A DNA stretch of 64,000 nucleotides. Origin: a virus. The position numbers and the translations under genes are program-made. Where the stretch lies: the IMG/VR virus record IMGVR_UViG_3300025881_000010, positions 18,527 to 82,526 of that record. The stretch is one strand, 5' to 3'. Numbering within the stretch: the first letter of the stretch is position 1; the number at the start of each line of letters is the position of its first letter. Below are positions 1 to 64,000 of this stretch, piece by piece. The notes beneath the pieces are model-generated. The model ran no database searches. It was given only the letters and a program-made list of their open reading frames with translations, and was not told where the DNA came from.

Positions 1-3000
1 ATTGTCTAGTTCATTTTGAGAAATGTTAGTTTGAGTGCTAATTCTACTACGAGATAATTTACTTAGAAACTTCATTTTCTTAATGAAGCTTCTATAGTTT
101 TTAGCGAAAATTGTACTTGTTTGATCTCGGGCATCCATTCCAAGATTCTCTTCTGAACCTTTAGTTTTATTACGATCAATCTTCCAAGCAGATTTTGCAT
201 TATCAGCTTTATTACGAGCATCCATTCCTAAAGAAGATGCTTTTTTATACTTCTTAGTTTTGCGAGATTTTATGAATTCTTTTTCATCATCTGAAACATC
301 TTCATCATCAATATCGTCTGAAGTATCATCATCCTGATTATCTATACTATCATCCGGATTATCGGGATTGTTGTCTGGATTTTCGGGATTATCAGGATCT
401 ATATTATCATCAGTATTAATAGGATTTACTTTATCAATACCAAGCATTTTATTGACGATAGCATTTTTAACAGCATCTCTATTTTTAACTCTGATATCTT
501 CTTGACGATTGGTAAGCTCTCCATTATTCATGATAGCTTCAGCAATACCATTTAAAGTTTCAGGACTTACTTCTCCAGTCTCTTCAAATTGCTTGAAATC
601 TTCATCTGATACTGTTTCATTTTCATCTGTAACAACAGCTTCCTCAGCCATCTGTTCAGCTTCAGCTTCCGCAGCTTGTTGAGCTTCTTTAGATTTCTTA
701 CCTGTTACATTATCAACTTGATCACTTTGAAATTTCTTTTTAGCAACTTTTAGTTCTTCATCAAACCTAGCATTGATTTCTTTGATATCGGTTTCATCTT
801 CGACACCTTCAAGTTCTGCAGCACGTTGTTCTTCAATACCGGCTTTCGCTTTTTTGAATTCATCATAACCTTTAGTAGCGTTGTCAATTTTTTCTTCAGC
901 ATTCTTCATGAAAGGACTGGTAATATTTTTCAGCCATTTATTGAAGTTAGATCCTGCAGATTTGATTTCTGGCAATACACTACTTTTCTCTCCAGCTTTT
1001 GTAAAAGCTTTAAAGTCTTTACGAGATAAACCAGTAACAACTATTTCATTCCCAAATTGATCATATTCTACTTCTACATCAATTGGGTTTGCACGTTTAC
1101 CTAAAATAAGATTACGTTGATTCTGCATTGCTTCTTGTTGCATTTGACCTAAACCAAAAGCACGTTTTTTGAACAAGTCTTTTTCTTGTTGAATCTTCTT
1201 TAGAATTTCATTTTGTTCTGATTTGATTTTAGCAGCTTCTTCTCTGGAAACTTTTCCTTCCGGACGAAGACTGTCAATCATCATATTTAATTTCTCAATA
1301 CGCTTATTTGCTTGTACCTGATAAGTTTCAATTTGAGATTGAGCATATCCTTCTTCAGCTTTGTTTTGTAACAAAGCTTGAAGTCCTTTGACATTTAGAA
1401 GTTTTCCTTCTTGTTTAACCTTGTCAAATTCTTCATACATCTGATCAAAACGTTTCTTTTCTTCTTCATTGATATTTTCGTTTTCTATCAATTTATTCAT
1501 GAAGTTGTTGTAAACATCTTTTCCTGTTTTTTCATCAATAACAAGATCAGCTATTTGCTTACGAACATGCATTTCTTGAAATGTAAGTTCTTTTTCAGTT
1601 CCTTGCTTTTTAGTTATTTCTTCAAAATTTTTGATTCTATTATGAAGCTTATGAGATTCATCAGCTTTCTTATCTATAAGATCTCCAATATTAAATACAG
1701 AACCACCAAGCGCACCCATAGCTGCAGAAAGAACTATAGTACCTCTGTTTTCTTTAGACTTATAGAATTCCCAAAAACCTCCCGGATTAAATAGCTTATC
1801 ATCTCCCTCACCTGTAACCTCAGCAATAGCTTTCTTTTTAGACCATTCTTCAAATGATTCTTGGAAAGTTTCTTCCAATCCTTCAAATCCAGCTTTACCC
1901 GCAACCTTAGCAATACCTTTGATAATAGGAGCAACATCATAACTAAACATTTTAGCAATAGTAGCACTAGAACCATTTTTAGCCATATTCATGCCCTTAG
2001 TGATAGGGTTAAGTCCTTTAAGTGCTTTCCATCCACCACCGAAAGTAAGTCCAAAAGAAGCCATATCTACAGCCATCCAAGCTGCATTGTTTCTAATAGT
2101 AGAAGCAGCCATTTGTGAAAGATCATCTTCATTGAAGATTAAATTTCCTTGAGCATCTTTTAAGTCTTTATTAGAGTTTACAACCTCAGCAGCATTTAAT
2201 ACTCCAGATAAAATGTTACCTGTAAAACCACCACCAATTGCTTCTACTCCCATTCCAGCAGCTTTAGTCAATCCTTGATCAGAAACAAGCTTACCAATAA
2301 TACCTTGTCCACTACCAAAAACTTCTTTACCTAAAGCATTTCTTGTAGCATTTTTAGCTACTGTTTTTGCCACTCCCTCAGCACCTTCTTGAAGACCTTT
2401 TTCAACAATACCTTTAGCGATACCACTAGCTGTTCTTTTAGCTAAAGCACCACCACCTTTTGATAAGAATATAAATTCTGCAAGTTGAGGTATCATTTCT
2501 GCAGCATGAATACTCCAAAATTTAGGATCCATCATAGAACCAAATGTCAAATTCTCAGACATTAGTTCTTCTGGAATATATGCTTTGTATTTAGATTCTA
2601 TTTCGGCACCAGTTTCTTGAAGATATCTTGAAAATGGATTTCCTGTAGCAATACTTTGTCCAGGAACAATTGCGGAAGCAACTTGGATTAAATCTCCAGT
2701 TCCTTTTACAATATGTTTACCAACACCTCTGGCTATACTTTTTGCTGATTCTTCCCAAAAATCACGCATGGTAAATTCAGCAGACCAAGCATTATTTCCT
2801 TTTTCAAGCTCTCCAGTACTTGCTACAGAAACACCACCTAATTGCTCTGAAGCAACTTTAGTATTTCTATTGACTTCATTTTCTTGGGGAGTTCCTAAGT
2901 CGTCAGGCATTGGCATAGCTTGACCAGCTTGTTGTTGTCCTTGATTTCTATATCTAGGATCTAAATACCTTTCATCCGTTCTTTCTTCAGCTAACGACGG

Positions 3001-3072
3001 GTTTTCGGGGGGAGCTTGCGAACTGGCTTTTTGGGTTTGAGCCTTATTCACAATGTCTAAAAAATCAGGCAT
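1..3072 (-). CDS. Giant virion-packaged (ejection/cargo) protein, N-terminal 1024 aa, runs off the window; possibly a virion RNA polymerase-type polyprotein
   Basis: Absent from the ORF track. I read it by eye from ATG 3072 (MPDFLDIVNKAQ...) and found it open to position 1. It has Gly/Ala-rich hydrophobic segments, coiled coils and an acidic DPDNP linker. Its position after the ejection proteins matches crAss-like synteny. No RNAP catalytic motif is visible in this part. Confidence 0.8.
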   Translation of the reverse strand, partial: MPDFLDIVNKAQTQKASSQAPPENPSLAEERTDERYLDPRYRNQGQQQAGQAMPMPDDLGTPQENEVNRNTKVASEQLGGVSVASTGELEKGNNAWSAEFTMRDFWEESAKSIARGVGKHIVKGTGDLIQVASAIVPGQSIATGNPFSRYLQETGAEIESKYKAYIPEELMSENLTFGSMMDPKFWSIHAAEMIPQLAEFIFLSKGGGALAKRTASGIAKGIVEKGLQEGAEGVAKTVAKNATRNALGKEVFGSGQGIIGKLVSDQGLTKAAGMGVEAIGGGFTGNILSGVLNAAEVVNSNKDLKDAQGNLIFNEDDLSQMAASTIRNNAAWMAVDMASFGLTFGGGWKALKGLNPITKGMNMAKNGSSATIAKMFSYDVAPIIKGIAKVAGKAGFEGLEETFQESFEEWSKKKAIAEVTGEGDDKLFNPGGFWEFYKSKENRGTIVLSAAMGALGGSVFNIGDLIDKKADESHKLHNRIKNFEEITKKQGTEKELTFQEMHVRKQIADLVIDEKTGKDVYNNFMNKLIENENINEEEKKRFDQMYEEFDKVKQEGKLLNVKGLQALLQNKAEEGYAQSQIETYQVQANKRIEKLNMMIDSLRPEGKVSREEAAKIKSEQNEILKKIQQEKDLFKKRAFGLGQMQQEAMQNQRNLILGKRANPIDVEVEYDQFGNEIVVTGLSRKDFKAFTKAGEKSSVLPEIKSAGSNFNKWLKNITSPFMKNAEEKIDNATKGYDEFKKAKAGIEEQRAAELEGVEDETDIKEINARFDEELKVAKKKFQSDQVDNVTGKKSKEAQQAAEAEAEQMAEEAVVTDENETVSDEDFKQFEETGEVSPETLNGIAEAIMNNGELTNRQEDIRVKNRDAVKNAIVNKMLGIDKVNPINTDDNIDPDNPENPDNNPDNPDDSIDNQDDDTSDDIDDEDVSDDEKEFIKSRKTKKYKKASSLGMDARNKADNAKSAWKIDRNKTKGSEENLGMDARDQTSTIFAKNYRSFIKKMKFLSKLSRSRISTQTNISQNELDN
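340..400 (-). repeat. Low-complexity D/N/P repeat (DPDNPENPDNNPDNPDD) in the giant virion protein
   Basis: Imperfect 9-12 nt tandem units encoding an acidic linker. Confidence 0.7.
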
Positions 3073-3101
3073 AGTGTTATTGGGTTTAATTTATGTTAAA
3101 A

Positions 3102-3109
3102 CAAATATA
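3102..3109 (-). promoter_or_regulatory. Bacteroidetes-type -7 promoter (TATATTTG)
   Basis: Matches TAnnTTTG about 30 nt upstream of ATG 3072, directly after a terminator U-tract. Confidence 0.65.
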
Positions 3110-3138
3110 AAAAAAGCAACCTACAAAGGGTTGCTTTT
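3110..3138 (-). terminator. Intrinsic terminator
   Basis: AAAAGCAACC-N7-GGTTGCTTTT hairpin with a T-tract on the minus strand. Confidence 0.8.
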
Positions 3139-3165
3139 CATATATATACTATAAGAAAGCAAATA

Positions 3166-5076
3166 TTAGAGTATGCCTAAAATTTGTTTCCATTTTTGTG
3201 CTAATTCTAAGTTACGTTTATATCCAAGTGAACCTTCTTCTTGATCGCTATTCATAGTATCTAGCCATGATGCGATAATAGTTTCAGGAGAATTACCTTG
3301 CTCATATTTTTTAAGCAATTCATTAATTCCTCCTTGTGCTGCAGCTACACTAAAAATATTGTTGTCAACACTTTTTTGTACTCTGGTAGGATCTACATTA
3401 CCATCTCCACCACTTAAATGATCAAAAGCCATGTAGAATGATTTCATCATATCATAACGATTACTTTGTCCAGCACTATTAGCACCAAAGTATTCTTCAC
3501 CTTCACCTTTGAAAGCATCATTATTGAAAACTTTAGTTTCCAACATGTTCTTAGCAGATTCAAATTGAACTTGTTGTTCAGTTTCAAGATTTTTAGCGCT
3601 ATTAATAAGTTGTAAACCTTCATTCTGCATCTGGACAGTTTCAGTAATATCGTCTGCAGGCATTAATTGAGAAAGTTTAGTTTGCATCATAGGATCTGCG
3701 ATATCTACTTTCTTATAAAAAATTTCGCCATCTTCATCTTGAAGGGCAATAACCGTAGCCATTTTTACATTGTTAGTATATCCAGCTTCCATTTTAGCAT
3801 TAGACTTTTTATCAATTTTTCCATCAGATTCATATCGGTCCATAAGCAAAGCATCAGTTTCATCACTATCCATATAAGATTCTAAAGCTGTAGAAACTCC
3901 AAGAATTTTAAAGTTACCTCTGTAATCTTCAGGATCTATAGAATTGTTACCGGTAACTTTCACACCATCTTCACGATACATATCTTCAGTAGGTGCAAAT
4001 CCCATTACCATTCCGTTCTTAATTTCAAATCCCGGAAGTACACTACTTACAATTTCATTTTCATGCCCTGGGAATACATGATATCCTTCTTTAAGACCTA
4101 ACCATTCATCATCTATCCAATCTGAATCTTTAGACTTAGCAGTAAATTTATCTTTGATCATTACTGCAGCGGCCTTATTAGTTCTTTTTAAGTTTTCTAT
4201 TAACTTACCATCATAGCCACCTTCAGAACTTGGTTGGTTAATACGAGATACATTAATATCGCGATCAACTCCAGCGACAAAAGTATTGTACATATTAAGA
4301 TAACTTTTACGTTTTGGATCCGATTCTTTTGCATATTTAGCTTTTGCGGCAGCTTCAGTAGCGGCAGCTTTAATTTTAGCAGTGTTACTTCCTAAACCAC
4401 CATATCCCATTTTTTTACCAAACTGAACTAATTGCTCCCATGTTGGTTCTGGACGATCAGGATATGTGATACCATAATTGGCACGAACTTTCATCATGTT
4501 ACTCTTATGAGTAAGTATATTTTCTATTGGCATTTCAGTACCATAATCAAATAATTCTGAAGGTGGTATTTCTACCTCAGCCATCATACCTTTATAACTA
4601 ATTTCAGAACCATCATCTAAATTATAATAATCCTCCACTGATTTTAAATCAGTAGGAGAGATTAAATGACCTAATCCTTTCTCCTGAGCCATTCTTATTT
4701 TAGCAAGATTTTCAGAATTTTGACGATAGCGTTGAGCTTCTTCTGATTCTAAAATACCGTTTTTAATTTTATTGGTATATGAAGCACCACCATTAGCCAT
4801 AAAATCAGCTTTAGAACCACCATATTTTGCCATCTGATCTCTAAGTTCAGATTGCATAATTTTAGCTCTATTGTTAATTCTATTGCGATCCTTTTCAAGC
4901 ATGCCACGAGATTCCTCATATATTTTTTGAAAGGATTCTTCTTGCATTCTTTGTGCTTCAACACTAGCTGCCTTGTCTTGATTGACACGCTGATCCATTC
5001 TTTCTAATACAGAAAGTTGTTGAACCGCAGCTTCACGTTTATCAGGGCTTTGAGCCAGTCCTTGAAGTCCGTACAT
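3166..5076 (-). CDS. Putative virion ejection/cargo protein (636 aa)
   Basis: Helical, charged N-terminus; lies in the crAss-like cargo gene block between the muzzle and the giant protein. Confidence 0.55.
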   Translation of the reverse strand: MYGLQGLAQSPDKREAAVQQLSVLERMDQRVNQDKAASVEAQRMQEESFQKIYEESRGMLEKDRNRINNRAKIMQSELRDQMAKYGGSKADFMANGGASYTNKIKNGILESEEAQRYRQNSENLAKIRMAQEKGLGHLISPTDLKSVEDYYNLDDGSEISYKGMMAEVEIPPSELFDYGTEMPIENILTHKSNMMKVRANYGITYPDRPEPTWEQLVQFGKKMGYGGLGSNTAKIKAAATEAAAKAKYAKESDPKRKSYLNMYNTFVAGVDRDINVSRINQPSSEGGYDGKLIENLKRTNKAAAVMIKDKFTAKSKDSDWIDDEWLGLKEGYHVFPGHENEIVSSVLPGFEIKNGMVMGFAPTEDMYREDGVKVTGNNSIDPEDYRGNFKILGVSTALESYMDSDETDALLMDRYESDGKIDKKSNAKMEAGYTNNVKMATVIALQDEDGEIFYKKVDIADPMMQTKLSQLMPADDITETVQMQNEGLQLINSAKNLETEQQVQFESAKNMLETKVFNNDAFKGEGEEYFGANSAGQSNRYDMMKSFYMAFDHLSGGDGNVDPTRVQKSVDNNIFSVAAAQGGINELLKKYEQGNSPETIIASWLDTMNSDQEEGSLGYKRNLELAQKWKQILGIL

Positions 5077-5077
5077 A

Positions 5078-7492
5078 TTATTGGGTTTTATAGTAATCGT
5101 TCATACTTGCTATTTGATTTTCTAAACCTGAAGCTAAACCGGGAGGGGCAATTCCCGGCGTAGCAAGCTGTGGAGCAACACCTCGATTCTGGGGCGAATT
5201 CGGTTGAGGCATTGTTTCTGCTTTTAATTCAGGCTGAGCAAGACCATTCATAGGTAGGGTTACTGGATTAACCGTTGCTCTTTGGAGTTGGGGAGAAGGG
5301 GGCAGATTAAGTTGTAATGGTTCATCAGTAAAAGGTTTAGGTTGAGGTAATGTAGAAGCTACTTCTTCTACAGGACGTTTACCACCGGCCAAAGCTTCTT
5401 CTCTACTCATTGCTAATAAACCATAATTTCCAGTTTGTTTAGCTAGATCTATATTATCCATGTTGATACTAGCTAAATCTATCTCGGGATTTTGTTGCAT
5501 GAAATCTATCATCTTTTCTGCATTACCAAAATCTCTACTTCCATTAGCCATTAAATTATCCACAACACTTTGTTGTGTAGAATTTAAATTACGGAAACGT
5601 TTATCGAATTTTTCTGCTTGCATCTTTTCATCTGCAAGAATACCAATATTTTTTTCATAATGACTACGAGTTCCTTTTTTTGTTCCACTACCATCATCTT
5701 TCATGTTAGGATCAAAACCAAACATATCTTGCATCAAATAACTTTTGTACATATGATTGGCACTTCCAGGACCATTCTCTCTCGCATATTGTAAATCATT
5801 AATCATGCTTGCAAATCCAGCGTTAGCAACTTGCTCACCTCGATTTCTTTTAAGCATAGCTTCTTGATATTTAATACCATGATTAGCTACATCTCTATTG
5901 GTATCAAAATCATTGATATACTTTACCGCTTCACCATATTGCTGAAATGCTTTTTCTTTAGCTTCATAATCAGCAATTTCCATATCTATAATACCTCTAG
6001 TTTTAGCAACTTCAAGCATTCCTTGATTACCAAGAATTGTAGCTCTGTTCCCAGCTGAAGCATTGACAATATTTCTAAGACCACCATCATAAGCTTCAGT
6101 AATATTATTTGCCATTTGAGCTTCTTTCTCAGGTGGCAATCCTATTTTAGATCTTCTTGCTAATTCTGCAGTAAGGTTTTTTACAGCTTCAGAAACTTGT
6201 TCTTCTCTTAAAGGTATATCTACCTCAGAAGCCATTTTATTACCTATTAATCCCATTGCCATTCCAGATACAGCATCTAAAGGCAACATTGGATTAAAAT
6301 TCTTTTTATCATAACCAAGTCCACTTGGTTCTGGAGCATTTAATCGAGCGTCTAAAATATCAGAAGTAAGACCTTTATTATTTTCAGAAACTTTAATCTT
6401 AGAACTTGTAGTTTCATCTCCAGTTTTTGCCGCACTTGTTTCCGAAGTACTCTTATCTGCAGGAACATCTTCAACAACTGTTTGTTTTGCTTGAGGTGGA
6501 AATTCTGAAGGATTTATTAAAGTACGTGGAGTATAATCTTCTTGATTAACTTTTAATTGTGTGGAAGATTTATTTTTTCCTACAGCTGTTGATTCTGTTA
6601 CTGTTTTTGGAAATATATTTTTATCGTTTTTATTTTTAGAACGATTTTTCCAAGACTCTAAGTCTTTATCTAAATTGGATTTTTCTCTACCAGATTTAGA
6701 TAAAGCTTTATCTTTTTCTTTCTGACTGTTTTGCTCTTTTATATAATCATTGAAAATCTCAACATCTCCGTTGTTTGAGATTTCCTGATACAATTCTCTT
6801 CTTGCTAATTCTTTAGTTTTTGTATCAACATCCATATTACTGATTGCTGAATCTCTTTTAACATAATCTGACTTTCGCTGATCAATTGTTTTTACAATTT
6901 TTTTTTCAGCCTCAGTAAGCACATCACCTCTTTTAGATCTTGCCATTACATCTTTAGTAACATCAATCTTATCTAAACCTTTTTCTGATAAAGCAGAATT
7001 ATAAGTATCAAGATATTTTTGCATTGCTACATTATCTACAGTAGCACCATCTACACCTTTTTCAGTAGATTTTCTGTATGCAGATTTACCTTGTGTAATA
7101 GCTCTTTTAGCAACTTCCGGAGATTGGAAATGATAAAACATTGTCATTTCCTCTAAGCTTAAATTTTCAGGATTTTTACCACTATCATATACTTCCATTG
7201 CTTTAGGAAGAATATCATTCTTTACATAGTGTTCAAAATAAGATTCTTGGAAAGCTGGAGAATTTATGAAATCTTCATAATTATCAGCTTTAAATCCATT
7301 GGCTTTACCAAATTTGGTAATTTCTTTCCACCAATATTTAGGAACAAATTGATATTTACCTAACGCATTGGATTGTTCATTAATAGCTTGATATCCCTTT
7401 CTAGGAGATTCAACTTTACTGATTCCAATTTTTAAATTTTGGACGATACGGTTAAGTGCTTGAGGACTTAAATTGAATGAAGGTTTCGGCAT
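5078..7492 (-). CDS. Virion ejection protein with N-terminal lysozyme/transglycosylase-like domain (804 aa)
   Basis: KVES...NALGKYQF is a lysozyme-fold motif (catalytic Glu, GxYQ); followed by coiled coils and a Pro-rich tail. Confidence 0.65.
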   Translation of the reverse strand: MPKPSFNLSPQALNRIVQNLKIGISKVESPRKGYQAINEQSNALGKYQFVPKYWWKEITKFGKANGFKADNYEDFINSPAFQESYFEHYVKNDILPKAMEVYDSGKNPENLSLEEMTMFYHFQSPEVAKRAITQGKSAYRKSTEKGVDGATVDNVAMQKYLDTYNSALSEKGLDKIDVTKDVMARSKRGDVLTEAEKKIVKTIDQRKSDYVKRDSAISNMDVDTKTKELARRELYQEISNNGDVEIFNDYIKEQNSQKEKDKALSKSGREKSNLDKDLESWKNRSKNKNDKNIFPKTVTESTAVGKNKSSTQLKVNQEDYTPRTLINPSEFPPQAKQTVVEDVPADKSTSETSAAKTGDETTSSKIKVSENNKGLTSDILDARLNAPEPSGLGYDKKNFNPMLPLDAVSGMAMGLIGNKMASEVDIPLREEQVSEAVKNLTAELARRSKIGLPPEKEAQMANNITEAYDGGLRNIVNASAGNRATILGNQGMLEVAKTRGIIDMEIADYEAKEKAFQQYGEAVKYINDFDTNRDVANHGIKYQEAMLKRNRGEQVANAGFASMINDLQYARENGPGSANHMYKSYLMQDMFGFDPNMKDDGSGTKKGTRSHYEKNIGILADEKMQAEKFDKRFRNLNSTQQSVVDNLMANGSRDFGNAEKMIDFMQQNPEIDLASINMDNIDLAKQTGNYGLLAMSREEALAGGKRPVEEVASTLPQPKPFTDEPLQLNLPPSPQLQRATVNPVTLPMNGLAQPELKAETMPQPNSPQNRGVAPQLATPGIAPPGLASGLENQIASMNDYYKTQ

Positions 7493-7504
7493 GATATGAG
7501 GGGT

Positions 7505-8224
7505 TTATCCTAGTAATCCTAATTGTTTTTTATTTTGTGATTTCATAGCTTCAAGGGTATCTAATCCTTCAGCCATACGATATTCATCTTCACGTTTTTT
7601 CTTTTCAAAGTAACTTTCTTTTGCCCCCTTTTCTTTAGCTACTCTTAATCTTCCACGATTTCTTGCTTTCCCGGCAATTACTCCAGATAAAAATGGAGCC
7701 GCTATTGTTAGACCTTTTTCAAAATCTGTAGCATCTTCACTTTTAAGTGTTTCTAATTGTCCTGAAAATGGATCTACAATTCCAGAAGCTATATCTCCAC
7801 CGCTTTCACCCCCCATAGCAGTACCGATATTCTTAGCTCCTTTTTCTACAGCTCTACCCGCAGCCATCCAAGGATTTGTTTGAGCAGCCATATCTTTAAC
7901 TCCTTCCATTGCCATCATTTGATTTTGCAATTTAGGATCATAATCATATCTATTCATAAAACCTGCATTACTGCCACCGGAACTCTCTGAAAGAGTTCCA
8001 ACGGCATCTCCTAATAAACCACCAATTTTACTTTGTGGTTTAGCAGCATTAGCAATTTTATTCTGTTGACTCATTTCTAAACCAGAAGTATCAATTTGAT
8101 TTAATTCAGGTTTAGAAAATGATAGTGAATTAGTTTTTAAAGAAGATACGGATTGAACCTGATCTCTTTGAGCTTCGGGTTGTCCGAACCTATCAAAAAA
8201 TTCATTTAAGGCTGTATCGTACAT
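7505..8224 (-). CDS. Putative small ejection/cargo protein (239 aa)
   Basis: Gly/Ala-rich amphipathic segments; directly downstream of the muzzle gene. Confidence 0.5.
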   Translation of the reverse strand: MYDTALNEFFDRFGQPEAQRDQVQSVSSLKTNSLSFSKPELNQIDTSGLEMSQQNKIANAAKPQSKIGGLLGDAVGTLSESSGGSNAGFMNRYDYDPKLQNQMMAMEGVKDMAAQTNPWMAAGRAVEKGAKNIGTAMGGESGGDIASGIVDPFSGQLETLKSEDATDFEKGLTIAAPFLSGVIAGKARNRGRLRVAKEKGAKESYFEKKKREDEYRMAEGLDTLEAMKSQNKKQLGLLG

Positions 8225-8232
8225 ATTGTAGG

Positions 8233-11200
8233 TTATTGGTGGCTAAATCTAAGGTGGTTTATAATTGCTAAGATATCAACTTTATTTTTGTTTAAGCTCT
8301 CTGCAGTAACTTCAACATATACCCAATTACCTCTAAGGTCTGCATATTCTTCAGGTATCTCACTTTCATTCTTAGCTGGTATAGTATGATTCCCTTCTCT
8401 AATTTTGTACCATCCATGAGTACCAGGAACAATTCTATATTGTTTTAAACTTGATCTATAAATTACTTGTTTTATTGGATAATCCAAAGAGGTAATTATA
8501 GAAATTCCTTTATGGATAAAAACTTTATCTAATTGAGCATTTACATAGAATCCTATCTTCAATTCTTTTTGCTCGCCAAATAAATTTAAGTAATCTCCTT
8601 CATTAAGTTCATGTAGCTTATTAGGGCTTCCGTTTACTGGAGAATAAATCTTCTTGTCAAAGTTAATATAAAGATCGTTATTATACTCATATTCACCATT
8701 AAAGACATTCAACATTTCATTCAATGAAAGTAATATGGATTTTCCACTTTTAGTACGAATCCTAATATTACTTTCTTTCATCTCATGATCATAGTAAGCT
8801 TCAGTATCAATAATTGGATCCTTTTTAAACATTTCAAAATAATCCATGTGAAGCAATTTCATAGCTAACATAGGTTTATCTAATTTGATAAACTCTACAT
8901 TTTTTTCATCAAAAAAGACAAATCCATAATCGCTTTCAGCTACAGCTCTACGTATAGAAGTTCCATAATCTGAAATGATTCTATGACCATCTACAACTTG
9001 TCCAGAACCTTGTTTAATATTGATTGGTTGTCCTGATTGATCAGTAAGTATTCTATCAGTTCCTATATATATCAATGAAGTTTGACCTTCTTGAATAGCA
9101 TAGATTTCTTCTTTATGTCTAAAGATGTTAGATACATCACCTTTATTTTTTTCTAATTCAGCATAGAAATTATTAGGCTTGAACATTGTCCATGCATCAT
9201 AGATCTCTCCAGCAATTTTTACATTTGAAACAGCAATTACATTTCCTAAATTAGGATCGTCTTTATACTGAAATGGTTTTGGTATAAATTGCTTTAATGA
9301 CTTAGAATTAAAGTATGCCGGATTGATCATTTCAGTTCTATTAATCTGAAAATTATGAGAACCTGAATCTTTGTAAAATTCATATCCATAAGTTTGCTTT
9401 GGCTCTACTTGCGTTTCTAAAACATTTACATAAGCCCAAGCTCCTTCTCTAAGCCATGTTTTAATTTCACCTTTAGCTCTACCACCTCCAGCATTATCAA
9501 ATTCTATTTCTTCAATTTCATTTTCTCCGGAATCATTTTTTGTTCTTATGTTAAGCGTAACATAGGTATCAGCACCACAGTCAAAAAATTGAGCTCCGCT
9601 ATTTTTTGAGACTGGAATGGTTTTACTTAAAGGAATATATTTGTTATTGCTATAAGCTTGTTCAGTTCTACCACCATACACAGCTTCTCTATTGTTCCTA
9701 AAAATATTTATCAAAGGATAAGTCTCATAAACAATATGATTGTTGATAGGTCCTCCTAATCTTATTTCTGAATCAATTTTATAGATATCTCCACCTATAA
9801 ATTCATCAGTAAATAAATCTTCTTCTGTTTTAATTATTGTAGTAGGATAACCAGGAGAAGGAATTACATGATTAAAAAGATCAGCTCTAGGTCTTCCACC
9901 TTGTAAATCCCATCTTCTTTGATAATCACTAAAGAACCAAGGCATACAAGGAAGTACTACAGCATTATTAGAAACATCGTGATTTATACCAAAAGCAGCT
10001 CCCGAGATTATTTCTCCACGATTTAAAGTTTCTGCAGCTTCTATAGAAAATTCTTTTTTAGCGTATTCTGTATTTTTAGCAAAAACAGAAACATTGATAA
10101 AGTAAGTTTCATGAGTACCACTTTCTCTATCTTCTCTAGCTCTTCTTGGTAATTCATCAGTATGATTATCTCCAGCTACTTCATTCTCTAAAATTTTTCT
10201 TGAGAACTTAGGATATATTTCTGGAGAAAAACCATTAAAGCCGCCATGTTCCATAATTGTTTTTGGAGAATGATCAGTATTTAATTTAGATACTACAGAT
10301 AACTTTGAAGTTTTTATATGTTGATCGGAAATCTTATTAAAATATAAGTCCGGAGAATCAAAATACATTAATCCTCTATGAGTAATTATACGTTCACTAG
10401 AACCATCACCTTCATAATTGAAGTTTTCTCCATTGGCATCATATTGTTGTAACCCTCTTTTTTCATAAACCGGACCGCCGTAATAAGGAAGATTCCATTT
10501 GTTTTTTAAAGGAACTGGAACATCATAATGAATTGAATCGTTATTATGCTGCATCCTGTTTAAAGGCGCTGCAATACCTTGACAAAGAATAGTTCTATCG
10601 TTCTCTGTTCTTTCTACATATAAAATTTGATACATAGAAATTAGATTTTGAATTTCACAGCTTAAACGAACTTCAAAATGCATTTTAATTCCATGACCAT
10701 AAAGAATACCATTCTCTACGGATTGATTTACGTACTTCTTAGAAGTTATTACAGGATTTCCTTGATCATCTATGTAAGATATTAAATCGTTGATTTCAGG
10801 TATCATTAAATCACCAATAGGAATAGCAAAATATCTACTTGATGCAGTATCATAAGATTGAAACGATAATCGGTAGATCTCACCTTTCATATTATACTTC
10901 TCTCCTGAAGGTTTTATGTAATCTAATATAGGCCCGTTACCATCGTATTTAGATTGAGCTTGATTTAATAAAGGCTCTTTGAATTCTCTATAAGTAACTC
11001 TAATTCCATTTCCTTGATTGAAACCAATTGATTCAGCACCATGAATAAAATTAGATTGATTTACTCCAGGATCTAAAAATTTAATGTCATTTTGAAAAGT
11101 TTCAATGAATTGATCATTATTAGATTCAAAAACATAATTACTAAAATCAGTAGCTATATTTTCATCTAAATAGGTAAACAATAACTGACCGTTATTGTCT

Positions 11201-12843
11201 ACTATTTTTAAGTTTGGAAATACCGCTGGAAAATAATTTTGTTCTTGTTCAGCGACAAGCCAAGCAATAACTCTAGATAATACATTAGTATATTCTTCAA
11301 CTGATAAATTTGGAAAAGGGTATGTAATATCATTACCGGTAAGTTTATTTCTTAACGTTAAAGTAAACGGCCCGAAAGAAGAAATGTTATCATATTTCTT
11401 TTGACGAATTCTAATAAGTGGATTAGTATTCTTAGGATCTATAAATCTATAATTCCATGGTTCCGGATTCATGATAGACTCAAAAGTATTTCCTTGAGCA
11501 TCCCAGGCATGTAATGGTAATAGATATTCTAAATCTCCAATACTTGTAGGTATAGGAGAGTTTCTTAGTCCAGCTGGAATTAATTTATTTTTTTTAGAAG
11601 TGTAATCATTACAATATTTAAAAGTGTTCTTGAATTCAAGAATGTCTTGAATAGTTATGTTATCTGAGAATTGAGGTTCATTTCCTAAATGCTTAAATTC
11701 TACAACACTTCTTACTGGCTCCAGTCCTAAATTTTTAATACCTGTAGGAACACCTAAAGCCTCAAATTCTAATGCTATGCATTCAATTTGAGCTGAAGGT
11801 TCAGGATTAATAATATTGCATTTTATAGTAACTACTTTATCTGTAGTTTCATCAACATTTCCACCTCTATATTTTATAGCATCTTCTTCTGGAAGTATTG
11901 TGGCAAAATCTGAAAAAGGAGAGAATTCAGATACTTGTCCATTTTTAGAGATTATTCTATACAAGTACAAAGCTTTCATAGCTTTAAGTTGACCACCACT
12001 ACTTATGTCTGAAACTATAGGCTGTAATAATACGTTGTCAAGAATTTGATTAAACTCTTTAGCGCTTCTACTAAATAATGAAAGATCTTTAAGGTTTACT
12101 ACTCTTCTTGGATTTACAGCATCACTATAATAAACTCGTTTATAAAATTCATTTTCTTCAACTCCCTCACAAGTAATCTTTCCATTTAGCGGCCAGTTTT
12201 GTGCTCCAGTCCAAATTCTAGTTCCAGTAAGATTTCCTTGACTATCTTTTTTGAAACTAATGATTGTATCATAATATTCTAAATTACTGATAGGAACTTC
12301 CCCAATGTTTATTGAGCACAGTTCAAAGTTGGCAACATTAAATCTTTCTTTATAATATTCTCCAAAATCTAAACTTACAGTTTCAGTATCAACTTCAGTA
12401 TAGTTTACTTGAAAATCAGTAGGATCTTCTACCGGTTTGGTAATAGTATAGCAGCTTATAGATTGTTCGCTATTTTCAGATATCTTATTTCCTATAAATA
12501 ATTTTTCTTGAGCTGCAGCACTATCAATTACTGTAAATGATTCAGCTATGATAACATCTTTACAAACTTGTTGTTCTGTAGTTTGTCCACTACCTGTAGG
12601 TTTTAAACATTTAGCAAAAATAATAGCCTCATCTCTAAAGGAATATACTCCTAACCATTTTACTATATCATCATTTTGATAGACAAGCTTGCTACCCTTA
12701 ATCGCACTAAACGAAAAAACTCCATCTCTTGAATAAATACGTCCATTCAAAGGATTAGAGTAGGTGTTTTTCTTTTCTATATTGTTGGTCAACTCTTTTG
12801 AGTAGCCGCCATCGAAAGTATTTTCGCGTGGAAAGTTTAACAT
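8233..12843 (-). CDS. Tail stabilisation/muzzle protein (P22 gp10-like; crAss Tstab)
   Basis: 1536 aa, beta-rich. The N-terminal NTFDGG motif and C-terminal ISDYG...GFVFFD and KIREG motifs are typical of crAss-like stabilisation proteins. Confidence 0.75.
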   Translation of the reverse strand: MLNFPRENTFDGGYSKELTNNIEKKNTYSNPLNGRIYSRDGVFSFSAIKGSKLVYQNDDIVKWLGVYSFRDEAIIFAKCLKPTGSGQTTEQQVCKDVIIAESFTVIDSAAAQEKLFIGNKISENSEQSISCYTITKPVEDPTDFQVNYTEVDTETVSLDFGEYYKERFNVANFELCSINIGEVPISNLEYYDTIISFKKDSQGNLTGTRIWTGAQNWPLNGKITCEGVEENEFYKRVYYSDAVNPRRVVNLKDLSLFSRSAKEFNQILDNVLLQPIVSDISSGGQLKAMKALYLYRIISKNGQVSEFSPFSDFATILPEEDAIKYRGGNVDETTDKVVTIKCNIINPEPSAQIECIALEFEALGVPTGIKNLGLEPVRSVVEFKHLGNEPQFSDNITIQDILEFKNTFKYCNDYTSKKNKLIPAGLRNSPIPTSIGDLEYLLPLHAWDAQGNTFESIMNPEPWNYRFIDPKNTNPLIRIRQKKYDNISSFGPFTLTLRNKLTGNDITYPFPNLSVEEYTNVLSRVIAWLVAEQEQNYFPAVFPNLKIVDNNGQLLFTYLDENIATDFSNYVFESNNDQFIETFQNDIKFLDPGVNQSNFIHGAESIGFNQGNGIRVTYREFKEPLLNQAQSKYDGNGPILDYIKPSGEKYNMKGEIYRLSFQSYDTASSRYFAIPIGDLMIPEINDLISYIDDQGNPVITSKKYVNQSVENGILYGHGIKMHFEVRLSCEIQNLISMYQILYVERTENDRTILCQGIAAPLNRMQHNNDSIHYDVPVPLKNKWNLPYYGGPVYEKRGLQQYDANGENFNYEGDGSSERIITHRGLMYFDSPDLYFNKISDQHIKTSKLSVVSKLNTDHSPKTIMEHGGFNGFSPEIYPKFSRKILENEVAGDNHTDELPRRAREDRESGTHETYFINVSVFAKNTEYAKKEFSIEAAETLNRGEIISGAAFGINHDVSNNAVVLPCMPWFFSDYQRRWDLQGGRPRADLFNHVIPSPGYPTTIIKTEEDLFTDEFIGGDIYKIDSEIRLGGPINNHIVYETYPLINIFRNNREAVYGGRTEQAYSNNKYIPLSKTIPVSKNSGAQFFDCGADTYVTLNIRTKNDSGENEIEEIEFDNAGGGRAKGEIKTWLREGAWAYVNVLETQVEPKQTYGYEFYKDSGSHNFQINRTEMINPAYFNSKSLKQFIPKPFQYKDDPNLGNVIAVSNVKIAGEIYDAWTMFKPNNFYAELEKNKGDVSNIFRHKEEIYAIQEGQTSLIYIGTDRILTDQSGQPINIKQGSGQVVDGHRIISDYGTSIRRAVAESDYGFVFFDEKNVEFIKLDKPMLAMKLLHMDYFEMFKKDPIIDTEAYYDHEMKESNIRIRTKSGKSILLSLNEMLNVFNGEYEYNNDLYINFDKKIYSPVNGSPNKLHELNEGDYLNLFGEQKELKIGFYVNAQLDKVFIHKGISIITSLDYPIKQVIYRSSLKQYRIVPGTHGWYKIREGNHTIPAKNESEIPEEYADLRGNWVYVEVTAESLNKNKVDILAIINHLRFSHQ

Positions 12844-12855
12844 AATTAAGGGGCT

Positions 12856-13374
12856 TTAAAATATCTTTAATCCAATTCCGGCTCTAAGATTGAACTTATT
12901 AAGTTCGGATTGTCCTACTGTAAAAATATAAACTTTTTTAATGTCATAAGTCAATCTACCTCGAAGTCTAAAATCATTTATCTTGGAAACATCAGTATCA
13001 GCTTCAACCTTAAATGTAAGTCTTGAAAATAGGTTTGAAGCTATTTTTATTTCTTCTTTAGAAATATCATCTATCTCTTGATTACTGTCTTTTATAAAAG
13101 AAGTAAGCTCATTAATGCGATTAGAGAGAACTTTAGAAGTTTTAGCTAGTTGTTGTATAGTATTTTCTTTGACAGCTATCACGCTATCCTGATAGGCTAC
13201 AACGACTAATAATCGTTCATATTCATCAGCCATTATTGAATAATCAATATAAGCTTCTGGTGCTACCTCAACTTTATTTGTTCTTTTGTTGTAGGAATCT
13301 TTGTCTTGCCCTTGGCAAACGATTAAGGGCAGTATCAAGACTGCGATTAACATAAATGATTTTTTCGTAAACAT
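12856..13374 (-). CDS. Putative outer-membrane spanin component (signal peptide, coiled coil, C-terminal beta-strands ending GIGLKIF)
   Basis: Hydrophobic signal ending CQG-Q; overlaps the upstream TM/coiled-coil gene by 101 nt. Confidence 0.55.
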   Translation of the reverse strand: MFTKKSFMLIAVLILPLIVCQGQDKDSYNKRTNKVEVAPEAYIDYSIMADEYERLLVVVAYQDSVIAVKENTIQQLAKTSKVLSNRINELTSFIKDSNQEIDDISKEEIKIASNLFSRLTFKVEADTDVSKINDFRLRGRLTYDIKKVYIFTVGQSELNKFNLRAGIGLKIF

Positions 13375-13624
13375 AGGGGCTGTATTTGATTTTAGAATTT
13401 TCTTCGAGTATAGAATCTATTTTTTTATTATAATCTTCAGTTACATCTTCTAACTCTTTAATGTAGTTGTCTCGTTCTACTTTTTTAAGCTCTTTTTTTT
13501 CTTTCAGAAAATCAAGCTTTTGTTCTGTGCTATCATCAAGATTTATTTTAATGATCACTCCCATTATAATAACAGCAATGATCAAAATTATAATTAGATA
13601 ATATTTCCAGTTAAGTCTAAACAT
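13274..13624 (-). CDS. Putative inner-membrane spanin
   Basis: Single N-terminal TM helix followed by a charged coiled coil; in the lysis cassette. Confidence 0.6.
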   Translation of the reverse strand: MFRLNWKYYLIIILIIAVIIMGVIIKINLDDSTEQKLDFLKEKKELKKVERDNYIKELEDVTEDYNKKIDSILEENSKIKYSPYVYEKIIYVNRSLDTALNRLPRARQRFLQQKNK

Positions 13625-14612
13625 CTGTTGAAAGTGTTACACTATCATTGGCTGAAACTAAAGAGAGATCTTCATTAATACTATTTAAGAGAATAGTTGT
13701 AGAACCTATTTCATTAGCATCATCTTTAATAACTTCATGAGTTACTTTAATATAAGCACTTCCGTTATCATCTAAGTTTGCTACTAAATTAAAAATTTCA
13801 TCTGCTGATTTGATATCTTCGATTCCATTAACTTCCACATAAATATAACTTTGAGTACTTACTAAAATGGTATCTAAGAAGTCGGCATTGATAGTAACTT
13901 CAATTTCTGCAGTTCCATTTTGATAACCTTTAGTGATCATTACTTCGTAAACTTCTCTAATCACATCGTAGTTTACAATTCCTCCAGCACCATCATCAAA
14001 TTCTTCATTAGTAGTTGAGGTCTTAGTATCGATTAAATTTATCTCTGCAGAACTCATAACATTTACAGTGTAATTGTAAATAGTTGCTTCTAAAGTTTTA
14101 CCTCTTCCAACTTTATAACTTAGATTAAAATAAGGTTCACCACCACCAAATTCATTTACATTAAATGTTGCAGATAATAAATCTGAAGTTTCAATTCTGT
14201 TTCCAGGAATCAACTTAATATTATTTAGCTTTAAATTTTTAACTCCATCAATAGCTGTTATCTCAATAAATTCTACTCCAGAATTAAGCGGCAGCACTTC
14301 TAATAAAATCTTTTCATCTAAACTATTTAAAGTCTCTTCAAAATCTGCAGATGCCGGAATAACATCTGCATTTTTGAAAACTATATTTCCTACAGCTTCA
14401 TTGCTGTCAAGATTTAAATTAGAATCATGAGTTTTATACATAAAGCTTTCACTTACGTAAAAATCATCAAGTGCATCTATTCTTTTAAAATTCAATGTGC
14501 TTTCATCCTCGATAGGATAAAGCACATTTTGTTGAACAGGTATTAATCCTAATAAAGAAATGATCTTGTTCTCGTCAGGTAATTTGGTTATTTTAAAGTG
14601 AGTCGTTGCCAT
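13617..14612 (-). CDS. Hypothetical beta-rich (Ig-like) structural protein (331 aa)
   Basis: Acidic, beta-strand-rich composition; full-length ORF. Confidence 0.45.
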   Translation of the reverse strand: MATTHFKITKLPDENKIISLLGLIPVQQNVLYPIEDESTLNFKRIDALDDFYVSESFMYKTHDSNLNLDSNEAVGNIVFKNADVIPASADFEETLNSLDEKILLEVLPLNSGVEFIEITAIDGVKNLKLNNIKLIPGNRIETSDLLSATFNVNEFGGGEPYFNLSYKVGRGKTLEATIYNYTVNVMSSAEINLIDTKTSTTNEEFDDGAGGIVNYDVIREVYEVMITKGYQNGTAEIEVTINADFLDTILVSTQSYIYVEVNGIEDIKSADEIFNLVANLDDNGSAYIKVTHEVIKDDANEIGSTTILLNSINEDLSLVSANDSVTLSTDV

Positions 14613-14684
14613 AATTTATTATTATCAATATCAGTAAAAGAATAGATGCTATTGTCAAAACTATTAAAGTTTTGATATGCCTTT

Positions 14685-15230
14685 TCATCTATTATGAGGC
14701 AAAGTCTGAATAGAATTAGTTGCTCCATAAATGATGTTGTATTCTGGAATAGCATCAAAACTAGGACATTCTTTAATTCTTTCGTTAGACTGAATAACAT
14801 TATCGTGATTTCTATCAGTAGAAAAATCTCTATGACCTAATACCATAAGATCTTTCTTAATATCCTTGCCATTATCTCTGAGCCAGTAAACAGCTTCAGA
14901 TATGCATTTATGAATACCTACTTTTTGTAAATCAGTTCTGGTATCTTCAGCAATATAAATTCCTGATTTTGATTTCTCATAATTGATACCACCAACATAA
15001 GAGATATGAATACATTGAGAGTTGAATCCACCAACTCCATTTGTTACTCTATTAAAATCATATAGCTCGGCAATCTGACCACCTCTTTCTACAATACGAT
15101 GATAACCTCCAGTATGCCATCCTCGGCCACCTTTAGTTTTAGGTCTTAAAAAATAATCTTCAACTGCAAGTGCAGATTTAAAACCTGCAGTACAGTGAAT
15201 AACAATGTACTTAATCTGGGGGGCTCTCAT
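14685..15230 (-). CDS. Endolysin, N-acetylmuramoyl-L-alanine amidase (Amidase_2 / T7 lysozyme family)
   Basis: IVIHCTA, GW..GYH, GHRD and KECPSFD zinc-ligand motifs. Confidence 0.92.
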   Translation of the reverse strand: MRAPQIKYIVIHCTAGFKSALAVEDYFLRPKTKGGRGWHTGGYHRIVERGGQIAELYDFNRVTNGVGGFNSQCIHISYVGGINYEKSKSGIYIAEDTRTDLQKVGIHKCISEAVYWLRDNGKDIKKDLMVLGHRDFSTDRNHDNVIQSNERIKECPSFDAIPEYNIIYGATNSIQTLPHNR

Positions 15231-15882
15231 TTTCGTAGTCTTTTAAATGTTCATATGATTTGTTCTTTTTTTCAAAGATATCTTTACCTTCAAAAAATTT
15301 TAAGATTTTTAATTCAAATATTGCTTCAACAATAGTAAAGATAGAAGCTTTTTTGTCATAGATCACAGTGGAGTTCTCTCCAATGCTTTTAAACTCATAG
15401 TACCAAAATATAGCTACAGGAGCTTTACATAAAGCTTCTGTTGTAAAATCAAAAAAAGTTCCATTGTCTTCTAATAGTTTTGTAACAAAATATAGATATC
15501 CAAGAAGCGACATACATTTAAAAAAAACGAACTGAAGTCTTTTTGCACTAAAAGCGTTTCTCTGCATTTTAGCAATAAATAGATCTACTTGTTTTTCTTC
15601 AATCTCGGTATCTAAAGCTCTTTGTTCATAGTAACGAAATAAAACTTTACTTTTTCTTACTCCGTAATAAGTATTAAAAAATACTGTCAAAAAAACTAAG
15701 GAAAGAACCATATTGGTAGTTCCAAAGTATTCTTGTTTCATAAAAATCTCTATGAATTCTCCACTTAAAGTAACTCCTATTGCGGCAAATGTGGTTTTAT
15801 ATCCATTGGCGTAGGCTAAAGCACCAATTTTTTTTAACCACTGCGTAAGTAGTAGAATTCTTATACTGTCTGCATTCAACAT
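15211..15882 (-). CDS. Putative holin
   Basis: Several TM segments, EFKSIGEN motif (holin_4-like); overlaps the endolysin start. Confidence 0.6.
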   Translation of the reverse strand: MLNADSIRILLLTQWLKKIGALAYANGYKTTFAAIGVTLSGEFIEIFMKQEYFGTTNMVLSLVFLTVFFNTYYGVRKSKVLFRYYEQRALDTEIEEKQVDLFIAKMQRNAFSAKRLQFVFFKCMSLLGYLYFVTKLLEDNGTFFDFTTEALCKAPVAIFWYYEFKSIGENSTVIYDKKASIFTIVEAIFELKILKFFEGKDIFEKKNKSYEHLKDYENESPPD

Positions 15883-15954
15883 ATTGGGGGCTGTTGGGGG
15901 GTTCGTATCTTATTGTTTTTTAATATAATGCTAATAATGAAAGCAGTACAGTAC

Positions 15955-16572
15955 TTATTTTAAAATGAACCATAAAAATGTGAATAAGATTAATAATAAA
16001 GGCCAGATAGGAGTCAGCATACATTTGAAACGATCTCCACCACTTCCAATTTGAAAAGTAAACCAAGAGTTAGCGTAAGAAATTCTACCGCATACAATAC
16101 CTTTAGTTTCATAATAGATTACTCTCCATCCATAAAGCTTATCTCCACTATTGGACCATTTCATTTTATCAGCATATTCATCTATATTATTAGGATCATT
16201 TAGATGTGCTGGATATAAAACATTGACTTTACTTTTATCTGAAGTTCCGGGTTGAGGATAAGAATTAAGATAGTTATCACATGGATTTCTTAACCACCAA
16301 CGAATAGCACTCCAAGTACCAGGTTTTAATTTATATTTTATAAGCCACCATTCAGCGCCATAATCTCCATCTGGACCATCATTTAAAAACGGTGAATGAT
16401 CATTTTTACCCATATGGTGCTTACGATAAAAATCTATAAACACCATCAATGTAAGTACTCCAAAAAAGCTATAGGAGAACCACGCTAGTAGCACTCCTAT
16501 ATATTTTTTCCAATACTGTAATTTAATATCCACCATGTCCTGAAAAGAATATTGAAAGGGCAATGTAAACAC
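15955..16572 (-). CDS. Hypothetical membrane protein (205 aa)
   Basis: N- and C-terminal TM helices; WWLRNP motif. Confidence 0.55.
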   Translation of the reverse strand: MFTLPFQYSFQDMVDIKLQYWKKYIGVLLAWFSYSFFGVLTLMVFIDFYRKHHMGKNDHSPFLNDGPDGDYGAEWWLIKYKLKPGTWSAIRWWLRNPCDNYLNSYPQPGTSDKSKVNVLYPAHLNDPNNIDEYADKMKWSNSGDKLYGWRVIYYETKGIVCGRISYANSWFTFQIGSGGDRFKCMLTPIWPLLLILFTFLWFILK

Positions 16573-17029
16573 CTATTCCTGTTATTATAAAAGGCAATAA
16601 TCCAAGAACAACATTTACGTTTTTCTTTCCATTAAATTTAGCATCATGCCATATTTTCAATTTTTTGTATTCTTCTTGATATCTAAAACCTTCAGGATAG
16701 GATTTATCTTTAATACCAATACCCGGTAATTTATTAAGCATCTGCCATTTTTGTTCTTTACTTCTAAGTTCTGCGTAGGTAATTGGATTTTTTCCAAAAT
16801 ATCCAATTCCAAACCAAGGAAAACCATAGTAAACAGGTATTGAAAATATAGCCCATATTAATAATAAAAGAAATCCATTTTCAGTATAAAGACTAAGACA
16901 TATACTAATGAACATTGCTATTAAACATGGAATTACAGCTCGTAAGTATTTACCTGTTGGACCTATGTTCTTTCCTAGAACTCTGGTTTCATAGCTTAGT
17001 GCAAAATATTTAATAAGGGAATTTCTCAT
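16523..17029 (-). CDS. Hypothetical membrane protein (168 aa)
   Basis: Three predicted TM helices. Confidence 0.55.
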   Translation of the reverse strand: MRNSLIKYFALSYETRVLGKNIGPTGKYLRAVIPCLIAMFISICLSLYTENGFLLLLIWAIFSIPVYYGFPWFGIGYFGKNPITYAELRSKEQKWQMLNKLPGIGIKDKSYPEGFRYQEEYKKLKIWHDAKFNGKKNVNVVLGLLPFIITGIGVYIALSIFFSGHGGY

Positions 17030-17499
17030 TTTTCAATTTTTGAAGTTAAGGTTCTTAATGTGTAGTTGGAACGGTTTTGTTTATAAAAAATAATTTCAGT
17101 ATCAGGACTGACTTTAAAATTTGATAATACAGAAGGTCTTTTTTCATTATCAATTTTACCTCCAGTAAGTAAATATATTTCTTGCCATATAGCTACTTGC
17201 TTAGTATAAGGAAAGCTATTTAATCGGCTATTGAGATAAATAGTTCCATCTTCAAAAGAACTAACAAATTCTCGATCTTTATTTATTATCTGAATATTAG
17301 AAATCTTTCTAAGTATCGGTTCATAATTAAAGTTGCTTTCTTCCATGTTTGCTATAAATCTTTTTACAGCAATTTCACTAATACTATCAGGAGTATTGAT
17401 CTGGTGTTGGATTTCTCCAGTAATTTTAACCATACCTTCAATTTGAGAGAATGAAGTAGCATAGATTAAAAAAAAGAAGAAAAAAAGTGGGAGCTTCAT
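17026..17499 (-). CDS. Hypothetical secreted protein (157 aa)
   Basis: Signal peptide ending SFS-Q (Bacteroidetes Q-rule). Confidence 0.55.
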   Translation of the reverse strand: MKLPLFFFFFLIYATSFSQIEGMVKITGEIQHQINTPDSISEIAVKRFIANMEESNFNYEPILRKISNIQIINKDREFVSSFEDGTIYLNSRLNSFPYTKQVAIWQEIYLLTGGKIDNEKRPSVLSNFKVSPDTEIIFYKQNRSNYTLRTLTSKIEK

Positions 17500-17563
17500 T
17501 TTTTCTAGGTTTTAAGTTAATTTTAAGATAAAGATAATAGAAAGAATTAAACCAACAATTATA

Positions 17564-18061
17564 CTATGTTGAAGCTTTTAAAATTGCAGAATTCAATTCT
17601 ATTATTTTTATAGCTTGATCAATTTCAACTTGCACCGATTTATTACAATGGTCTTTTTCTAAAAATTCCAATAATTTATATAATCTCATTCCAGATTTAG
17701 AAAGGTTATTTATTAAGTAATTCCATTGTATTACAGAGCTTATTCTTTGCCCAGCTATTCCAAAAGGAAACTGTTTTACCTCTTTAAGGAATAACCAATT
17801 AAAAACTCCTGAACCCGAAATGCATCCTAAAATATCGATACCAATAGCCACCATTTTTGCAAAGCTTCCATTGCTTAAAAGGATTTCTTTTGCTGAAAGT
17901 TTTCTACTCCATACGGTTATTAAGTAATGAGCAGCATTTGATAAGCACACAACCACAAAAACAAAGGCTGCTAAAAAAATTAAAAACACCCCTAATACAA
18001 ACCGCCACACATTGGTAGCAGCTTCTTTGATCCAGTTTAAAAGGGGGGATAGTTTTTTCAT
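17564..18061 (-). CDS. Hypothetical membrane protein (165 aa)
   Basis: N-terminal TM; FG..ISS...DHC.KS motif seen in small phage membrane proteins. Confidence 0.55.
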   Translation of the reverse strand: MKKLSPLLNWIKEAATNVWRFVLGVFLIFLAAFVFVVVCLSNAAHYLITVWSRKLSAKEILLSNGSFAKMVAIGIDILGCISGSGVFNWLFLKEVKQFPFGIAGQRISSVIQWNYLINNLSKSGMRLYKLLEFLEKDHCNKSVQVEIDQAIKIIELNSAILKAST

Positions 18062-18429
18062 TATTCAGTATCTATTTCCCAATCGCTTGGATTAGTTCCA
18101 TAATTATCTCCCGACTCTTGTTGTAGCTGAAGCATTACAAATTCTTCCAAACGCTGCGAGATGTTAGCGTATAGGTTTTGAGTATTATTAAGTGCTGGCA
18201 AATTGTTATTTTCTACCTGCTCTACAATTACCCATTGTTTTTGGGCATTACTTCCAAGATCATCAAGCTTTATAATTTGTCCATTTTCATCTATGTAGTA
18301 GTAATAACCCTTAGGAGTAATGTTATTCTTATCTAAAAAAATACCATCAATAATTAATCTAACTATTGCTGTTTTGACTGCTCTAGGAGCAGGTATTTGA
18401 AACTCTGTTTTTGTTCTTAGTTTTAGCAT
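18061..18429 (-). CDS. Hypothetical protein, possible tail-fibre chaperone (122 aa)
   Basis: Directly follows the fibre genes; translationally coupled. Confidence 0.4.
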   Translation of the reverse strand: MLKLRTKTEFQIPAPRAVKTAIVRLIIDGIFLDKNNITPKGYYYYIDENGQIIKLDDLGSNAQKQWVIVEQVENNNLPALNNTQNLYANISQRLEEFVMLQLQQESGDNYGTNPSDWEIDTE

Positions 18430-18435
18430 GATTTT

Positions 18436-20013
18436 TTATATTAAGGATTGTCCTGAATTTCCTTTAGCAAATATTTCTGAAACTTCTGCAGCAGTTAATT
18501 CTTTATTAAAAATTGGCATTTCATCTAATTGCCCGTTTAATTTAAAGTTAGCATCTGCCTGATAATTTCCTATCCATAATTCATTATTTGTATTTGCCAT
18601 TTTAACATAAGTACCGGTCATTATACTGGCAGAAGAAACTAAAGTTCCATTTATATATGTTTTCATACCTCCATTTCCTAATCCGTTATAAGTATGAACT
18701 ACATGAACCCAAGCACCAGAAATAATAGCGTTTGTAGTGATATTTTGAGTAATATTATCGTATGAACCGTTACTAAATAATCTCCAAGTTAAAACTCCAC
18801 CATTATAATAACCGAAATATTCATTATTGGAATAGCTTGAATTCAGCTTAGAGAAAATCATAAATTTAGTATCCGTAGTTTTTATCCAATATGAAATACT
18901 AAAAGGCTTATCGTTTGTGCCATCTATAAAACTCAAACTATCAGTATCGCCTAAATTTATAAAACTAGTTGAACCATTTAATACTGCTGCCTGTCCTACT
19001 AATCCGGCTGCATAAGTAATTGCTGTTGGCGTTCCATTATTCGCTCCGAAACTATCTAAAACATTCCCTTCCATTTTGTAGTAGGAAATAATACTACTTA
19101 CTGGATAAGGCTCACTAGCATTTGTTTTTTGCGATACTGTATTACTTGTAGATTTATTATAGTAAATATCTACTGGCTTCACTTCAAAAGTATAAGTGGT
19201 ATCAAGACTTAAACCTATACAATATCCACCTGATTGTATTTTTCCTTTATAAACTCCATTAGCATATACCTCATAAAACTCAATTGCATTTGTGCTTCCT
19301 GTGGGTGCGGTAAAATTAAGTTGAACGGCTGATCCGTAAACATTGCTTATACTTAGGTCTGTAATAGGATTTGGTAAAAGTTGATCGTAGGTATAAATAT
19401 CTCCAGTTACCCACTCGACTTCTAGCATATCGTTTGCAATTCCATGAGCTATTGTTGCATTTACACCCCCTGAATTACTTGTTTTATTAAAAATATTTGC
19501 ATAAATCTTTTGTTTTACATCGCCTAATCCAAACATTGTTGTATCTGCAACAGATGGGTCTCCGCCTATATTCGTTGCTAAAGGAAAGTATAAAATACGA
19601 GGTGCTAAATCAGTATAATTCGAATGATAAAATGAACTATTATTAATAGTTAAACAACCAGGGAAATAAAACATTGCTGTATTGTTACTAACATAAAATG
19701 ATGCCGGTAATAATTTACATTTTTTTGCTATATCTATCCAATAAGTTGGACTTGAAATTGTGTTTGCAGTATTTTTGAATGCATATGGTCTAAGGTTATA
19801 ATCCAAATCAATAAAGCATTCAATATTATCACCAACAATAGTAAAATTATAAATATTAGAGGGTGAAAAATCTGAACCGCTAGGATAATTTAAAAGTTTT
19901 GCAGCCAAGAGAGATGGTGTATTTATTATAGATGCAACCCCACCAATAAAAGTATTAGGCTGCAACGCCTGAATACTACTTTTCCCATATTCAAAATACT
20001 GTACTGGATTCAT
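18436..20013 (-). CDS. Tail fibre/receptor-binding protein with FN3 and LamG (concanavalin-like) domains
   Basis: FN3-like PNPITDL...YTFEVKPVD; LamG motifs FSISYWIK, WVHVVHTY, YING, GQLDE. Confidence 0.8.
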   Translation of the reverse strand: MNPVQYFEYGKSSIQALQPNTFIGGVASIINTPSLLAAKLLNYPSGSDFSPSNIYNFTIVGDNIECFIDLDYNLRPYAFKNTANTISSPTYWIDIAKKCKLLPASFYVSNNTAMFYFPGCLTINNSSFYHSNYTDLAPRILYFPLATNIGGDPSVADTTMFGLGDVKQKIYANIFNKTSNSGGVNATIAHGIANDMLEVEWVTGDIYTYDQLLPNPITDLSISNVYGSAVQLNFTAPTGSTNAIEFYEVYANGVYKGKIQSGGYCIGLSLDTTYTFEVKPVDIYYNKSTSNTVSQKTNASEPYPVSSIISYYKMEGNVLDSFGANNGTPTAITYAAGLVGQAAVLNGSTSFINLGDTDSLSFIDGTNDKPFSISYWIKTTDTKFMIFSKLNSSYSNNEYFGYYNGGVLTWRLFSNGSYDNITQNITTNAIISGAWVHVVHTYNGLGNGGMKTYINGTLVSSASIMTGTYVKMANTNNELWIGNYQADANFKLNGQLDEMPIFNKELTAAEVSEIFAKGNSGQSLI

Positions 20014-20014
20014 A

Positions 20015-23005
20015 TTATACGTCGTTTGAAATTCTTACGTTAATAACATTCCCTACTACACTTACAGCAGCGGTACTTCCTAAAGCTCCATCAAGCACTT
20101 TATTGGTTTGCCTTATCGTTTTCCCTGCGCTTGCAACAAATGTGATGTTCCCAGTTCCTTCTTTTTGGTAGGTAGCTATAAAATTATCTGTAGCTCCAAG
20201 GGTGATATTGATGGCATTCGTACTGTGCTTAATAACATTGTTTCTACCATTTTGAGAATAACCACCATCGCTTAAAGTTTCAGAAGTGATACTTACTTCA
20301 GTAGTAATGGTTGTCTGGCGAATGTCTGTGTAATTCTTTGCAGCAGTAATTGCTTCAGCTTTGGCGGTGGCGATTTCAGCAGTGGTTGCATAATCTGAAG
20401 ATTCTAAAGTACTAATTCTAGCTTCATAATCATTATCTAAATCAACACTTTCCTCTTCAGAATATTTGTAGTAGTCATCAATAGTTCCTAAAGTAGTGCC
20501 TAAATATTCATAGTTAGCACGTCCAGCTGTTACTGTTGGATCTGAGGAAGCATCATTTACTCTAAATTGATCTAAATCAAATTGAGTATTTTGATCAGCA
20601 ATCATATCAGAAATAGTAGCATACACTTTAGTAAGCCCAGAACCTCCAGAAGAACCTCCTAGTAAGCTTGAATCTAAAAAAGGACGTTTATCCCATCCTA
20701 ACTTCAAGGCGTTAAAAGACTGTCTAGAAACACCTGAATCACCTTTAAAACAATGTATTCTGTCTGTCTGATCTACAAAATAATATTTATCAAATAGATC
20801 TGTATAAACAAATCTATTTCTAAAAAAGTCTTTGGCATAAATAGTTTGTGGGTCCTGAAGAATGAATAACGCTTGATCTTTATTCCATTCAAAAACTTCA
20901 TAAGAAAAATCTTCTTTAGGCCAGAATATATATTTTGTAAGTCCTGTAAAATTAATATTACTGAACTTTGCATCTTGCTGTGATCTTGCAGCAAACCCAA
21001 CTTGTCCAAAATTTTTGAATGGTTCTAATTCTGGAAAATCAACAATCATAGCATCAATATCTACAATTATTTCTGTAGCTTCATCTATAACTGTACTTCC
21101 AAATTGAGAGGTTTTAAATGTAAAAACATTTCCTGTTCTATTGATAGAACCTTTTGAAGGACCGTTTGTAGTCCAACCTCCATTAGCTCCATTAGGATAT
21201 GGAGCTAAATCAGTTCCTTCAACTATTACTTTTTGATTTGTTTGAGCAAAATTATAATATATTCTATAAGTCCAATCTCCTTGACCTGAATTTTCAATCA
21301 TACATCTAATTAAAGATAAAGTATATTCATATCCTGTTTCTGGATCTTTATAAAACGCAGCGATTAAAGCAATAAAATCATCATCATCATTACTTGAAGA
21401 CATTATAGCTTCAAAATCATAATTTCCAAAAGGTCTTGGTGAAATATAACCTGTATAGCAATGATAATTTCTATTAAGACTGATAGAATCATCTGCAGCA
21501 TTATAATTCCAAGCTGTTTTATTATAAAATTCTTCAGCAGTTAAACTTACTCCAGGTCCATCATTAGGGTTTAACGCTGGAAAGTTTGGTGGTGATTTAG
21601 CACCTGTTCCTCCATTAGCTCCATGTTCACCATTATAATGAGAAAACATTTCCCAAGTATCAAAGACTTTTTCTAAAGTAAATCCTTCAGCTGTAGCTAT
21701 GTCAAATTCTTCTTGACTTTGAACTATAATATTTTCTAATAATAACCAATCTGGAATTACCTTATTAGTTCCTTCTTCAGATATAAAATAGATTTGATCT
21801 TTTAATCCTTTAGGCAAACCAAAAGGACTAGGAATTACAGGTAGTTGATCTAAATCATAATAGTTGTTTGTTTGTCCAGCAAGACCTACAGTAAATAATT
21901 GATTACCTCCTTGACTAATTGTTATAGCTCCTGTTTCTGGATCTACAGAAACAGATGCTACATATTTAGAAAGATTTATTTCATGTGGAGTTCCATCAGT
22001 TTCATAAACTACCCATACATCTGCATCATCTGGATCAGGTTCTATTTTATCAATATTAATATCTAATACTGCAGCAGGAATTAATGGGGTAAAATCAAAT
22101 TCTCTATAATATTCTACTCCAGTTTCATTTCTGTAAAACCAACGTACTTTTTTTGTGCCGGCAACATGTTCAATTTTAGTTAGATCTGTAATTGTTTCAA
22201 AAAACTTTTTCAAGTTTATTTGACCAATTTCATTTCTATTAGCTCTATTATTTAAATCTGTAACTGTAATGCTTGTTGAATCACCTCTTTGATCTTCATA
22301 AGATTGTTGGAATTCTTGACCGTTAACAAGTCTTAGTGTTAATGTTATGATTCTTTTACCATTAACATCTACAGATGGAGATACGTCAAAATAATTAAGA
22401 GGATTATCTATAGGGGTACCATCTCCACCATTAGGCTGTAAAACAAAATTCTTTTTGACGTTTACATTTTCCCACGGAATAGGACAAAATATTTGTGTTG
22501 CTGTTTCTAATTGAGATACAGTAGATCTCACAGAAAACTTGAATTCTAAATCAGAATTACGAATACCAATTCCTTGAATGGTAATCATATCTGCAGTGTT
22601 ATTAGGATCAACAAATACAAGCAAACCATTATAGTTTGCTATCATTTTATATCCTAAATCATTTTGAGTTTGAATTATTGTATCTAATTCATTTTCAAAA
22701 CGATAAAGAACTCCATTATGAATAACATAATTTGAAGGAACTCTAAATTCTAAATTCTGAGCATTTACAGAAAAAAATGTATCATTAATTTGTAATGGAT
22801 TTTCATTTAAATAAAGAAAATTATTTTCTATTGGTAAACTTTTTATAGTTACCAATCCCGGATTCCCATTTAATAGATCTTGCCAATTTTTAGAAAATGA
22901 ATTTTGATCAAAAACATTAATAGGATATTTTATCAATAAAGAATTCTTCTCTACTGAAGGTTTATATTTTGATTCTCCGGATTGATGAAATCTTGCTAAT
23001 GCCAT
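20015..23005 (-). CDS. Tail fibre/spike protein with lectin-like domain (996 aa)
   Basis: DDDDFIALIAAF lectin-like motif, DASSDPTV motif, YEARISTLE...AKNYTD fibre coiled-coil motif. Confidence 0.7.
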   Translation of the reverse strand: MALARFHQSGESKYKPSVEKNSLLIKYPINVFDQNSFSKNWQDLLNGNPGLVTIKSLPIENNFLYLNENPLQINDTFFSVNAQNLEFRVPSNYVIHNGVLYRFENELDTIIQTQNDLGYKMIANYNGLLVFVDPNNTADMITIQGIGIRNSDLEFKFSVRSTVSQLETATQIFCPIPWENVNVKKNFVLQPNGGDGTPIDNPLNYFDVSPSVDVNGKRIITLTLRLVNGQEFQQSYEDQRGDSTSITVTDLNNRANRNEIGQINLKKFFETITDLTKIEHVAGTKKVRWFYRNETGVEYYREFDFTPLIPAAVLDINIDKIEPDPDDADVWVVYETDGTPHEINLSKYVASVSVDPETGAITISQGGNQLFTVGLAGQTNNYYDLDQLPVIPSPFGLPKGLKDQIYFISEEGTNKVIPDWLLLENIIVQSQEEFDIATAEGFTLEKVFDTWEMFSHYNGEHGANGGTGAKSPPNFPALNPNDGPGVSLTAEEFYNKTAWNYNAADDSISLNRNYHCYTGYISPRPFGNYDFEAIMSSSNDDDDFIALIAAFYKDPETGYEYTLSLIRCMIENSGQGDWTYRIYYNFAQTNQKVIVEGTDLAPYPNGANGGWTTNGPSKGSINRTGNVFTFKTSQFGSTVIDEATEIIVDIDAMIVDFPELEPFKNFGQVGFAARSQQDAKFSNINFTGLTKYIFWPKEDFSYEVFEWNKDQALFILQDPQTIYAKDFFRNRFVYTDLFDKYYFVDQTDRIHCFKGDSGVSRQSFNALKLGWDKRPFLDSSLLGGSSGGSGLTKVYATISDMIADQNTQFDLDQFRVNDASSDPTVTAGRANYEYLGTTLGTIDDYYKYSEEESVDLDNDYEARISTLESSDYATTAEIATAKAEAITAAKNYTDIRQTTITTEVSITSETLSDGGYSQNGRNNVIKHSTNAINITLGATDNFIATYQKEGTGNITFVASAGKTIRQTNKVLDGALGSTAAVSVVGNVINVRISNDV

Positions 23006-23006
23006 A

Positions 23007-23483
23007 TTAATTTACCCATTGTCCGTTTACAGCATCTCTAATTGAAAAATCAAATACATCTATTTCTGAAGAACCAGGAACACCGTAATGAGAGAAATCA
23101 AAATTAGGATCTAATAACTGTAAGCGAGTGATTATTGTATCTTTTGTAATTGGTTGATTATTTATTAAAAAGTAACCTATGTTGGTTTTATAAGGATCTA
23201 AGTCTTTTAATAATACAGCATCCAATAAGTCATTTTCTTTATCGTTATATGGAGGTGCAGCTATAGATGTGAAATAATCTAAAGTGATTCTTGTCTTTAC
23301 TCCTGAAGGAATATAAACATCAATATTTCCTATTGTAGGTGCTTCGTTACTTTCCGGATCTGGACCATTACCATTATCATTCGTGAAATCTAAAACAAGT
23401 ACTCTGTTTAGATACCCTTTAGAATATGATATTCCATTGTGGAATGCTCCACCTATTTTTATTTTATTTAAATAGCCAGCCAT
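23007..23483 (-). CDS. Tail-associated protein, cadherin/Ig-like (158 aa)
   Basis: NEAPT...F.FSIRD Ig-like pattern; in the tail block. Confidence 0.45.
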   Translation of the reverse strand: MAGYLNKIKIGGAFHNGISYSKGYLNRVLVLDFTNDNGNGPDPESNEAPTIGNIDVYIPSGVKTRITLDYFTSIAAPPYNDKENDLLDAVLLKDLDPYKTNIGYFLINNQPITKDTIITRLQLLDPNFDFSHYGVPGSSEIDVFDFSIRDAVNGQWVN

Positions 23484-23944
23484 TCCGGTTGTATTGCTTC
23501 TGGAGTTAAATAAAGAATTTTAGGATCATCTTCATCTGCATTGATCAAATCAATATATTCTTGTTCACTTGCAAGAAATTTGATTTCACTTAAATCAGCG
23601 CTTTCAATCATATTGACAATATCTTGTGTTGTCAATTTATCTTCTTGAAAGAAGTTAAAAGTTCTACCTGAATAATCTATACCTATCGCTTGGCTTCCGG
23701 CAGGATAAGTAAAATGAGTTGCAAGAAGACCAGGGCCATCATCGATTTTTACTTCTCTCCACTGATAACGTGTTTTATTTTCGTTCACATAAGCAAGCAT
23801 ACCTTCGTAATACTTGAATGCATTATTATTTCCGGCTCCTAAATTTTTAATATCAGTAAGCGTTAAAAAAAAGGTTTTTCCATCCAATGGTATTTGACCA
23901 TTAGAAATAAGCGCGGTAAGAATATTGGAGGCAGTTCCTATCAT
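23468..23944 (-). CDS. Tail hub / fibre-attachment protein (158 aa)
   Basis: PLD...Y.GM..YV motif typical of crAss-like fibre N-termini. Confidence 0.5.
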   Translation of the reverse strand: MIGTASNILTALISNGQIPLDGKTFFLTLTDIKNLGAGNNNAFKYYEGMLAYVNENKTRYQWREVKIDDGPGLLATHFTYPAGSQAIGIDYSGRTFNFFQEDKLTTQDIVNMIESADLSEIKFLASEQEYIDLINADEDDPKILYLTPEAIQPEWLAI

Positions 23945-24960
23945 AATTTAATGAATTTGTAGAATACGTTTGAAGTAGTGTAATATTCCTTAGAGATAAA
24001 AATCTCAAAAGTTCCATCATAAATTCTATTGAAAGCAGTTTCATTTACAATGTTCCCAATAATATCAGTTATTTGAAATTGGTTATCTGTATTGGTTTTT
24101 ATAGCAAAACCAATACGGCCAGTAGTTTGATACATTACAAATTTACCAGCTTCTAAATCTGATTGTAAATGAAGCTCAGCATTTAAATCTAAATAAGCTT
24201 GATCAATTAAATTGCTTTGATTGATATCGTCAGTTAGATTTTGAAATTGAAATGAATAAATTGGTATTTGTTCTCCTTCCACGGTTCCAGTATTTGATGA
24301 ATATTCAGTTTCTTTTACATTGCAAAAACATCTATTGATGTGAGAATACAATAGCGCTTCCATAGTACTATACTTCCAAGTATTGGCTATTCTTTCCCAT
24401 TCTTCAGGAGTGCTTGGCATAACATCATCTCCTATAGCTTCAGCAAGTCTATTTTCATATTCTATTTCCATATCAAGATATACTTGCTTACCGATTTCTC
24501 GATTATAATATCTTGGACGATTTATAAAATAAGTTACTCCAGCAGTGATCGCTTCAGCATGATTTTCAGGAATAACAGGATTACCATTTCCATCTAATAG
24601 CAAAGCATAATAAATAAGATTGAATTCATCTCTGGAGAAACCTTCACAGAAGAAAAGGTAATTACCTTGAATGATATAATCATCCGGACACATTCCCTGA
24701 GTACACATTCCAACGGCTTCTAGTGAAACTACATCTGCAGGAATTTTAACTTTAAAACGTTTTCCATCAGTAACGATACCACCGTTAAGCTTGCTGAATT
24801 TTATTTTTTTGAGAATTACTGAAGCTCCATAACCAAGATCTTTTTCGATTCTTGATATATGCCGTAGAATAGCCGGCTTCATTGAATTGATATTATCAAT
24901 TCCGTTATCATCTTGAATTTGTTGCAAAATGGTTTCGAATGGAACTAAATTGGAGTACAT
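23941..24960 (-). CDS. Tail ring/tubular protein
   Basis: Y.IQGNY...LIYYA..D.NG.P.IP motif of P22 gp4-like crAss ring proteins; synteny. Confidence 0.65.
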   Translation of the reverse strand: MYSNLVPFETILQQIQDDNGIDNINSMKPAILRHISRIEKDLGYGASVILKKIKFSKLNGGIVTDGKRFKVKIPADVVSLEAVGMCTQGMCPDDYIIQGNYLFFCEGFSRDEFNLIYYALLLDGNGNPVIPENHAEAITAGVTYFINRPRYYNREIGKQVYLDMEIEYENRLAEAIGDDVMPSTPEEWERIANTWKYSTMEALLYSHINRCFCNVKETEYSSNTGTVEGEQIPIYSFQFQNLTDDINQSNLIDQAYLDLNAELHLQSDLEAGKFVMYQTTGRIGFAIKTNTDNQFQITDIIGNIVNETAFNRIYDGTFEIFISKEYYTTSNVFYKFIKL

Positions 24961-25478
24961 ATATATAACGTTTTATTAAGTTTGCCCCTCTTAAATTCCG
25001 AGCTAAATATAGGCAATAAATCTTTGTTAAAATTATCTTTATATAAATTTTCGATCTCTGGTAGTCGATTGCTTGAGCCTGTAAGCTTTTTTATCTTGAC
25101 CATATAGAACATTTTTTGACTAGCTCTCATGTACCAATATAAACCTATAGCACCATCACTTCTACTGAATTTCTTTTCAGCTTTTCCTTTGGCCATTTTT
25201 CGAGCCCATTTTTTATAAATTACTTTCTTTAAAAATCCACCAAGAAAAAAATATATTGGAGATTCATTCATATAGAAATCATAGAAGTAAACTTTAAAAT
25301 ATTCTAATATGATTTTTTTATATAATGAAAGTGGTACCGGTTGAGGTTTCTTTTTTCTAGTCTTTTCACCAAGACAAAAAAGAGAAGGCGGGTACCTTCT
25401 CTTTTCAAGTTGAAACATGTCAAAAAAATATTTTACACTAAGTACTTCAATTTTAGATTTCTCTTTTTTCTTGATCAT
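24945..25478 (-). CDS. Basic IHF-like protein of the crAss structural module
   Basis: Very Lys-rich; sits between ring genes like the crAss IHF-family gene; ATG 25478 preferred over TTG 25487. Confidence 0.5.
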   Translation of the reverse strand: MIKKKEKSKIEVLSVKYFFDMFQLEKRRYPPSLFCLGEKTRKKKPQPVPLSLYKKIILEYFKVYFYDFYMNESPIYFFLGGFLKKVIYKKWARKMAKGKAEKKFSRSDGAIGLYWYMRASQKMFYMVKIKKLTGSSNRLPEIENLYKDNFNKDLLPIFSSEFKRGKLNKTLYICTPI

Positions 25479-26160
25479 CTTTAGCATCGTTTTTCATATC
25501 TCCAACATCATCAGTTCTTGCTCTTAAAAATATGTTGAACTCACGAGCATTTACAGAATTAATTAGATCTTCGGTTAATTCATCAGGAAATGGATAAGGA
25601 GATTTTCTAAAGTTATATCCAGCTTCATCATCAGGATTTACAAGTACAGCTTTTACATTTACTGAAACTTGTTTTTGAGTGAATGACTTGGCTAATTTTC
25701 TAACTATGATATTCAATTCTGATTGAGAATCATCATTGAAATCATTAGGCTGAATTAGTCCAGGATATAATTCTAATTTATTATTTACATACTGCAGCAT
25801 AGGTTGATATTTATTAAATCTATGCTTCTGATTGTTTCTAAATTCTCCGGGGGGAACTATCGCAATTGGATAGGTATCTATATCAGCTATTAACCCGAAG
25901 TAATTTTCAAAACGGATAGTCTTGGGGAGCGCCGGTGATAAGTAAACTTCGGATTGTAAGCTGAATGGAATAGGACCTAAGTCTTGATAGACTTCGATAG
26001 GCATGTTCTTACCATTCTTGTAATTTCTGGCAAGATGCTTACCTCTATGAATTCTAAGAAATGCGCGTAGCAATCTCTCATTTATAGGATCATCTTGGTT
26101 GTACTGACCACCTCTGACAATCTCATGAATTCCGTATATGATTTCTAATTCTGTTTTCAT
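25453..26160 (-). CDS. Tail ring/adaptor protein (235 aa)
   Basis: C-terminal V..NP...YP.P motif; crAss synteny. Confidence 0.6.
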   Translation of the reverse strand: MKTELEIIYGIHEIVRGGQYNQDDPINERLLRAFLRIHRGKHLARNYKNGKNMPIEVYQDLGPIPFSLQSEVYLSPALPKTIRFENYFGLIADIDTYPIAIVPPGEFRNNQKHRFNKYQPMLQYVNNKLELYPGLIQPNDFNDDSQSELNIIVRKLAKSFTQKQVSVNVKAVLVNPDDEAGYNFRKSPYPFPDELTEDLINSVNAREFNIFLRARTDDVGDMKNDAKDDQEKREI

Positions 26161-26804
26161 TATTTAAATACTTTAGCGAAAGATTCTTCTAAACTATTAT
26201 TTACTTGCACTCTTTCATCTCCAGTACTTTTAAATACATGAGTACAGACTTTTAGAATAATTTCTTCAATACTATCATCAGGCAAATCAACAATTCTATT
26301 GTCTTTTTTTCCTGTAGTAGCAAAGCTTGGTTTTTTACAGTAAACCAACTTTAAATATTCTGGAACATAGATTCCAGATCTAATACCAAATAAATTTGCT
26401 TCTTGAACAATTTCAGGATAATCCTTTGTAGCTTCTCTATAAGGATTGTTTCTATCCATGTTAGAGCGTGCGTGTTGCTTTAAATCTGCACGGATGCACT
26501 TAGAGCCATCTTTGTAAATAACGTCATAAGCGACAAGCCTATGGTAATTTACAGGAAGAGGTGTGATAAACCTTTCGGTATCATTTTCATCTCTAATGGC
26601 AATAACTTTTTTATTCTTAATTAGTGGCCGAATTGCTTCGACCACTTCTTGAGTTTTTTCTATGACTTTAAGCTGACTATTTACAAAGTCGTAAGTTGAG
26701 GTTTCAAAATACATAAGTAGCACCTTCATAACAAAGTAATCAGATCCTATTTTATCACAAAAGACTTTCATCTTTTCGTCAATTCCGGCTAGTGAATAGT
26801 CCAT
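26160..26804 (-). CDS. Head-tail adaptor ring protein (214 aa)
   Basis: LP.NY...NPY...Y.KKP...LP....EEI motifs; synteny. Confidence 0.6.
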   Translation of the reverse strand: MDYSLAGIDEKMKVFCDKIGSDYFVMKVLLMYFETSTYDFVNSQLKVIEKTQEVVEAIRPLIKNKKVIAIRDENDTERFITPLPVNYHRLVAYDVIYKDGSKCIRADLKQHARSNMDRNNPYREATKDYPEIVQEANLFGIRSGIYVPEYLKLVYCKKPSFATTGKKDNRIVDLPDDSIEEIILKVCTHVFKSTGDERVQVNNSLEESFAKVFK

Positions 26805-26817
26805 ACTTAAAGGGAGA

Positions 26818-27660
26818 TTATTTTCTTAGTTCAGTGTATAATTCTTCAACTAATTGCTGATAGAAATCAGGATTCTTTTCAAAGTAGTCAACTACTCTTT
26901 CTTTAGAAATACCAATGTTTCTACCTCTATACTTGAATACAGCTCCATCAATATCTATGATGTTGATACGTACCATTTCTGTAATTTCGAAATTGTACTG
27001 AGCTTCTTTCATGTTGTCAAGAATTCTATTCACGTTTTCAGCATTCTTATAAGAACTACGTACATACTTCTTCAGAATACTTTTAAGTTTTAATAATTCT
27101 TTCCCAGGATCATTCATCAACTTCTCTTCACGATATTGCAATCCAAGAGCATTTAAAATGTATCTGGTTCTATCTAATCCTAAAGTTTTACCTTTTTCAG
27201 AAGAGATGTAACCTACAAGTTGATCAATATAATTTTCTTGTTCGATATCTTCAACATCTTGATGGTCAAGATTTTTTAGCGTATAAAGCGGATTGCTTCT
27301 TTTCTTGCTATATCTTTTGTCGTCCAAGTGGACTTGCTCATTGTTGATACCTATTTCCGGATGCTTGATTAAGTGATCAAGGTCCAATAGATCTTGTCTA
27401 TTTTCTGAAGGCTTGTAATTCTTAATTACTTTGTCAATCCAAACACCGTGTTTATGTCCACCTTGAGCATTCTCAGGATAAACATCTTTACCGGAAGTTG
27501 GATCCTTATAGCTACCGATCATACGGCCACTAAATCCTTCAATTCCTAACTTGTTAGTTAGCTTAACTCTTAATTGCCAAGTACCTCGCATAATTCCTTC
27601 GCGAAGCATCTGGTCTCTTTTCTTCAATTTTTCAATTTTGTCTTCGTGTAATGTTTCCAT
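26818..27660 (-). CDS. Conserved crAss-like structural protein downstream of the major capsid gene (280 aa)
   Basis: Position immediately after the MCP gene; helical. Confidence 0.5.
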   Translation of the reverse strand: METLHEDKIEKLKKRDQMLREGIMRGTWQLRVKLTNKLGIEGFSGRMIGSYKDPTSGKDVYPENAQGGHKHGVWIDKVIKNYKPSENRQDLLDLDHLIKHPEIGINNEQVHLDDKRYSKKRSNPLYTLKNLDHQDVEDIEQENYIDQLVGYISSEKGKTLGLDRTRYILNALGLQYREEKLMNDPGKELLKLKSILKKYVRSSYKNAENVNRILDNMKEAQYNFEITEMVRINIIDIDGAVFKYRGRNIGISKERVVDYFEKNPDFYQQLVEELYTELRK

Positions 27661-27670
27661 GGTTATAATA

Positions 27671-27702
27671 ATAAAAAGCTACCTCCAGTGCGGAGGTAGC
27701 TT
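27671..27702 (-). terminator. Intrinsic terminator after the major capsid gene
   Basis: AAGCTACCTCC-AGTGC-GGAGGTAGCTT, 11-bp stem plus T-tract. Confidence 0.85.
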
Positions 27703-27718
27703 GATTAATAAAAACTAT

Positions 27719-29386
27719 CTAAAAAATGAAATCAGTAGCTTTTTGTCCAGCGATAGTAGTACCGTTAAGATCTCCACCATCCCAAACTGCTGAAGCTTTT
27801 AAGATACCACAAGAACGAGTATCATAAAGAACAGCCATTTGCTCAGAAAGCATATGCACAGCGCATCCATCAAAACCACTTGCCGCATGGCTAGAGTTTT
27901 TGCTAGAAGGATCGAAAGATGTCATACCATCTACAAACTTACGTTTGTGCTCTCTTTCTTGACGAGATATGATCTCGAAGTTACCAACTCCATCTACAGA
28001 AGTCGTGTTGATTATGTAGATGTTACCAGTACCCACAAGTCCACCGTTTGTAGGAAATAAACCTGGGTGGTTGAAGATTTCATCTTCGATGATAGTAATC
28101 TTGTTGTTCAAGTACTCATAAGTAGTAACATTGAATCCAAGAGTAACATCTTGTCCAGTTGTGATGTTGTAAACAATATTGTTTCCACCACCATTTCCTG
28201 AATCAAATTGAAGAAGTTTCTTCATACCTCTATCAAAAGCTGTTCTACCAATACGGTCAGTTACAGCTAAGAACTCATTGTTATCAGTTCCCGCAGGGGA
28301 ACGAGTAGCAAGTACGTTCAATAACGCTTCGATAAGTGTATGAACTAATCCGTTGTTAGGATTATAATCGAATGTTGCGTTGTCTTGAATTTGAGGGATC
28401 CAACCTTCTCCGATTATCGGAGCTGTCATACCTGACTCAGCACGGAAACCAGAAAGCGAAAGCTTATTGGTACCGTAGTTTTCATACCAAGAATGAGTTT
28501 CAGGGTTCATGGTAGTTCTAGAGAAACGTAAAGAAAGTTCGTTGAACATTCTGAACATTTCATCAGCCTTCATAACCTCAGCAAATTCCCAAGAACTTTC
28601 GTTTTGGTTTTTACCGTTCCAGATCTTAGCTACTTTTTGACTTGCAGCTGAACCAGTCATAGTTAATGTGTAACGAGAGATAACTGAATAGTTAATTCTC
28701 CATTTGTTACGAGAAGTTCTTTGGCTACCTTTCATAGACCCTTCACCAAATGCAGAACCACCTTCACCAAGAACGTTTCCGTCAGCTAAGTGTGCTTCGT
28801 CAAAAAGTGGAGCTTCACCAATAAACTTACCATCGTAAACAACGTTGGTTTTATCTGCAGATGCTCTACCAGGTTTCTGAATTAAGAATTGAAGACCAAG
28901 ACCATTGTCTAAGTTCATTCTATCGTTAGGGTTGAATTTGTCTCCAAAAACACCATTATCAGGATCATGAGCAATAGCAATAGAACCTGGAACATCAGTT
29001 TCTACTTTAGTTGCATCAATACCTCCTGTGTATGCTACTGCGCCAGCTTGTCCAGAAATATCCGGACTTGGATTGGCAGCATCAAAATATCCTCCGATAT
29101 AAGCTTTCCCAAAAGAGTAAGCTGGAAGAATATTCATTCCTTCATAAGAAATACGGTAAGCATTATCATTAATGCTTTTATCTCTTTTCATTTTACCAGA
29201 CTGAACCCCTTGGTTCACTCGGCCAGTATTATAAATCCATGACTGGAATTTATTGTACTTTTTAAATAAGTCGAAAGTCTTTCTTTCAACTGCGAAGTCT
29301 TTTGCCATCAAAGTAGTCAGCGAGTTGTCTTCGGTGTGGATTTGGGGATTGAACCTTTCTACAGGTCCACGCATAAGTAATGCCAT
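27719..29386 (-). CDS. Major capsid protein (555 aa)
   Basis: Order terminase-portal-scaffold-MCP, followed by a strong terminator; IGEGWIPQI and ASGFDG motifs resemble crAss-like MCPs. Confidence 0.85.
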   Translation of the reverse strand: MALLMRGPVERFNPQIHTEDNSLTTLMAKDFAVERKTFDLFKKYNKFQSWIYNTGRVNQGVQSGKMKRDKSINDNAYRISYEGMNILPAYSFGKAYIGGYFDAANPSPDISGQAGAVAYTGGIDATKVETDVPGSIAIAHDPDNGVFGDKFNPNDRMNLDNGLGLQFLIQKPGRASADKTNVVYDGKFIGEAPLFDEAHLADGNVLGEGGSAFGEGSMKGSQRTSRNKWRINYSVISRYTLTMTGSAASQKVAKIWNGKNQNESSWEFAEVMKADEMFRMFNELSLRFSRTTMNPETHSWYENYGTNKLSLSGFRAESGMTAPIIGEGWIPQIQDNATFDYNPNNGLVHTLIEALLNVLATRSPAGTDNNEFLAVTDRIGRTAFDRGMKKLLQFDSGNGGGNNIVYNITTGQDVTLGFNVTTYEYLNNKITIIEDEIFNHPGLFPTNGGLVGTGNIYIINTTSVDGVGNFEIISRQEREHKRKFVDGMTSFDPSSKNSSHAASGFDGCAVHMLSEQMAVLYDTRSCGILKASAVWDGGDLNGTTIAGQKATDFIF

Positions 29387-29510
29387 TTTTTTAAATTTTA
29401 AGGTTATAAAAATTTGTTTTTATAGTCCTTAAACTTCACTACCATTGGCTGATCGGTTAAAGGGGGTAATTGTAATAAACATAATTTCAAACGGCTTTGC
29501 CTGTTATCCA

Positions 29511-30566
29511 TTACTTGTCGCTTGTTAAAGCGGAAATTAATCCTTGTTGTGTAGATGCTGAACCACTGGTGCCTCTTCTTTGGGCTTTAGTTAATGTAGA
29601 AGCAGTATTGTTTTCTTCGTTCTTTTCAAACGCATCAATAGCAGCCTTCAGTCCATCACTATAGGTTAATCCGGAACTTTTTTTATAGATTTCTTCTCTA
29701 TACTCCAGTATCGCGGCTAACTCTGTGGCTAATTTAGGATCACCTTTCACTTTTTCAAGGAACTCCCCAGAATTTACAGATTTATAAACCTTGGAAAGTG
29801 TCTTTTTATCAGGATTGATACCAAAAAAACTCTTAGAGTTATGGATATCAACCACTGCATTTTCAATATTTTCTTTTCTAGTACGCTTTAAAGCATTCTC
29901 AGCTTCTTCTTTACGTTTTACAATTTCTTGCTTGGTATTAAGAGCTGGATCTATTTTCAGTTCTTTAATATCTCTACGTAAATTTTTGGCATGAAGACCG
30001 ATAGTTCTATTATCAATGATTTCTTGAAGTTGATTTTCAATTTCATATTGAACATCTTCATCATTAAGATCTTTACCTTCTTGAGCTGCAACCATTTCAT
30101 ATTGCTTTCTCATAAGACCTTCATCATTCATCACTTGAGGATCTACCAATTTCTGATAATAATCTAAAGTGGTTTCCGCACTTTCTAATTTTTGTTCATC
30201 AGTTTTATCATCAGCTTTGTTGTCCTGAGCTTTTAATGCAGTTCTAAATTCTTCAGCGGATTTGAAATCCGTTCCGAATTTAGCATTTAAAGAGGCTAGA
30301 TCTTCATCAGTAATATCTCCTTCCGCTTGCTCTTCTTCTTCTTCTCCGAAGTTAAAAGAATCTTCCTCTTCCTCTTCCTTTTCTTCTTCAGCAGTTTGTT
30401 CAGCCGGTGGATTAGCTGGTGCTGTAGGTGCAGGAATTTCCTCTGCGGGAGTGTTGTCATTTCTAAATTCTGATGTGTCAAAATCATCATCATCAGTTTC
30501 AGTCTCGTTTAAATTACGGCGAAACATTTGATTTTCATCGATAGTATTTTCTTCTGGTCCAGGCAT
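29511..30566 (-). CDS. Scaffold-like acidic protein
   Basis: Highly acidic disordered N-terminus and coiled coils; between portal and MCP. Confidence 0.7.
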   Translation of the reverse strand: MPGPEENTIDENQMFRRNLNETETDDDDFDTSEFRNDNTPAEEIPAPTAPANPPAEQTAEEEKEEEEEDSFNFGEEEEEQAEGDITDEDLASLNAKFGTDFKSAEEFRTALKAQDNKADDKTDEQKLESAETTLDYYQKLVDPQVMNDEGLMRKQYEMVAAQEGKDLNDEDVQYEIENQLQEIIDNRTIGLHAKNLRRDIKELKIDPALNTKQEIVKRKEEAENALKRTRKENIENAVVDIHNSKSFFGINPDKKTLSKVYKSVNSGEFLEKVKGDPKLATELAAILEYREEIYKKSSGLTYSDGLKAAIDAFEKNEENNTASTLTKAQRRGTSGSASTQQGLISALTSDK

Positions 30567-30586
30567 TTTCAAAAATTTATGTTAAA

Positions 30587-30594
30587 CAAATCTA
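30587..30594 (-). promoter_or_regulatory. -7 promoter (TAGATTTG) for scaffold and MCP
   Basis: TAnnTTTG in the intergenic gap, followed by TTTAACATA as in the promoters at 3102 and 35750. Confidence 0.6.
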
Positions 30595-30620
30595 TAAAAA
30601 AATATTAATTATTAAGCTAT

Positions 30621-32858
30621 TTAAGCTTTTTGAGGTGTCTTTTTTGTATCACTTCGATCTTTTTGTTCTAATTCAGCAGCTTTTACTCTTTCGGTTGTAG
30701 TAGCTTTCATACCTTCTGTGATAGCTTTATTGTTAGCATATGTATCAGCAATTCTTTCTTGAGAAGCATTTCTATCATCAGCAATTTGTTTTGTCTGTTC
30801 TAGTTTAGCTTGTTCGGTTTGAGCTTCTAATTTAGCTTGTTCCTCAGCAGCTTTTCTATTTGCTTCTTGCAATTCCATATAAGATTTCATGGTTCTTTTG
30901 AAAACCGCTTTTTTCTCTGAAGCTGTTTCAGCTTCGAGAACATCAATTAAACCTTCCATCATTTCAATAGCATTTGAAGATGATAAAGCTTGTTCTGCAG
31001 CGGCATCAATTCTTTGAGCTTTTTCTTTATCCTTACGGCTATCAGATAAATAAATACCTAAATCAGATTCAAAAAACTCTTTGTAAATCTTAATGAATTT
31101 AGCTTCTAAATCTCCAAAAGCCATTTGTAATACTTCTCCTTCAGAATAATCATGTTTAGATTTCATGATCACTCGCTCAATAAGCGTTTGCACAAATTCA
31201 TCAAAAGGAGTGAATACAACTTCTGTACGTGCAGCTGAACCCGCGATTGCGGCATTAGTTCCTCCGGCAGTTTGGTATTGTCCAACTTGACCTTCACGCT
31301 CTGGAGATATCCCTACAAACTTACTAGCCATATCTTCAATCATTGCCAAAGCAGTAAACATATCTTGCATAGTTCCTTTTGCAGATAAGTCAAGTGAATT
31401 GAATTGATTGAAAGTATTTTTTTGTTGAGCTCTATCTTTAGAGTTTATGAACATGATCTTATCTTTCTTGATGTGGTGCATTACTCTATCAAGTGCAGAA
31501 TCATATCCTTTTTTAGAAACATCTTTAGGAGTTTGAGCAACATCATATATTAAAATACGACTATCTCCCATGTGCTTTACAGCAAGTCTAATTTCGAAAA
31601 GAATTTCAGAAGCTAATTGTTGTAGTTGATACAATTTAGCAGCTGGTGATTTTATTTGAGAACTTCCAGTAGCAATATCTCTAACTAAAGAAACTACCGG
31701 TAATTTACAAATATATGGATTGTCAATAGAAGAGAAACGTTGTTTCATAATTCCAAAATCCAAGCATATTTCAGGACCTAACATTTGAACAAATCTTGGC
31801 ACTTCACCATAGATTTCTTTTATGTTATCGTTCTCTCTGGCTTTTTCATCTATACCTAGTTTCTTATAAAAAACTTTTTGAGTTTTTTTGCTTTCAGAAA
31901 CTTTGATAGAAACTTTTTTCTGAGATTTCCACATACCGCTAACCACTCTCATACGTGTAGTTTTGTTATCGGTATTTACCCAGCCATCATACTTCTTAGC
32001 GTTTTTTAAAGGCTCACTATTATTGGTATTATCTCCAGTAGTAAAAGCACTAAAGATAGCATTTACAGCATCTTTCTTTTTCTTATCTAATTTGAAAATA
32101 TTGAAAATCTCATTTTTCGTCAACCAATAGTTTTCGAAAAAATATTCATGATCATCTTGAATAGCTTGATAAGGATCTGTATCATGGTCAGCATCTAAAG
32201 GATGCACTTTTCTTGCAATAGTATGGCCTTTCATTTTATCAACTATTGCATGGCATTGATCAGCAATACAAAAGTCAGTGAACATTTCCGGTATTCTATT
32301 TTTACCTTTATTCACTTCAAGCCAAAGCTGTGCTAAATTATCAGCTACATCTTCAGCAATCATTTTGAACTTCTTAGTCATGAACTCTTCTACATCTGGA
32401 GGAAGCTCAACATCTTTGTGTTGAGTTTCAATCTCAAATCCAAGTTCTTCTTTAGTTTCTTGCGATACCCCACGCATTACTTCTTCAGTAAGAAGATCTA
32501 ATTTTTTATCTAACTTTTTTGAAATTGATTTTTTATCTATAACGTAAGCTTTTTTCCTAAGTGGTCGGCTCATGTATTCCCCAACAATTTGCTCGATCTT
32601 AGTTTGAATCAAAGGATAAACAATAAATTGAACTCCCAAATTAACTCCATTAGGACAAGTGATGGATTTTACAAGTCCTTCTTGTTCTGGAGATAGTTCA
32701 GCAAAGTAAGCTCGATAAAGCTTTTCAATTTCTTTTTTTCTATCATCTGCAGTTCCAGGATTAGAAAATCTAGCATACTCTATAGCATGCTTAATGTGAA
32801 ATTCCTCGTTCTTCTGATTTTCAGGAATTGTTTGGTCGGGGAGTGCAAAGTAACTCAT
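30621..32858 (-). CDS. Portal protein (745 aa)
   Basis: YPLIQTKIE.IVGE, FNQF.SLDLS and GISPEREGQ motifs, C-terminal coiled coil; adjacent to terminase. Confidence 0.9.
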   Translation of the reverse strand: MSYFALPDQTIPENQKNEEFHIKHAIEYARFSNPGTADDRKKEIEKLYRAYFAELSPEQEGLVKSITCPNGVNLGVQFIVYPLIQTKIEQIVGEYMSRPLRKKAYVIDKKSISKKLDKKLDLLTEEVMRGVSQETKEELGFEIETQHKDVELPPDVEEFMTKKFKMIAEDVADNLAQLWLEVNKGKNRIPEMFTDFCIADQCHAIVDKMKGHTIARKVHPLDADHDTDPYQAIQDDHEYFFENYWLTKNEIFNIFKLDKKKKDAVNAIFSAFTTGDNTNNSEPLKNAKKYDGWVNTDNKTTRMRVVSGMWKSQKKVSIKVSESKKTQKVFYKKLGIDEKARENDNIKEIYGEVPRFVQMLGPEICLDFGIMKQRFSSIDNPYICKLPVVSLVRDIATGSSQIKSPAAKLYQLQQLASEILFEIRLAVKHMGDSRILIYDVAQTPKDVSKKGYDSALDRVMHHIKKDKIMFINSKDRAQQKNTFNQFNSLDLSAKGTMQDMFTALAMIEDMASKFVGISPEREGQVGQYQTAGGTNAAIAGSAARTEVVFTPFDEFVQTLIERVIMKSKHDYSEGEVLQMAFGDLEAKFIKIYKEFFESDLGIYLSDSRKDKEKAQRIDAAAEQALSSSNAIEMMEGLIDVLEAETASEKKAVFKRTMKSYMELQEANRKAAEEQAKLEAQTEQAKLEQTKQIADDRNASQERIADTYANNKAITEGMKATTTERVKAAELEQKDRSDTKKTPQKA

Positions 32859-32882
32859 TGGGGATATTTTAAGATAAAAATA

Positions 32883-35090
32883 TTAATTATTATTTATTTT
32901 CTTATGATGTTCGTTCAAAATGAATGACATAGGATCATGACCGTATTTGTCAAGTATATCTTGTCGCTCTTTCTCAATGTATCTTTGATTCTCTACAATA
33001 GTACTTTCATACTTTTCTTTTTCATATCCTTCAAGATCATATTCTGGTTTGAATTGAATTAAATCTTCATCGTAAGAATAAGGATCTTTCTTGTTTGTTA
33101 ATTGTCCAAAGGTTTGATATTCGTATTGTCCGTTTTCATTTACAACCCAAGTTCCTGCACCATCTAATTCAGAAACATCATTATGGTCTTCTTCTATACC
33201 ATCGGTAAGATCTCCGAAAATACTCATTTTATAAATCATTGCCATTGCAAAAGCAGAACCTAAATCTGAGTTTTCTTCTCCGAAGTCAATAAGATGCAAC
33301 AATATTTCTTCAAACCAGATATTATTCCAGAAATTATTAACCTCAGCTTTTAAAAGCTTCGCAGATAATTTCCATGAATGCTGATTGGACATTTTAAATC
33401 CATATGTATTCGCAGCATTAGAACTATAACCATCTATATCAGGTCTTCCGGCAAGATGCTTAGTACCACCACAATCAATGAAATGTTGCTTGATAGCAAT
33501 CTTAGTATATTCCAGTAGCATTTCTGAACCATAATATACCGTTAGTCTGAATGTTTGAGAATAGAAGACATCATCTTCATCTGAAGTTCCACGATCTAGT
33601 ATATACGCGATAGGGAGATTGCAAACTTTATTTATACTGTAGAAACAGCGATACACAATCGTTGCACCTTCAGAACCAGTACCTTCTTTTACTTCATCAT
33701 CATAACTATCACAAGCAACTAAGTCAGGACAGTAAGGAAGATTTTTGGAATCAATAGGATCCATAATCTTCTTAACAGTACCAAATTCTTTATCATCTAC
33801 AAAAACAGCTTTAGAACCTCTAGTGAAATGTATCTTGTCATATTCTTTCAAGTTTTTGGCTCTGGCCGCAAGCTTTTCAGTTATAGGATCATTAGTCTTC
33901 CACTCAATTCTACCTGTCTTAATTTCGTAAGGGCAGTTATCAAGATTTGCTAATTGAGCATTAAGTTTTTGGCGATTTAAATAACCACCTGAATTCTTAA
34001 TGAAAATATCAGCTTCTTTAAGTGGGTATGATTGAATATGTTTTACATAACCTTCAGAACCTTCTTTTTCTAAACGCTCTTTAATGATGTGCTCATGAGC
34101 AGCTTTAGAATTTGTTCTACCTGTACGGAAATCAAAGAATGATATTTTTTCTCCTGTTTCTTCATCAGGAATTCCATCTCCAGGATAGTAATCAGTAGCA
34201 GAAACAAAAACTTTTTTAAGGTTGTAAGTTTCTTTACGGCTATGCCACATGCTCTTATATCCTTTAGAACCTTTATCAATTTCTCCACCGGTACCATATA
34301 CAAGTGGTGTTCCAAATTGAATAGATCCTTCTTTGAAACATGGTTCGGTAGATTTGTATGCAGCAATTAAATCTTCGAAAAGTCCAGCTTCTTCAAAGAT
34401 TACCATAGAAAGCGATTTACCCTCAAAACCTGTTGGTTTTGCGTACATCGTTTTCATGTACATACTGGATTTTAAACCACCTTCTTTTTTCTGTTTGTTC
34501 TCTGTGTATTGGTAAGATAATCTGATTTCATCAGCATTACGAACACTGATACTGGACCTGTATTCAGGTCTAATATTGTCAAGTAGATATTGCACTTTCT
34601 CATAGAAATCTTGTGCTTTATCATCTTGTCCGGCAGCTACTCCAATTTTGTTTCCTTTGTAGAATAATAATTCATAAGCTGAAGAAGTAGAACCTACCCA
34701 CGATAAACCTACTCGACGTGGTTTACCAATAACAAGTCCATAATGACCTCTTTTAGCTTGATGTATTTCATCGAATAATCTCCTATCTAATTCTCTGTAG
34801 AATGGAGAACCCATGCTTTTTCTTGTTGCTCCTGGTTCCAGAAGCTCAATGTTACACATGTTTAGGTAAAAGTAATGTTCACCTGTGATTGAAGGCATGT
34901 AAGCTCTAGGCTTATAACCATTGATACAACGGTTATCTTGTTCATCCCAAAAATCATCATATGCGATAGTTCCCGGATTATAGTCAGGAATTTCTTCCTC
35001 TATAAGCGGACGATAGTATGTACTATCAAAACGATCCCAATTGATATTTACTTCCATAAGTAGGTTATTAAAAAAGGCACCGGTATTCAT
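32883..35090 (-). CDS. terL: Terminase large subunit (735 aa)
   Basis: Walker A KPRRVGLS, Walker B VIFEEAG, GTGG motif, nuclease-domain CDSYD; no intein or intron seen. Confidence 0.92.
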   Translation of the reverse strand: MNTGAFFNNLLMEVNINWDRFDSTYYRPLIEEEIPDYNPGTIAYDDFWDEQDNRCINGYKPRAYMPSITGEHYFYLNMCNIELLEPGATRKSMGSPFYRELDRRLFDEIHQAKRGHYGLVIGKPRRVGLSWVGSTSSAYELLFYKGNKIGVAAGQDDKAQDFYEKVQYLLDNIRPEYRSSISVRNADEIRLSYQYTENKQKKEGGLKSSMYMKTMYAKPTGFEGKSLSMVIFEEAGLFEDLIAAYKSTEPCFKEGSIQFGTPLVYGTGGEIDKGSKGYKSMWHSRKETYNLKKVFVSATDYYPGDGIPDEETGEKISFFDFRTGRTNSKAAHEHIIKERLEKEGSEGYVKHIQSYPLKEADIFIKNSGGYLNRQKLNAQLANLDNCPYEIKTGRIEWKTNDPITEKLAARAKNLKEYDKIHFTRGSKAVFVDDKEFGTVKKIMDPIDSKNLPYCPDLVACDSYDDEVKEGTGSEGATIVYRCFYSINKVCNLPIAYILDRGTSDEDDVFYSQTFRLTVYYGSEMLLEYTKIAIKQHFIDCGGTKHLAGRPDIDGYSSNAANTYGFKMSNQHSWKLSAKLLKAEVNNFWNNIWFEEILLHLIDFGEENSDLGSAFAMAMIYKMSIFGDLTDGIEEDHNDVSELDGAGTWVVNENGQYEYQTFGQLTNKKDPYSYDEDLIQFKPEYDLEGYEKEKYESTIVENQRYIEKERQDILDKYGHDPMSFILNEHHKKINNN

Positions 35091-35136
35091 TTCTGAATAT
35101 TCGATACCTTTTCATGGAAACAGAAGATTTGTTAAG

Positions 35137-35742
35137 CTACCTTTTATCTTGATAAAAAGTATTCTTCTTTTTTTCTGCTTTTTGTTCTAGTCTTGAAAGT
35201 TTGTACCCACCACGCGATGGCGAATTCTCGTAAACATCATTTCCTTGGATATACTCATTGTACTTTTTCAAATCTTCGTTAATCTTACGAAGTCGAATAG
35301 ATATCTTCTCCGGATTCTCGAAAATCATTTTTTCTCCATCTGAATTTTGTCGATTATGGGGCTTACCAAAATAACGTTCAGATTCTTTAAGATCTTCTAA
35401 AGCTGTGAGTTTTCTTTGGAAATGAATTTTACCTTCTTCTACAGTTAAATCAAATTGAAGTTCATCATACTTGATCAAAGCTGCTTGAATTTTTTCAAGG
35501 TTCCAATTAAAGGCACTTCTATCACCAATTACTTCTTCCATTGCTTTTTTTGGACGATCTGCATCGGAATAAAAACGTAAAGGAGATTTGTAATCTGCGG
35601 TGAGAGCAATTGCTGTAAAACATTTAAGACCTAATTCCTCGTCATAGATTACTTCACGGAATTCCTTGATGGATAATACTCCATCATCTTCTTCGGAAAG
35701 TTTTATCAATCCGGTTTTCGTGTCTATTGGGGTTAGATACAT
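35137..35742 (-). CDS. Putative terminase small subunit / conserved gene upstream of terL
   Basis: Position; DYKSP motif; helical C-terminus. Confidence 0.5.
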   Translation of the reverse strand: MYLTPIDTKTGLIKLSEEDDGVLSIKEFREVIYDEELGLKCFTAIALTADYKSPLRFYSDADRPKKAMEEVIGDRSAFNWNLEKIQAALIKYDELQFDLTVEEGKIHFQRKLTALEDLKESERYFGKPHNRQNSDGEKMIFENPEKISIRLRKINEDLKKYNEYIQGNDVYENSPSRGGYKLSRLEQKAEKKKNTFYQDKR

Positions 35743-35749
35743 ATGTTAA

Positions 35750-35757
35750 CAAATGTA
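35750..35757 (-). promoter_or_regulatory. -7 promoter (TACATTTG) for the packaging operon
   Basis: TAnnTTTG 7 nt before ATG 35742. Confidence 0.6.
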
Positions 35758-35758
35758 T

Positions 35759-35791
35759 AAAAAAAAGAGGATGCAATTGCACCCTCTTTTT
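35759..35791. terminator. Intrinsic terminator, possibly bidirectional
   Basis: A-run-GAGG..TGCAATTGCA..CCTC-T-run hairpin. Confidence 0.75.
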
Positions 35792-35793
35792 AA

Positions 35794-36111
35794 TTAGTGA
35801 TATTTTTCGTTTTCAAGGTAAGCTTTAATCTTCCGTTCCATGGTTCGCCTTGCTGAAAACAAGTGATAACGATTGTTCATTATCTTGTAAATATCCTCTG
35901 GCTTTTTCTGAGGATATACCTTGCGTAGAAACTCACTAAGAAATCCGGTTTTATATACAGCCTTCTCCGTATTTGTCTTGAATTTTTCAGGTACGAAAAA
36001 AGATAATTTTGAAGAAGACTCCGCTTTCTGTAGGTCCTCCAGTTCGAAGTCTCGATAATCTAAAACTTCGGAAGGATTCTCTATCATAGCGCCATCTTCA
36101 TAAACTATCAT
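35794..36111 (-). CDS. Hypothetical protein (105 aa)
   Basis: ORF coupled by an ATGA overlap. Confidence 0.6.
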   Translation of the reverse strand: MIVYEDGAMIENPSEVLDYRDFELEDLQKAESSSKLSFFVPEKFKTNTEKAVYKTGFLSEFLRKVYPQKKPEDIYKIMNNRYHLFSARRTMERKIKAYLENEKYH

Positions 36112-36497
36112 TTTTTCACTCTGGCTTTAGTATTCATTGTACGTACTGCACTTTTTGGCTTTTCTTCAGGTTTCAATTTTTGAAATCTTGCAACTTCTTG
36201 ATTGTGCTTTTCATGAAGTATATCAACATACCTACTTGTTGTAGCATCTGGAAAATCTCGGGCAATTCTTCGCATTAATTCATCATCAACTGACTTGATT
36301 ATTTTATTATTCCTGTCAATTTTTTTCTGAAGAATTTCTTCTTGCTCTTTTAAGAATTCATCTGAAACGATTTTCTTTTCAGCTTGTTGCCCTTCAATTC
36401 TATTGTGGTAGGTGTACATTTCTCTACTAGCCATAGCCACCATAGACTGAGCTGTGATTAAGTATTGAGTTGATAGTTTGGATAAATCTTTTCCCAT
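36108..36497 (-). CDS. Hypothetical coiled-coil protein (129 aa)
   Basis: ORF in a tightly packed operon. Confidence 0.6.
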   Translation of the reverse strand: MGKDLSKLSTQYLITAQSMVAMASREMYTYHNRIEGQQAEKKIVSDEFLKEQEEILQKKIDRNNKIIKSVDDELMRRIARDFPDATTSRYVDILHEKHNQEVARFQKLKPEEKPKSAVRTMNTKARVKK

Positions 36498-36498
36498 A

Positions 36499-36750
36499 TT
36501 ATACTTTGTTACATTTTAGGTTTTTTTTATTCTTTATGTGATTACTAAAATAACCACCTACACTCGGAGAGTCCGCTAACTTGTCGTAATCTTTTCGCTC
36601 TAATGGAGCATAAGCATAGACAGTATCATTCGTTTTGAAATGAACGTAAAGTGTTTTCTTTTCAGGATAATAAGCGATCTCTTGAATAAGACCGCTATTT
36701 TTCACTTTAGTTCTAGGCCATGATGGATTAATTGGTAATATGTGATCCAT
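36499..36750 (-). CDS. KTSC domain protein
   Basis: S.LI.EIAY.....L.V.F...VYAY...S.S.G.YF...IK is the KTSC pattern. Confidence 0.85.
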   Translation of the reverse strand: MDHILPINPSWPRTKVKNSGLIQEIAYYPEKKTLYVHFKTNDTVYAYAPLERKDYDKLADSPSVGGYFSNHIKNKKNLKCNKV

Positions 36751-37073
36751 TATGATTCTATTTTAAATTCTTCCCAGTCTTCAGCCATGATATCAGTTTG
36801 ACTTGCTAACCATCCGTTTACGATAGTATCATCAGCTGCTTTCATACAGATGTATGAAGTTACTTTTACAAATTCAAAAACTTCTTTACGCCCAAGATGT
36901 TTTCTATCATAATATCTTTTCACTTCATCAGGAATTGATACTGCATTAAAAAATACATGTGCTGGAAGTTTATCTTCAGGACGTGAAAAAAGAAACATAT
37001 CTTTTCCGTTCCAACCTTTACGAGTTACGAGCTTTCCTTCTTTAAGTAGCTCTATTGCTTGTCCAAAATTCAT
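36750..37073 (-). CDS. DUF2829 / Thoeris anti-defence 2 (Tad2)-like nucleotide-sponge protein
   Basis: MNFGQAIE.LK.G..V.R.GWNGK.MF ... W.ASQTD..AEDW signature. Confidence 0.85.
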   Translation of the reverse strand: MNFGQAIELLKEGKLVTRKGWNGKDMFLFSRPEDKLPAHVFFNAVSIPDEVKRYYDRKHLGRKEVFEFVKVTSYICMKAADDTIVNGWLASQTDIMAEDWEEFKIES

Positions 37074-37074
37074 A

Positions 37075-38727
37075 TTAATATTGTTGAGGTTTGTAGATAT
37101 CTGGATCTACGATTACTGATTCCGTTGTTAATATCATTCCCATAATTGAGACAGCGCTTTCTAAAGCTACACGAGTAACTTTCTTTGGGTCCATAATTCC
37201 AGCTTTGATCATATCATCTACATACTTGATCTCACGAGCATCAAATCCCATATTGAAATTCGATTCCATTTCCTGAATTCTTTCAATAGGAATATTATAT
37301 CCTACATTTTCTACAATTTGTTCAAATGGTTTTCTTATTGCTTTAAGTAATACCTCAGCGCCTTTCTTACGATCTTCGTTATTACTAATGCTTCCAATAT
37401 TCATTTGACTTAAACTAAGAAGTGCAGTACCACCACCCGGGATAACACCTTCTTCGTATGCCGCTTTAATTGCATAAAGCGCATCCGTTACACGAGCTTG
37501 CTTCTCTAATAATTCTGTATCACTAAGACCTCCAATATGAATAAATGATAAACCTTCAGTCAATCTAGAAATTCTAGAATTGATTATTGATTTTTGATAT
37601 CCATCAAGATTTTTAGTTTTCAATTTATCGCGAAGTTCTGAAGCTCTCTTTTCAGTATGAGCATCAATTTTTTCATACTCTTCATCTTTAAGACCAATCG
37701 GCCCTTTAAGAGAACTTGTATGTTGACCGATAGTGATCTCTTCAGATTGTGGTAAATAATCTAAAATGTTTTCATTGTCCAAAGAATAGAAATCTAATCC
37801 TTCATCAGTGAAAATTTCTTTTCCCATTACAATTGAAAGATCATTAAGAATATCAATCTTATCATTTCCGAAACCAGGAACACGACAAACACAAATTTTG
37901 AAATTCTTTTTGACTTTATTCTCAGCCATAATATTCAAAACAAATTCGTCGATATCTTCACAAATGATCAATAACGATTTATCACCTTCATGAATCTGAG
38001 TAAGCAAGATATCTAAATTGTCATAAGGCTCAATGTTCGTAATCTTTTTATCTGTAATGTAGATATACGGATTTTCAAGAACACAAACTTCTTCTTCTTT
38101 TCTGTTCATGAATACTCTGGACTTATAACCCATAGGTAAAGTCAATCCATCTACAGTACTTAAAAAAGTTTTCTCAGTATGAGATCTTTTGATATTTACA
38201 ATTCCCTGTTTTCCGGAAGTCTTGAAAGCATCAAAAACTACATTTGCAATTTCTTCATCATTGTTAGAAGATATCAAGGCAACTTGTTTTAGAATTTTAT
38301 TATTCTCTTTGTTGTCCTCGGTAACATCTTTAGATAATTTTGCCAATTGATCAACAATCAATCTTGCCATATCATCCATTCCTCTTTTCATTTCTAAGAG
38401 GTTTGTATCTGGAGCTTGCTTTAATCCTTCAATAAGAATAGCTTCTCCAATAACCGTAGCGGTAGTGGTACCATCTCCAGCTTTACTATCAGAACTATTT
38501 GCAATATCCTGGATTGATTCAATAGCAATCATTTCAAAAGGATCTTCAGAAGCCATGTGTCCAGCAACGGTAACACCATCTTTTGTTGAGAATGGTCTTT
38601 CATCCTTATTTCTAATTAGCACATTTCGTCCACTTGGACCTAATGTCGCTTTAACTGCTTTCGCAATTGAAGAAACCCCGGAAGCTAATTTCTTCCGGGC
38701 ATCTTCACCATATAGTACTTTATTCAT
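37075..38727 (-). CDS. groEL: Phage-encoded chaperonin GroEL (550 aa)
   Basis: TLGP.GRNV, TKDGVTVA, AGDGTTTATV, RV.DAL.A, G.IPGGG and DP.KV.R.ALE.A.S motifs; no GGM tail. Confidence 0.95.
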   Translation of the reverse strand: MNKVLYGEDARKKLASGVSSIAKAVKATLGPSGRNVLIRNKDERPFSTKDGVTVAGHMASEDPFEMIAIESIQDIANSSDSKAGDGTTTATVIGEAILIEGLKQAPDTNLLEMKRGMDDMARLIVDQLAKLSKDVTEDNKENNKILKQVALISSNNDEEIANVVFDAFKTSGKQGIVNIKRSHTEKTFLSTVDGLTLPMGYKSRVFMNRKEEEVCVLENPYIYITDKKITNIEPYDNLDILLTQIHEGDKSLLIICEDIDEFVLNIMAENKVKKNFKICVCRVPGFGNDKIDILNDLSIVMGKEIFTDEGLDFYSLDNENILDYLPQSEEITIGQHTSSLKGPIGLKDEEYEKIDAHTEKRASELRDKLKTKNLDGYQKSIINSRISRLTEGLSFIHIGGLSDTELLEKQARVTDALYAIKAAYEEGVIPGGGTALLSLSQMNIGSISNNEDRKKGAEVLLKAIRKPFEQIVENVGYNIPIERIQEMESNFNMGFDAREIKYVDDMIKAGIMDPKKVTRVALESAVSIMGMILTTESVIVDPDIYKPQQY

Positions 38728-38733
38728 AAATAA

Positions 38734-39705
38734 TTAATCTTTTCTTATTTCTGATAACACTCTTCCTAACTCAAATTTAGCTTCACACGTATAATTGTAA
38801 GCATTTGTTCTAGCAATAGAAGCTTCTCTTGAAACGTCAAAAGTTTCAATACCTTTCAACCACTCTGCAACTTCTTCATAATCATCACGAAGTTGATTCA
38901 CAGCCACTAATACATCAAGCAATCCAAATTGATTCAACTCTGCATAGTTCTCACGCTCTTCGTAAACATCTGCAGTTTTTGGAATCTCACGTAAGTTGGT
39001 AGCTTTCTTGTATGGATTAGCTGCACCAAATTCTGCAAGTAATTTTCCTAACCAAGCTTTAGCATAGAATGTTTTCTCAGTAACATCATCACTAACTCTA
39101 AAATGCTTCTTAGCCATTTTAGATAGCTTATCCAATTTCTTACGATAGTCTTTTATCTCTAAAATCATATCATCATTACTCTTACCCTCTTCACTACTTT
39201 CACCATTCCCCTGTTCAGTATTGAGTTCTTCAAGTCTAGCGTCAATAATTGCAAAAGCACCTTTTCGGTGATCATCTCTGAATTCGATTTTTCGTAGTTC
39301 TTCTAAAGCATCTCTACTATCAATTTTAGCAACTTCATCTGCAAATTCTGGAAGATATTCATCTTGAATATCTTCTAAATTATTTTTACTTTCAATTGGG
39401 ACCGCCGGAGTTTCATTCGTATCTGTAGGAGTAGGAAGATCTCTTGGGGCTGGAGGTGTTTGAGTGTTGTTGTCTACAGGAGTGGTTCCTTTATCTTCAG
39501 TAGTAGAACCAGCTTCATTATTTTGAACTTCTATAAGTTCTAATCGCTTAGTTTCAATTGCAGCTAAAACCGTTTTTCTTGGTTTTTCCTGATTAGATTC
39601 AAGTGTAAAAATTTGACTTAAAAATTGTAAGCTTGTAACATCAGCTACTTTCGCTATGAAATCTGTAGCATTTAATCCTTCAAAATCTTTTGTTGTCATA
39701 ATCAT
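38734..39705 (-). CDS. Multidomain protein: two RK..L.AI..R repeats plus two tandem Acb2/Tad1-hairpin-like units
   Basis: Internal repeats are visible; SREASIA.T...EAK..LG and AKAWLG...NPY motifs. The family call is inference. Confidence 0.5.
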   Translation of the reverse strand: MIMTTKDFEGLNATDFIAKVADVTSLQFLSQIFTLESNQEKPRKTVLAAIETKRLELIEVQNNEAGSTTEDKGTTPVDNNTQTPPAPRDLPTPTDTNETPAVPIESKNNLEDIQDEYLPEFADEVAKIDSRDALEELRKIEFRDDHRKGAFAIIDARLEELNTEQGNGESSEEGKSNDDMILEIKDYRKKLDKLSKMAKKHFRVSDDVTEKTFYAKAWLGKLLAEFGAANPYKKATNLREIPKTADVYEERENYAELNQFGLLDVLVAVNQLRDDYEEVAEWLKGIETFDVSREASIARTNAYNYTCEAKFELGRVLSEIRKD

Positions 39706-39718
39706 TAAATTAAATTAG

Positions 39719-39985
39719 TTATTGTTTCGGTTCAATCGTCAACCAACCACCATCCGGTAACAACTTCAGGTTTTCAGTTTTTTTAATAATAATATCATCT
39801 GCAAGAACCTCATTGTAGATAATAATTTTTCCTACAAATTTTGGATCAAGATCCTTCCCAACTTTTAAAATTTCTGCAGCAGTTAATAAAACTCGATTAG
39901 ATGCAAAATTGCTTTTAAAATAATCTGAAATAGGTTTGATCAAAAATTTTTTGGAAGGAATTTCAATGTCATTGTAGTCTTTCAT
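39719..39985 (-). CDS. GroES-like co-chaperonin (88 aa, divergent)
   Basis: K.LIKP ... AEIL.VG ... VG.III(Y) beta-barrel pattern; two genes upstream of groEL. Confidence 0.65.
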   Translation of the reverse strand: MKDYNDIEIPSKKFLIKPISDYFKSNFASNRVLLTAAEILKVGKDLDPKFVGKIIIYNEVLADDIIIKKTENLKLLPDGGWLTIEPKQ

Positions 39986-40000
39986 GTATATATAAATAAC

Positions 40001-40027
40001 GTAAACCCGCTGATAGTGCGGGTTTAC
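40001..40027. terminator. Perfect 10-bp hairpin upstream of the groES-like gene (terminator or attenuator)
   Basis: GTAAACCCGC-N7-GCGGGTTTAC; weak U-tract on the minus strand. Confidence 0.6.
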
Positions 40028-40083
40028 AGGTGATTAATAAAATAAGTTAATAAATAATTATGTGGGGGGTAGCATGTAGTCAT
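40024..40083 (-). other. Micro-ORF MTTCYPPHNYLLTYFINHL (19 aa) / short RNA
   Basis: Between the promoter at 40109 and the hairpin; the stop codon lies in the hairpin 5' arm. Confidence 0.4.
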
Positions 40084-40108
40084 AGATTATTATCGCTTTA
40101 TGGGATTG

Positions 40109-40139
40109 CTAATCTAGTCAAAACGTCAAAATGGCGCAA
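40109..40139 (-). promoter_or_regulatory. Promoter (TTG-N20-TAGATTAG) containing operator ACGTCA-AAA-TGGCGC (40123-40137)
   Basis: Near-consensus -33/-7 elements with a palindrome between them. Confidence 0.55.
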
Positions 40140-40146
40140 GTATTAT

Positions 40147-40386
40147 TTAAGAAAATTTCGGCATTAAAGTCAAAGCATGTTGTTTTGCCATTTCCAAAGA
40201 CTCTCTCATTCTTTTTTGAAAATTTAATTTTCTTTGTTCTATCATTTCTTCAGTAGCATATATTGGTTGTGGATCTATAACAAATATTCCATATCCATGC
40301 AACGATGCTATTGTATGAATAAAACCCCAATCATATCCTTTATCTAAAAGAATTTCATAAAATCTTTGATCTTGCCATTGTGCCAT
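40147..40386 (-). CDS. Small protein with a weak portal-clip-like segment (79 aa)
   Basis: KGYD...GIFVIDP aligns without gaps to portal KGYD...KIMFINS. Confidence 0.55.
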   Translation of the reverse strand: MAQWQDQRFYEILLDKGYDWGFIHTIASLHGYGIFVIDPQPIYATEEMIEQRKLNFQKRMRESLEMAKQHALTLMPKFS

Positions 40387-40388
40387 AT

Positions 40389-40709
40389 CTAAAAGTTTGA
40401 GAATATAAATCCACAATCATTTGGATTGCGTTCTTTGCTATTAATAAACATAATTTTGTCTCGCTTTATATGATGCATCAATCTATCCAGATCTTCTTTA
40501 CTTACGCTAGGCAAAAAGTCTATATCGTAAACTAAAACTCTTGGCGGTTCTACAAAATACTGTAATCCCAATATAGGATCATAGTTGAATACCATCGTTG
40601 TCTGAATTGAATTTTTTAATTCTTCTGGATAAGGATTTACAGAAATCTTCTTATGAGTAATAGGAATTAAACCAGTCTCAATAGCCATCCTTCTTAATTC
40701 TTCGATCAT
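40389..40709 (-). CDS. Small protein containing a copy of the portal clip segment (106 aa)
   Basis: LDRLMHHIKRDKIMFINSKER vs portal LDRVMHHIKKDKIMFINSKDR; ATG 40709 follows the upstream stop. Confidence 0.8.
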   Translation of the reverse strand: MIEELRRMAIETGLIPITHKKISVNPYPEELKNSIQTTMVFNYDPILGLQYFVEPPRVLVYDIDFLPSVSKEDLDRLMHHIKRDKIMFINSKERNPNDCGFIFSNF

Positions 40710-40710
40710 A

Positions 40711-40896
40711 TCAATTTTGAATTTCTTTTTTAATAAATCTTTTTTGAAATTCTTGATTTTCCATAGCAAATAAATAATCAAATACTTTTCGCTTATAAAC
40801 TACAATTGTTATTCCTAATAATTTTTCACCCATTCCTGCAGTCATAGAATCAATTACTTCTATTTCTTCTTTATTTTTTTTATCAGTATATATCAT
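40711..40896 (-). CDS. DUF1653-like small beta protein (61 aa)
   Basis: Y...K...EV ... VVY ... F...F..RF pattern. Confidence 0.5.
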   Translation of the reverse strand: MIYTDKKNKEEIEVIDSMTAGMGEKLLGITIVVYKRKVFDYLFAMENQEFQKRFIKKEIQN

Positions 40897-40914
40897 ATCA
40901 TTTGAAAGTTATAT

Positions 40915-40947
40915 AAAAAAAAAGCCGGCAATATTTCTATCACCGGC
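40915..40947 (-). terminator. Intrinsic terminator of the candidate sRNA
   Basis: GCCGGTGATA-GAAA-TATTGCCGGC followed by T9. Confidence 0.85.
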
Positions 40948-41066
40948 GCCCCCAATACCGAGAATAGTCCTACACTACTCTCTGCACTATTTCAATCTCT
41001 TTCAAATGCCTTTCTCAAGGTGGACATCAGTAAGTGTCTCATCATTACCATATCTGAAATAATACT
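40915..41066 (-). ncRNA. Candidate ~150-nt trans-acting sRNA (also holds a 19-aa ORF at 40992-41051)
   Basis: Own consensus promoter and strong terminator, no long ORF, G-rich seed GTATTGGGGGC at 40948-40958; the 5' end is an estimate. Confidence 0.6.
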
Positions 41067-41070
41067 TCTA

Positions 41071-41101
41071 CAAATATATACTACGTCATTTTGACGTGCA
41101 A
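41071..41101 (-). promoter_or_regulatory. Promoter TTG-N20-TATATTTG with perfect operator ACGTCA-TTT-TGACGT (41083-41097)
   Basis: Consensus Bacteroidetes -33/-7 with a palindrome in the spacer. Confidence 0.75.
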
Positions 41102-41102
41102 G

Positions 41103-41131
41103 AAAAAAGCCTACTTTTTTAAGTAGGCTTT
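41103..41131 (-). terminator. Intrinsic terminator after 41141-41440
   Basis: AAAGCCTACTT-TTTT-AAGTAGGCTTT hairpin with T-tract. Confidence 0.75.
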
Positions 41132-41140
41132 AATTTTTTA

Positions 41141-41440
41141 TTAAGTGTAGACCAAATCATCCCGAATCCGAGGTTTTGTCCTCGAATCCAATAAGATCTC
41201 CGTACTAAGGAATCCCACAGTCTTAGAATAATCACCTTTTAATATCGCTACATGGTTGTCTACAAGAACAGCATGAGAGATTAAACGGTAATCAAAATCT
41301 AACACAGAAATTACTTCCGGGCCTACGCTTAACTCTTTGTGAACAGATGCAACATCATCAACATGAACAATACTAACCTCGGGGAGAGTTAACAAAGCCA
41401 AGCCAATCATTCCGCATCCTACAATCAGAATCTTACGCAT
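41141..41440 (-). CDS. Small protein with an N-terminal Rossmann-like GxGxxG motif (99 aa)
   Basis: KILIVGCGMIG...PEVSIVHVDD; could instead be a signal peptide. Confidence 0.55.
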   Translation of the reverse strand: MRKILIVGCGMIGLALLTLPEVSIVHVDDVASVHKELSVGPEVISVLDFDYRLISHAVLVDNHVAILKGDYSKTVGFLSTEILLDSRTKPRIRDDLVYT

Positions 41441-41498
41441 AATTGAAATAGTTGGTTAAACATTTATCGAAATACCAAGATAGTAATTTTTTTCAATT

Positions 41499-41529
41499 AA
41501 AAAACCCAGCCTGTAGGGAGCCGGGTTTT
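41499..41529 (-). terminator. Intrinsic terminator
   Basis: AAAACCCGGC-N9-GCTGGGTTTTTT on the minus strand. Confidence 0.75.
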
Positions 41530-41551
41530 ATAATCTAGATGGGGGTTTCAT
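41528..41551 (-). other. Micro-ORF MKPPSRL (7 aa) / ~60-nt RNA
   Basis: Between promoter 41567 and the terminator; A-rich leader. Confidence 0.4.
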
Positions 41552-41566
41552 TTATTTATCTGGAAG

Positions 41567-41574
41567 CAAATATA
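41567..41574 (-). promoter_or_regulatory. -7 promoter (TATATTTG)
   Basis: Consensus, intergenic. Confidence 0.6.
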
Positions 41575-41580
41575 TAAAAA

Positions 41581-42036
41581 TTATCCATTACAACCATTAC
41601 ACTGAAACGCACACCTTTCATTATGATCAATATCATCACCACAATAAAAATCCTCGCCAGTTACAATAGGAGTTTTGAAAGTCATTCGGAATTCTCGATC
41701 ACGCCTAACCTTATTCTCCCAAGCAGTATAATCAGCAACTACTTTTCCGTTAGGAATTTTTTGCCCAAAAGGCTTCTTACAACTAAAGCACTTAGCTTCT
41801 CCATTAATATCAAAAAGAATACCTAAAGATTCAGAAGGTGCACACTCACAATATCTGCTTTCAAAGCATTCTACTTTTGGTAACGAATCTTTGCTTTTTT
41901 TATAAATAATCTTCTTTTGCTTTACATGCATACTGCCCTCTTCCATAATTAATGTGAAAGATTCTTTCCTCCAGTAAAATCTCCAGAAAATCAAAGTGTC
42001 CTCAGCCAACCAAAATTGCTTCTCACAATCATTCAT
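41581..42036 (-). CDS. Cys-rich zinc-ribbon protein (151 aa)
   Basis: CEC...CFSC and C...C..QC.GC clusters; ATG 42036 lies downstream of promoter 42057. Confidence 0.6.
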   Translation of the reverse strand: MNDCEKQFWLAEDTLIFWRFYWRKESFTLIMEEGSMHVKQKKIIYKKSKDSLPKVECFESRYCECAPSESLGILFDINGEAKCFSCKKPFGQKIPNGKVVADYTAWENKVRRDREFRMTFKTPIVTGEDFYCGDDIDHNERCAFQCNGCNG

Positions 42037-42056
42037 AATATCAAGGTTTAATATCA

Positions 42057-42083
42057 CAAATATAGTGAACGCCAAATTGACGT
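42057..42083 (-). promoter_or_regulatory. -7 promoter TATATTTG with operator ACGCCA-AAT-TGACGT (42069-42083)
   Basis: Same operator-to-promoter spacing as at 41071. Confidence 0.6.
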
Positions 42084-42153
42084 GTTCGCGTAACTCCGAA
42101 AAATTTTCAGAAAAAATTAAAAATTGGATTCACGGTTGCTTAATAGGGTTTTA

Positions 42154-42190
42154 CCCCCTCCCCCCTTCGGGGTTTCGGGGGCCGCCCCCC
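42154..42190. other. GC-rich homopolymer/hairpin island at the divergence point of the two genome arms
   Basis: C5TC6-TTC-G4-TTTC-G5-CCG-C6 in an AT-rich genome. Confidence 0.7.
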
Positions 42191-42275
42191 TCTTGCGGAA
42201 ATTCAAAAAAGAGAGTCCGTTTAGGCTCATAGGCAGGTAGACTATTCTCCAACTAAATCCTTAATACATATAATC

Positions 42276-42533
42276 ATGGGATCATTTAAATCTATTACGT
42301 TCAAAGCAGTATCAATCGTAAGTGGCGAACTGCACTTTATGGCACAATCAACAGCTGATTCAATCAAGCACGCTGAAGGCTATCTAGGTCACAAGCTCAC
42401 AGGAGCCAACAAGCAAGACATCATGTCTAAGCGAGTACAACTAACCAAGGCTCAACAAGCAGACTACAAGAAGTGTGCACAAACCTTGAGAGGTACTATG
42501 TCCAACAAGTTTAAGGCTATAACACTAGACTAA
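42276..42533 (+). CDS. First early protein (85 aa), paralogue of 46569-46934
   Basis: Shared F..T.K.V.I..GE.HF...S.ADSI...E....HKL. Confidence 0.75.
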   Translation: MGSFKSITFKAVSIVSGELHFMAQSTADSIKHAEGYLGHKLTGANKQDIMSKRVQLTKAQQADYKKCAQTLRGTMSNKFKAITLD

Positions 42534-42536
42534 GCT

Positions 42537-42620
42537 ATGACAACATTAGGCATCATCATCATCATCGTCCTAGCTATCTGGGAGAGCTACGAGTACTATC
42601 AACTACTAAGAAAGAAGTAA
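42537..42620 (+). CDS. Small membrane peptide MTTLGIIIIIVLAIWESYEYYQLLRKK (27 aa)
   Basis: Read by eye; TAATG-coupled to the next ORF. Confidence 0.55.
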   Translation: MTTLGIIIIIVLAIWESYEYYQLLRKK

Positions 42621-42754
42621 TGTACTACAAGATCCACGTTATCACCAATGTAATGCGCACCCGCAAGTGTGGTGTGCAAGAAGCTATCGCTTGGCTGGAA
42701 CACAGACCAAGTGAAGGAGAATTCAAGTTTAACCCTCAAAACAAACAGTTATGA
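42620..42754 (+). CDS. Small early protein (44 aa)
   Basis: Read by eye; TAATG and ATGA overlaps on both sides. Confidence 0.6.
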   Translation: MYYKIHVITNVMRTRKCGVQEAIAWLEHRPSEGEFKFNPQNKQL

Positions 42755-42903
42755 GACCACGTATCTACAGACCGATCAAAGCATCGGAAGATCACAAAGC
42801 AAAACGCGCTATTCAAGTAAGGCGTGAACTCAACGCCGGAAATTCAACAAATGATGTTGTATGGCGTAACATTCAACGAGATTGCGCTAGACTTAGCGCA
42901 TAA
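42751..42903 (+). CDS. Small basic early protein (50 aa)
   Basis: Read by eye; ATGA-coupled. Confidence 0.6.
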   Translation: MRPRIYRPIKASEDHKAKRAIQVRRELNAGNSTNDVVWRNIQRDCARLSA

Positions 42904-42928
42904 TTATTAATCAATTAAATTCAAGATT

Positions 42929-43246
42929 ATGTCAAGATTACGTATTACCAAGACCACAGTTGCCGCCCGTTCAAAGAACTATTGTACTGATAAAGTACAA
43001 GTAGGCAACCTCAACCCAACTCGTGAAGTTTACTACCACGATGTTGCAGACTTCTATGAACTACCATGGTGTAGATTCAAGAAACAACTAATAGCTGCTA
43101 TCTATGTGCAGCGAACACAGTTCAAAACTGATAAGGAGCATGCTACAGAACTCTATCAGCAGTTCAAGCAAAGCGTCAAAGTCATGCGACGTAGAATAGC
43201 AAGAGCCCAGTCCGAAGACCAGGCTCAATTTGATATAGCTTGCTAA
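42929..43246 (+). CDS. Hypothetical early protein (105 aa)
   Basis: ORF with CAAGATT-ATG start context. Confidence 0.7.
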   Translation: MSRLRITKTTVAARSKNYCTDKVQVGNLNPTREVYYHDVADFYELPWCRFKKQLIAAIYVQRTQFKTDKEHATELYQQFKQSVKVMRRRIARAQSEDQAQFDIAC

Positions 43247-43290
43247 TTAATAACCAATAGATCATTAATGCTGACAAGCAAATATATGGA

Positions 43291-43677
43291 TTATTTATCA
43301 CCGAAGTTTACTTCTGGCTTCTTTTTAAGGCCAAAAAGTGATTTTAACCAATCCATTTGTCGGCGATTATGATAGTTTATCATATTGGGATTGATATAAT
43401 GATCACTCAGATCATATTGCAAGAATCCAGCTACCACAAGTTCCTTACGGTATCGACTGAATAGATTTCGGTCCATGCTGAGGTCTTTGTAGGTAGCATT
43501 AACTACAATAGACTCCAGATCACAGCCGGCATTTACCTTATCAAGTAATGCCCACAGCAAGCTTCGAGCACTAGGCTTCAAGCTAGCGTATGCTTCAAGT
43601 GATTCCCGAGTAAGTTCATAAGTACGTGTGTATTCAATAGAGTGCTCACGGATTAGAGCTTTGATGGTATTAGTCAT
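43291..43677 (-). CDS. RepL-like winged-helix protein (128 aa)
   Basis: L...A..LL..L ... LSM.R..F.R..KELV..GFL ... YINP pattern of Firmicute-plasmid RepL-like proteins, a family found in crAss-like phages. Confidence 0.65.
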   Translation of the reverse strand: MTNTIKALIREHSIEYTRTYELTRESLEAYASLKPSARSLLWALLDKVNAGCDLESIVVNATYKDLSMDRNLFSRYRKELVVAGFLQYDLSDHYINPNMINYHNRRQMDWLKSLFGLKKKPEVNFGDK

Positions 43678-43716
43678 TAAGTCAAGTATTGGGTTAATTG
43701 TCAAGTTATATCATTG

Positions 43717-43724
43717 CAAACATA
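43717..43724 (-). promoter_or_regulatory. -7 promoter (TATGTTTG) of the RepL-like gene
   Basis: Consensus; the first palindromic repeat lies directly upstream. Confidence 0.6.
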
Positions 43725-43730
43725 ATAAAT

Positions 43731-43819
43731 TGTAGCCTAAGTCAGGCTACATTTATTCAAAAATTGTAGCCTAAGTCAGGCTACATTCTAAGGTACGTTG
43801 TAGCCTAAGTCAGGCTACA
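43731..43819. repeat. Three identical palindromic repeats TGTAGCCT-AAGTC-AGGCTACA with exact 34-bp period (iterons or operators)
   Basis: Copies at 43731, 43765 and 43799 with different 13-nt spacers. Confidence 0.95.
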
Positions 43820-44155
43820 TTTTCTTTTCTAACTATCTCATTACTATAGAGTTAAGTGAAAAGTCTGTACCAGTATTACTATATAGTACGTGTACAAGCT
43901 ATCAAAATTATGTACACACAATTACTATTACGTGTACTTGAACATTGACTCGGTAACGCTACGACGCCTTAATACTATGCGTTCTGTAGCTGTAATACCG
44001 TTGTTACGTGATAATTTACTCTATCGCGTACTTTACAATTTCATTCTACAAGTAATACTAAGCAATCTCGATAAAAAGAGAGATTGTCTTAGAGAGGTAC
44101 GATATCGTATTGTTATCTCATTCAAACAAATATTTAAGTTTAAAACTACAAGATT

Positions 44156-44638
44156 ATGAAGACAGTAAATTATTCAACAGTTGTTGTATCGTTCAAGGTT
44201 ACAAAGTTCTTTGAAGCAAGAAGAGAGGCTAATGTAACAGTATCATTCATCAGTACTGATGGGGAAGTGATTTCGGAGAAGTCGCTACGTAAAGTTAAAG
44301 TAAGTGCATTATTGGGGTGGAGATTAACTCACAATGATGCTAGTGGTACTAAGTTCATTGAACTAAATAAGATCTATACTTCGAGTAATAATGAGAAGTT
44401 CAGAAAGACAAATCCATTGCAATTGGTACAATATGCTGTGGAAGGTAACTTGGAATACAAGTTGGCATGTGTTGAAGAGAGATCGCCAAAAGTAACTAAG
44501 CATTCATCTCCATTTGGAGGTGCAGATATGTTGGAGTTTAAGACAAGGTATCATTATGCTGAACATTACAGAAGATTTAGAATTGCTTATAGTGCGAGAG
44601 TATTGAAGCAGAAAAGTAAAGAAGCTGTTACAGCTTAG
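44156..44638 (+). CDS. Hypothetical early protein (160 aa)
   Basis: ORF with CAAGATT-ATG start. Confidence 0.7.
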   Translation: MKTVNYSTVVVSFKVTKFFEARREANVTVSFISTDGEVISEKSLRKVKVSALLGWRLTHNDASGTKFIELNKIYTSSNNEKFRKTNPLQLVQYAVEGNLEYKLACVEERSPKVTKHSSPFGGADMLEFKTRYHYAEHYRRFRIAYSARVLKQKSKEAVTA

Positions 44639-44648
44639 TATAAATCAT

Positions 44649-44680
44649 ATCTCCCTTCTTCCTTAGCGGAAGAGGGAGAT
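44649..44680 (+). terminator. Hairpin after 44638 (terminator or processing site)
   Basis: ATCTCCCTTCTTCC-TTAGC-GGAAGAGGGAGAT; weak U-tract. Confidence 0.5.
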
Positions 44681-44693
44681 TAATATTTCATTT

Positions 44694-45095
44694 ATGAAAG
44701 TAGGAATGTTATGCAATAGAGGACATCAGTTTGTTGTTCAACAAAGTGAAGTAAACAAAACCATATTTAATAATCTTGGTTTAAGCCAATGGCAGTATGA
44801 TCAGAACTGTAATTTACAACGTGAATTAGAAGTTCTCAAAGTCATGCATCATGCTATTGACAAACATAAGGGTGAAGACTTGTCTGAATACAAAATGATT
44901 GCTGGAGTATATGATATACTTCAATCCTCACTCATGCGCAAAATTCAACAATACTCCGGTATTATTGAATTCACTCATACTCAAAAGAAATGGCATTTAG
45001 TACCATTATCATTTGCGACTAAAACAAAATTAGGATTATTTATTAATCCGGAAGATGTAAGTGAATTCTTTATGGATTCATTTGTCTACATATAA
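44694..45095 (+). CDS. Hypothetical protein (133 aa)
   Basis: ORF in the early cluster. Confidence 0.65.
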   Translation: MKVGMLCNRGHQFVVQQSEVNKTIFNNLGLSQWQYDQNCNLQRELEVLKVMHHAIDKHKGEDLSEYKMIAGVYDILQSSLMRKIQQYSGIIEFTHTQKKWHLVPLSFATKTKLGLFINPEDVSEFFMDSFVYI

Positions 45096-45103
45096 AAACA
45101 GTT

Positions 45104-45328
45104 ATGGCTAAAAGAAGATTCACAAGCGAGAAAAATGCTAGAGCATTTGCTAAGAAGATTAATGGAGAATTTAAAGATCTAAGGGACATACCTGGATCGA
45201 TAAGTAAATTCGTAGTCAAGTATAACGGTACACCTAAAACTAAAAAGTTTTGGGATTCTGATCAATCTAATGATTGGTCTCCAGAAGAAGGTAGAGATTT
45301 TGGTTATCCAAATGAATACTGGAAATAA
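45104..45328 (+). CDS. Hypothetical protein (74 aa)
   Basis: ORF in the early cluster. Confidence 0.65.
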   Translation: MAKRRFTSEKNARAFAKKINGEFKDLRDIPGSISKFVVKYNGTPKTKKFWDSDQSNDWSPEEGRDFGYPNEYWK

Positions 45329-45482
45329 GAGCTTCTAAGCTAACATAATTACAACTTGGTAGGATTACATACATCAAGCCAAAAACATTCAAGAGTACCT
45401 ATAAGGATATACTGTATAGGTTTTAATCATTCAATTCAACAAACCTGATTGCAAGGGATTATAAAACGTGCTCATTATCATC

Positions 45483-46442
45483 ATGGTATTTACATTAAAA
45501 TTCAACAACGGAGTTTACACAGTAGTATTTGGATTTGCAACTGTATCAATAGATCTTAAATCTATAGAGCAAGATGCAAGTTCAATACTTGATTTCATAT
45601 CATCTGTAATTCCAGAAGAATTTGAAGATTATAAAGATATGTTGAGAGATAAAAATATCATCTCTAAATATCTACCACTAATCACTAGAGCTGTATCATG
45701 TATTGAAGGCTGTAATTCAGAGTACAGCTTGAGATTTACACCTGAAGGAAATATTGAGTTATTCGATATTAAAATGGAAGGTGGAACATTATACATGAAA
45801 GAGCTTATGCTTGTTATTAGTGAATTCCAAGAATTGGAAAAAGAGAAGATTGATAAATCCAGAGCTGAAACAAAAAGAATCTTAGATCAATTTGATTTAA
45901 ATTCTGAAGAAGAAGAATTCACTGATATACATATCAAGAGAGGTTCTAACTACAATGATTTATTAATCATACTAGATGAACACGAATTGTTAACTGGACG
46001 TATAAGTGATCTTCTAAGCGATTGTGATATTACTACTAGGGTATCACAAGCAAGGTTAAATCATTTAAACTTAGCTATCCAAGAAGAGCAATTCAAAATA
46101 TCATTTGAGGATTCAGATGATAATGAAGAAGAAATCATTAAAAGCTTAAGAGGTCAAATAAATTTAGATGAAACTGAAGAAAGAATGTATTCACTACAGT
46201 CTGATGAAGTTTATCCAGCTGGTACAGATGATGTAGCTCCTAAGCGTAAGAAATTAATATTTTCTGATACTCCAAGTAAAGGAGATTTCCTATATCATTT
46301 AAAATGTAATGGAATTATTGATGAACAATCTATGCATTCTAGATTAGGAGCGCTTGGTCTTCGTCGTCATAACAATATCACTTCTGATTTTTATGAAGAA
46401 TTCAATGTTGAGGTAATCATTGGAGATGATAGCAACATGTAA
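45483..46442 (+). CDS. Acidic hypothetical protein (319 aa)
   Basis: Very D/E-rich; ATG 45483 preferred. Confidence 0.65.
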   Translation: MVFTLKFNNGVYTVVFGFATVSIDLKSIEQDASSILDFISSVIPEEFEDYKDMLRDKNIISKYLPLITRAVSCIEGCNSEYSLRFTPEGNIELFDIKMEGGTLYMKELMLVISEFQELEKEKIDKSRAETKRILDQFDLNSEEEEFTDIHIKRGSNYNDLLIILDEHELLTGRISDLLSDCDITTRVSQARLNHLNLAIQEEQFKISFEDSDDNEEEIIKSLRGQINLDETEERMYSLQSDEVYPAGTDDVAPKRKKLIFSDTPSKGDFLYHLKCNGIIDEQSMHSRLGALGLRRHNNITSDFYEEFNVEVIIGDDSNM

Positions 46443-46568
46443 TACATTCAAATCCACACTATAGTGTAGATTATAATACATTACTAAAACAATGTTTCAA
46501 AAAAACATCTAATTCCTCATTACAATGTGGAATTAGATGTAATTAATAATAATTTAATTCAATTCAAG

Positions 46569-46934
46569 ATGGGAACAAATAACAGAGGATCCAGAGGATC
46601 TAAAAAAGAGAAAGCTAATAAGTCAAACAAAATGACATTCAGAAGATTTACCGCTAAAACTGTACAAATATTTACAGGTGAAGCACACTTTTTAGTTAAA
46701 TCTGCAGCTGATAGTATCGTAGCTACTGAAGCTACAATAGTTCATAAACTATTACCAGATATACCGTATAATCATATTTATGCGGATCGTCATAACAAGA
46801 CTGAAGCTAAGCAAGAGCGTATCATTAATGATTGCAAGAAGCTTAAAGAGAACATGAACAAGATGTTCGCTTCAGCTAGCAAATGTGGTAATGATGCTGA
46901 TAGCATTTATAATGCTGAACTTAATCAACAGTAA
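46569..46934 (+). CDS. Early protein, paralogue of 42276-42533 (121 aa)
   Basis: Shared motif; ATG 46569 preferred. Confidence 0.75.
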   Translation: MGTNNRGSRGSKKEKANKSNKMTFRRFTAKTVQIFTGEAHFLVKSAADSIVATEATIVHKLLPDIPYNHIYADRHNKTEAKQERIINDCKKLKENMNKMFASASKCGNDADSIYNAELNQQ

Positions 46935-47302
46935 TGAAAACTTCAGTAAAAGGATTAGCAGGATTTGGAGCAATAGTATTATTATCATTTATGATAGGGG
47001 ATTTCATAATGACCTCAGCATTCTTTGGATGCTTAATACTATTGGGAATGTACGTGATGATCAACAGAACACACTTTCTGATTTGGATTGTCATGAAGAT
47101 GAACACTGTGATTGATATATCCATATTCCTATTTACAATATTTGCTATGGCAAGCATCGGACTAAATATGTCCGGTGCTTTAACCGTAGCTGGATTGGGA
47201 TATACTATGTGGATGGCTCCACACTTTCGCGAGAAAAGCGAAGAGTATGAGAAAAAACGTAAACCTGTTAAGAATAACAGATCTAACTATGATATGAGAT
47301 AA
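46934..47302 (+). CDS. Membrane protein (122 aa)
   Basis: 3-4 TM helices; TAATG-coupled. Confidence 0.7.
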   Translation: MKTSVKGLAGFGAIVLLSFMIGDFIMTSAFFGCLILLGMYVMINRTHFLIWIVMKMNTVIDISIFLFTIFAMASIGLNMSGALTVAGLGYTMWMAPHFREKSEEYEKKRKPVKNNRSNYDMR

Positions 47303-47304
47303 TT

Positions 47305-47799
47305 ATGAAAAGATATATTTTCAGTGAACCTTTCAAAGGTACATTTCTAAATACAATTACAAACGGTGTAGTTGACTACACTGGAGTACTTGTTGAAGAA
47401 ACTTACAGAGATAAGAATGGATTCTATTGTACCAGGAATACATATCAGAATGGTCAGACTCTCAAAAAATATGTTGAGAAAAAGAATCTAGATCGTAAAA
47501 CTTTAAAAGTTGTAGATGAAGATACCATGCACAAAAGACTTTTGGAGTATTATGACAGCTTAGTTACTAAGTGGTCAGAAATTACAGAGGAAAAGTATTG
47601 GTATTACTTAGAAGTATTGCCACCGGAACGCTGGACAAAGTACACTTATGGAGATGTATTCTTCATGTCGGAAGCTTTAACCGGGAACATACATGGGTGT
47701 GTCTGCCAGTTTAAAGACAAATACTATTTTTGCAATCAGAAGATTAATATAAATATGAAAGATTTGATTGCCACAATTACAAATCAACTCAATACTTAA
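47305..47799 (+). CDS. DUF1419-like protein
   Basis: W.EITEE.Y.Y.LEVLPP...FMSE..TG motif. Confidence 0.55.
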   Translation: MKRYIFSEPFKGTFLNTITNGVVDYTGVLVEETYRDKNGFYCTRNTYQNGQTLKKYVEKKNLDRKTLKVVDEDTMHKRLLEYYDSLVTKWSEITEEKYWYYLEVLPPERWTKYTYGDVFFMSEALTGNIHGCVCQFKDKYYFCNQKININMKDLIATITNQLNT

Positions 47800-47802
47800 A
47801 TT

Positions 47803-48186
47803 ATGAAAAGAATATTTATTTTATTACTTGTAGTATTCGTGAGCTCATGCTCTAAAAATGATTTAATCATTCCTAACAGAGAAATGTTATGGGTTCAATT
47901 AGATAAACCAGGTGTATATAATTGGACTGATGAATCAGATCCAAGTGAAGCTTGGCAAGAATATCAATGCGGTAACGGACCTTACGATGTAAGAATCGAA
48001 GGCAATATGATTATTGTTGATACCTACAAAAATATTAGTTGGGTAAAACATTTAACTGGTAAGTATCGACGTGAAGCTGTAGATATAGGCATTATTGAAG
48101 GCACTAAATTTAAAGTAAAGGTTGATACTCCAGACAAGTTTGGACAGGTTATACGCATAGCATTTGAACCTGAGATAGTTGAATAA
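47803..48186 (+). CDS. Lipoprotein (127 aa)
   Basis: MKRIFILLLVVFVSS-C lipobox followed by SKND. Confidence 0.75.
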   Translation: MKRIFILLLVVFVSSCSKNDLIIPNREMLWVQLDKPGVYNWTDESDPSEAWQEYQCGNGPYDVRIEGNMIIVDTYKNISWVKHLTGKYRREAVDIGIIEGTKFKVKVDTPDKFGQVIRIAFEPEIVE

Positions 48187-48194
48187 CAATTTTA

Positions 48195-48202
48195 TATATT
48201 TG
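48195..48202 (+). promoter_or_regulatory. -7 promoter (TATATTTG)
   Basis: Consensus, 34 nt before ATG 48237. Confidence 0.65.
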
Positions 48203-48236
48203 TTACTCACTGATATATCATTTAAACCCCCAAATT

Positions 48237-48614
48237 ATGGCAGGAATTCCAAGAAGAGACAAAGGCGCTGCAGCTATTGTACCTGAGTCTAACGAAGTGG
48301 TAAGACAAGTCAATTCAATGAATGCTCCAGAATCAGTACAAGCTACTGGTTTAGATCTGGAACCAAACAAAGATTTGTATGTCGCAGCACATTCAGCAAA
48401 TTTCGGTAATATCGTTCAAGGTATGGCCGCTTATGTAGGTAATCGTAGAGGATATGTGAAATCCAAAACGTTTACCGGTGTTAATCCTAATGAAGTGTTA
48501 GCTTCAGTAACCGTAGGTTATAAGGATAAAAAAGGTGTAGAGGAAACTAAAGTTTATACGGCAGCTGACTTAGCATCTGATTCAACATTATTCTTTCAGA
48601 AAGAAAGAGTATAG
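48237..48614 (+). CDS. Hypothetical protein in its own transcription unit (125 aa)
   Basis: Flanked by a promoter and a terminator. Confidence 0.75.
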   Translation: MAGIPRRDKGAAAIVPESNEVVRQVNSMNAPESVQATGLDLEPNKDLYVAAHSANFGNIVQGMAAYVGNRRGYVKSKTFTGVNPNEVLASVTVGYKDKKGVEETKVYTAADLASDSTLFFQKERV

Positions 48615-48635
48615 AGTAACAAATTTATTATAACA

Positions 48636-48664
48636 AAAAGCCACCTTAATAGGGTGGCTTTTTT
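48636..48664 (+). terminator. Intrinsic terminator
   Basis: AAAAGCCACC-N-GGTGGCTTTTTT. Confidence 0.85.
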
Positions 48665-48679
48665 AATTACATCAAGATT

Positions 48680-49105
48680 ATGAATAGCATTAATGGTATG
48701 GATTTGACTGAACAAGAAAATCAAATCTTACGTCTTTACGCAATGGGTAAAGAGTATGAAGAAATTATTCAAACTTTATTTGAAGAGTTTGGAGAGAAAT
48801 TTAATAATCGAACACTCGGTTATAAAATGGGCGCAATCAAAAAGAAATTAGATTGCAAAACACAATTTCAAGTAGGATATCAATATTCTCACAAGGAATT
48901 TCAATCAATAGTAGAAAGTTTAAAAGATCAACATGATATTGTTCTCAAGAAAGCTGAGGTAAAATATTTCTCAGATGGCTACAAGAAAGGTCATGATGAA
49001 TCTTTAACTAGAATACAGAGTAATGAAACATCATTCGGAATTATAATGGGAGTGTTATTCACTACCGTATTCTGGTTATTCTTTTACTATTTCATTATTA
49101 AATAA
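48680..49105 (+). CDS. LuxR-type HTH protein with a C-terminal TM helix
   Basis: LT..E..IL.L.A.G....EI...L ... RT.......I..KL pattern; hydrophobic C-terminus. Confidence 0.7.
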   Translation: MNSINGMDLTEQENQILRLYAMGKEYEEIIQTLFEEFGEKFNNRTLGYKMGAIKKKLDCKTQFQVGYQYSHKEFQSIVESLKDQHDIVLKKAEVKYFSDGYKKGHDESLTRIQSNETSFGIIMGVLFTTVFWLFFYYFIIK

Positions 49106-49114
49106 ATCAAGATT

Positions 49115-49597
49115 ATGGAAACAAGTTTTCAATTATTCACTGTAGTAGAAGATGGTGATTTATTCGTTCCTTTAAATAGCATACATCAAAATCTTTCAAC
49201 AGGAAAGTTTATGTTGTATGATCAATTTGAAGATACAGATGATGGAACCTTCCCAAGAGTTTCAGACTATACAAGATTAGCCAATAAAATAGAAAACTAT
49301 GGAGCTTCAGCTTTCATTCATTGGCAAACTGGAAGAAAGTTAAAAGCTGATACTGGTTATTGTACTGTAATTAGAGAAGGCAAATCAGATAGTGAAGCAA
49401 CATTAGTATTTGATAAACCCATCAAAGTTTCTTTTGGTGAAATTAATGGAGAACATATTGTTCGAAATGTTACAGAAATCAAAGGAGAATTTGATTACGA
49501 TTGGTTCTGGAGAAAAAACGGTAGGCAAGAAAAAATTGCCAACGGTTGTGAAATTTATTTTAACTGTAAAGAATTTAAAAATGAGTCAATTAAGTAA
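49115..49597 (+). CDS. Hypothetical protein (160 aa)
   Basis: ORF with CAAGATT-ATG start. Confidence 0.65.
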   Translation: METSFQLFTVVEDGDLFVPLNSIHQNLSTGKFMLYDQFEDTDDGTFPRVSDYTRLANKIENYGASAFIHWQTGRKLKADTGYCTVIREGKSDSEATLVFDKPIKVSFGEINGEHIVRNVTEIKGEFDYDWFWRKNGRQEKIANGCEIYFNCKEFKNESIK

Positions 49598-49964
49598 AGG
49601 AGATCTAATGACAATGGTATATGGCGAAGGCTATTCTAATATAGACTCCGCTATACCTCAAGCATTATGGGAACAAGTGAACACAAGAATCCATGTTATG
49701 AATTATAACAACTTTGGACAATTGGAGAACCTAATGCTATTAGCTATCAAGAAAGAACTTGATATCGACTACAAAGAGGAATACATAAAATGTTGTGCAA
49801 GTAATTCATATTACTACAACAATTATTTACGTGAAGTAGGAATGCCATTCTGGACTCCAGAGGTGTTCAAAGCTTACAAGAAAAAGCTTTCAATGAAAGA
49901 AGGAAAAACTTTCCTTCAATTATGTGATGAATATTTTGATAAAAATAATATACTATGGAAATAA
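49581..49964 (+). CDS. Hypothetical protein (127 aa)
   Basis: ATG 49581 preferred over the long overlap given in the ORF track. Confidence 0.6.
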   Translation: MSQLSKGDLMTMVYGEGYSNIDSAIPQALWEQVNTRIHVMNYNNFGQLENLMLLAIKKELDIDYKEEYIKCCASNSYYYNNYLREVGMPFWTPEVFKAYKKKLSMKEGKTFLQLCDEYFDKNNILWK

Positions 49965-50170
49965 CAAGAACAAGTTCTCTTACAGGAAAAGAGAACACAA
50001 TGGATTTAGATGTTACTGAACAACAAATCTATGATCATAGAAATGGAGTAAAAGCTCAGGATGCATATCCTAATTTAACAGCTCCAGAACGTGAATTTCT
50101 AATCTCAGGTGCAACACCTGATGAATGGAATGAATATTTTGGTGTTCCAAATGATGATGAAGAAGAATAA
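49955..50170 (+). CDS. Small conserved phage protein (71 aa)
   Basis: Q.A.P.L...EREFLISG.TP.EW motif, common in phages. Confidence 0.65.
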   Translation: MEITRTSSLTGKENTMDLDVTEQQIYDHRNGVKAQDAYPNLTAPEREFLISGATPDEWNEYFGVPNDDEEE

Positions 50171-52744
50171 ATGAGTATAATTGCTGAAGCTAAGAAAGAA
50201 CAATTTTCGCTTTTGTTAGATTACAAACAAGAAATAAAATATATTGAGGGAGATCTGGACAATGTCAAACAGATGCTCCCTAAACTGTATTCTACACAAC
50301 ACGAAGATGTTCATAAAGCAATGATGCGATTTCTCGTTGGTAAAGGAATGCTCTTTACAAATGGTACCGGTACAGGAAAAACTTTCGTTGGACTCGGTAT
50401 CTCTCATAGGTTTTATTCTAAAGGAAAAACAAGTCAATTAATTGTTACTCCTAACGATGCTAAGTGTGAAGACTGGATTTTAGAAGCACAACATGTAGAT
50501 TTAGTAATCACAATGATAGAGGGTACCAAAGATGCGGGTAGAGGAATCTCCACCACAACTTACGCTAACTTCTACCAAAACTACGCGCTTCTTACAAGAG
50601 AATTTGATTTAATCATTTATGATGAATCACATTATCTTACCCAAAATGCTTCGGGTAAACATACAGTCTACTTAGATCAGCATAAACGCATTGCCAATGT
50701 TCCTTCGGTAGCGAAGGAAAAGGCAATGCGTATTGTAGGAGATCCACCAGAATACAGACCTAATTGTGAGCTATGGAATAGTCAAGCTGAAGCTTGGCGT
50801 TTCCGATTAGATCACGTTACATGGGAGTATGTTGAAAAAACAAAAGTAGTATTCTTATCAGCTACTCCATTTGCTTACAGAAAGTCTATTAAATATGCAG
50901 ATGGTTGTCTTTTTGATATATGGGAAACCTTAAACAAAAAGCCACCATCATTGGCACATTCTGGAGAGTATAATGAACCTAATCCATGGGAAGCTTTCAT
51001 GATTGAAAATTTTGGTTATCGTATGTCTTACGATAAGCTTACAATTCCGGAAAGCGGAGTTGACTTGGATTTAATGGAGAGAGCATTCTTTGAGAAGTAT
51101 CAAGAGAAAGGTGTAATGTCTACACGAATACTGGAATTAGAACAAGACTATTCTAGGCAGTTCGTTACAGTAGATAGTGAACTCGGTGATTTCATCAATG
51201 ATGGAATCGAAATGTTTAGCAAACAGGAGATTAAAGATAAATACAAAAATCTATCTGAGCTTGTCTCTAAAAAATATAATTACAATTATATTAATCAATT
51301 GTTGGAAGCTATTAAAGCCAAGCAAACAGTTGAAAGAGCCAAGCAGCATATAGCATTAGGCCGTAAGGTTGTAGTGTTCCATTCATTCAATCATAACTTG
51401 ATGGAGCATCCGTTTAAATTCAATCCTAGTAAAATTACTAAGAAGGAAGAAAAACATTTAATACCAGAACTAAGAAAAGAAATTGCAGCTTGGGAAGAAG
51501 AATTTCCTGAATATGTAAATTTAGATCTTGATGGTATCTCAAATGTGCGGAAAACATTTACTGATGCATTTCATAATTGCCTTCAGATAAATGGTACTAT
51601 ACCTAAAAAGAAACGTAAGCATAATGAGAATCTGTTTAACAACAGTTCTCAACACAGGATTATTCTAATCCAAAAAGATGCCGGTAAGGAAGGTATTTCA
51701 TTACATGATAAGTTTGGCGATTTTCAAAGAGTAGAACTTAATCTATGTCTTCCAACAAGACCTACAGAGGCTATTCAAATTGAAGGAAGAATATACCGTG
51801 ATGGCGTTCTAAGTGATGCTATCTATGAGTACATGTCTATTCAAACAAACTTTGAGAGAATAGCATTTGCAGAGAAGATAGCTGAAAGAGCTAGAACGGC
51901 AGAAAACCTTGCAATGGGTAATCTTGCCCGTGATCTCGAAAATTCATTCAAAGAAGCCTATCTCGCTTCTTCTAAATTTGAACCATACATCGGCCAAGGT
52001 GTAGGAGGAAAAGCACAAGACCGTCAGGTTAAAGTATTTTCAGCTTACGATAAAGCTAAGTCTTACTATTTCGCTCAGATGAAACGAAATAGTAAAACTA
52101 AAAATAAAGAAGGTGGAGACACATTCTTTACTGCAGAACCTTTAGGTTACAAAATGATTCAATGGCTAAAAATAAAAGCTAATGAACGTTTTTGTGAACC
52201 TTCAGCTGGTGTAGGATCTATTGGTAGATTTGCACCTGGTCATTCAGAGAATACGTTCATAGAAATCAATCGTGATTCTTATGCTAAAATGATGGTTTAC
52301 TGTAAGGGTAATCATAAAAATGAGGACTTTGAAGAGTACAACATAATCAATAAGTATGAATGTATTGCTATGAATCCACCGTTCGGAGTAGGAGGTAAGG
52401 AAGCTTTTGATCATATTCAAAAAGCTGTAATAAATCACTTATCTCAACGCAGACAAGAATTCGACTTCGAAGGTTCAAGATTAGTGGCTATCGTTCCAGA
52501 TGGTCCAAGTATGAATAAACGTCTTGATGAATTATATGAATCAAATGCGTTTAGACATTTCAATTTAACTGCAGAGGTGCTATTACCTAGTTGTGCATTT
52601 GAAAGAGCCGGAACGAATGTTCGTTGTAAGGTGATTAAAATTGAACATGCTATTACAGGTAATGAAACCTTCAGGAAGATTGACCTTTCCTATTGTAATG
52701 ATATTCAAGAGTTCTTTGAAGAACTTGAATATCTAGAAATATAA
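50171..52744 (+). CDS. SF2 helicase (strawberry-notch-like) fused to an amino-methyltransferase; DarB-like
   Basis: GTGTGKT, DESH, SATP, AGKEGISLHD and Q.EGRIYR; then EPSAG.G (motif I) and NPPF (motif IV). Confidence 0.85.
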   Translation: MSIIAEAKKEQFSLLLDYKQEIKYIEGDLDNVKQMLPKLYSTQHEDVHKAMMRFLVGKGMLFTNGTGTGKTFVGLGISHRFYSKGKTSQLIVTPNDAKCEDWILEAQHVDLVITMIEGTKDAGRGISTTTYANFYQNYALLTREFDLIIYDESHYLTQNASGKHTVYLDQHKRIANVPSVAKEKAMRIVGDPPEYRPNCELWNSQAEAWRFRLDHVTWEYVEKTKVVFLSATPFAYRKSIKYADGCLFDIWETLNKKPPSLAHSGEYNEPNPWEAFMIENFGYRMSYDKLTIPESGVDLDLMERAFFEKYQEKGVMSTRILELEQDYSRQFVTVDSELGDFINDGIEMFSKQEIKDKYKNLSELVSKKYNYNYINQLLEAIKAKQTVERAKQHIALGRKVVVFHSFNHNLMEHPFKFNPSKITKKEEKHLIPELRKEIAAWEEEFPEYVNLDLDGISNVRKTFTDAFHNCLQINGTIPKKKRKHNENLFNNSSQHRIILIQKDAGKEGISLHDKFGDFQRVELNLCLPTRPTEAIQIEGRIYRDGVLSDAIYEYMSIQTNFERIAFAEKIAERARTAENLAMGNLARDLENSFKEAYLASSKFEPYIGQGVGGKAQDRQVKVFSAYDKAKSYYFAQMKRNSKTKNKEGGDTFFTAEPLGYKMIQWLKIKANERFCEPSAGVGSIGRFAPGHSENTFIEINRDSYAKMMVYCKGNHKNEDFEEYNIINKYECIAMNPPFGVGGKEAFDHIQKAVINHLSQRRQEFDFEGSRLVAIVPDGPSMNKRLDELYESNAFRHFNLTAEVLLPSCAFERAGTNVRCKVIKIEHAITGNETFRKIDLSYCNDIQEFFEELEYLEI

Positions 52745-52754
52745 AACAAAATTT

Positions 52755-52991
52755 ATGGAATTAGTAAGAAATGGACTATGGATATTTTCTATAGTCTACG
52801 CTGCCTATGGCGTATTACAAATGATAGCAAATTGGATTTTAATTAAACAAACTAAAAAATCATTTGAGTATCAACTTATCTCTAAAAATCAAGAGCAGAA
52901 AATTGAAAATGTAAAAATTAAAGCTCAAAAAAAAGCATTTAAAAAAGTGCTGATTGGAGTTTGTATAATAATCGTTTTAATAATATCGTAA
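52755..52991 (+). CDS. Small membrane protein (78 aa)
   Basis: Two TM segments. Confidence 0.6.
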   Translation: MELVRNGLWIFSIVYAAYGVLQMIANWILIKQTKKSFEYQLISKNQEQKIENVKIKAQKKAFKKVLIGVCIIIVLIIS

Positions 52992-53263
52992 TGAAATTAA
53001 AAAAGAATGAATTGGATTGGTTGTTCAATCAATCTGAAGCAAAGAAAGCAGTTCCGGTATTAGGAGCAAGAAACTTAACACAAGTGGCATCAGTAATTAT
53101 TCATACTACTGATCAATGTGAAGAGCTTGAAACTTATGATAAGATGATAATGCATGGTTCGCAAGAAGCTGATCAAAAATTAATTGAATGGATTAAACTT
53201 CAAATCGAGAAAAATAAAACTCACGAGAAGTATATCTATTTCAGATTTAAATGCTGGAACTAA
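52991..53263 (+). CDS. Hypothetical protein (90 aa)
   Basis: TAATG-coupled start. Confidence 0.6.
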   Translation: MKLKKNELDWLFNQSEAKKAVPVLGARNLTQVASVIIHTTDQCEELETYDKMIMHGSQEADQKLIEWIKLQIEKNKTHEKYIYFRFKCWN

Positions 53264-53439
53264 TGTGGCAAATTAATGACGATGAAGGAACTATTCACTC
53301 CGGGAGTGAAGATGAAATGAGAACTGCATTTTATATAATGACAGGTCAATTGAAGGCTACCAGACATGAAAGAGACGAATGGTCTTATGATTGGAAAGGA
53401 GATTTAGAGTTAGTACAAGTTCATGAAGTATTTAGATAA
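53251..53439 (+). CDS. Hypothetical protein (62 aa)
   Basis: ORF in a packed operon. Confidence 0.55.
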   Translation: MLELMWQINDDEGTIHSGSEDEMRTAFYIMTGQLKATRHERDEWSYDWKGDLELVQVHEVFR

Positions 53440-53457
53440 TGAATAAAGAAAAATTCA

Positions 53458-53625
53458 ATGATAAAACAAATAATTAAACAATTTATTCTTTCATTATGGA
53501 GAGATGGTTGGATAGATTTTAGAATGGAAAAAAACAATTATAAAGAATTTGATGAATGGTTTGAAAGGCAATATAAATCAAGATTAAGTTCTTATGAAAA
53601 ATCTTTAATAGAAAAAGATGAGTAA
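53458..53625 (+). CDS. Hypothetical protein MIKQIIKQF... (55 aa)
   Basis: Read by eye; fills the gap between ORF-track genes. Confidence 0.5.
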   Translation: MIKQIIKQFILSLWRDGWIDFRMEKNNYKEFDEWFERQYKSRLSSYEKSLIEKDE

Positions 53626-53872
53626 TATAATTGAATGGCATCAAGCCCAAGAACTGCCAGAACATAATAGGCAGTCACAAGAAGAAGCTATTGCAGATTT
53701 CTTAGAAGAAGATAATGAAATGGCTAACGGTAGAGATCTCCAATATTGGAGTGAGAAAACCGGTAAAGATTTAGACTGGATCATGGATAATGGCAAAAAT
53801 ATAAATGCTGTTATTCGTGAGATCTATTATATAGAAGGCAGCTTAGATGCTGTATGGGAATTTAATTCATAA
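53618..53872 (+). CDS. Acidic hypothetical protein (84 aa)
   Basis: ORF in a packed operon. Confidence 0.6.
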   Translation: MSNIIEWHQAQELPEHNRQSQEEAIADFLEEDNEMANGRDLQYWSEKTGKDLDWIMDNGKNINAVIREIYYIEGSLDAVWEFNS

Positions 53873-53876
53873 AATT

Positions 53877-54167
53877 ATGGCAGTAAAATATGTTGACACT
53901 TTAAATCCTAAACTTTTAGAAAAACTAAAAAGTTTAGGTGTTACTGAAGATGATTTATTTAATCATTATTCAGATTTGTATATAGGATGCACCGACATTA
54001 AGCAATCTCTTGAAATATTAAGTGGCGAAAGCAGAGCAATATTCTCAACGTTTATACCACAAGAAGGAAGCAATATGGATAAATATGGAATAGCAGTAGA
54101 AGTAGTATTCGGTTATATCGATGGCGATTTTAAAGAAAAGCATCCTAATAATCATTTAAGAAAATAG
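53877..54167 (+). CDS. Hypothetical protein (96 aa)
   Basis: H.SDLY motif; ATG 53877 preferred. Confidence 0.6.
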   Translation: MAVKYVDTLNPKLLEKLKSLGVTEDDLFNHYSDLYIGCTDIKQSLEILSGESRAIFSTFIPQEGSNMDKYGIAVEVVFGYIDGDFKEKHPNNHLRK

Positions 54168-54169
54168 CT

Positions 54170-54859
54170 ATGTGCAATATCAAATTAGATTCAAATTTCT
54201 ACCTCTTCGGAGGTAAAGGTGATGTGTGGAGTAAAACAGCTCACATAGCACAGTCAGGAAGTTTCTCAGGAGTTACCCTTTGTGGTAAACCTATGCTTAG
54301 TTCTAATCATGTTCAATATAACAATGTTACAGAACCAGGTTGTCAAGAGTGTATTAATCAATATGAAAAATTAGGATATATGAATTTCGAAGTAAATCAA
54401 GAGATCACAGTTATAGTTATCAATGGATTAGCAATGACAAGCCGTTGGCTAATGAAAGTTAAGGAAGTCATTGAAAATGATGGAGAGGAAGATTATATCA
54501 CTGTAGTCGAGAAAGGAAAAAGAAAACGTTACACTTATAAGAAATCATTCTTTGAAAAAGGAATTATTCTTAAAGGTTGGGATCACAAATTATTTGTGGA
54601 TAGTGATGGAAATTACTTTGCCGGTAATGCTTGTTTCAATCTGGTATCTGATATGACTCACGAAGAACTTCGTAAGTATTTAGATAATCATGCCTATCAA
54701 ATAAGTGATGAATCAAAGTCAAGAATCTTTCATTTATCATTTAAAAGATGTGCTGATACCTCTTACGAAAAATCATTAACTGATGTCCTTTACCCTGAAA
54801 TCTCATCTTCTTGCGCTCCTATGGAAGCGGCAAGAAGAATAACGGAGAAAAGCGTATAG
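54170..54859 (+). CDS. Hypothetical protein with an N-terminal Zn-finger-like motif (229 aa)
   Basis: H...TLCG...C..C. Confidence 0.6.
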   Translation: MCNIKLDSNFYLFGGKGDVWSKTAHIAQSGSFSGVTLCGKPMLSSNHVQYNNVTEPGCQECINQYEKLGYMNFEVNQEITVIVINGLAMTSRWLMKVKEVIENDGEEDYITVVEKGKRKRYTYKKSFFEKGIILKGWDHKLFVDSDGNYFAGNACFNLVSDMTHEELRKYLDNHAYQISDESKSRIFHLSFKRCADTSYEKSLTDVLYPEISSSCAPMEAARRITEKSV

Positions 54860-54873
54860 TACGATAAATCAAT

Positions 54874-54881
54874 TATATTTG
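54874..54881 (+). promoter_or_regulatory. -7 promoter (TATATTTG) of the replication operon
   Basis: Consensus, 6 nt before ATG 54888. Confidence 0.6.
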
Positions 54882-54887
54882 CGGAAA

Positions 54888-55097
54888 ATGTCAGAACGCA
54901 AGATTTTTTTAGTGGATGGCAAAAGATGTTATATAATTAAATGTTACACTCATACAGCAGTGGTGCATCTCATGAAAGAAAATAGAAACATGGAGGTGCA
55001 CCAATCTTACATTAAGACTTGGTACCCAAATAGAAAACCAAAGGTTAAAAAGATACCAGCTGTAAAAGTCAATCCACAAACAAGTTTGAAATTTTAA
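54888..55097 (+). CDS. Small basic protein (69 aa)
   Basis: Ends QTSLKF, which resembles a sliding-clamp-binding motif. Confidence 0.55.
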   Translation: MSERKIFLVDGKRCYIIKCYTHTAVVHLMKENRNMEVHQSYIKTWYPNRKPKVKKIPAVKVNPQTSLKF

Positions 55098-55116
55098 TAA
55101 TTAAATATTTTTTGAT

Positions 55117-56730
55117 ATGGCTATAAATAGCATTGAACAGTACATGGATTTCATGGGATGGAAATCCGAATGGAAGTTTTTAAATACTGCAGAGGTTGAG
55201 AGTTTAGGAGATCTTACTAAGATTCCTAATTACATAAACAACACGTATAAAGCTTCAGATAAAGATGCAGTGAATCTTGGAGGTAAAAAAGCAATGGTTG
55301 TAAAGAAAGATTGGTTAGAAAAAGAAACCTCATTCTTTGCTAATGTTACTCCAGTTGAGCAGCCTGTAGAAACTCCTAAAGCAAGTATTCCACCACCGCC
55401 ACCACCTTTAGAGAAAACAGTAGTTGATACTTCAGGTGTTCCGGAAGATATTAAACAAGTTGCTGAGGCATCTGATAATATCCACATAGTTACTATGCCA
55501 AAGCAAGAAGAACAAGCTCCAGAGATAAAATCTACTGAATGGGAACCTCATGTTCACAATAGAGTTAAAGTATTGTTATCCTTAAAATTTGAAGTTGACG
55601 ATGATGATAAGGAATTACTTCATGCTCCAGATCAGGAAATGATCAGCTATGAAGATATCGACACTATGGAAAATGCTGAATGGACTTCATTTGTGAATGT
55701 TTATAAATCAGCACCAGTAACTAATAAGTCTGAAGAGATTAAAAAAGCTGTAGATGATATGGTAGAAACTTCTGAAAAAGAAGTTGAAGCTGAAGTTGCA
55801 GCAGAAAAATCAGATTTAGATTTAGCGAGAGAAAGAGTTAAAGCTCGTATCAAGCAAGATACTGATGATGCTAAAGAACGTATTGCTGAAAGGAATAAAG
55901 CTAAAGAAGATCCTCAAGCAAATATGGTTGCTCGAAGAACAGATATTCTAATCAACTCTTTAGAGATGAAATTAGAAGGCGATAATGTAATTGGTAAAAA
56001 CGATTACAATAAAGACTTCAATTTTCATGTCAATGAAATTTCTACAATGGAAGAAGATATGTTCCATAATTCTGTAGAAAAATTGAAAGAAGAACTTTCA
56101 AAAAGAAAAGTTGAACTATCTAAGAATGAGCAAGCAGCTCATGAGGAATTAGAGAACGAAGAATTGTCTGGAAAGACTACTGATGAAGCTGTAGTAGATA
56201 ACACTAAAGCACGTAGACAAGCGCTATATGCTCTTGGTTGGAAAGAACATGAGAGATATGCTAAGTATTTGACTAGTCCTAAAGGAGGAGGACTTACTTA
56301 CGATGAGATTTTAGATATGAGCGAAGCAGAATTTAAAAAGCTGTTAGCTATTCCAGTCGAGAAGCCAGGAGATCTTCCGAACGATAAAGATGCTGGGTTT
56401 GACCAAAAAGAAGCTGAACTAGGAGTTAGTTCAAATATGCAACCAGTAATTGACATAAAGGAGTTCGATAAAGAAGAAGAAATCAGAAAAGCCAATAAAG
56501 TAGATATTCTAACTGGTGAGAATAAAGCTGAAAATTTCGGTAAGAATTTCAAAGCAGGTAAAGAAGCCGCTATTAAAGATGGTATTTGGCCTAAAGATAA
56601 TTCTCGTGATGATATTGCTTTTGCTGTCATGCTTAAAATGGTATCTCCTACATCTAAGAAAGGAGCTGATACCATAGCTAAGTTTGCTTATGAACTTGCT
56701 GATGCAATGCTTAATCAAAAAGATAAGTAA
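55117..56730 (+). CDS. Acidic repeat protein (537 aa)
   Basis: Three R...L..L...I..M....F/W repeats; C-terminal RD..A...AY.LADAML phage module. Confidence 0.7.
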   Translation: MAINSIEQYMDFMGWKSEWKFLNTAEVESLGDLTKIPNYINNTYKASDKDAVNLGGKKAMVVKKDWLEKETSFFANVTPVEQPVETPKASIPPPPPPLEKTVVDTSGVPEDIKQVAEASDNIHIVTMPKQEEQAPEIKSTEWEPHVHNRVKVLLSLKFEVDDDDKELLHAPDQEMISYEDIDTMENAEWTSFVNVYKSAPVTNKSEEIKKAVDDMVETSEKEVEAEVAAEKSDLDLARERVKARIKQDTDDAKERIAERNKAKEDPQANMVARRTDILINSLEMKLEGDNVIGKNDYNKDFNFHVNEISTMEEDMFHNSVEKLKEELSKRKVELSKNEQAAHEELENEELSGKTTDEAVVDNTKARRQALYALGWKEHERYAKYLTSPKGGGLTYDEILDMSEAEFKKLLAIPVEKPGDLPNDKDAGFDQKEAELGVSSNMQPVIDIKEFDKEEEIRKANKVDILTGENKAENFGKNFKAGKEAAIKDGIWPKDNSRDDIAFAVMLKMVSPTSKKGADTIAKFAYELADAMLNQKDK

Positions 56731-57153
56731 ATGAAAACATCTGAAGTATTTAAAAGATCTATTCAGCAGCACCTCAAGGGTGTTGCTGAATTAAATGAAA
56801 TATTCGCTGAGAAGCTAAATAATCCTAAGAAAAACATAGAAGATTGCCTGACGTACATATTAAATCAGGTAAAAAATTCTGGTCTTAACGGAATGGAAGA
56901 TAGTGAAGTCTATGGTATGGCTATGCATTATTACGATGAAGAAGATCTCAAGGTCGGTGCTAAAATAAACGCTACTGTAATTGTAAATCACGAAGTGAAG
57001 CTTACTCCGGAAGAGATTGAAGAACTAAAGGAAAAAGCTAGACAACAAGTAATTGAAGAAGAGAAAACGAAAATGAGAAAGAAGCCTTCTAAGACTAAAG
57101 AAACACCTAAACCTAATTTGGGTGATTCAGCATTAGGTACTTTATTTCAATAA
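56731..57153 (+). CDS. PcfK-like / AcrIIA9-family protein
   Basis: FK..I...L...K.I.DC.TYILNQVK.SG..G..D.EV..MA.HYYDE...VNH. Confidence 0.85.
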   Translation: MKTSEVFKRSIQQHLKGVAELNEIFAEKLNNPKKNIEDCLTYILNQVKNSGLNGMEDSEVYGMAMHYYDEEDLKVGAKINATVIVNHEVKLTPEEIEELKEKARQQVIEEEKTKMRKKPSKTKETPKPNLGDSALGTLFQ

Positions 57154-57155
57154 TT

Positions 57156-58466
57156 ATGAAAGCAAAAACGAAGTTTCAAAAGAAGATCGTTTCACTATCA
57201 AATAAGTTACCTGGGCTTTCAGAAGCTCAGGTAACTTATTTAAAAGAAGAACTATTTGAACATGGAGCCACATTATTAAAAAGTGGAAAACTATCATGTT
57301 TAGATTGTGGACACCAATGGCAAAACAAAGGCGCTGTATTAGCCGGAGTTGTTCTTGGAGAAGAATGTCCTAATTGTCATAGACAATTAAAAGTACAACG
57401 TACCCGTAAGAAAGTATTTGCTAATGAAACATATTATCAAGTAGTATCTGTTTTTGAAGGGTATCAAGTCGTTAGGGTTTTTATAGCAAGAAAATATTTT
57501 AAAGCTGGACAACCACAACGATTTACTATTCAGAAAGTCTATGAGAATTTTATATCTGAAGATGGTCAAATAGGAAACGTAGGATATTATCAAACATCTA
57601 AATGGTATGAATCCTGGGGAGGTGGATATGAATTAAGATCTGATCTGAGTAATTCAGATTATAGATTAAGCCTTAAAAATAAAGCTATTTATCCAAGGAG
57701 AAGTTTAATTAAAATTCTCAAAAGGAATGGTCTTACTAAAGACTTTCATGGTTGCAATCCTCCTGATTTGTTTTACACTTTAATAAATAATCCTAAATCT
57801 GAAACCTTACTAAAGGCAAAGCAATATCACTTGCTTAATCAGTATGTGATGGACTCAAGAAAGTTTGAAGAAAATTGGGCTTCTATTAAGATATGCATAC
57901 GCAACAATTATTATGTTGCAGAGCCTATCGAATGGATGGATTATCTCGGACTTTTAAGAGACTTTGGTAAAGACGTTCACAATTCTAAATACATCTGTCC
58001 TAAAAATATGATGCTTCAACACAACATATATGTGAAAAAAAAGCGTAAGCTAAGAATGAAGCAAGAACTTGAAAAACAACGTCAAGAGATTGAATATGCT
58101 CAAATAGAATATGAGAAGATGAAAAAGCCTTACATGGGACTTATATTTTCTAATGACTTAGTAGAAGTTTCTTTCATGAACACTGTAGAAGAAGTAATGA
58201 TTGATAGCGATGAGCTAAAACATTGCTCTTTTGCTAGTAAATACTATAAAAAGAAAACGCTTTTATTCTCTGCCAAAATAAATAAAAAGAGAATAGCTAC
58301 TATTGAATTTAATCCTGAGAAAAAAAAGATTGTACAACTTAGAGGATATCATAATCACATGACTAATTATGATCAGCAGATAACAGCTTTATTTCAGCAG
58401 AACATGAAAGTTATCGCTGATTGCACTAAGCCTAAACGAAAAAAGCGAAAGCTACAAACAGCTTAA
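57156..58466 (+). CDS. PcfJ-like protein
   Basis: CLDCGH...CPNC zinc ribbon, ETLLKA, W.DY..LL..FGKD, L.HC, Q.RG..N. Confidence 0.85.
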   Translation: MKAKTKFQKKIVSLSNKLPGLSEAQVTYLKEELFEHGATLLKSGKLSCLDCGHQWQNKGAVLAGVVLGEECPNCHRQLKVQRTRKKVFANETYYQVVSVFEGYQVVRVFIARKYFKAGQPQRFTIQKVYENFISEDGQIGNVGYYQTSKWYESWGGGYELRSDLSNSDYRLSLKNKAIYPRRSLIKILKRNGLTKDFHGCNPPDLFYTLINNPKSETLLKAKQYHLLNQYVMDSRKFEENWASIKICIRNNYYVAEPIEWMDYLGLLRDFGKDVHNSKYICPKNMMLQHNIYVKKKRKLRMKQELEKQRQEIEYAQIEYEKMKKPYMGLIFSNDLVEVSFMNTVEEVMIDSDELKHCSFASKYYKKKTLLFSAKINKKRIATIEFNPEKKKIVQLRGYHNHMTNYDQQITALFQQNMKVIADCTKPKRKKRKLQTA

Positions 58467-58469
58467 ATT

Positions 58470-58712
58470 ATGGCAGAGATCTTACACCTTGACGATATCA
58501 AAGGTAAAGACGTAAAAGTCGCTGTCAATTATTGGCAGAAAGATTCAGATATCATGTCTAAATATATAACAGAAAGATCCAGATACCGAGCTTCTACATT
58601 CATAAGAACAGATATTAGGAATTTAAATAAAAGGTCAGGTAACTTCGAACTTTTATTTAAGACTCCTAATGTTATGGAGAAAGTTGAGGTACAATGGAGA
58701 TTAGTAAAATAG
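58470..58712 (+). CDS. Hypothetical protein (80 aa)
   Basis: ORF in operon. Confidence 0.6.
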   Translation: MAEILHLDDIKGKDVKVAVNYWQKDSDIMSKYITERSRYRASTFIRTDIRNLNKRSGNFELLFKTPNVMEKVEVQWRLVK

Positions 58713-58716
58713 AATT

Positions 58717-58986
58717 ATGAATGAAGAAAAAGAGGTTTTAGAAGCTGAAATCAAACAGGTTTCAAAATTATTAATGATGGGGCCTGGAGCTGAATACTTA
58801 ATTGTTTACATAGAAATCAATGGTATTACTCAACGATTCTTTATCTTCCGCAACCGCGTAAAAAACTACTGTATTGTCAGATATTTTGAACGTGAAATAT
58901 ATAGTGTAGGCAGCAAGATTCGATTCAAATACAAAAAGAGTACTAAGTCTAACTTTAATTTTATAACAAGTATGAAAGATATGTAA
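58717..58986 (+). CDS. Hypothetical OB-fold-like protein (89 aa)
   Basis: Beta-rich ORF in operon. Confidence 0.5.
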   Translation: MNEEKEVLEAEIKQVSKLLMMGPGAEYLIVYIEINGITQRFFIFRNRVKNYCIVRYFEREIYSVGSKIRFKYKKSTKSNFNFITSMKDM

Positions 58987-58987
58987 C

Positions 58988-60424
58988 GTGATGGAAGAAG
59001 AGAATAAAAAGAAACTTCCACCACCAGCTCCCGAAGATAATTTTAGACAAAAATCTAAAGAAGAAAGCAAAATGTTTTGGCATGAAGGAGTGCCCTATGC
59101 TCCGCCAAGTGCTATAGATTTTGAGGAAACTGTAATTGGTGCATTATTAATAGATAAGAAAAGTCAGGAAGAGGTATGTCCATACTTGTTGCCTGAAGTT
59201 TTCTTTGTCTTAAAGAATCGTAGAATTTATTCAGCGATTTTAGATATGTATCAAAAAAGTAATCCTATAGATCTATTAACAGTTTGTGATCAGTTAAGAA
59301 GAAAAGGTTATCTCAAGCTAGTAGGTGGAGAAAGTTATCTCATAGAACTTACTCAAAAAATCTCTTCTGGTGCTCATATTGATTTCCATTCTCGAATACT
59401 TATTCAAAAATATATTCTTAGAGAACTTATTCAAAATTCAACAAATACTATTACTCAATCCTATAAAGATGATCCAGATAGCATTAAGCTTTTGGACAAT
59501 ACAGAAATAGAATTGAGTAGAATTAAAGAAGTTGCATTGCGTAAAACGTCTGTCAATGAACTTTCTGAAGAAGATGAACTAAGAGAACGAGTAGAAAAAG
59601 AACGTTCAGGAGAAATCGTTGGATTTCCAATTGGCGTTTTTGATTTTGATGATTGGAGTGGAGGACTACAATTAAGAGAATTAATCTGTTTTGCTTCAAG
59701 ACCAGGTATGGGAAAAACAAGTGTTATGCTTTCCATGTCTAAGAATTTGGTAACTAATAAAAATATACCAGTTCAAATATTCAGCTTAGAAATGGCTAAG
59801 GCTGATATCAATTATAGGATAGCAGCATCCCTTACCCTAATTCCTTTTTCAAGGATTAGGAAAGGAAAATTAACCGATGAAGAGTTTAATAAAGTTGTAG
59901 AAGCAATTAGATGGATTAAGAATGATTCCTTGTTTAATATCTATGATACTAAAGATTGCAAGAATGTCTTGGAAGTGATCATTCAAATGATCAGAAAAGA
60001 TGTTCGCGATAAAGGAGTAAAGATTGTATATATAGATTATGTTCAACTTATGAATTTAGCTGTAGGAACTGGAAATGATACGCAAGATTTAAAGCGTATT
60101 ACCAGAGCCTTAAAGCAAATTGCTAATGAGCTGAATATTCTAGTTATAATGTTCTCACAATTGGGTAGAGAAGTAGATAAGCGTAAAGGTCATAGACCAA
60201 GTTTAGGAGATTTAAAGCAGTCTGGTTCTATAGAAGAAGACTCAGACATGGTATACTTCTTTTTAAGGGAAGCATACTATAGAGAGCAAGAACTTAAACC
60301 AGGAGATCCACCATTGCCAGCAGAATTTGCAGGTCAAATAGAACTTATTGGTGGTAAAGGTAGAAGTACCGGTGTGAAGAATTTCATGGCGAACTTAGAA
60401 TTTTCATCATATACTTTAAGTTAA
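58988..60424 (+). CDS. dnaB: Replicative DNA helicase DnaB
   Basis: ASRPGMGKT, FSLEM, IDYVQL, SQL.R and DL..SGSIE.D.D; host-like N-terminal domain. Confidence 0.95.
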   Translation: MMEEENKKKLPPPAPEDNFRQKSKEESKMFWHEGVPYAPPSAIDFEETVIGALLIDKKSQEEVCPYLLPEVFFVLKNRRIYSAILDMYQKSNPIDLLTVCDQLRRKGYLKLVGGESYLIELTQKISSGAHIDFHSRILIQKYILRELIQNSTNTITQSYKDDPDSIKLLDNTEIELSRIKEVALRKTSVNELSEEDELRERVEKERSGEIVGFPIGVFDFDDWSGGLQLRELICFASRPGMGKTSVMLSMSKNLVTNKNIPVQIFSLEMAKADINYRIAASLTLIPFSRIRKGKLTDEEFNKVVEAIRWIKNDSLFNIYDTKDCKNVLEVIIQMIRKDVRDKGVKIVYIDYVQLMNLAVGTGNDTQDLKRITRALKQIANELNILVIMFSQLGREVDKRKGHRPSLGDLKQSGSIEEDSDMVYFFLREAYYREQELKPGDPPLPAEFAGQIELIGGKGRSTGVKNFMANLEFSSYTLS

Positions 60425-60450
60425 TGATGGTAGATAATTATTAATTGTGT

Positions 60451-60458
60451 TATGTTTG
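60451..60458 (+). promoter_or_regulatory. -7 promoter (TATGTTTG)
   Basis: Consensus, upstream of HU ATG 60487. Confidence 0.6.
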
Positions 60459-60486
60459 TAGAAAGTCCAACAGAACGTATTTACAG

Positions 60487-60783
60487 ATGAACAAAACACA
60501 GCTAATTAGTGAGGTTTCCAAAAACACAGGAATACCTCAAAAGACAGTCAGAGATGTTATGAACTCTATGGCTAAAATTATTCAGGACAAGTTAATATTA
60601 GGAGTGAATGTAAAGATTGCAGAATTTTTATCATTCACTCTAATAACTCGTGCTGAAACAAGACGTAGGAATCCTAACACTGGAGAGGAAATAATCGTAC
60701 CTAAGAGGTATGGTTTGAAAATAAAATTGCCTACCAGTTTTAGTAAAAGATTATCGGATAAGAAGGTTTATGATGGAAGCTAG
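60487..60783 (+). CDS. HU/IHF-family DNA-binding protein
   Basis: MNKTQLI..V ... RNPNTGEEI.VP. Confidence 0.9.
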   Translation: MNKTQLISEVSKNTGIPQKTVRDVMNSMAKIIQDKLILGVNVKIAEFLSFTLITRAETRRRNPNTGEEIIVPKRYGLKIKLPTSFSKRLSDKKVYDGS

Positions 60784-61060
60784 TAAAAAAAAATATTTCT
60801 TTAAGAAGGCACTTCCTAATATGAGTAAAGAGCAAATTAAAGATTATTTAGAATATCAAGTTTTCGAAACTGAATTATTTCAAGATCACGTCTTACAGGT
60901 TTCATTAAACCTTAATGTTGACGAATGTGTTGTCCGAGATATATTGAAACATTATTTTATAATGGTAATGTATATCTGCAATACGAAAAGAAAATTTTTA
61001 ACCAAAATCAATCTCTATGGTTTTTGCTCCTTATTTGTGGAGAAAGGCAATAGAGTTTAA
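60770..61060 (+). CDS. Divergent, arm-less HU/IHF-like protein
   Basis: VS..LN.....V.DIL..YF...INL.GF pattern; ends before the DNA-binding arms. Confidence 0.45.
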   Translation: MMEASKKKYFFKKALPNMSKEQIKDYLEYQVFETELFQDHVLQVSLNLNVDECVVRDILKHYFIMVMYICNTKRKFLTKINLYGFCSLFVEKGNRV

Positions 61061-61071
61061 ATTCAATTATT

Positions 61072-62205
61072 ATGAGTGGATTAACAGCAAACGTAGGTGG
61101 AGACAGTAAAAAGATTGAAAACGTACCTTTAATAAATGAAGGTAGACAAGTCTTCACTATCTATGGAGTAGCCGGTATCGGTACTCAAAACACTAAGTAT
61201 GGAATGAAACAACAATTAGCGTTGGCTTTTGAGTTTCCATTTCAAAAGAGAGTATTTTATGAAGGAGATCCAGAACGTCCATCTGCATTGTTTCAATATG
61301 AAACATTATCAATGGCTCCAAAATCTAATCTTCGTAAAATGGTTCACGCTTTGACAGGTAAGAAATTAACCGATGATGAAGCTAAAGATTATGACTTAGG
61401 TAATCTTAAAGGAATGCAAGGTGTGGCTTACATTCAACATTCTGATGATGGTAAATATGCTAACATTAATAGCATTGAAAAACTAGATAGTCAGAACATG
61501 CTAATGTTCGGTTTACAACAGCCTCATGTAGATCCTGTAAATGAACAATTCTTTTATCATTCAGGTATGGGATATGATACTGAAATCTTTGGGAAGCTTC
61601 CGGGTAACTTTCGTAAGAGAGTAATGGAATCTACTGAAGGTATCACACATCATAATGCCGGAGGTAAATTCCATGATCAGATTAAGAAGTATAATAATGA
61701 TAATAATGAATCTGGAGGTACGCAAAGCAATCCTAACAGAAAGCTTATCATGAAGCCTGATTCTCCATATACATATGATCAGTTGAAAGCTTCTAATTAT
61801 TCTGAACAGCAGATGGTAGATAATAATTATGCTTTTTGGCAAGAAGTTGTAGCGGCTCCAGCACCTCAACAAGCTCCACCCGTTCAGCAAACCCAACAAG
61901 CACCGCCACCTGCACAGCAAGCACCACCTGTTCAACAGCCACAAACTCAACAGGCACCACCTGTTCAAACTCAGCAAGCACCACCGCCAGTGCAACAAGC
62001 ACCACCGGTACAGCAAGCACCGAGTTCTAGTCCTCAACCTAATCAACCGCATCCAAGTGGTCAAGGTTTTTATACAGGATATGCAGATACTCGTGGTACT
62101 CTTTTATTGAGAACAAACCAGTTTACTGTTAAAGAATGGTTTGATAACAAGTGGACTGTAGATACTTTAGTATCTAATGATCACGCGTTTTTCTTACAGG
62201 AATAG
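61072..62205 (+). CDS. Single-stranded DNA-binding protein-like (NGO0469-type N-domain), 377-aa zero-frame form; 415-aa form ends at 62318 via -1 shift
   Basis: GTQ...TLS...K.NLRK...YANI..I domain; P/Q linker; DDAEDDLPF tail in the -1 frame. Confidence 0.8.
   Translation: MSGLTANVGGDSKKIENVPLINEGRQVFTIYGVAGIGTQNTKYGMKQQLALAFEFPFQKRVFYEGDPERPSALFQYETLSMAPKSNLRKMVHALTGKKLTDDEAKDYDLGNLKGMQGVAYIQHSDDGKYANINSIEKLDSQNMLMFGLQQPHVDPVNEQFFYHSGMGYDTEIFGKLPGNFRKRVMESTEGITHHNAGGKFHDQIKKYNNDNNESGGTQSNPNRKLIMKPDSPYTYDQLKASNYSEQQMVDNNYAFWQEVVAAPAPQQAPPVQQTQQAPPPAQQAPPVQQPQTQQAPPVQTQQAPPPVQQAPPVQQAPSSSPQPNQPHPSGQGFYTGYADTRGTLLLRTNQFTVKEWFDNKWTVDTLVSNDHAFFLQE
61853..62022 (+). repeat. Tandem QQAPP(V)Q coding repeats
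   Basis: About 6-7 imperfect CAAGCACCACC-type units. Confidence 0.85.
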
Positions 62206-62317
62206 AAGCTCCAAAACAGTCTGCATCTATTCCACCTATCAACAAGACTGAAAGTGTAAATGAACAATTTCCAGCAAACTTCAATTTAGATGATGCTGAA
62301 GATGATTTACCGTTCTA

Positions 62318-62662
62318 ATGCACAGTTTTATTTGTAAAGCTCCAAACGGCTATCCAGAGCCGTTGGAGCCTTCAAAAAGAAGTTTACTTGATAAGATACT
62401 CAAAGATGCTAAAGAGAGAGGATTGACCTTTAAACTTAGTATCGAGTACATTGAGAAGAACCTTAACGCTGAACAGAAATCATTATACAGAGGTTTTATA
62501 TTAAAAGCATCAAAATCTTTAGGTTATGAGTATCACGATATGGAGAAAGAGCTTAAAAGATTTATGCCTGATAAACCACTTGACAGATGGAGTTCACGAG
62601 AGTTAACTGAATTCATAGATCAATCTTCCGCTTTTTTAGTCCAGTGGGGATTTAATTTTTAA
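62318..62662 (+). CDS. NinB/Orf-like recombination protein (114 aa)
   Basis: Q..LY......A...GY......ELK ... S..E..EFID......G pattern. Confidence 0.5.
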   Translation: MHSFICKAPNGYPEPLEPSKRSLLDKILKDAKERGLTFKLSIEYIEKNLNAEQKSLYRGFILKASKSLGYEYHDMEKELKRFMPDKPLDRWSSRELTEFIDQSSAFLVQWGFNF

Positions 62663-62664
62663 AT

Positions 62665-62886
62665 ATGATATTTCTAATATTAGCTCAAGTTTTAAGAGCA
62701 GCATTAATATGGACAACTGGATATACTGCCAAGAGAGTTACTAAAACTTTCATCTGTATGTTCGTTACGTGCTACTTACTTGAAAGATTAAAACGACAAA
62801 ATTATATAGATAACAAACGTGGATATAACACCGACCCCGAGCCAAGAAGTATTGGTAACGAAAATAGACAAGTTCCTCAACAGTAG
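62665..62886 (+). CDS. Small hydrophobic protein (73 aa)
   Basis: ORF; overlaps the helicase start by 68 nt. Confidence 0.45.
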   Translation: MIFLILAQVLRAALIWTTGYTAKRVTKTFICMFVTCYLLERLKRQNYIDNKRGYNTDPEPRSIGNENRQVPQQ

Positions 62887-64000
62887 TCATAAAATATTTA
62901 GATTGACAGGGGAGCCCGGAGTTGGTAAAACGACCATACTTAAATATGTTCTTCGGAAATACATAGAATCCGATTTGAATGCTAACAATAAGTATGATAT
63001 AAGCGTAGCGGGAATATGTTTAGCGCACCAAGCCAAGAAAGTTCTTGGTGCGTATATTCCTAACGTTTTTACTTTTGCCAAAGCTTACGGAATGAAAGAA
63101 GAGTATGTGGAAGCTACTGGAGCACGTAGGTTCGTTTATGACGAAAAAAATAAAGATCCTACTATAGGAACTATGGACATTCCAATATTTGTTCATGATG
63201 AAGTTTCTCAGTACACACCGCAAATGCTTGAAATTGTATTGAACAGTACTCCAATGTTCAGTAAGATTATTTTAGTTGGAGATAGAGCGCAGTTACCGCC
63301 AATAGATCCTGATGGAATAATGGAAGAAGATTCTGATTCTCCAGTATTCTTTATGGACTTACCGGAAGAATGTACTCACAACCTTACAGGGAGAGTTCGT
63401 CAAACTGCAGGAAATAAAATCCTTGAATTATCAGATGTCATAAGAGCTGAAATATTTGGATTGAGAAGATTAGGAGTAGTGCTATCATATTTGAATAAAC
63501 CTCAAATGATAGATGGTCATGGATTTGATTTCATTTCATTTGAAAATTACCTTAGTCATTTAGAACAAAAGGAATTCATGGATTGTAGGTTAATAGCTTT
63601 TAGAAGAAAAGCCATTAACAAGCATAATCCGAATGTTAGAAATTATCTGTTAAATAATCCTACCAGTAAACTTGTCGATGGAGATATAGTTACTATGGAA
63701 GATAGTTTCTACAAATTTAATGATATGGGAGATGTAGATTACATACTCTATAATTCCGAAACATTTAGATTAACTGATGTTCGCACAGCTGTAAAGAAAT
63801 TTGAGCGTGGTGGTAATGAATATAGTATTGAAACTTACTTCGCAAATATTGAAGGAAGACAAGGAGATATTTTCATTGCACCTACAGAAGTAGGTGAAGA
63901 ACAATTAAAAGAAGCACTGGAAGAAATTGCTCAAATGGTTTATCGTAAGATATTGCATTGGGGAAATTTCTGGTCAGTAAAAAAAGCTTTTTGTAAATAT
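62819..64000 (+). CDS. Dda/RecD-like SF1B helicase, truncated by the window end
   Basis: Absent from the ORF track. GTG 62819 (MDITPTPSQ...), G.PGVGKTT, DEVSQ, VGDRAQLPPI, RVRQ. Confidence 0.9.
   Translation, partial: MDITPTPSQEVLVTKIDKFLNSSHKIFRLTGEPGVGKTTILKYVLRKYIESDLNANNKYDISVAGICLAHQAKKVLGAYIPNVFTFAKAYGMKEEYVEATGARRFVYDEKNKDPTIGTMDIPIFVHDEVSQYTPQMLEIVLNSTPMFSKIILVGDRAQLPPIDPDGIMEEDSDSPVFFMDLPEECTHNLTGRVRQTAGNKILELSDVIRAEIFGLRRLGVVLSYLNKPQMIDGHGFDFISFENYLSHLEQKEFMDCRLIAFRRKAINKHNPNVRNYLLNNPTSKLVDGDIVTMEDSFYKFNDMGDVDYILYNSETFRLTDVRTAVKKFERGGNEYSIETYFANIEGRQGDIFIAPTEVGEEQLKEALEEIAQMVYRKILHWGNFWSVKKAFCKY

Follow-up and report, generated by a model that had tools for sequence, protein, structure and literature searches.

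The window analysed here, a stretch of 64,000 nt, was taken from a viral record of 82,526 bp (bases 18527-82526), which stems from a marine metagenome and is complete according to CheckV. The last ORF of the record (window 62810-64000, plus strand) recurs at genome bases 1-357 with 98% identity over 62 aa, and the contig ends therefore overlap, through either a terminal repeat or a circularly permuted assembly. A megablast search with the region matched no cultured phage, indicating that none is close at the DNA level. Among sequencing runs, the stretch was found in its source marine DNA metagenome only, with no RNA run listed. The genome encodes a crAss-type portal protein of 745 aa (30621-32858, minus strand; phrog_6547, E-value 3e-39; crAss001 gp20, PDB 7QOG, E-value 4e-14) and a large terminase of 735 aa (32883-35090, minus strand; phrog_6681, E-value 1e-48).

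About 7.5 kb from the portal gene, in an accessory region, lies a small ORF (40389-40709, minus strand) that encodes a free-standing, clip-like mini-protein of family phrog_35052. The ORF is intact and specifies 106 aa plus stop when read from its ATG, or 130 aa if an upstream TTG is the start. It is the middle member of a tightly coupled cassette of three ORFs (40896-40147, minus strand): its ATG at 40709 is located 1 nt past the stop of a 61-aa ORF with no family match (40711-40896, minus strand), while the ATG of a 79-aa ORF (40147-40386, minus strand) follows 2 nt past its own stop. The 79-aa product is not clip-like (BLASTP against the portal, E-value 3.5; hhalign against the family, E-value 0.31). 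Terminator-like hairpins flank the cassette directly upstream (40924-40947, minus strand, with a T run) and directly downstream (40000-40028, minus strand). The upstream hairpin closes a short unit without a long ORF (40915-41101, minus strand), which carries a TATATTTG box near 41072-41079 and ends in this strong hairpin and T9 (40947-40924). As no clear promoter of its own was found for the cassette, it may rely on read-through of the terminator at 40947-40924.

Downstream of the cassette, we identified a possible GroES-like gene of 88 aa (39719-39985, minus strand; BLASTP against the Cpn10 of relative G008, E-value 0.002; no Pfam match), a 323-aa ORF, a full phage GroEL (37075-38727, minus strand; PF00118, E-value 1e-48; phrog_5725, E-value 7e-123), a Tad2-like (DUF2829) gene (36750-37073, minus strand; PF11195, E-value 7e-24) and, beside it, a KTSC-domain gene (36499-36750, minus strand). 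A reading of this locus made earlier from the sequence alone had noticed the Tad2-like gene, and the Pfam match bears this out. Tad2-like genes are also found near the family gene in the relatives G002 and G006. The Tad2-like/KTSC pair recurs in G006 (L026:7397-8306), and a KTSC gene is present in G008 (L028:7762-8001). The family gene of this phage is thus located in a variable region with a Tad2-like gene, a setting typical for genes of counter-defence.

Chaperonin genes occur in several relatives, with GroEL in G001 and G002 and one or two Cpn10 genes in G006, G008 and Cellulophaga phage phi17:2. In G008, the family gene is located directly upstream of a true Cpn10 gene (PF00166 above cut-off). 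In G006, one GIY-YIG homing-endonuclease-like gene (L026:10225-10869) separates the family gene from Cpn10 (PF00166 above cut-off). The small protein itself has no PF00166 or other Pfam match, so Cpn10 is the identity of its neighbours in relatives and not its own. G001, a CheckV-complete relative, has the same portal type and a GroEL but lacks the family gene, which is therefore accessory.

Similarity of the small protein to the portal clip

Residues 57-94 of the small protein align with residues 434-476 of the portal from the same genome (BLASTP E-value 9e-13, 26/43 identical, one 5-residue gap). The core of this alignment (40428-40490 versus 31431-31493 in the portal gene) is identical in 18 of 21 residues. 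Among the 16 identical non-Met codons in the core, 12 differ synonymously, including Ser AGC/TCT and Arg CGC/AGA. The sequence-only reading had reported both the alignment and the codon count, and an exact recount agrees with it. Across all 38 aligned codons, 69 of 114 nucleotides (61%) and 14 of 38 third positions are identical, no stretch of identity is longer than 6 nt, pN is 0.25 and the synonymous sites have reached saturation. In an all-against-all BLASTP of the 581 ORFs of the whole 82.5-kb genome, the small ORF and the portal formed one of four paralogous pairs at an E-value of 1e-3 or below (E-value 1e-10). The match can therefore be put down neither to chance nor to a repeat in the DNA or an artefact of assembly. 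A DNA-level element as the source of the similarity was likewise ruled out by the 61% nucleotide identity and the lack of any identical run above 6 nt. The similarity is real and old, it exists at the protein level only, and the clip copy is kept by selection on its protein sequence.

Another of the four intragenomic similarities pairs the ORFs at 42276-42533 and 46527-46934 (both plus strand; 46% over 39 aa, E-value 4e-7). A homologue of the former is located at the same divergent junction in G002 (L020:2869-3138).

The portal segment concerned (31431-31559, minus strand) was assigned from BLASTP, the alignment to gp20 and secondary structure. It is situated between two long predicted helices (residues 405-430 and 497-515) and contains a short helix (452-466). 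The AlphaFold2 model of the portal (pLDDT 39) is unreliable in three dimensions, and for both this model and that of the small protein (pLDDT 59) we used secondary structure only. HMMER aligned the segment to crAss001 gp20 at approximately residues 458-500, directly preceding the inner stem helix of gp20 (519-541), which is followed by a tunnel loop at 550-563 (PMC10172136). Because of its position between the two stem helices, we identify the segment as the clip. The same had been proposed in the sequence-only reading, and both the flanking helices and the gp20 alignment agree with it. Related portals, with an identity of 52-55% elsewhere, show strong conservation in the clip segment. In portals generally, the clip joins the two stem helices, consists of three strands and one helix and is exposed outside the capsid, where it docks the terminase and later the neck or tail; it also forms the only main-chain inter-subunit sheet of the portal (PMC4493910; also PMC12847820). 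The docking partner of the clip in crAss001 is ring protein R1 (PMC10172136).

Profile comparison of the in-clade small proteins with the in-clade portals supported the same correspondence (hhalign E-value 4e-12), with residues 11-67 of the small proteins aligned to portal residues 425-488. As a whole, the small protein matches no portal in Pfam, PDB or PHROG; the similarity covers portal residues 425-488, and the protein does not qualify as a full portal with the order wing-stem-clip-stem-wing-crown. No usable match was found in the ESM Atlas. Since the phi17:2 homologue follows a helicase gene, we also weighed a likeness to SNF2 helicase motifs V-VI from a PDB sequence search (E-value 1.2), which was at chance level and was dropped as unsupported.

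Four parts can be distinguished in the small protein. An N-terminal extension (residues 1-38; 40596-40709, minus strand) is absent from most family members in the alignments. These start at the residue equivalent to M39, although P0002 and P0003 are also extended, and a start at the internal M39 would give a protein of 68 aa here. The extension is followed by the family-defining motif M-x-[YF]-x-Y-[DH]-P-I-L-G-L-Q-Y (residues 39-53; 40551-40595, minus strand), which does not occur in the portal and is predicted to form a β-hairpin with strands 40-44 and 49-53 (AlphaFold2, block pLDDT about 70). The clip-like segment (residues 57-94; 40428-40541, minus strand), delimited by BLASTP and hhalign, has the order strand, loop, helix, strand, and its predicted helix 71-83 aligns with the predicted portal helix 452-466. 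The family-conserved C-terminal tail (residues 95-106; 40392-40427, minus strand) ends in I-x-S-N-F and is placed by hhalign on the third clip element of the portal, the F-N-Q-F region. AlphaFold2 predicted helix 71-83 and the extra hairpin but left the clip strands unformed. A complex prediction of portal residues 395-530 with small protein residues 39-106 scored 0.02, with the fold of the partner itself uncertain, and was given no weight on either side of the question of binding.

The phrog_35052 family and its portals

The small protein matches phrog_35052 (hmmscan E-value 2.7e-8), with residues 39-89 aligned to positions 1-51 of the 69 in the profile. A profile search yielded at least 58 clusters at 90% identity, nearly all of 63-75 aa, which carry hypothetical-protein labels only, with neither a Pfam domain nor a meaningful name. 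An exhaustive HMMER search of 1.84 billion representatives added three further relatives. By tblastn, homologues were found only in Cellulophaga phages phi17:2 (gp083) and phi4:1 (gp081), both of 69 aa and adjoining helicase and RecA genes, and when P0022, a typical member, served as the query, the cultured-phage collection gave no match. In a 52-row alignment of the family, Y43, P45, I46, G48 and L49 are invariant. Members begin with Y-[DH]-P-I-L-G-L-Q-Y at their first residues, continue with a hydrophobic strand ending in I-D-x-x-x-[IL]-P, a helix and a G-h-x-h-x-[DN]-S strand, and close with a conserved tail. The in-clade and out-clade halves of the family are homologous over their full length (hhalign E-value 3.5e-19). 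The sequence-only reading had described the gene as an old duplication under purifying selection, carried by a stand-alone small protein. Its age and selection are upheld by the saturated synonymous sites and low pN, but the gene is no lineage-specific orphan duplication; it belongs to a wider family with an N-terminal motif that is missing from the portal, and homologues are present and not decaying.

Within this family the small protein is atypical, as its 106 aa exceed the usual length of about 63-75 aa and its motif begins at residue 39 rather than at the extreme N-terminus. With gp083 and gp081 it has in common the Y-[DH]-P-I-L-G-L-Q-Y motif, an L-P-x-x-S-K-E-D-L loop and the C-terminal I-x-S-N-F. 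Unlike them, it has the 38-aa extension, and its helix and second strand follow its own portal nearly residue for residue, whereas the Cellulophaga proteins have no detectable match to their own portals.

Several members show further variation. A 39-aa copy in G009, a 63-kb record with terminal repeats (L029:9989-10105), retains the motif and has lost the clip-like part; to judge from its sequence, it looks like a decaying copy. P0004, an in-clade protein of 129 aa, is prolonged at its C-terminus by some 60 aa rich in Cys (C-x-x-C ... C), possibly a zinc-binding add-on. P0007 and P0008 (65 aa, on G008-like contigs) are labelled 'thioredoxin reductase' in one source, for which their sequences give no support, and this looks like an annotation error.

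The crAss-type portal phrog_6547 is encoded in all eight family-gene records checked (this phage, G002, phi17:2, G006, G008, G009 and two Flavobacteriaceae MAGs) and in none of 14 control genomes. This co-occurrence proves little alone because all of the records may belong to one broad phage lineage. At the extra metagenome and MAG loci, no portal was found within 10 kb of the family gene.

We compared members with the clips of their own and other portals. The small protein of this phage scored 120 against its own portal clip (Smith-Waterman, z 25), 93-101 against the clips of related portals and 21-35 against those of other portal clades; it is identical to its own portal at 26 of 38 positions and to six related portals at 21-22. 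The G006 and G008 proteins matched the clips of their own clade with z 4-5. The protein of a Flavobacterium MAG matched the full-length portal of the same MAG (z 6.1) and phi17:2-type portals (z 4.5-7.1), in the clip in each case. The phi17:2 protein gp083 had no detectable match to its own portal (z 0.9), and for the G002 copy the match to its own portal is poorer than that to other portals of the clade. The idea raised in the sequence-only reading, that each homologue might track its cognate portal, is thus borne out for two or three lineages, at the level of the clade, and is not universal.

Profile comparisons gave a similar picture. A 30-member sub-family profile aligned with phi17:2-type portals at an E-value of 0.004 and with the other three portal types at 0.06-0.4, with the best match on the clip each time. 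The family without the members of this clade aligned with all nine portals in the same register (E-value 4e-4), and in four related genomes the sole match of the full family profile was the portal clip. A larger out-clade profile compared with the in-clade or the out-clade portals alone aligned on the clip without reaching significance (E-values 0.18 and 0.098), and a five-member out-clade profile was neither significant nor on the clip (hhalign E-values 0.31 and 0.43). In our reading of these comparisons, the family as a whole is an excised clip domain, and its correspondence to the portal appears at clade level in some lineages, being by far strongest in this phage and moderate in the phi17:2-type clade.

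The portal-like residues are distributed differently among members. In the small protein of this phage, strand 1 and especially the helix and strand 2 are portal-like, and the loop L-P-S-V-S-K-E-D-L differs very little from its counterpart in the distant gp083. In the G002 copy, strand 1 and the loop (V-A-Q-I-P-E-D-F) are portal-like, while its helix and strand 2, including the conserved G, look like those of the family at large. That two related lineages bear portal-like patches in different places, each with scrambled codons, is consistent with repeated re-matching and not with a single accident. Such re-matching to the portal would fit either old conversions or selection.

Possible roles of a free-standing clip

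We suggest that the small protein may be a soluble, monovalent mimic of the clip that competes for clip-docking proteins, a proposal that we put just short of being probable. Its predicted fold would be that of a stand-alone clip, consisting of strand 1, the clip helix, strand 2 and the third element, with the family-specific hairpin probably capping the sheet edge that a neighbouring subunit covers in the portal ring. The helix and strand residues that it shares with the clip of its own phage are M-H-H-I-K-[KR]-D-K-I-M-F-I-N-S-K, and the conserved residues include polar, probably exposed ones in the helix (H, H, K, K/R, D and K). The retention of these polar residues despite synonymous saturation points to a shared ligand and not to a shared fold alone. 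With the same exposed residues as the clip, the small protein would present the docking surface singly, away from the 12-fold ring. If it is monomeric and binds as the clip does, a single free clip would compete for the proteins that dock on the portal clip.

Known clip-docking proteins fall into three classes, namely the terminase, the first tail or neck protein and immune sensors of the host, and two kinds of target can be considered. The one we favour, though tentatively, is an Avs4-like or SpbK-like immune sensor that reads portal clips, which takes the larger part of the expectation for a mimic. Clip-sensing proteins of these types contact the portal clip (PMC12847820), and the statement in the sequence-only reading that Avs4 contacts stem and clip agrees with the summary in that paper. 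SpbK docks on the clip helix of the 12-mer portal and is activated by clustering. A monovalent clip would thus occupy the sensor without the full monomer surface or the 12-fold clustering required for firing. The accessory status of the gene and its Tad2-like neighbourhood tip the balance towards an immune-decoy target. The other candidate target, the phage's own terminase or first tail-ring protein, would make the small protein a timing regulator of packaging or tail joining; we consider this distinctly unlikely. Extended to the family, the proposal would be that crAss-portal phages carry clip proteins, repeatedly re-matched to their own portals, as monovalent decoys for Avs4-like or SpbK-like sensors, which is possible rather than probable.

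Several observations stand against a mimic. As judged from the alignments, mimicry at the sequence level is not general, given the lack of a match for gp083 and the preference of the G002 copy for other portals. The N-terminal hairpin, where the family is best conserved, is without a portal counterpart, and a mimic model accounts for it only as a structural cap. The AlphaFold2 model of the small protein is poor, and the expected sheet is not seen in this prediction. A clip mimic could also disturb the phage's own terminase or tail docking.

An assembly role would be equally compatible with the linkage to GroES seen in three divergent phages. Here, the edge of the free clip would take the place of a neighbouring subunit and pair with clip strands in portal subunits that are not yet assembled. 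It would thereby hold the monomers, or steer or restrict the formation of the ring, perhaps in concert with the phage chaperonin, and it could additionally shield the monomer from those sensors that recognise portal monomers. While rather unlikely by our estimate, such a portal-assembly co-factor stays the main rival, and a serious one, in view of the chaperonin linkage and of the role of the clip in the inter-subunit sheet. An isolated clip has a natural binding site on the portal monomer, and the lambda portal depends on host GroEL/GroES for its assembly. All family-gene phages checked encode part of a chaperonin, the small ORF being one ORF from the GroES-like gene and near GroEL here and the family gene being adjacent to Cpn10 in G008 or one homing-endonuclease gene away from it in G006, and one portal type accompanies the family in all eight records. 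Conversely, G001 combines this portal type with GroEL and does without the accessory gene. Moreover, main-chain pairing at a sheet edge would not need identical exposed helix residues, and the link to chaperonins may merely mirror a shared early or accessory region.

It is also conceivable, if doubtful, that the family consists of small α/β proteins whose task has nothing to do with the partners of the clip and which have no more than an old fold kinship to it, and that in this lineage a portal patch entered by recombination and persisted since it fits the fold. Consistent with this, portal similarity is weak outside this clade (hhalign E-values from 0.004 to 0.4) and missing in some members, and the hairpin motif, which does not resemble the portal, is what stays invariant across the family. 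However, a neutral patch should have drifted while the synonymous sites became saturated, and 18 of the 21 core residues remain identical. Four diverged in-clade small proteins retain the portal-like helix and strand, and a second lineage bears a different portal-like patch. The top profile alignments also fell on the clip, which makes up less than a tenth of the portal, in all seven of the larger family-versus-portal comparisons, with the caveat that the small five-member out-clade profile missed it. Finally, a non-functional remnant or spurious ORF, for which the truncated 39-aa copy in G009 might speak, is very improbable, as the reading frame is unbroken and closely coupled to the genes on either side, pN lies well under the synonymous divergence, which is saturated, and the family comprises at least 58 clusters with invariant residues and full-length homology between its in-clade and out-clade halves (hhalign E-value 3.5e-19).

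Comparison with known systems

The small protein has the same order of elements as the crAss-type portal clip (phrog_6547; gp20, 7QOG), namely strand, helix, strand and third element. In contrast to the portal, it has no stem helices, wing or crown and has the extra invariant N-terminal hairpin. Lacking the stem helices, wing and crown, it cannot take up an ordinary subunit position in the portal ring.

Helper factors that work on portal subunits ahead of ring formation or in its course are known from phage T4, where gp40 works with YidC (PMC4493910). None of the portal-assembly helpers (gp40/YidC and GroEL/GroES) is a copy of a portal domain, and no sequence relation to them was seen. The family gene is linked to phage chaperonin genes. 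For a competitor of the terminase, a precedent is PLE Gpi, a small satellite-encoded protein that binds TerL and blocks packaging; Gpi is a weapon of the satellite against its helper phage and is not reported to be portal-like, whereas the small ORF is the phage's own gene (bioRxiv 10.1101/2024.04.22.590561).

Among the proteins that act against clip sensors, Nip of phage Phi3T counters SpbK and, like the proposed decoy, is a small phage protein that neutralises a clip-triggered defence (PMC11984713; PMC12847820). Unlike the proposed decoy, Nip binds the TIR domain of SpbK in a three-part complex with the portal and involves no clip mimicry (PMC11984713; PMC12847820). As the enzyme domain is the target of Nip, no likeness to a portal has been reported for Gpi and our literature search did not find the terms portal, clip domain, decoy and phage combined, the stand-alone clip copies appear to be an undescribed protein family.

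As a hub, the portal clip first engages the packaging motor and later the tail, and it is read by immune proteins of at least two kinds. If the family members are decoys, they would represent a new mode of counter-defence by self-mimicry. Should they instead regulate packaging, tail joining or portal assembly, they would add a new type of morphogenetic factor to the crAss-like lineage, for which little is known of the assembly pathway. These possibilities can be tested directly, as the cultured Cellulophaga phages phi17:2 and phi4:1, with several host strains, carry members.

A precedent for countering a sensor of structural proteins is DSAD1, a phage inhibitor of DSR2, which senses the tail tube (PMC11087589). 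The decoy mechanism is proposed by us and was not taken from PMC11087589. If it is true for the small protein, this would be the first instance of a phage whose immune decoy is a paralogue of the very structural domain that is sensed. DSAD1 is, to our knowledge, not a paralogue of the structural protein sensed by DSR2, whereas the candidate described here would copy the sensed domain itself.

What the first reader, a model, noticed from the sequence alone, without database searches (positions are those of the whole stretch)
40915..41101. Candidate phage sRNA whose G-rich seed is complementary to the start regions of many late genes
Seen in sequence: a stand-alone minus-strand unit with a consensus promoter (TTG-N20-TATATTTG), no long ORF and a GAAA-tetraloop terminator plus U9. 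Directly 5' of the terminator stem, after an AATAGT/ACTATT hairpin, it reads GUAUUGGGGGC (40958-40948). The complementary motif occurs in the mRNA sense at or near many starts. Holin: GCCCCCAAUA(UG), 10/10, 15882-15891, with a second copy at 15892-15901. Gene 8224: GCCACCAAUA, 9/10. Giant virion gene: CCCAAUA, 3078-3084. Gene 5076: CCCAAUA, 5079-5085. Putative small terminase: CCCCAAUA, codons 4-6. Portal: CCCCAAU(G). RepL-like: CCCAAUAC. Plus-strand gene 48237: CCCCCAA. Shorter C-tracts lie at the starts of 7492, 12843, 13374, 15230 and 18061. Five exact CCCAATA hits near starts compare with a rough hand estimate of about 0.1 expected at this base composition. I noticed one internal sense copy (43383). 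Established: Bacteroidetes starts are normally A-rich and lack an SD. Inference: one trans-acting RNA co-regulates translation of packaging, ejection and lysis genes, for example as a lysis-timing or carrier-state switch. Whether it represses or activates is unknown.
Basis: partly seen in the sequence, partly recalled or inferred. Interest (0 to 1): 0.9.

Follow-up and report, generated by a model that had tools for sequence, protein, structure and literature searches.

The report
Candidate phage small RNA, G-rich seed
An uncultured marine crAss-like phage carries a self-contained ~150-base, probably non-coding RNA gene with an exposed G-rich stretch that mirrors a C-rich tag at the starts of several of its own genes, so it may control their translation. 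No transcript or relative of the RNA is available, and related phages keep C-rich starts without it.

Summary
On the minus strand, 41101-40915 holds a perfect Bacteroidota promoter (TTG-N20-TATATTTG), about 150 nt with no ORF over 20 codons, and a 10-bp GAAA-tetraloop terminator plus T9. The predicted RNA is well folded (z = -4.1). GGUAUUGGGGGC (40959-40948) is a mostly unpaired linker between two hairpins.

Its complement is enriched at gene starts. CCCAATA occurs in 5 of 101 start windows against 1 of 1371 internal windows. Seed 7-mers hit 6-8 start windows against about 0.8 in shuffles. The real seed beats all 40 flank-shuffled G5 seeds. Only one target is strong: the start of a 223-aa membrane protein (10 bp plus G-U, -21 kcal/mol).

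No RNA data and no homologue of this RNA exist. Two complete relatives keep C-tracts at orthologous gene starts, with other flanks, but have no analogous RNA. So this RNA cannot explain the C-tract trait as a whole.

Rivals are a lambda-6S-like terminated leader, an unrelated RNA with a different C-tract reader, and complementarity to 16S rRNA.

This scan noted similar "phage sRNA mirrors start tags" cases in other Bacteroidota phages. Those are unchecked notes.

The parts
41106..41131 (-). Intrinsic terminator of the upstream 99-aa gene (41141-41440). It reads as a terminator on both strands and insulates the unit from upstream transcription.
41071..41101 (-). Promoter. TTG (41101-41099), a 20-nt spacer containing the perfect palindrome ACGTCAAAATGACGT (41097-41083), and the -7 box TATATTTG (41078-41071).
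   Evidence: It is the only full-consensus hit that lies in an intergenic region in a usable orientation. Similar palindromes sit in two neighbouring leftward promoters (42083, 40137).
40915..41066 (-). Predicted ~150-nt transcript. The start is inferred about 5-7 nt after the -7 box and the end lies in the T9 run. It has a long branched 5' stem-loop, a 9-bp hairpin, a single-stranded linker and a terminator.
   Evidence: MFE is -46.8 kcal/mol and z is -4.1 against 200 shuffles. The transcript ends are inferred, not observed.
40992..41051 (-). 19-codon ORF (MVMMRHLLMSTLRKAFERD). Its AUG is buried in the 5' stem. It is the basis of the small-protein and leader-peptide rival readings.
   Evidence: read from the sequence
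40960..40982 (-). Hairpin SL2 (GAGAGUAGU / ACUAUUCUC, loop GUAGG), directly 5' of the seed.
40948..40959 (-). Seed linker GGUAUUGGGGGC. Predicted unpaired probability is 0.9 for GGUAUU and 0.4-0.7 for the G run, which competes only with G-U pairs to the U tail.
40915..40947 (-). Intrinsic terminator. A 10-bp stem GCCGGUGAUA/UAUUGCCGGC with a GAAA loop (40947-40924), then T9 (40923-40915).
   Evidence: -15.9 kcal/mol
15880..15891 (-). Best predicted target: GCCCCCAAUAUG at the start of the 223-aa protein with several hydrophobic segments (15211-15882). It gives 10 Watson-Crick pairs plus one G-U that reach into the AUG, at -21 kcal/mol.
3078..3084 (-). CCCAAUA tag in the 30-nt 5' UTR of the 3969-aa virion RNA polymerase gene. 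It lies inside TTAAACCCAATAA.
5079..5085 (-). CCCAAUA tag 3 nt upstream of the start of the 636-aa gene.
35725..35732 (-). CCCCAAUA tag at codons 4-6 of the 201-aa gene.
43687..43694 (-).
32859..32863 (-). CCCCA directly before the portal start codon. With the AU of the AUG it reads CCCCAAU, 7 nt complementary to the seed.
48227..48233 (+). CCCCCAA tag in the 35-nt 5' UTR of the 125-aa gene 48237-48614.

Best explanation
The locus is an independent small-RNA gene of a marine crAss-like phage.

How it is made (inferred):
- Host RNA polymerase starts at a consensus Bacteroidota promoter. The spacer of that promoter holds a palindromic operator shared with two neighbouring leftward promoters, so the three are probably co-regulated.
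- Transcription stops about 150 nt later at a strong terminator.

How it folds (predicted):
- A large 5' stem-loop, a 9-bp hairpin and the terminator hairpin.
- A 12-nt single-stranded linker, GGUAUUGGGGGC, sits between the last two.

How it acts (inferred):
- The linker base-pairs with C-rich tags of the CCCAAUA type that lie between about -20 and +15 of several phage start codons.
- The pairing is strongest with the 223-aa membrane (possibly holin-like) protein gene, where 11 pairs cover -9 to +2.
- Bacteroidia ribosomes ignore Shine-Dalgarno sequences and need an unstructured upstream region. A duplex there would block initiation, so repression is the likely sign.

What is seen, predicted or unobserved:
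- Seen in the sequence: the promoter and terminator and the motif enrichment.
- Predicted only: the fold and seed accessibility.
- Not observed: the transcript, the pairing and its effect.

The RNA is at most a lineage-specific user of the C-tracts, not the explanation of the C-tract trait in the wider clade.
For: - Promoter and terminator match consensus and are insulated by an upstream terminator.
- No ORF exceeds 20 codons, and the only AUG-started ORF (19 codons) has its AUG inside a stem.
- Fold z-score is -4.1.
- The seed is unpaired in the ensemble.
- The seed is the top-ranked segment of the RNA for complement enrichment at starts: TATTGGG in 5 of 101 against 1 of 1371.
- Seed 7-mer complements lie in 6-8 start windows against about 0.8 in composition-preserving shuffles, 0 of 300 reaching it.
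- Duplexes of -12 kcal/mol or stronger occur at 16 of 101 starts against 27 of 488 internal windows. The real seed beats 40 of 40 seeds with shuffled flanks.
- The 223-aa gene start is the best sense-strand mRNA hit of a scan of both strands of the genome.
- It is the only intergenic terminator in the genome preceded by a G-run.
- CCCAATA tags and this RNA are both specific to this genome among the four complete genomes compared.
- Tag positions are scattered from -26 to +17. That fits an antisense or binding site better than a ribosome-docking site at fixed spacing.
- Precedent in the host phylum: GibS pairs with start regions that lack a Shine-Dalgarno sequence (PMC7366714).
- Abundant non-coding RNAs are reported for crAss-like phage phi14:2, and its host-type middle promoters often precede small RNA (tRNA) genes (10.1101/2020.03.07.982082).
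Against: - There is no sequence conservation to test. No homologue was found in 44 viral and 22 metagenome loci or in 3 complete relatives, so no covariation test is possible.
- Only one target has more than 8 contiguous pairs. Energy ranking of all sense sites shows no dramatic concentration at starts.
- Perfect 10-mer matches between intergenic regions and gene starts are common by chance.
- Relatives G001 and G002 carry C-tracts at orthologous starts without an analogous RNA, and with flanks (CCCCCT) that a UAUUGGGGG seed would not fit.
- About half of this phage's own C-tracts are of that CCCCT type.
- The TTAAA 5' flank of the tags is not explained by the seed.
- The next ORF starts 19 nt after the terminator with no good promoter of its own, so the RNA could be a leader.
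- A 19-codon ORF is present.
Confidence: 0.35

Rival explanations
1. Promoter-proximal terminated leader, as in lambda PR'-tR' (6S RNA). The ~150-nt RNA would be the default product of a promoter whose real cargo is the three small genes just downstream (40896-40147). These would be expressed only when the terminator is read through, by a phage antiterminator or a factor acting at the shared palindromic operator. The G-rich stretch would then be incidental or act in cis.
For: - The next ORF's ATG (40896) lies 19 nt after the T-run. The only promoter-like sequence between them is a poor TTG-N17-TAACTTTC that overlaps the terminator. No TAnnTTTG box lies there.
- A second operator-bearing promoter (40137) is likewise followed by a roughly 100-nt ORF-poor leader and a terminator (40028-40000). 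The ATG of the next gene (39985) lies only about 15 nt after that terminator.
- The leftward module is punctuated by four terminators.
Against: - No alternative antiterminator structure was found when the 3' arm of the terminator was withheld.
- The terminator is strong: 10 bp, a tetraloop and U9.
- In relative G001 the analogous small RNA gene (tRNA-like) is followed by its own terminator, and the downstream genes have a separate promoter.
- This reading does not explain the seed-tag statistics.
- It is not exclusive with a trans-acting role.
Confidence: 0.25
2. The RNA is real but unrelated to the C-tracts. The tracts would be read by an older factor shared by the G000/G001/G002 clade, such as a C-tract-binding protein or a conserved G-rich element. 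The match of this RNA's linker to some tags would be coincidence.
For: - C-tracts occur at orthologous genes in three genomes that share only 45-68% protein identity: virion RNAP, the 636-aa, 804-aa, 214-aa, holin-like and RepL-like genes, and the gene at -16157. Flanks and positions differ. TerL carries a tract in G001 and G002 but not here.
- C-tracts are absent in the sister group, G003 and L015.
- No analogous RNA exists in G001 or G002.
- The conserved GC-rich hairpin element between the divergent promoters has an extra free G5-6 run exactly in the four C-tract genomes and a C6 run in the two without.
Against: - No candidate RNA-binding protein was found among the ten proteins scanned, which included five of the six that had hits in the C-tract genomes but not in G003.
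- The hairpin element lies upstream of both divergent promoters, so it may not be transcribed.
- The correlation rests on one clade.
- The seed's flanks fit the tags better than 40 of 40 shuffled versions.
Confidence: 0.25
3. The tags are docking sites for the ribosome itself. TTAAACCCAATAA and CCCTTTAA are complementary to the 16S rRNA stretch UUUAUUGGGUUUAAAGGG of Bacteroidota. The tags would tether 30S subunits, much as the calicivirus TURBS motif pairs with 18S rRNA or as once proposed for the T7 epsilon enhancer. The sRNA shares UAUUGGG with that rRNA stretch by chance or as a mimic.
For: - The rRNA sequence was verified in 46 Bacteroidota genomes.
- A whole-16S scan found a 13-nt perfect complement in the virion RNAP 5' UTR and 11 nt before the 636-aa gene. 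No shuffle of 200 reached 13 nt. Five windows had 10 nt or more against 1.3 expected.
- This reading explains both the TTAAA 5' flank and the AATAA 3' flank. Permuting the A/T flanks reached the observed count in 1-5 of 300 trials.
Against: - The lead came from my memory after seeing the motif, so it is post hoc.
- Only two windows drive the signal.
- There is no signal with Flavobacteriaceae-type 16S (AAUCAUUGGG), which a marine host might well have, and none in the relatives.
- Spacing to the AUG is not fixed.
- From general knowledge, that rRNA region is buried in the 30S body. No such pairing is described in the Bacteroidia translation papers listed.
Confidence: 0.05
4. The unit is an mRNA for a 19-aa peptide (MVMMRHLLMSTLRKAFERD) with a long structured 3' UTR, or a leader-peptide attenuator.
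For: An ATG-started 19-codon ORF begins about 15 nt after the inferred transcription start. Four of its first nine codons are Met.
Against: - The AUG and most of the ORF are base-paired in the predicted 5' stem.
- No antiterminator alternative was found.
- There are no homologues to test for coding constraint.
Confidence: 0.08

Closest known systems
GibS, a trans-encoded sRNA of Bacteroides thetaiotaomicron (PMC7366714)
   Same: It belongs to the same host phylum and is an intergenic gene with its own promoter and terminator. A single-stranded seed pairs across start codons of mRNAs that lack a Shine-Dalgarno sequence and represses them.
   Different: GibS is chromosomal, and its seed is a long AU-rich 5' region of 30-50 nt. 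Here the gene is phage-borne, the seed is a 12-nt G-rich linker next to the terminator, and the targets are the phage's own genes. There is no sequence or Rfam similarity. GibS is experimentally shown; this RNA is only predicted.
c4 antisense RNA of phages P1/P7 (Rfam C4, RF01695) and similar phage immunity RNAs (my own knowledge)
   Same: It is a phage-encoded small RNA whose exposed loops pair with the ribosome-loading region of a phage mRNA and block its translation.
   Different: c4 is processed from a longer transcript of a temperate phage and acts on one operon (icd/ant). There was no match to the Rfam model. Here the candidate is a separate unit in a lytic-type crAss-like genome, with several dispersed candidate targets.
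Lambda 6S RNA (PR'-tR' leader) and Q antitermination (my own knowledge)
   Same: A strong promoter is followed by a short non-coding transcript ending at a strong terminator, with genes lacking an evident promoter directly downstream.
   Different: No Q-like protein or qut site was identified. The downstream genes are three small orphans, not the late operon.
Abundant non-coding intergenic RNAs of crAss-like phage phi14:2 (10.1101/2020.03.07.982082)
   Same: It is also a marine crAss-like phage of Flavobacteriia. It has highly transcribed intergenic RNAs of unknown function, and host-type tripartite middle promoters that often precede small RNA (tRNA) genes.
   Different: Those RNAs are long, early and persistent, and no seed or target has been proposed. 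No sequence similarity was tested or seen. My distant DNA search of the phage collection with this unit found only chance matches.

Membership tests
Trans-encoded base-pairing sRNA (GibS-type, Bacteroidota) | Own promoter and intrinsic terminator, not overlapping another gene | tested here: met
   TTG-N20-TATATTTG, a 10-bp terminator plus T9, and a terminator upstream. There is no ORF on the opposite strand longer than 24 codons.
Trans-encoded base-pairing sRNA (GibS-type, Bacteroidota) | A discrete stable transcript is observed | not testable with these tools
   Only one DNA run holds the sequence and no RNA run does.
Trans-encoded base-pairing sRNA (GibS-type, Bacteroidota) | Accessible single-stranded seed | tested here: met
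   Unpaired probability is 0.9 for GGUAUU and 0.4-0.7 for G5, by prediction only.
Trans-encoded base-pairing sRNA (GibS-type, Bacteroidota) | Seed complementary to translation initiation regions beyond chance | tested here: met
   Only one site has more than 8 bp.
Trans-encoded base-pairing sRNA (GibS-type, Bacteroidota) | Seed conserved, or co-varying with targets, in relatives | tested here: inconclusive
   No homologue was found in any related locus or genome. The flanking proteins are orphans.
Any curated RNA family (Rfam 15, including C4 RF01695, tRNA, tmRNA and leaders) | Match to a covariance model | tested here: not met
   There were no hits at gathering score. Only weak sub-threshold matches appeared nearby, none on the RNA's seed or terminator. 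ARAGORN found none.
Leader-peptide transcription attenuator | Alternative antiterminator structure that competes with the terminator | tested here: not met
   Folding without the 3' arm, or with it constrained, gave no antiterminator.
Lambda-type promoter-proximal terminated leader (6S/Q system) | Downstream genes lack their own promoter and depend on read-through | tested here: inconclusive
   There is no -7 box between terminator and ATG, only a weak TTG-N17-TAACTTTC. No antiterminator protein was identified.

The most novel reading that the evidence does not exclude
A clade of marine crAss-like phages marks the start regions of a conserved set of mostly virion and late genes with C-tracts. 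The host phylum's ribosomes ignore Shine-Dalgarno sequences, so this would be a phage-private translational code. G-rich RNA would read it.
Probability: 0.15. Interest if true: 0.85.

Novelty: new variant of a known kind. Interest (0 to 1): 0.55.

Why it matters
No small-RNA regulator has been described for crAss-like phages, as far as I know. They are among the most abundant phages in the gut and are common in the sea. How they time translation in hosts that lack Shine-Dalgarno recognition is unknown. If the RNA controls a membrane or lysis protein and several virion genes through a short shared tag, it would be a compact timing switch that can be tested with reporters.

Separately, C-tracts conserved at orthologous gene starts in a Bacteroidota phage clade are an unexplained signal. 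They deserve attention whichever factor reads them.

Tried and rejected
Searches for relatives or expression data that gave nothing:
- An exact 17-mer of the seed and terminator in viral contigs gave 9 unrelated loci that share only a 21-mer.
- A distant DNA search of the phage collection gave chance matches only.
- blastn and nhmmer of the unit against 44 related loci found nothing.
- Metagenome scans with the 323-aa neighbour found no relative. With TerL the best was 66-74% identity, no closer than the viral contigs.
- Protein searches with the 99-aa and 106-aa neighbours found only themselves.
- No RNA holder is listed among public sequencing runs.
- Laying the one DNA run showed a single near-identical contig and no variants.

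Ideas tested and set aside:
- Rfam at gathering and at E-value thresholds, and ARAGORN, found no family.
- A sigma-70-type promoter scan was not informative for Bacteroidota.
- A leader-peptide attenuator has no antiterminator structure.
- A plus-strand gene start next to the motif: there is no ATG and no ORF.
- C-tracts as promoter elements: rejected, because many end only a few nt before the ATG inside tightly packed operons.
- A protein specific to the C-tract clade: Pfam and PHROGs gave nothing useful.
- G-run hairpin loops in the convergent intergenic regions of G001 and G002 as analogues of the sRNA. One 10-nt match exists (TGGGGGGCAT against the TerL start of G001). Their flanks do not fit the general tag of those genomes, so this does not count as support.
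- The tRNA-like genes of G001 and G002 at the analogous place have no counterpart here.

Full report
CONTEXT. The window is bases 18527-82526 of an 82,526-bp virus record with 33% G+C.
- Its portal is about 22% identical to portals of gut crAss-like phages.
- It encodes a 3969-aa giant protein. An earlier first-reader note reads it as the virion RNA polymerase; I did not test that.
- The only public run that holds the sequence is a marine metagenome.
- Relatives in viral and metagenome contigs reach at most 63-74% TerL identity.
- I retrieved three complete or near-complete relatives: G001 (82.8 kb), G002 (82.4 kb) and G003 (76.4 kb).

THE UNIT.
- The upstream 99-aa gene ends with its own terminator (41131-41106).
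- Then come TTG (41101-41099), a 20-nt spacer and TATATTTG (41078-41071). This is the Bacteroidota -33/-7 consensus.
- The full pattern TTG-N17-21-TAnnTTTG occurs 10 times in the genome, as often as in shuffles (10.9). This is the only copy that sits in an intergenic region in a usable orientation, directly behind a terminator.
- The spacer holds a perfect palindrome, ACGTCAAAATGACGT. Related palindromes lie in two other leftward promoters, at 42083 and 40137.
- About 150 nt downstream is a 10-bp stem with a GAAA loop and nine T.
- Inside, the longest ORFs are 19 codons (ATG 41051) and 20 codons (TTG start, overlapping the terminator).
- Rfam and ARAGORN find nothing.
- The predicted RNA folds well, at -46.8 kcal/mol with z = -4.1. 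It forms a branched 5' stem-loop that buries the AUG of the small ORF, a 9-bp hairpin (40982-40960) and the terminator hairpin.
- GGUAUUGGGGGC (40959-40948) is a linker between the last two. Its unpaired probability is 0.9 for GGUAUU and 0.4-0.7 for the G run. The G run competes only with weak G-U pairs to the U tail.

I judge a discrete transcript likely (about 0.8) and a non-coding nature probable (about 0.65). Neither is observed.

THE MOTIF. The enrichment is real.
- In -25..+20 windows of about 100 crude gene calls, CCCC occurs 19 times against 2.7 expected.
- AACCCC, CCCAAT and CCCAATA are among the most enriched words relative to internal sense windows. CCCAATA occurs in 5 of 101 against 1 of 1371.
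- Of six sense-strand CCCAATA copies, five lie at starts.
- Within the RNA, the seed is the top-ranked segment for complement enrichment.
- Against shuffles that keep each window's composition, seed 7-mer complements occur in 6-8 windows against 0.7-0.9. None of 300 shuffles reached that.
- In duplex energies, 16 of 101 starts reach -12 kcal/mol against 27 of 488 internal windows. The real seed beats all 40 seeds that keep G5 but have shuffled flanks. So the UAUU flank matters, not only the G run.

LIMITS OF THE TARGET CASE.
- Only one site pairs strongly. It is the start of the 223-aa protein with several hydrophobic segments (GCCCCCAAUAUG; 10 pairs plus G-U; -21 kcal/mol). This is the best sense-strand mRNA hit of a scan of both strands of the genome.
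- The other tagged starts offer 7-8 pairs.
- Perfect 10-mer matches between intergenic sequence and start windows are common by chance.
- About half of the C-tracts here are followed by T (CCCCT type). They do not fit the seed.
- Many tags carry a TTAAA 5' flank that the seed does not explain.

RELATIVES.
- No sequence homologue of the RNA exists in 66 related loci.
- The flanking small proteins are orphans in a 5.8-billion-protein database.
- The C-tract trait is shared by part of the group. CCCC near starts is 20 against 4.8 expected in G001 and 16 against 9.3 in G002. Similar excess appears in L010, L019-L021 and L048. It is 0 against 2.9 in G003, and the L013-L018 group has none.
- The tracts sit at orthologous genes: virion RNAP, the 636-aa, 804-aa, 214-aa, holin-like and RepL-like genes, and the gene at -16157. 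TerL carries a tract in G001 and G002 but not in this phage. Positions differ (upstream, or just inside the ORF), and in G001 and G002 the flanks are mostly CCCCCT.
- A search for terminators preceded by G-runs found the sRNA terminator as the only intergenic case here. There was no analogue in G001 or G002.
The clade-wide C-tract trait is older than this RNA and independent of it.
- The CCCAAUA version of the tag and the UAUUGGG seed are both specific to this genome. That is weak co-occurrence evidence for a lineage-specific link.

RIVAL 1: A TERMINATED LEADER.
- The next ORF starts 19 nt after the T-run without a recognisable -7 box.
- A second operator-bearing promoter (40137) has the same design. 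A leader is followed by a terminator (40028-40000) and then the next gene. First-reader note e1-6053601 calls that downstream block the groES/groEL operon.
- This resembles lambda PR'-tR'. I found no antiterminator fold.
- This reading does not exclude a trans role.

RIVAL 2: AN OLDER, SHARED C-TRACT READER.
- No RNA-binding protein emerged among the candidate proteins scanned.
- The conserved GC-rich hairpin element between the divergent promoters has an extra G5-6 run in the four C-tract genomes and a C6 run in the two without.
- That correlation is suggestive but rests on a single clade.

RIVAL 3: RIBOSOMAL RNA.
- TTAAACCCAATAA in the virion RNAP 5' UTR is a 13-nt perfect complement of the Bacteroidota 16S stretch UUAUUGGGUUUAA. 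I verified that stretch in 46 genomes.
- A whole-16S scan puts this above all 200 shuffles.
- The signal rests on two genes, fails with Flavobacteriaceae-type 16S and is absent in the relatives.
- From general knowledge it also involves a buried rRNA region.

RIVAL 4: THE 19-CODON ORF. It remains possible that the ORF is translated.

COMPARISON WITH KNOWN SYSTEMS.
- It works most like GibS of Bacteroides, an sRNA that pairs across start codons lacking a Shine-Dalgarno sequence (PMC7366714).
- It also resembles phage antisense RNAs such as P1 c4 (my own knowledge).
- It is not a member of any curated RNA family.
- In crAss-like phage phi14:2, abundant non-coding RNAs and host-type tripartite promoters in front of small RNA genes are documented (10.1101/2020.03.07.982082). 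That makes a small RNA gene at this place plausible.
- Relatives G001 and G002 carry an unusual tRNA-like gene plus terminator just downstream of the same divergent control region. There it follows the region directly. Here two protein genes lie between the region and this unit.
- Earlier notes of this scan report several Bacteroidota phages with a small RNA that mirrors start tags. I did not test them and give them no weight as evidence.

VERDICT.
- The unit is very probably a real small transcription unit.
- A trans-acting role on the 223-aa gene, and perhaps the CCCAAUA-tagged starts, is the best single explanation at about 0.35.
- The broad claim of one RNA co-regulating packaging, ejection and lysis genes is weaker, at about 0.2.
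- The C-tract trait itself remains unexplained and is the more general puzzle.

Noticed in passing
window 42145-42232 (between the divergent promoters); also L011:2585-2670, L010:3161-3245, L059:45-130, L015:4492-4576, L073:2166-2250: A conserved non-coding element. GGACTCTCTTTT is followed by a GC-rich hairpin (CCCC...GGGG, invariant in 6 sequences) whose inner stem differs in each genome (CCCC/GGGG, CCGC/GCGG, CCCG/CGGG, CTTT/AAAG). The four genomes with C-tracts at starts have an extra 5' G5-6 run, and the two without have C6. It may be an origin, a regulator site or a virion-RNAP promoter.
   Followed up: partly
window 42196-42232 (+), 40105-40140 (-); L011:2715-2755 and 2945-2985; L010:3285-3325: A second promoter-like class, cTTGCG-N21-23-(A/C/T)TTAG(G)C, is conserved between this phage and its relatives. 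In L011 it lies upstream of the tRNA-like gene. It may correspond to the 'tripartite middle promoter' reported for phi14:2.
   Followed up: partly
window 35054-35090 (-): The TerL start is probably the ATG at 35056 (MEVNINW, as in all relatives) rather than 35090. The upstream ATG lies in the loop of a terminator-like hairpin.
   Followed up: partly
window 29387-29510 (-) and the orthologous leaders in about 20 loci: The roughly 125-nt leader of the major capsid gene is conserved (CTTTAAC-N-AGCCAATGGTA...). In the C-tract clade a C5-6 run sits directly before CTTTAAC, about 76 nt upstream of the ATG.
   Followed up: partly
window 40389-40709 (-): A 106-aa orphan protein contains a segment that matches the portal gene region of every relative by tblastn.
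   Followed up: partly
L011:2790-2945; L059:255-480: Relatives carry about 105-nt tRNA-like genes (acceptor and T arm clear) that ARAGORN calls only with an intron (Ala-AGC with 25 nt; Tyr-ATA with 18 nt). Rfam does not recognise them.
   Followed up: partly
window 40000-40140 and 41495-41570 (-): Two further short ORF-poor segments end in terminators and contain C6 (40064) and C5 (41541). The first follows an operator-bearing promoter. They could be leaders, decoys or targets (compare note e1-6053602).
   Followed up: partly
G003 (L064) 4886-9459: My simple ORF caller left a 4.6-kb 'intergenic' gap inside what should be the giant virion gene region of relative G003. This may indicate stop-codon recoding or frameshifts.
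   Followed up: no
window 63945-64000 and genome bases 121-180: The record's two ends repeat the same sequence. It is a terminal repeat, so the assembly is circular or carries a direct terminal repeat.
   Followed up: no

Follow-up and report, generated by a model that had tools for sequence, protein, structure and literature searches.

The end of an SSB-like phage gene raises the question of how an acidic SSB-type tip, encoded in the -1 frame past the stop codon, could become part of the protein. The locus lies within the window, i.e. the whole 64,000-nt stretch of DNA analyzed here (positions 18,527 to 82,526 of IMG/VR record IMGVR_UViG_3300025881_000010). The carrier of this gene is a marine crAss-like phage, whose host is presumed to belong to the Bacteroidota.

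An SSB-type tip in the -1 frame

The gene and its surroundings comprise the following elements, as taken from the ORF list and the translations:

61072-62205, plus strand: zero-frame ORF of 377 aa, the tail-less isoform of the SSB-like protein
62203-62205, plus strand: TAG that ends the zero frame, three codons past the shift codon
62193-62318, plus strand: -1-frame extension of 41 codons (LTGIEAPK...NFNLDDAEDDLPF) with its stop codon TAA (62316-62318)
62301-62315, plus strand: SSB-Ct-type tip D-D-L-P-F, the same tip that the wider family carries in frame 0
62318-62662, plus strand: next gene, 114 aa, function unknown, N-terminus MHSFICK; its ATG overlaps the TAA of the -1 frame (TAATG)

The zero frame ends with GCG TTT TTC TTA CAG GAA TAG. 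In the -1 frame, TAA and TGA at 62175-62180 are followed by an open stretch of 45 codons (62181-62315), whose C-terminus ...NFNLDDAEDDLPF contains the acidic tip DDAEDDLPF. The two frames overlap by only 22 nt (62181-62202), and the T5 run at 62188-62192 is the sole slippery stretch within this overlap. A slip at the Phe codon 62191-62193 would join 374 zero-frame residues to 41 residues of the -1 frame, and the computed product has 415 aa with the junction ...HAFF followed by LTGIEAPK. The original prediction had been made from the letters of the window alone, and its description of the zero-frame end, of a -1 frame open from 62181, of a 41-aa extension and of a total length of 415 aa is confirmed by sequence and translation. 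The same holds for the TAATG overlap and for the claimed absence of an ATG or GTG start from the -1 ORF; our scan of 62181-62315 found no TTG either.

An assembly artifact is very unlikely

The trivial explanation is that one T was lost by an assembly or sequencing error from a true T6 run, which would leave the ORF continuous. This alternative had been raised together with the prediction, and the position of the break within a homopolymer speaks for it. However, a contig of 82,370 nt from a second, independent assembly (word depth ~83) reproduces T5 without any indel and is identical to the window over 61600-62700. The sequencing run behind this contig, the only one with this sequence, may be the source sample of the window, so that the comparison is a check on the assembly but says nothing about the biology. 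Five further contigs from other projects show a -1 break at a T4 run, and one shared error across six assemblies is implausible. An assembly error as the cause of the frame break is thus very unlikely, close to negligible.

The break is conserved among diverged relatives

The five diverged relatives (L006, L084, L085, L086 and L088) were retrieved from IMG/VR, Ga0307379 and SDBT01 and represent at least four data sets. In all five the -1 break falls on the codon position seen in the window, a recurrence that exceeds chance: frame 0 ends with ...ATFQ and TAG, and the -1 frame runs for 45-58 codons to [DE]DDLPF and a TAA that overlaps the next ATG. Their proteins are 39-44% identical to that of the window and 54-63% identical among themselves, except for the pair L086/L088 (82%). 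A homologue of the next gene is present in 5/5, as is the TAATG-type overlap. The codons of DDLPF vary synonymously among the genomes (TTA/TTG/CTA, CCG/CCT/CCA, TTC/TTT, GAT/GAC), and judged from this conservation of the peptide under synonymous variation, the -1 ORF is under purifying selection. Whether relatives keep the break had been proposed as a check, and with these five genomes the answer is positive. Neither of the outcomes named in advance as refuting, a T6 run or a continuous ORF in all relatives, was found, and the interpretation of the out-of-frame tail as a frameshift product is therefore supported.

The distribution of the break across the family is patchy. Nine further protein clusters (50% identity) terminate at the same “...FQ” position, and a quick tree unites five DNA-verified members with five FQ-stop members in a clade with 99% SH-aLRT support. 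Sister clusters have the same module followed directly by an in-frame D-[VL]-P-F tail, and P0002, the closest protein by identity (47-52%), has a continuous ORF. Support from P0002-P0008 and from the other FQ-stop or continuous clusters is restricted to the protein level, as their DNA was not included. The tail is wholly lost in a clade of four (L002, L004, L082 and L083), where the next gene directly follows the stop codon. The existence of this clade and of continuous close relatives such as P0002 indicates that the frame state is evolutionarily labile and that the tail-less protein is evidently viable. A search of the INPHARED phages yielded no match to the window gene at the protein or DNA level.

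Slippery site, spacer and hairpin

The putative shift cassette consists of three elements:

62187-62193, plus strand: shift site G_UUU_UUC with the minimal motif U_UUC (62190-62193); no other U-run lies within the 22-nt overlap
62194-62198, plus strand: 5-nt spacer UUACA between shift codon and hairpin; in 6/6 genomes the stem starts at +6 past the Phe codon
62199-62233, plus strand: putative stimulatory hairpin of 8 bp with a 19-nt loop; 5' arm GGAAUAGA (62199-62206), 3' arm UCUAUUCC (62226-62233)

The equivalent zero-frame Phe codon of the five relatives reads U_UUU, where the window has U_UUC. Z_ZZN and X_XXY_YYZ are described classes of -1 shift motifs, and tetranucleotides of the Z_ZZN class as well as heptamers of the G_UU type count as accepted sites (PMC5009743). 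The original prediction had likened the site to G_GUU_UUC of T7 gene 10; this comparison needs to be corrected, since the shared motif is instead the minimal U_UUY tetranucleotide, here embedded in G_UUU_UUC.

The 5' arm of the window hairpin contains the zero-frame stop codon, and the structure has a minimum free energy of -12.5 kcal/mol (z -4.6), which none of 200 shuffled sequences matched. The hairpins of the six genes comprise 8-11 bp with z-scores from -2.8 to -4.6, and each begins 5 nt past the Phe codon. In the five relatives all 30 of 30 cells of the outer stem are paired, and compensatory changes occur at 2/6 pairs. This count is based on the five gapless relatives only, because the window was misaligned in the six-sequence MAFFT/RNAalifold alignment. 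Its stem (GGAAUAGA/UCUAUUCC) has a different sequence and, judged by homology, a shifted position with respect to the stop codon, but the spacing of 5 nt is still kept. The comparison covers only the six frameshifted genes and does not include the DNA of continuous forms. The hairpin at this fixed distance had been absent from the first reading of the locus and adds the expected stimulator. As the heptamer is imperfect or minimal (G_UUU_UUC in the window, no more than U_UUU in the relatives) and the hairpin is modest (-10 to -15 kcal/mol), the shift could be inefficient.

Two variants of the cassette were rejected. One is an H-type pseudoknot in which the loop sequence CAGUCU would pair with AGACUG further downstream; it finds no support, as helices between loop and downstream sequence stayed at chance level in each of the six genomes (60-466 of 500 shuffles). 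The other, a +1 shift at UUU_C, leads into a frame that closes after ~17 codons and carries no tip.

An uncharacterized phage OB-fold protein

The AF2 model of the 377-aa protein contains an OB-fold domain (residues ~24-195), two beta-alpha-alpha-beta modules (223-258 and 336-375) and P/Q-rich disordered linkers. Its pLDDT is 91.6 for residues 1-215 and 77.5 over the full length, with low values in the linkers. Among solved structures, the SSB-like PrgE matches the OB-fold model best (Foldseek E-value 4e-4, VIA Z 7.0); SSB, RPA and PriB rank next. BFVD models annotated as DUF669 match it with E-values of ~5e-6 to 4e-5 and TM-scores of 0.34-0.52, and only 10% of the atlas neighbor cluster of the OB-fold protein is DUF669. 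For the small C-terminal module, the atlas search provided weak structural leads only.

Sequence profiles are largely silent. Pfam, PF00436 included, has no match for the window protein or any of 57 family members, the DUF669 profile (PF05037) does not match the family at E-values up to 1, and a PDB sequence-profile search with the window protein found nothing. No gene matching PF00436 or PF05037 was found anywhere in the phage genome. The window protein itself also misses phrog_862, but its tblastn/HMMER relatives (24-33% identity) match this profile with E-values from 1e-8 to 5e-24; by these profile matches of its relatives, and thus only indirectly, the protein is assigned to the uncharacterized phage OB-fold family phrog_862. 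Nearly all of the ~150 members of the wider family carry a D-D-[IL]-P-F tip in frame 0, which indicates that the tip is ancestral to the protein and functional.

The gene is flanked by those for DnaB and HU upstream and for an SF1 helicase downstream. That the protein binds ssDNA is an inference, based on its fold and tail, on the replication genes nearby and on the lack of another SSB gene; there are no binding data. The earlier designation as SSB stands insofar as the OB fold is followed by a disordered linker with an acidic tip. It does not stand in the sense of a canonical SSB, given that neither PF00436 nor DUF669 matches, so that the name “SSB” is inferred from the fold, the tail and the context of the gene.

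Proposed programmed frameshifting and its alternatives

We propose, with a probability of roughly 0.8, that programmed -1 ribosomal frameshifting yields a tip-less and a tip-bearing isoform of the SSB-like protein; no product has been observed. Most ribosomes would read UUU UUC UUA CAG GAA and stop at UAG (62203-62205), thereby producing the 377-aa protein with OB fold and two modules but no tail. A fraction would be slowed by the 8-bp hairpin that starts 5 nt downstream, and tRNA-Phe could then re-pair one base back, from UUC (62191-62193) to UUU (62190-62192). Reading would resume in the -1 frame with CUU ACA GGA and add 41 residues ending in DDAEDDLPF, giving 415 aa in total. The C-terminal tip of SSBs is the peptide by which enzymes of replication, recombination and repair are docked, so that the shift site would determine what share of the protomers on the phage ssDNA carries the tip. 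That two isoforms tune partner recruitment, as originally suggested, remains an inference. The ribosomal nature of the shift, its efficiency and the roles of the isoforms are likewise inferred in the absence of RNA, proteomic and ribosome-profiling data. Frameshifting in the presumed Bacteroidota host has been little studied. The phage window encodes no tRNA genes.

The same fusion could arise before translation if RNA polymerase added one U at the T4-T5 run, so that part of the mRNA would encode an in-frame protein. A homopolymeric T-run is indeed located at the break in 6/6 genomes, and there are no RNA data to exclude such transcriptional slippage. Productive slippage usually needs runs of roughly 7-9 or more nucleotides (reviewed in PMC5009743), however, and T4-T5 is far below this length. 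Moreover, the conserved feature is an RNA hairpin at a fixed distance of 5 nt from the Phe codon. A downstream hairpin at fixed spacing is a hallmark of ribosomal shifting and counts against the polymerase, and we regard transcriptional slippage as unlikely. Somewhat in the same range of improbability lies a tolerated or recent inactivating indel, after which only the tail-less protein would be made and the -1 ORF would be a decaying remnant. The entire clade that lives without the tail and the continuous ORF of P0002, which shows that frame states flip in evolution, are compatible with this scenario. It fails to explain why five lineages with 40-60% protein identity retain a stop-free -1 ORF, the DDLPF peptide in varied codons and the overlap with the next ATG. 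A remnant should have accumulated stops: at a GC content of 33%, stop codons would be expected at ~7% of random triplets (an estimate from composition; an empirical control based on the length of open -1 frames was confounded by downstream genes). The shift motif, the 5-nt spacing and the covariation of the hairpin would also remain unexplained.

Scarcely any credence can be given to independent translation of the -1 ORF, whether through non-canonical initiation or through termination-reinitiation, which would yield a free microprotein of ~40 aa with the SSB tip as a competitor for SSB-Ct sites. In addition to the window, the -1 ORF of L084 lacks any start codon (ATG, GTG or TTG), and the other four genomes have no conserved start position. 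In each of the six genomes the -1 frame is open for just 2-20 codons ahead of the U-run, and sister proteins have the tail fused in frame right after the same module. Reassignment of TAG, which is seen in some crAss-like phages, was rejected: readthrough in frame 0 gives a short, unconserved extension, and dropping TAG enlarged the long open frames of the window less than dropping TGA or TAA. TAG terminates 14 of the 73 long open frames in the window.

Comparison with known systems

A close parallel to the proposed ribosomal shift is E. coli dnaX (tau/gamma), where a -1 slip likewise provides two isoforms of a replication protein that differ in a C-terminal partner-binding region, with a hairpin a few nucleotides past the slippery sequence and a nearby stop codon. 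In contrast to the U_UUY motif and tRNA-Phe of the window, dnaX uses A_AAA_AAG, tRNA-Lys and an upstream Shine-Dalgarno-like stimulator. Its shifted product is the shorter isoform, whereas that of the window would be the longer one and would gain the docking tip. T7 gene 10A/10B (G_GUU_UUC) resembles the proposed shift in that tRNA-Phe slips by -1 on a U-run toward the 3' end of the ORF, in its minor isoform with a C-terminal extension and in its imperfect heptamer with G in the first position (PMC5009743). The zero-frame phasing differs, with GUU UUC (X_XX = G_GU) in T7 and UUU UUC (X_XX = G_UU) in the window. The stimulator of gene 10 is a distant 3' element instead of a hairpin 5 nt away, and its product is a capsid protein, unlike the window product, which is inferred to bind DNA.

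On the protein side, the tip resembles the SSB-Ct (...DDDIPF in E. coli, ...DDLPF in the Bacteroidota type) in its acidic character, its [IL]-P-F end and the disordered linker behind an OB fold. It differs from this hub in being attached to an OB-fold protein outside PF00436 and in being reachable only by recoding, and no partner has been identified. Divergent OB-fold ssDNA binders with acidic C-termini are also known from the DUF669/N4-type phage SSBs (Kazlauskas 2016, PMC4889955; Gp63 “Healer”, PMC13687109) and from PrgE of pCF10 (PDB 8S4S, 8S4T). The clade of the window is distinguished from them by two additional small modules with P/Q linkers and by the lack of a PF05037 sequence match, and no frameshift has been reported for DUF669/N4-type SSBs or PrgE. 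Our literature search found no description of a frameshift in any SSB gene.

Truncation of the Gp63 C-terminus lowered recombination efficiency (PMC13687109). SSBs of staphylococcal podophages are either full-length or C-terminally truncated by small indels, and it depends on this C-terminus how the phage fares against Nhi immunity (bioRxiv 10.1101/776245). Unlike the proposed shift, these truncations are described as mutations that differ between phages and not programmed recoding, and they concern another protein family and another host.

Implications

If confirmed, the locus would clearly exemplify how recoding toggles one short peptide, the SSB-type docking tip, on a replication protein of a phage. 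It would provide a natural system to ask how many tips an SSB-coated strand needs, with the ratio hard-wired in a mutable RNA element, and it ties in with the role of phage SSB C-termini in recombination efficiency (PMC13687109) and escape from defense (10.1101/776245). Tentatively, and with clearly less than even confidence, we suggest that a docking tip behind a programmed -1 shift is a recurrent, convergently evolved phage device, realized in marine crAss-like phages by U_UUY and a hairpin. It might set, and perhaps regulate during infection, how many protomers on the ssDNA can recruit host or phage enzymes or can be sensed by SSB-reading host defenses.

There is also a consequence for annotation, since these proteins are cut short by gene callers. 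The break marks the end of at least ten clusters at 50% identity, and ~110 nt of coding sequence are left annotated as intergenic, so that the tip is missed in crAss-like phages. For phrog_862, a large and uncharacterized phage family, the proposed frameshift provides a hypothesis at the level of function.

Reading frames at the 3' end of the SSB-like gene

The virus record of 82.5 kb, which is rated complete by CheckV, contributes its 3' 64 kb to the window. The SSB-like gene is embedded in the following arrangement:

58988-60424: DnaB, upstream of the SSB-like gene
60445-60783: HU-type DNA-binding protein (PF00216, E 3e-20), between DnaB and the SSB-like gene
60770-61060: 96-aa ORF without family match, overlapping the 3' end of the HU-type gene
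61072-62205: SSB-like gene, zero frame, 377 aa, C-terminus ...NDHAFFLQE-TAG
61738-61845: small beta-alpha-alpha-beta module 1 (residues 223-258 of the full-length model)
62077-62196: small beta-alpha-alpha-beta module 2 (residues 336-375 of the full-length model)
62181-62315: open -1 frame, translation SRVFLTGIEAPKQSASIPPINKTESVNEQFPANFNLDDAEDDLPF
62318-62662: next gene, 114 aa, conserved, N-terminus MH[SQ]FICK, unknown function
62819 onward: SF1-type helicase, downstream of the SSB-like gene

The -1 frame is closed by TAA and TGA (62175-62180) just 5' of its opening, contains no ATG, GTG or TTG in the window, and ends in a TAA (62316-62318) that shares bases with the ATG of the ORF 62318-62662. 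Both frames overlap by only 22 nt, and the sole slippery stretch inside is the T5 run at 62188-62192. A slip at the Phe codon 62191-62193 yields a computed product of 415 aa with the junction AFF/LTGIEAPK. Rechecking of the ORFs, the stops, the TAATG overlap and this junction found all sequence statements of the original prediction to be correct. The single public run with the stretch, a 2017 marine metagenome that is possibly the source sample, provides an independently assembled contig of 82,370 nt (word depth ~83). It equals the window over 61600-62700 without any inserted or deleted letter and hence retains T5, as opposed to the T6 that would have restored a continuous gene.

Conservation of the frame break

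When IMG/VR and JGI/NCBI metagenome contigs were scanned with a profile, five other full-length genes with a -1 break came to light (L006, L084, L085, L086, L088), which together with the window stem from at least four data sets. They share 39-44% protein identity with the window and 54-63% with each other, except for L086 and L088 (82%). In all five, frame 0 terminates with ...G[YHL]ATFQ-TAG, and the -1 frame runs on over 45-58 codons until [DE]DDLPF-TAA. The gene that follows is homologous to the next gene of the window, and its ATG shares bases with this TAA. It is always located 3' of the SSB-like gene; its product has no Pfam or PHROG match. Retention of T5 in the independent contig and of the break in five relatives means that neither a T6 run nor a continuous ORF in all relatives can be held against the predicted break.

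The D-D-L-P-F codons vary synonymously across the six genomes (Leu TTA/TTG/CTA, Pro CCG/CCT/CCA, Phe TTC/TTT, Asp GAT/GAC), and an FDGGPH motif in the -1 ORF is common to four relatives. No start codon is conserved in the -1 ORF of the six genomes, and L084, like the window, lacks any. The +1 frame closes fast without encoding the tip; reading TAG as an amino acid would add only a short unconserved stretch in frame 0, and no sign of stop-codon reassignment was found within the window.

Probable shift site and hairpin

All six genomes exhibit one geometry, namely a U plus the zero-frame Phe codon, a spacer of exactly 5 nt and a hairpin starting at +6. The minimal motif common to them is U_UUY: the window has U_UUC within G_UUU_UUC, whereas the relatives have U_UUU within ACU UUU CAR UAG. 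The hairpin stems comprise 8-11 bp, with folding energies of -10 to -15 kcal/mol and z-scores of -2.8 to -4.6 against dinucleotide shuffles. In a gapless alignment of the five relatives, from which the window was left out, the six outer stem pairs are paired in 30 of 30 cells, with compensatory changes at two of them (A-U/G-C; U-A/A-U/C-G). The stem arms of the window differ in sequence (GGAAUAGA/UCUAUUCC). Its TAG aligns with that of the relatives, and it has ~6 extra nt; the hairpin is displaced in step, so that it still starts 5 nt from the shift codon. As judged from sequence comparison, this suggests that the spacing as such is selected. The zero-frame stop follows the shift codon by 1-3 codons and either adjoins the 5' arm of the stem or forms part of it. 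There is no support for a pseudoknot at the site.

Probable programmed frameshifting and its alternatives

Programmed -1 ribosomal frameshifting is the best reading (probability about 0.8), while no data exist on the 415-aa product or the shift efficiency. As tRNA-Phe leaves UUC for the overlapping UUU, the hairpin would be positioned at the mRNA entrance, and ribosomes that do not slip would terminate at UAG, giving the two proposed isoforms without and with the tail. Minimal -1 sites are Z_ZZN tetranucleotides, and heptamers starting with G_UU or G_GU are known (PMC5009743). The shift codon resides in the last strand of module 2; Leu follows in both frames (UUA or CUU), so this module is intact in both predicted isoforms.

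Slippage of the transcribing polymerase could place the tail in frame but is unlikely, since the run of T4-T5 is short and a hairpin downstream of it is conserved. An indel that is merely tolerated, or a remnant in decay, is a slightly weaker candidate still, because the -1 ORF is conserved, stop-free and selected. That the tail is translated on its own, as a microprotein, is very improbable in the absence of start codons. An assembly error is the least likely of these: T5 recurs in the independent contig, and, more decisively, the same -1 break is found in five relatives.

Identity of the SSB-like protein

The window protein has no Pfam or PHROG match and no PDB sequence match. Its relatives at 24-33% identity are phage proteins ~205 aa long that fall into phrog_862 ("unknown function"). 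D-D-[IL]-P-F, or a motif close to it, forms the frame-0 C-terminus in nearly all of ~150 such loci. The AlphaFold2 model of residues 1-215 (57-sequence input) is confident (pLDDT 91.6). Of the solved structures, PrgE of pCF10, a DNA binder with an SSB-like OB fold, comes closest to it (Foldseek E 4e-4; VIA Z 7.0 over 117 aligned residues), followed with weak scores by SSB, RPA and PriB chains. Among predicted viral structures, many uncharacterised phage proteins match the model (E down to 2e-15), as do several DUF669 proteins (E ~5e-6). DUF669 and N4 SSB have been put forward as divergent SSBs that have an OB fold and an acidic tail (PMC4889955); ssDNA binding was shown for a DUF669 protein, and recombination was less efficient with its C-terminally truncated form (PMC13687109). 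The phage genome contains no PF00436 or PF05037 gene. Fold, tail and gene context support the original designation as SSB, membership of a defined SSB family does not; the product very probably serves the phage as its ssDNA-binding protein, with binding being inferred.

The two modules are copies of ~35 aa with the motif GWT[DE]E..[IL]V..G.A.[FW], joined by disordered P/Q-rich linkers. No family was identified for them; for an Enc34-type SSB cluster, a weak structural hint suggests a module of similar build. Five distant family members on metagenome contigs (L091, L092, L093, L096, L105; e.g. L092 near 884-1420) read ...CVSIIDL*TH..., with an in-frame TGA exactly where the IDLGTQ motif has its almost invariant Gly. 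This suggests phages that use genetic code 25 (TGA = Gly) in Gracilibacteria or Absconditabacteria hosts.

Distribution of the C-terminal forms

HMMER, run exhaustively against 1.84 billion representative proteins, retrieved 953 relatives (E up to 0.001), and the long-form clade displays three C-terminal states. A '...[STYN]FQ' terminus is present in nine 50%-identity clusters known as protein only (P0005-P0008, P0011, P0015, P0018, P0020, P0028), of which P0018 is a near-twin of L084 with its DNA-verified break. In sister clusters (e.g. P0002, P0013, P0019, P0021-P0023, P0029) the same module continues directly into a short acidic tail ending in D-[VL]-P-F. One sister clade (L002:1893-2921, L004, L082, L083 = P0004) has the tail in no frame and ends with HAHYE-TAG-TAG-ATG; here the next ATG follows immediately, without U-run or hairpin. 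Seven further long-form clusters (P0039, P0047, P0003, P0014, P0012, P0016, P0025) stop right after the C-terminal module with non-FQ ends such as ...AEWIESAV, ...ADWVK or ...ASMK, and may be other frame-break variants or truly tail-less.

In a quick maximum-likelihood tree, one clade (99% SH-aLRT) unites the five frameshift genes verified at the DNA level with five FQ-stop clusters and a single continuous form, thus indicating that the break is old within it. The window is placed outside, in an unresolved region, and with FFLQE-TAG it has a cassette variant of its own. Over longer distances the frame state is labile.

Full-text literature searches found no described case of frameshifting in SSB genes, and the term 'SSB' is absent from the available portion of the Atkins review. 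The nearest published parallel is that of staphylococcal podophages, where natural full-length versus truncated SSBs decide Nhi sensitivity (bioRxiv 10.1101/776245), a variation described there as mutation. A C-terminally extended isoform via -1 programmed frameshifting is a known kind of event, of which the SSB-like gene would be a further case, one that is unusually well backed by comparative evidence and biologically telling in its consequence.
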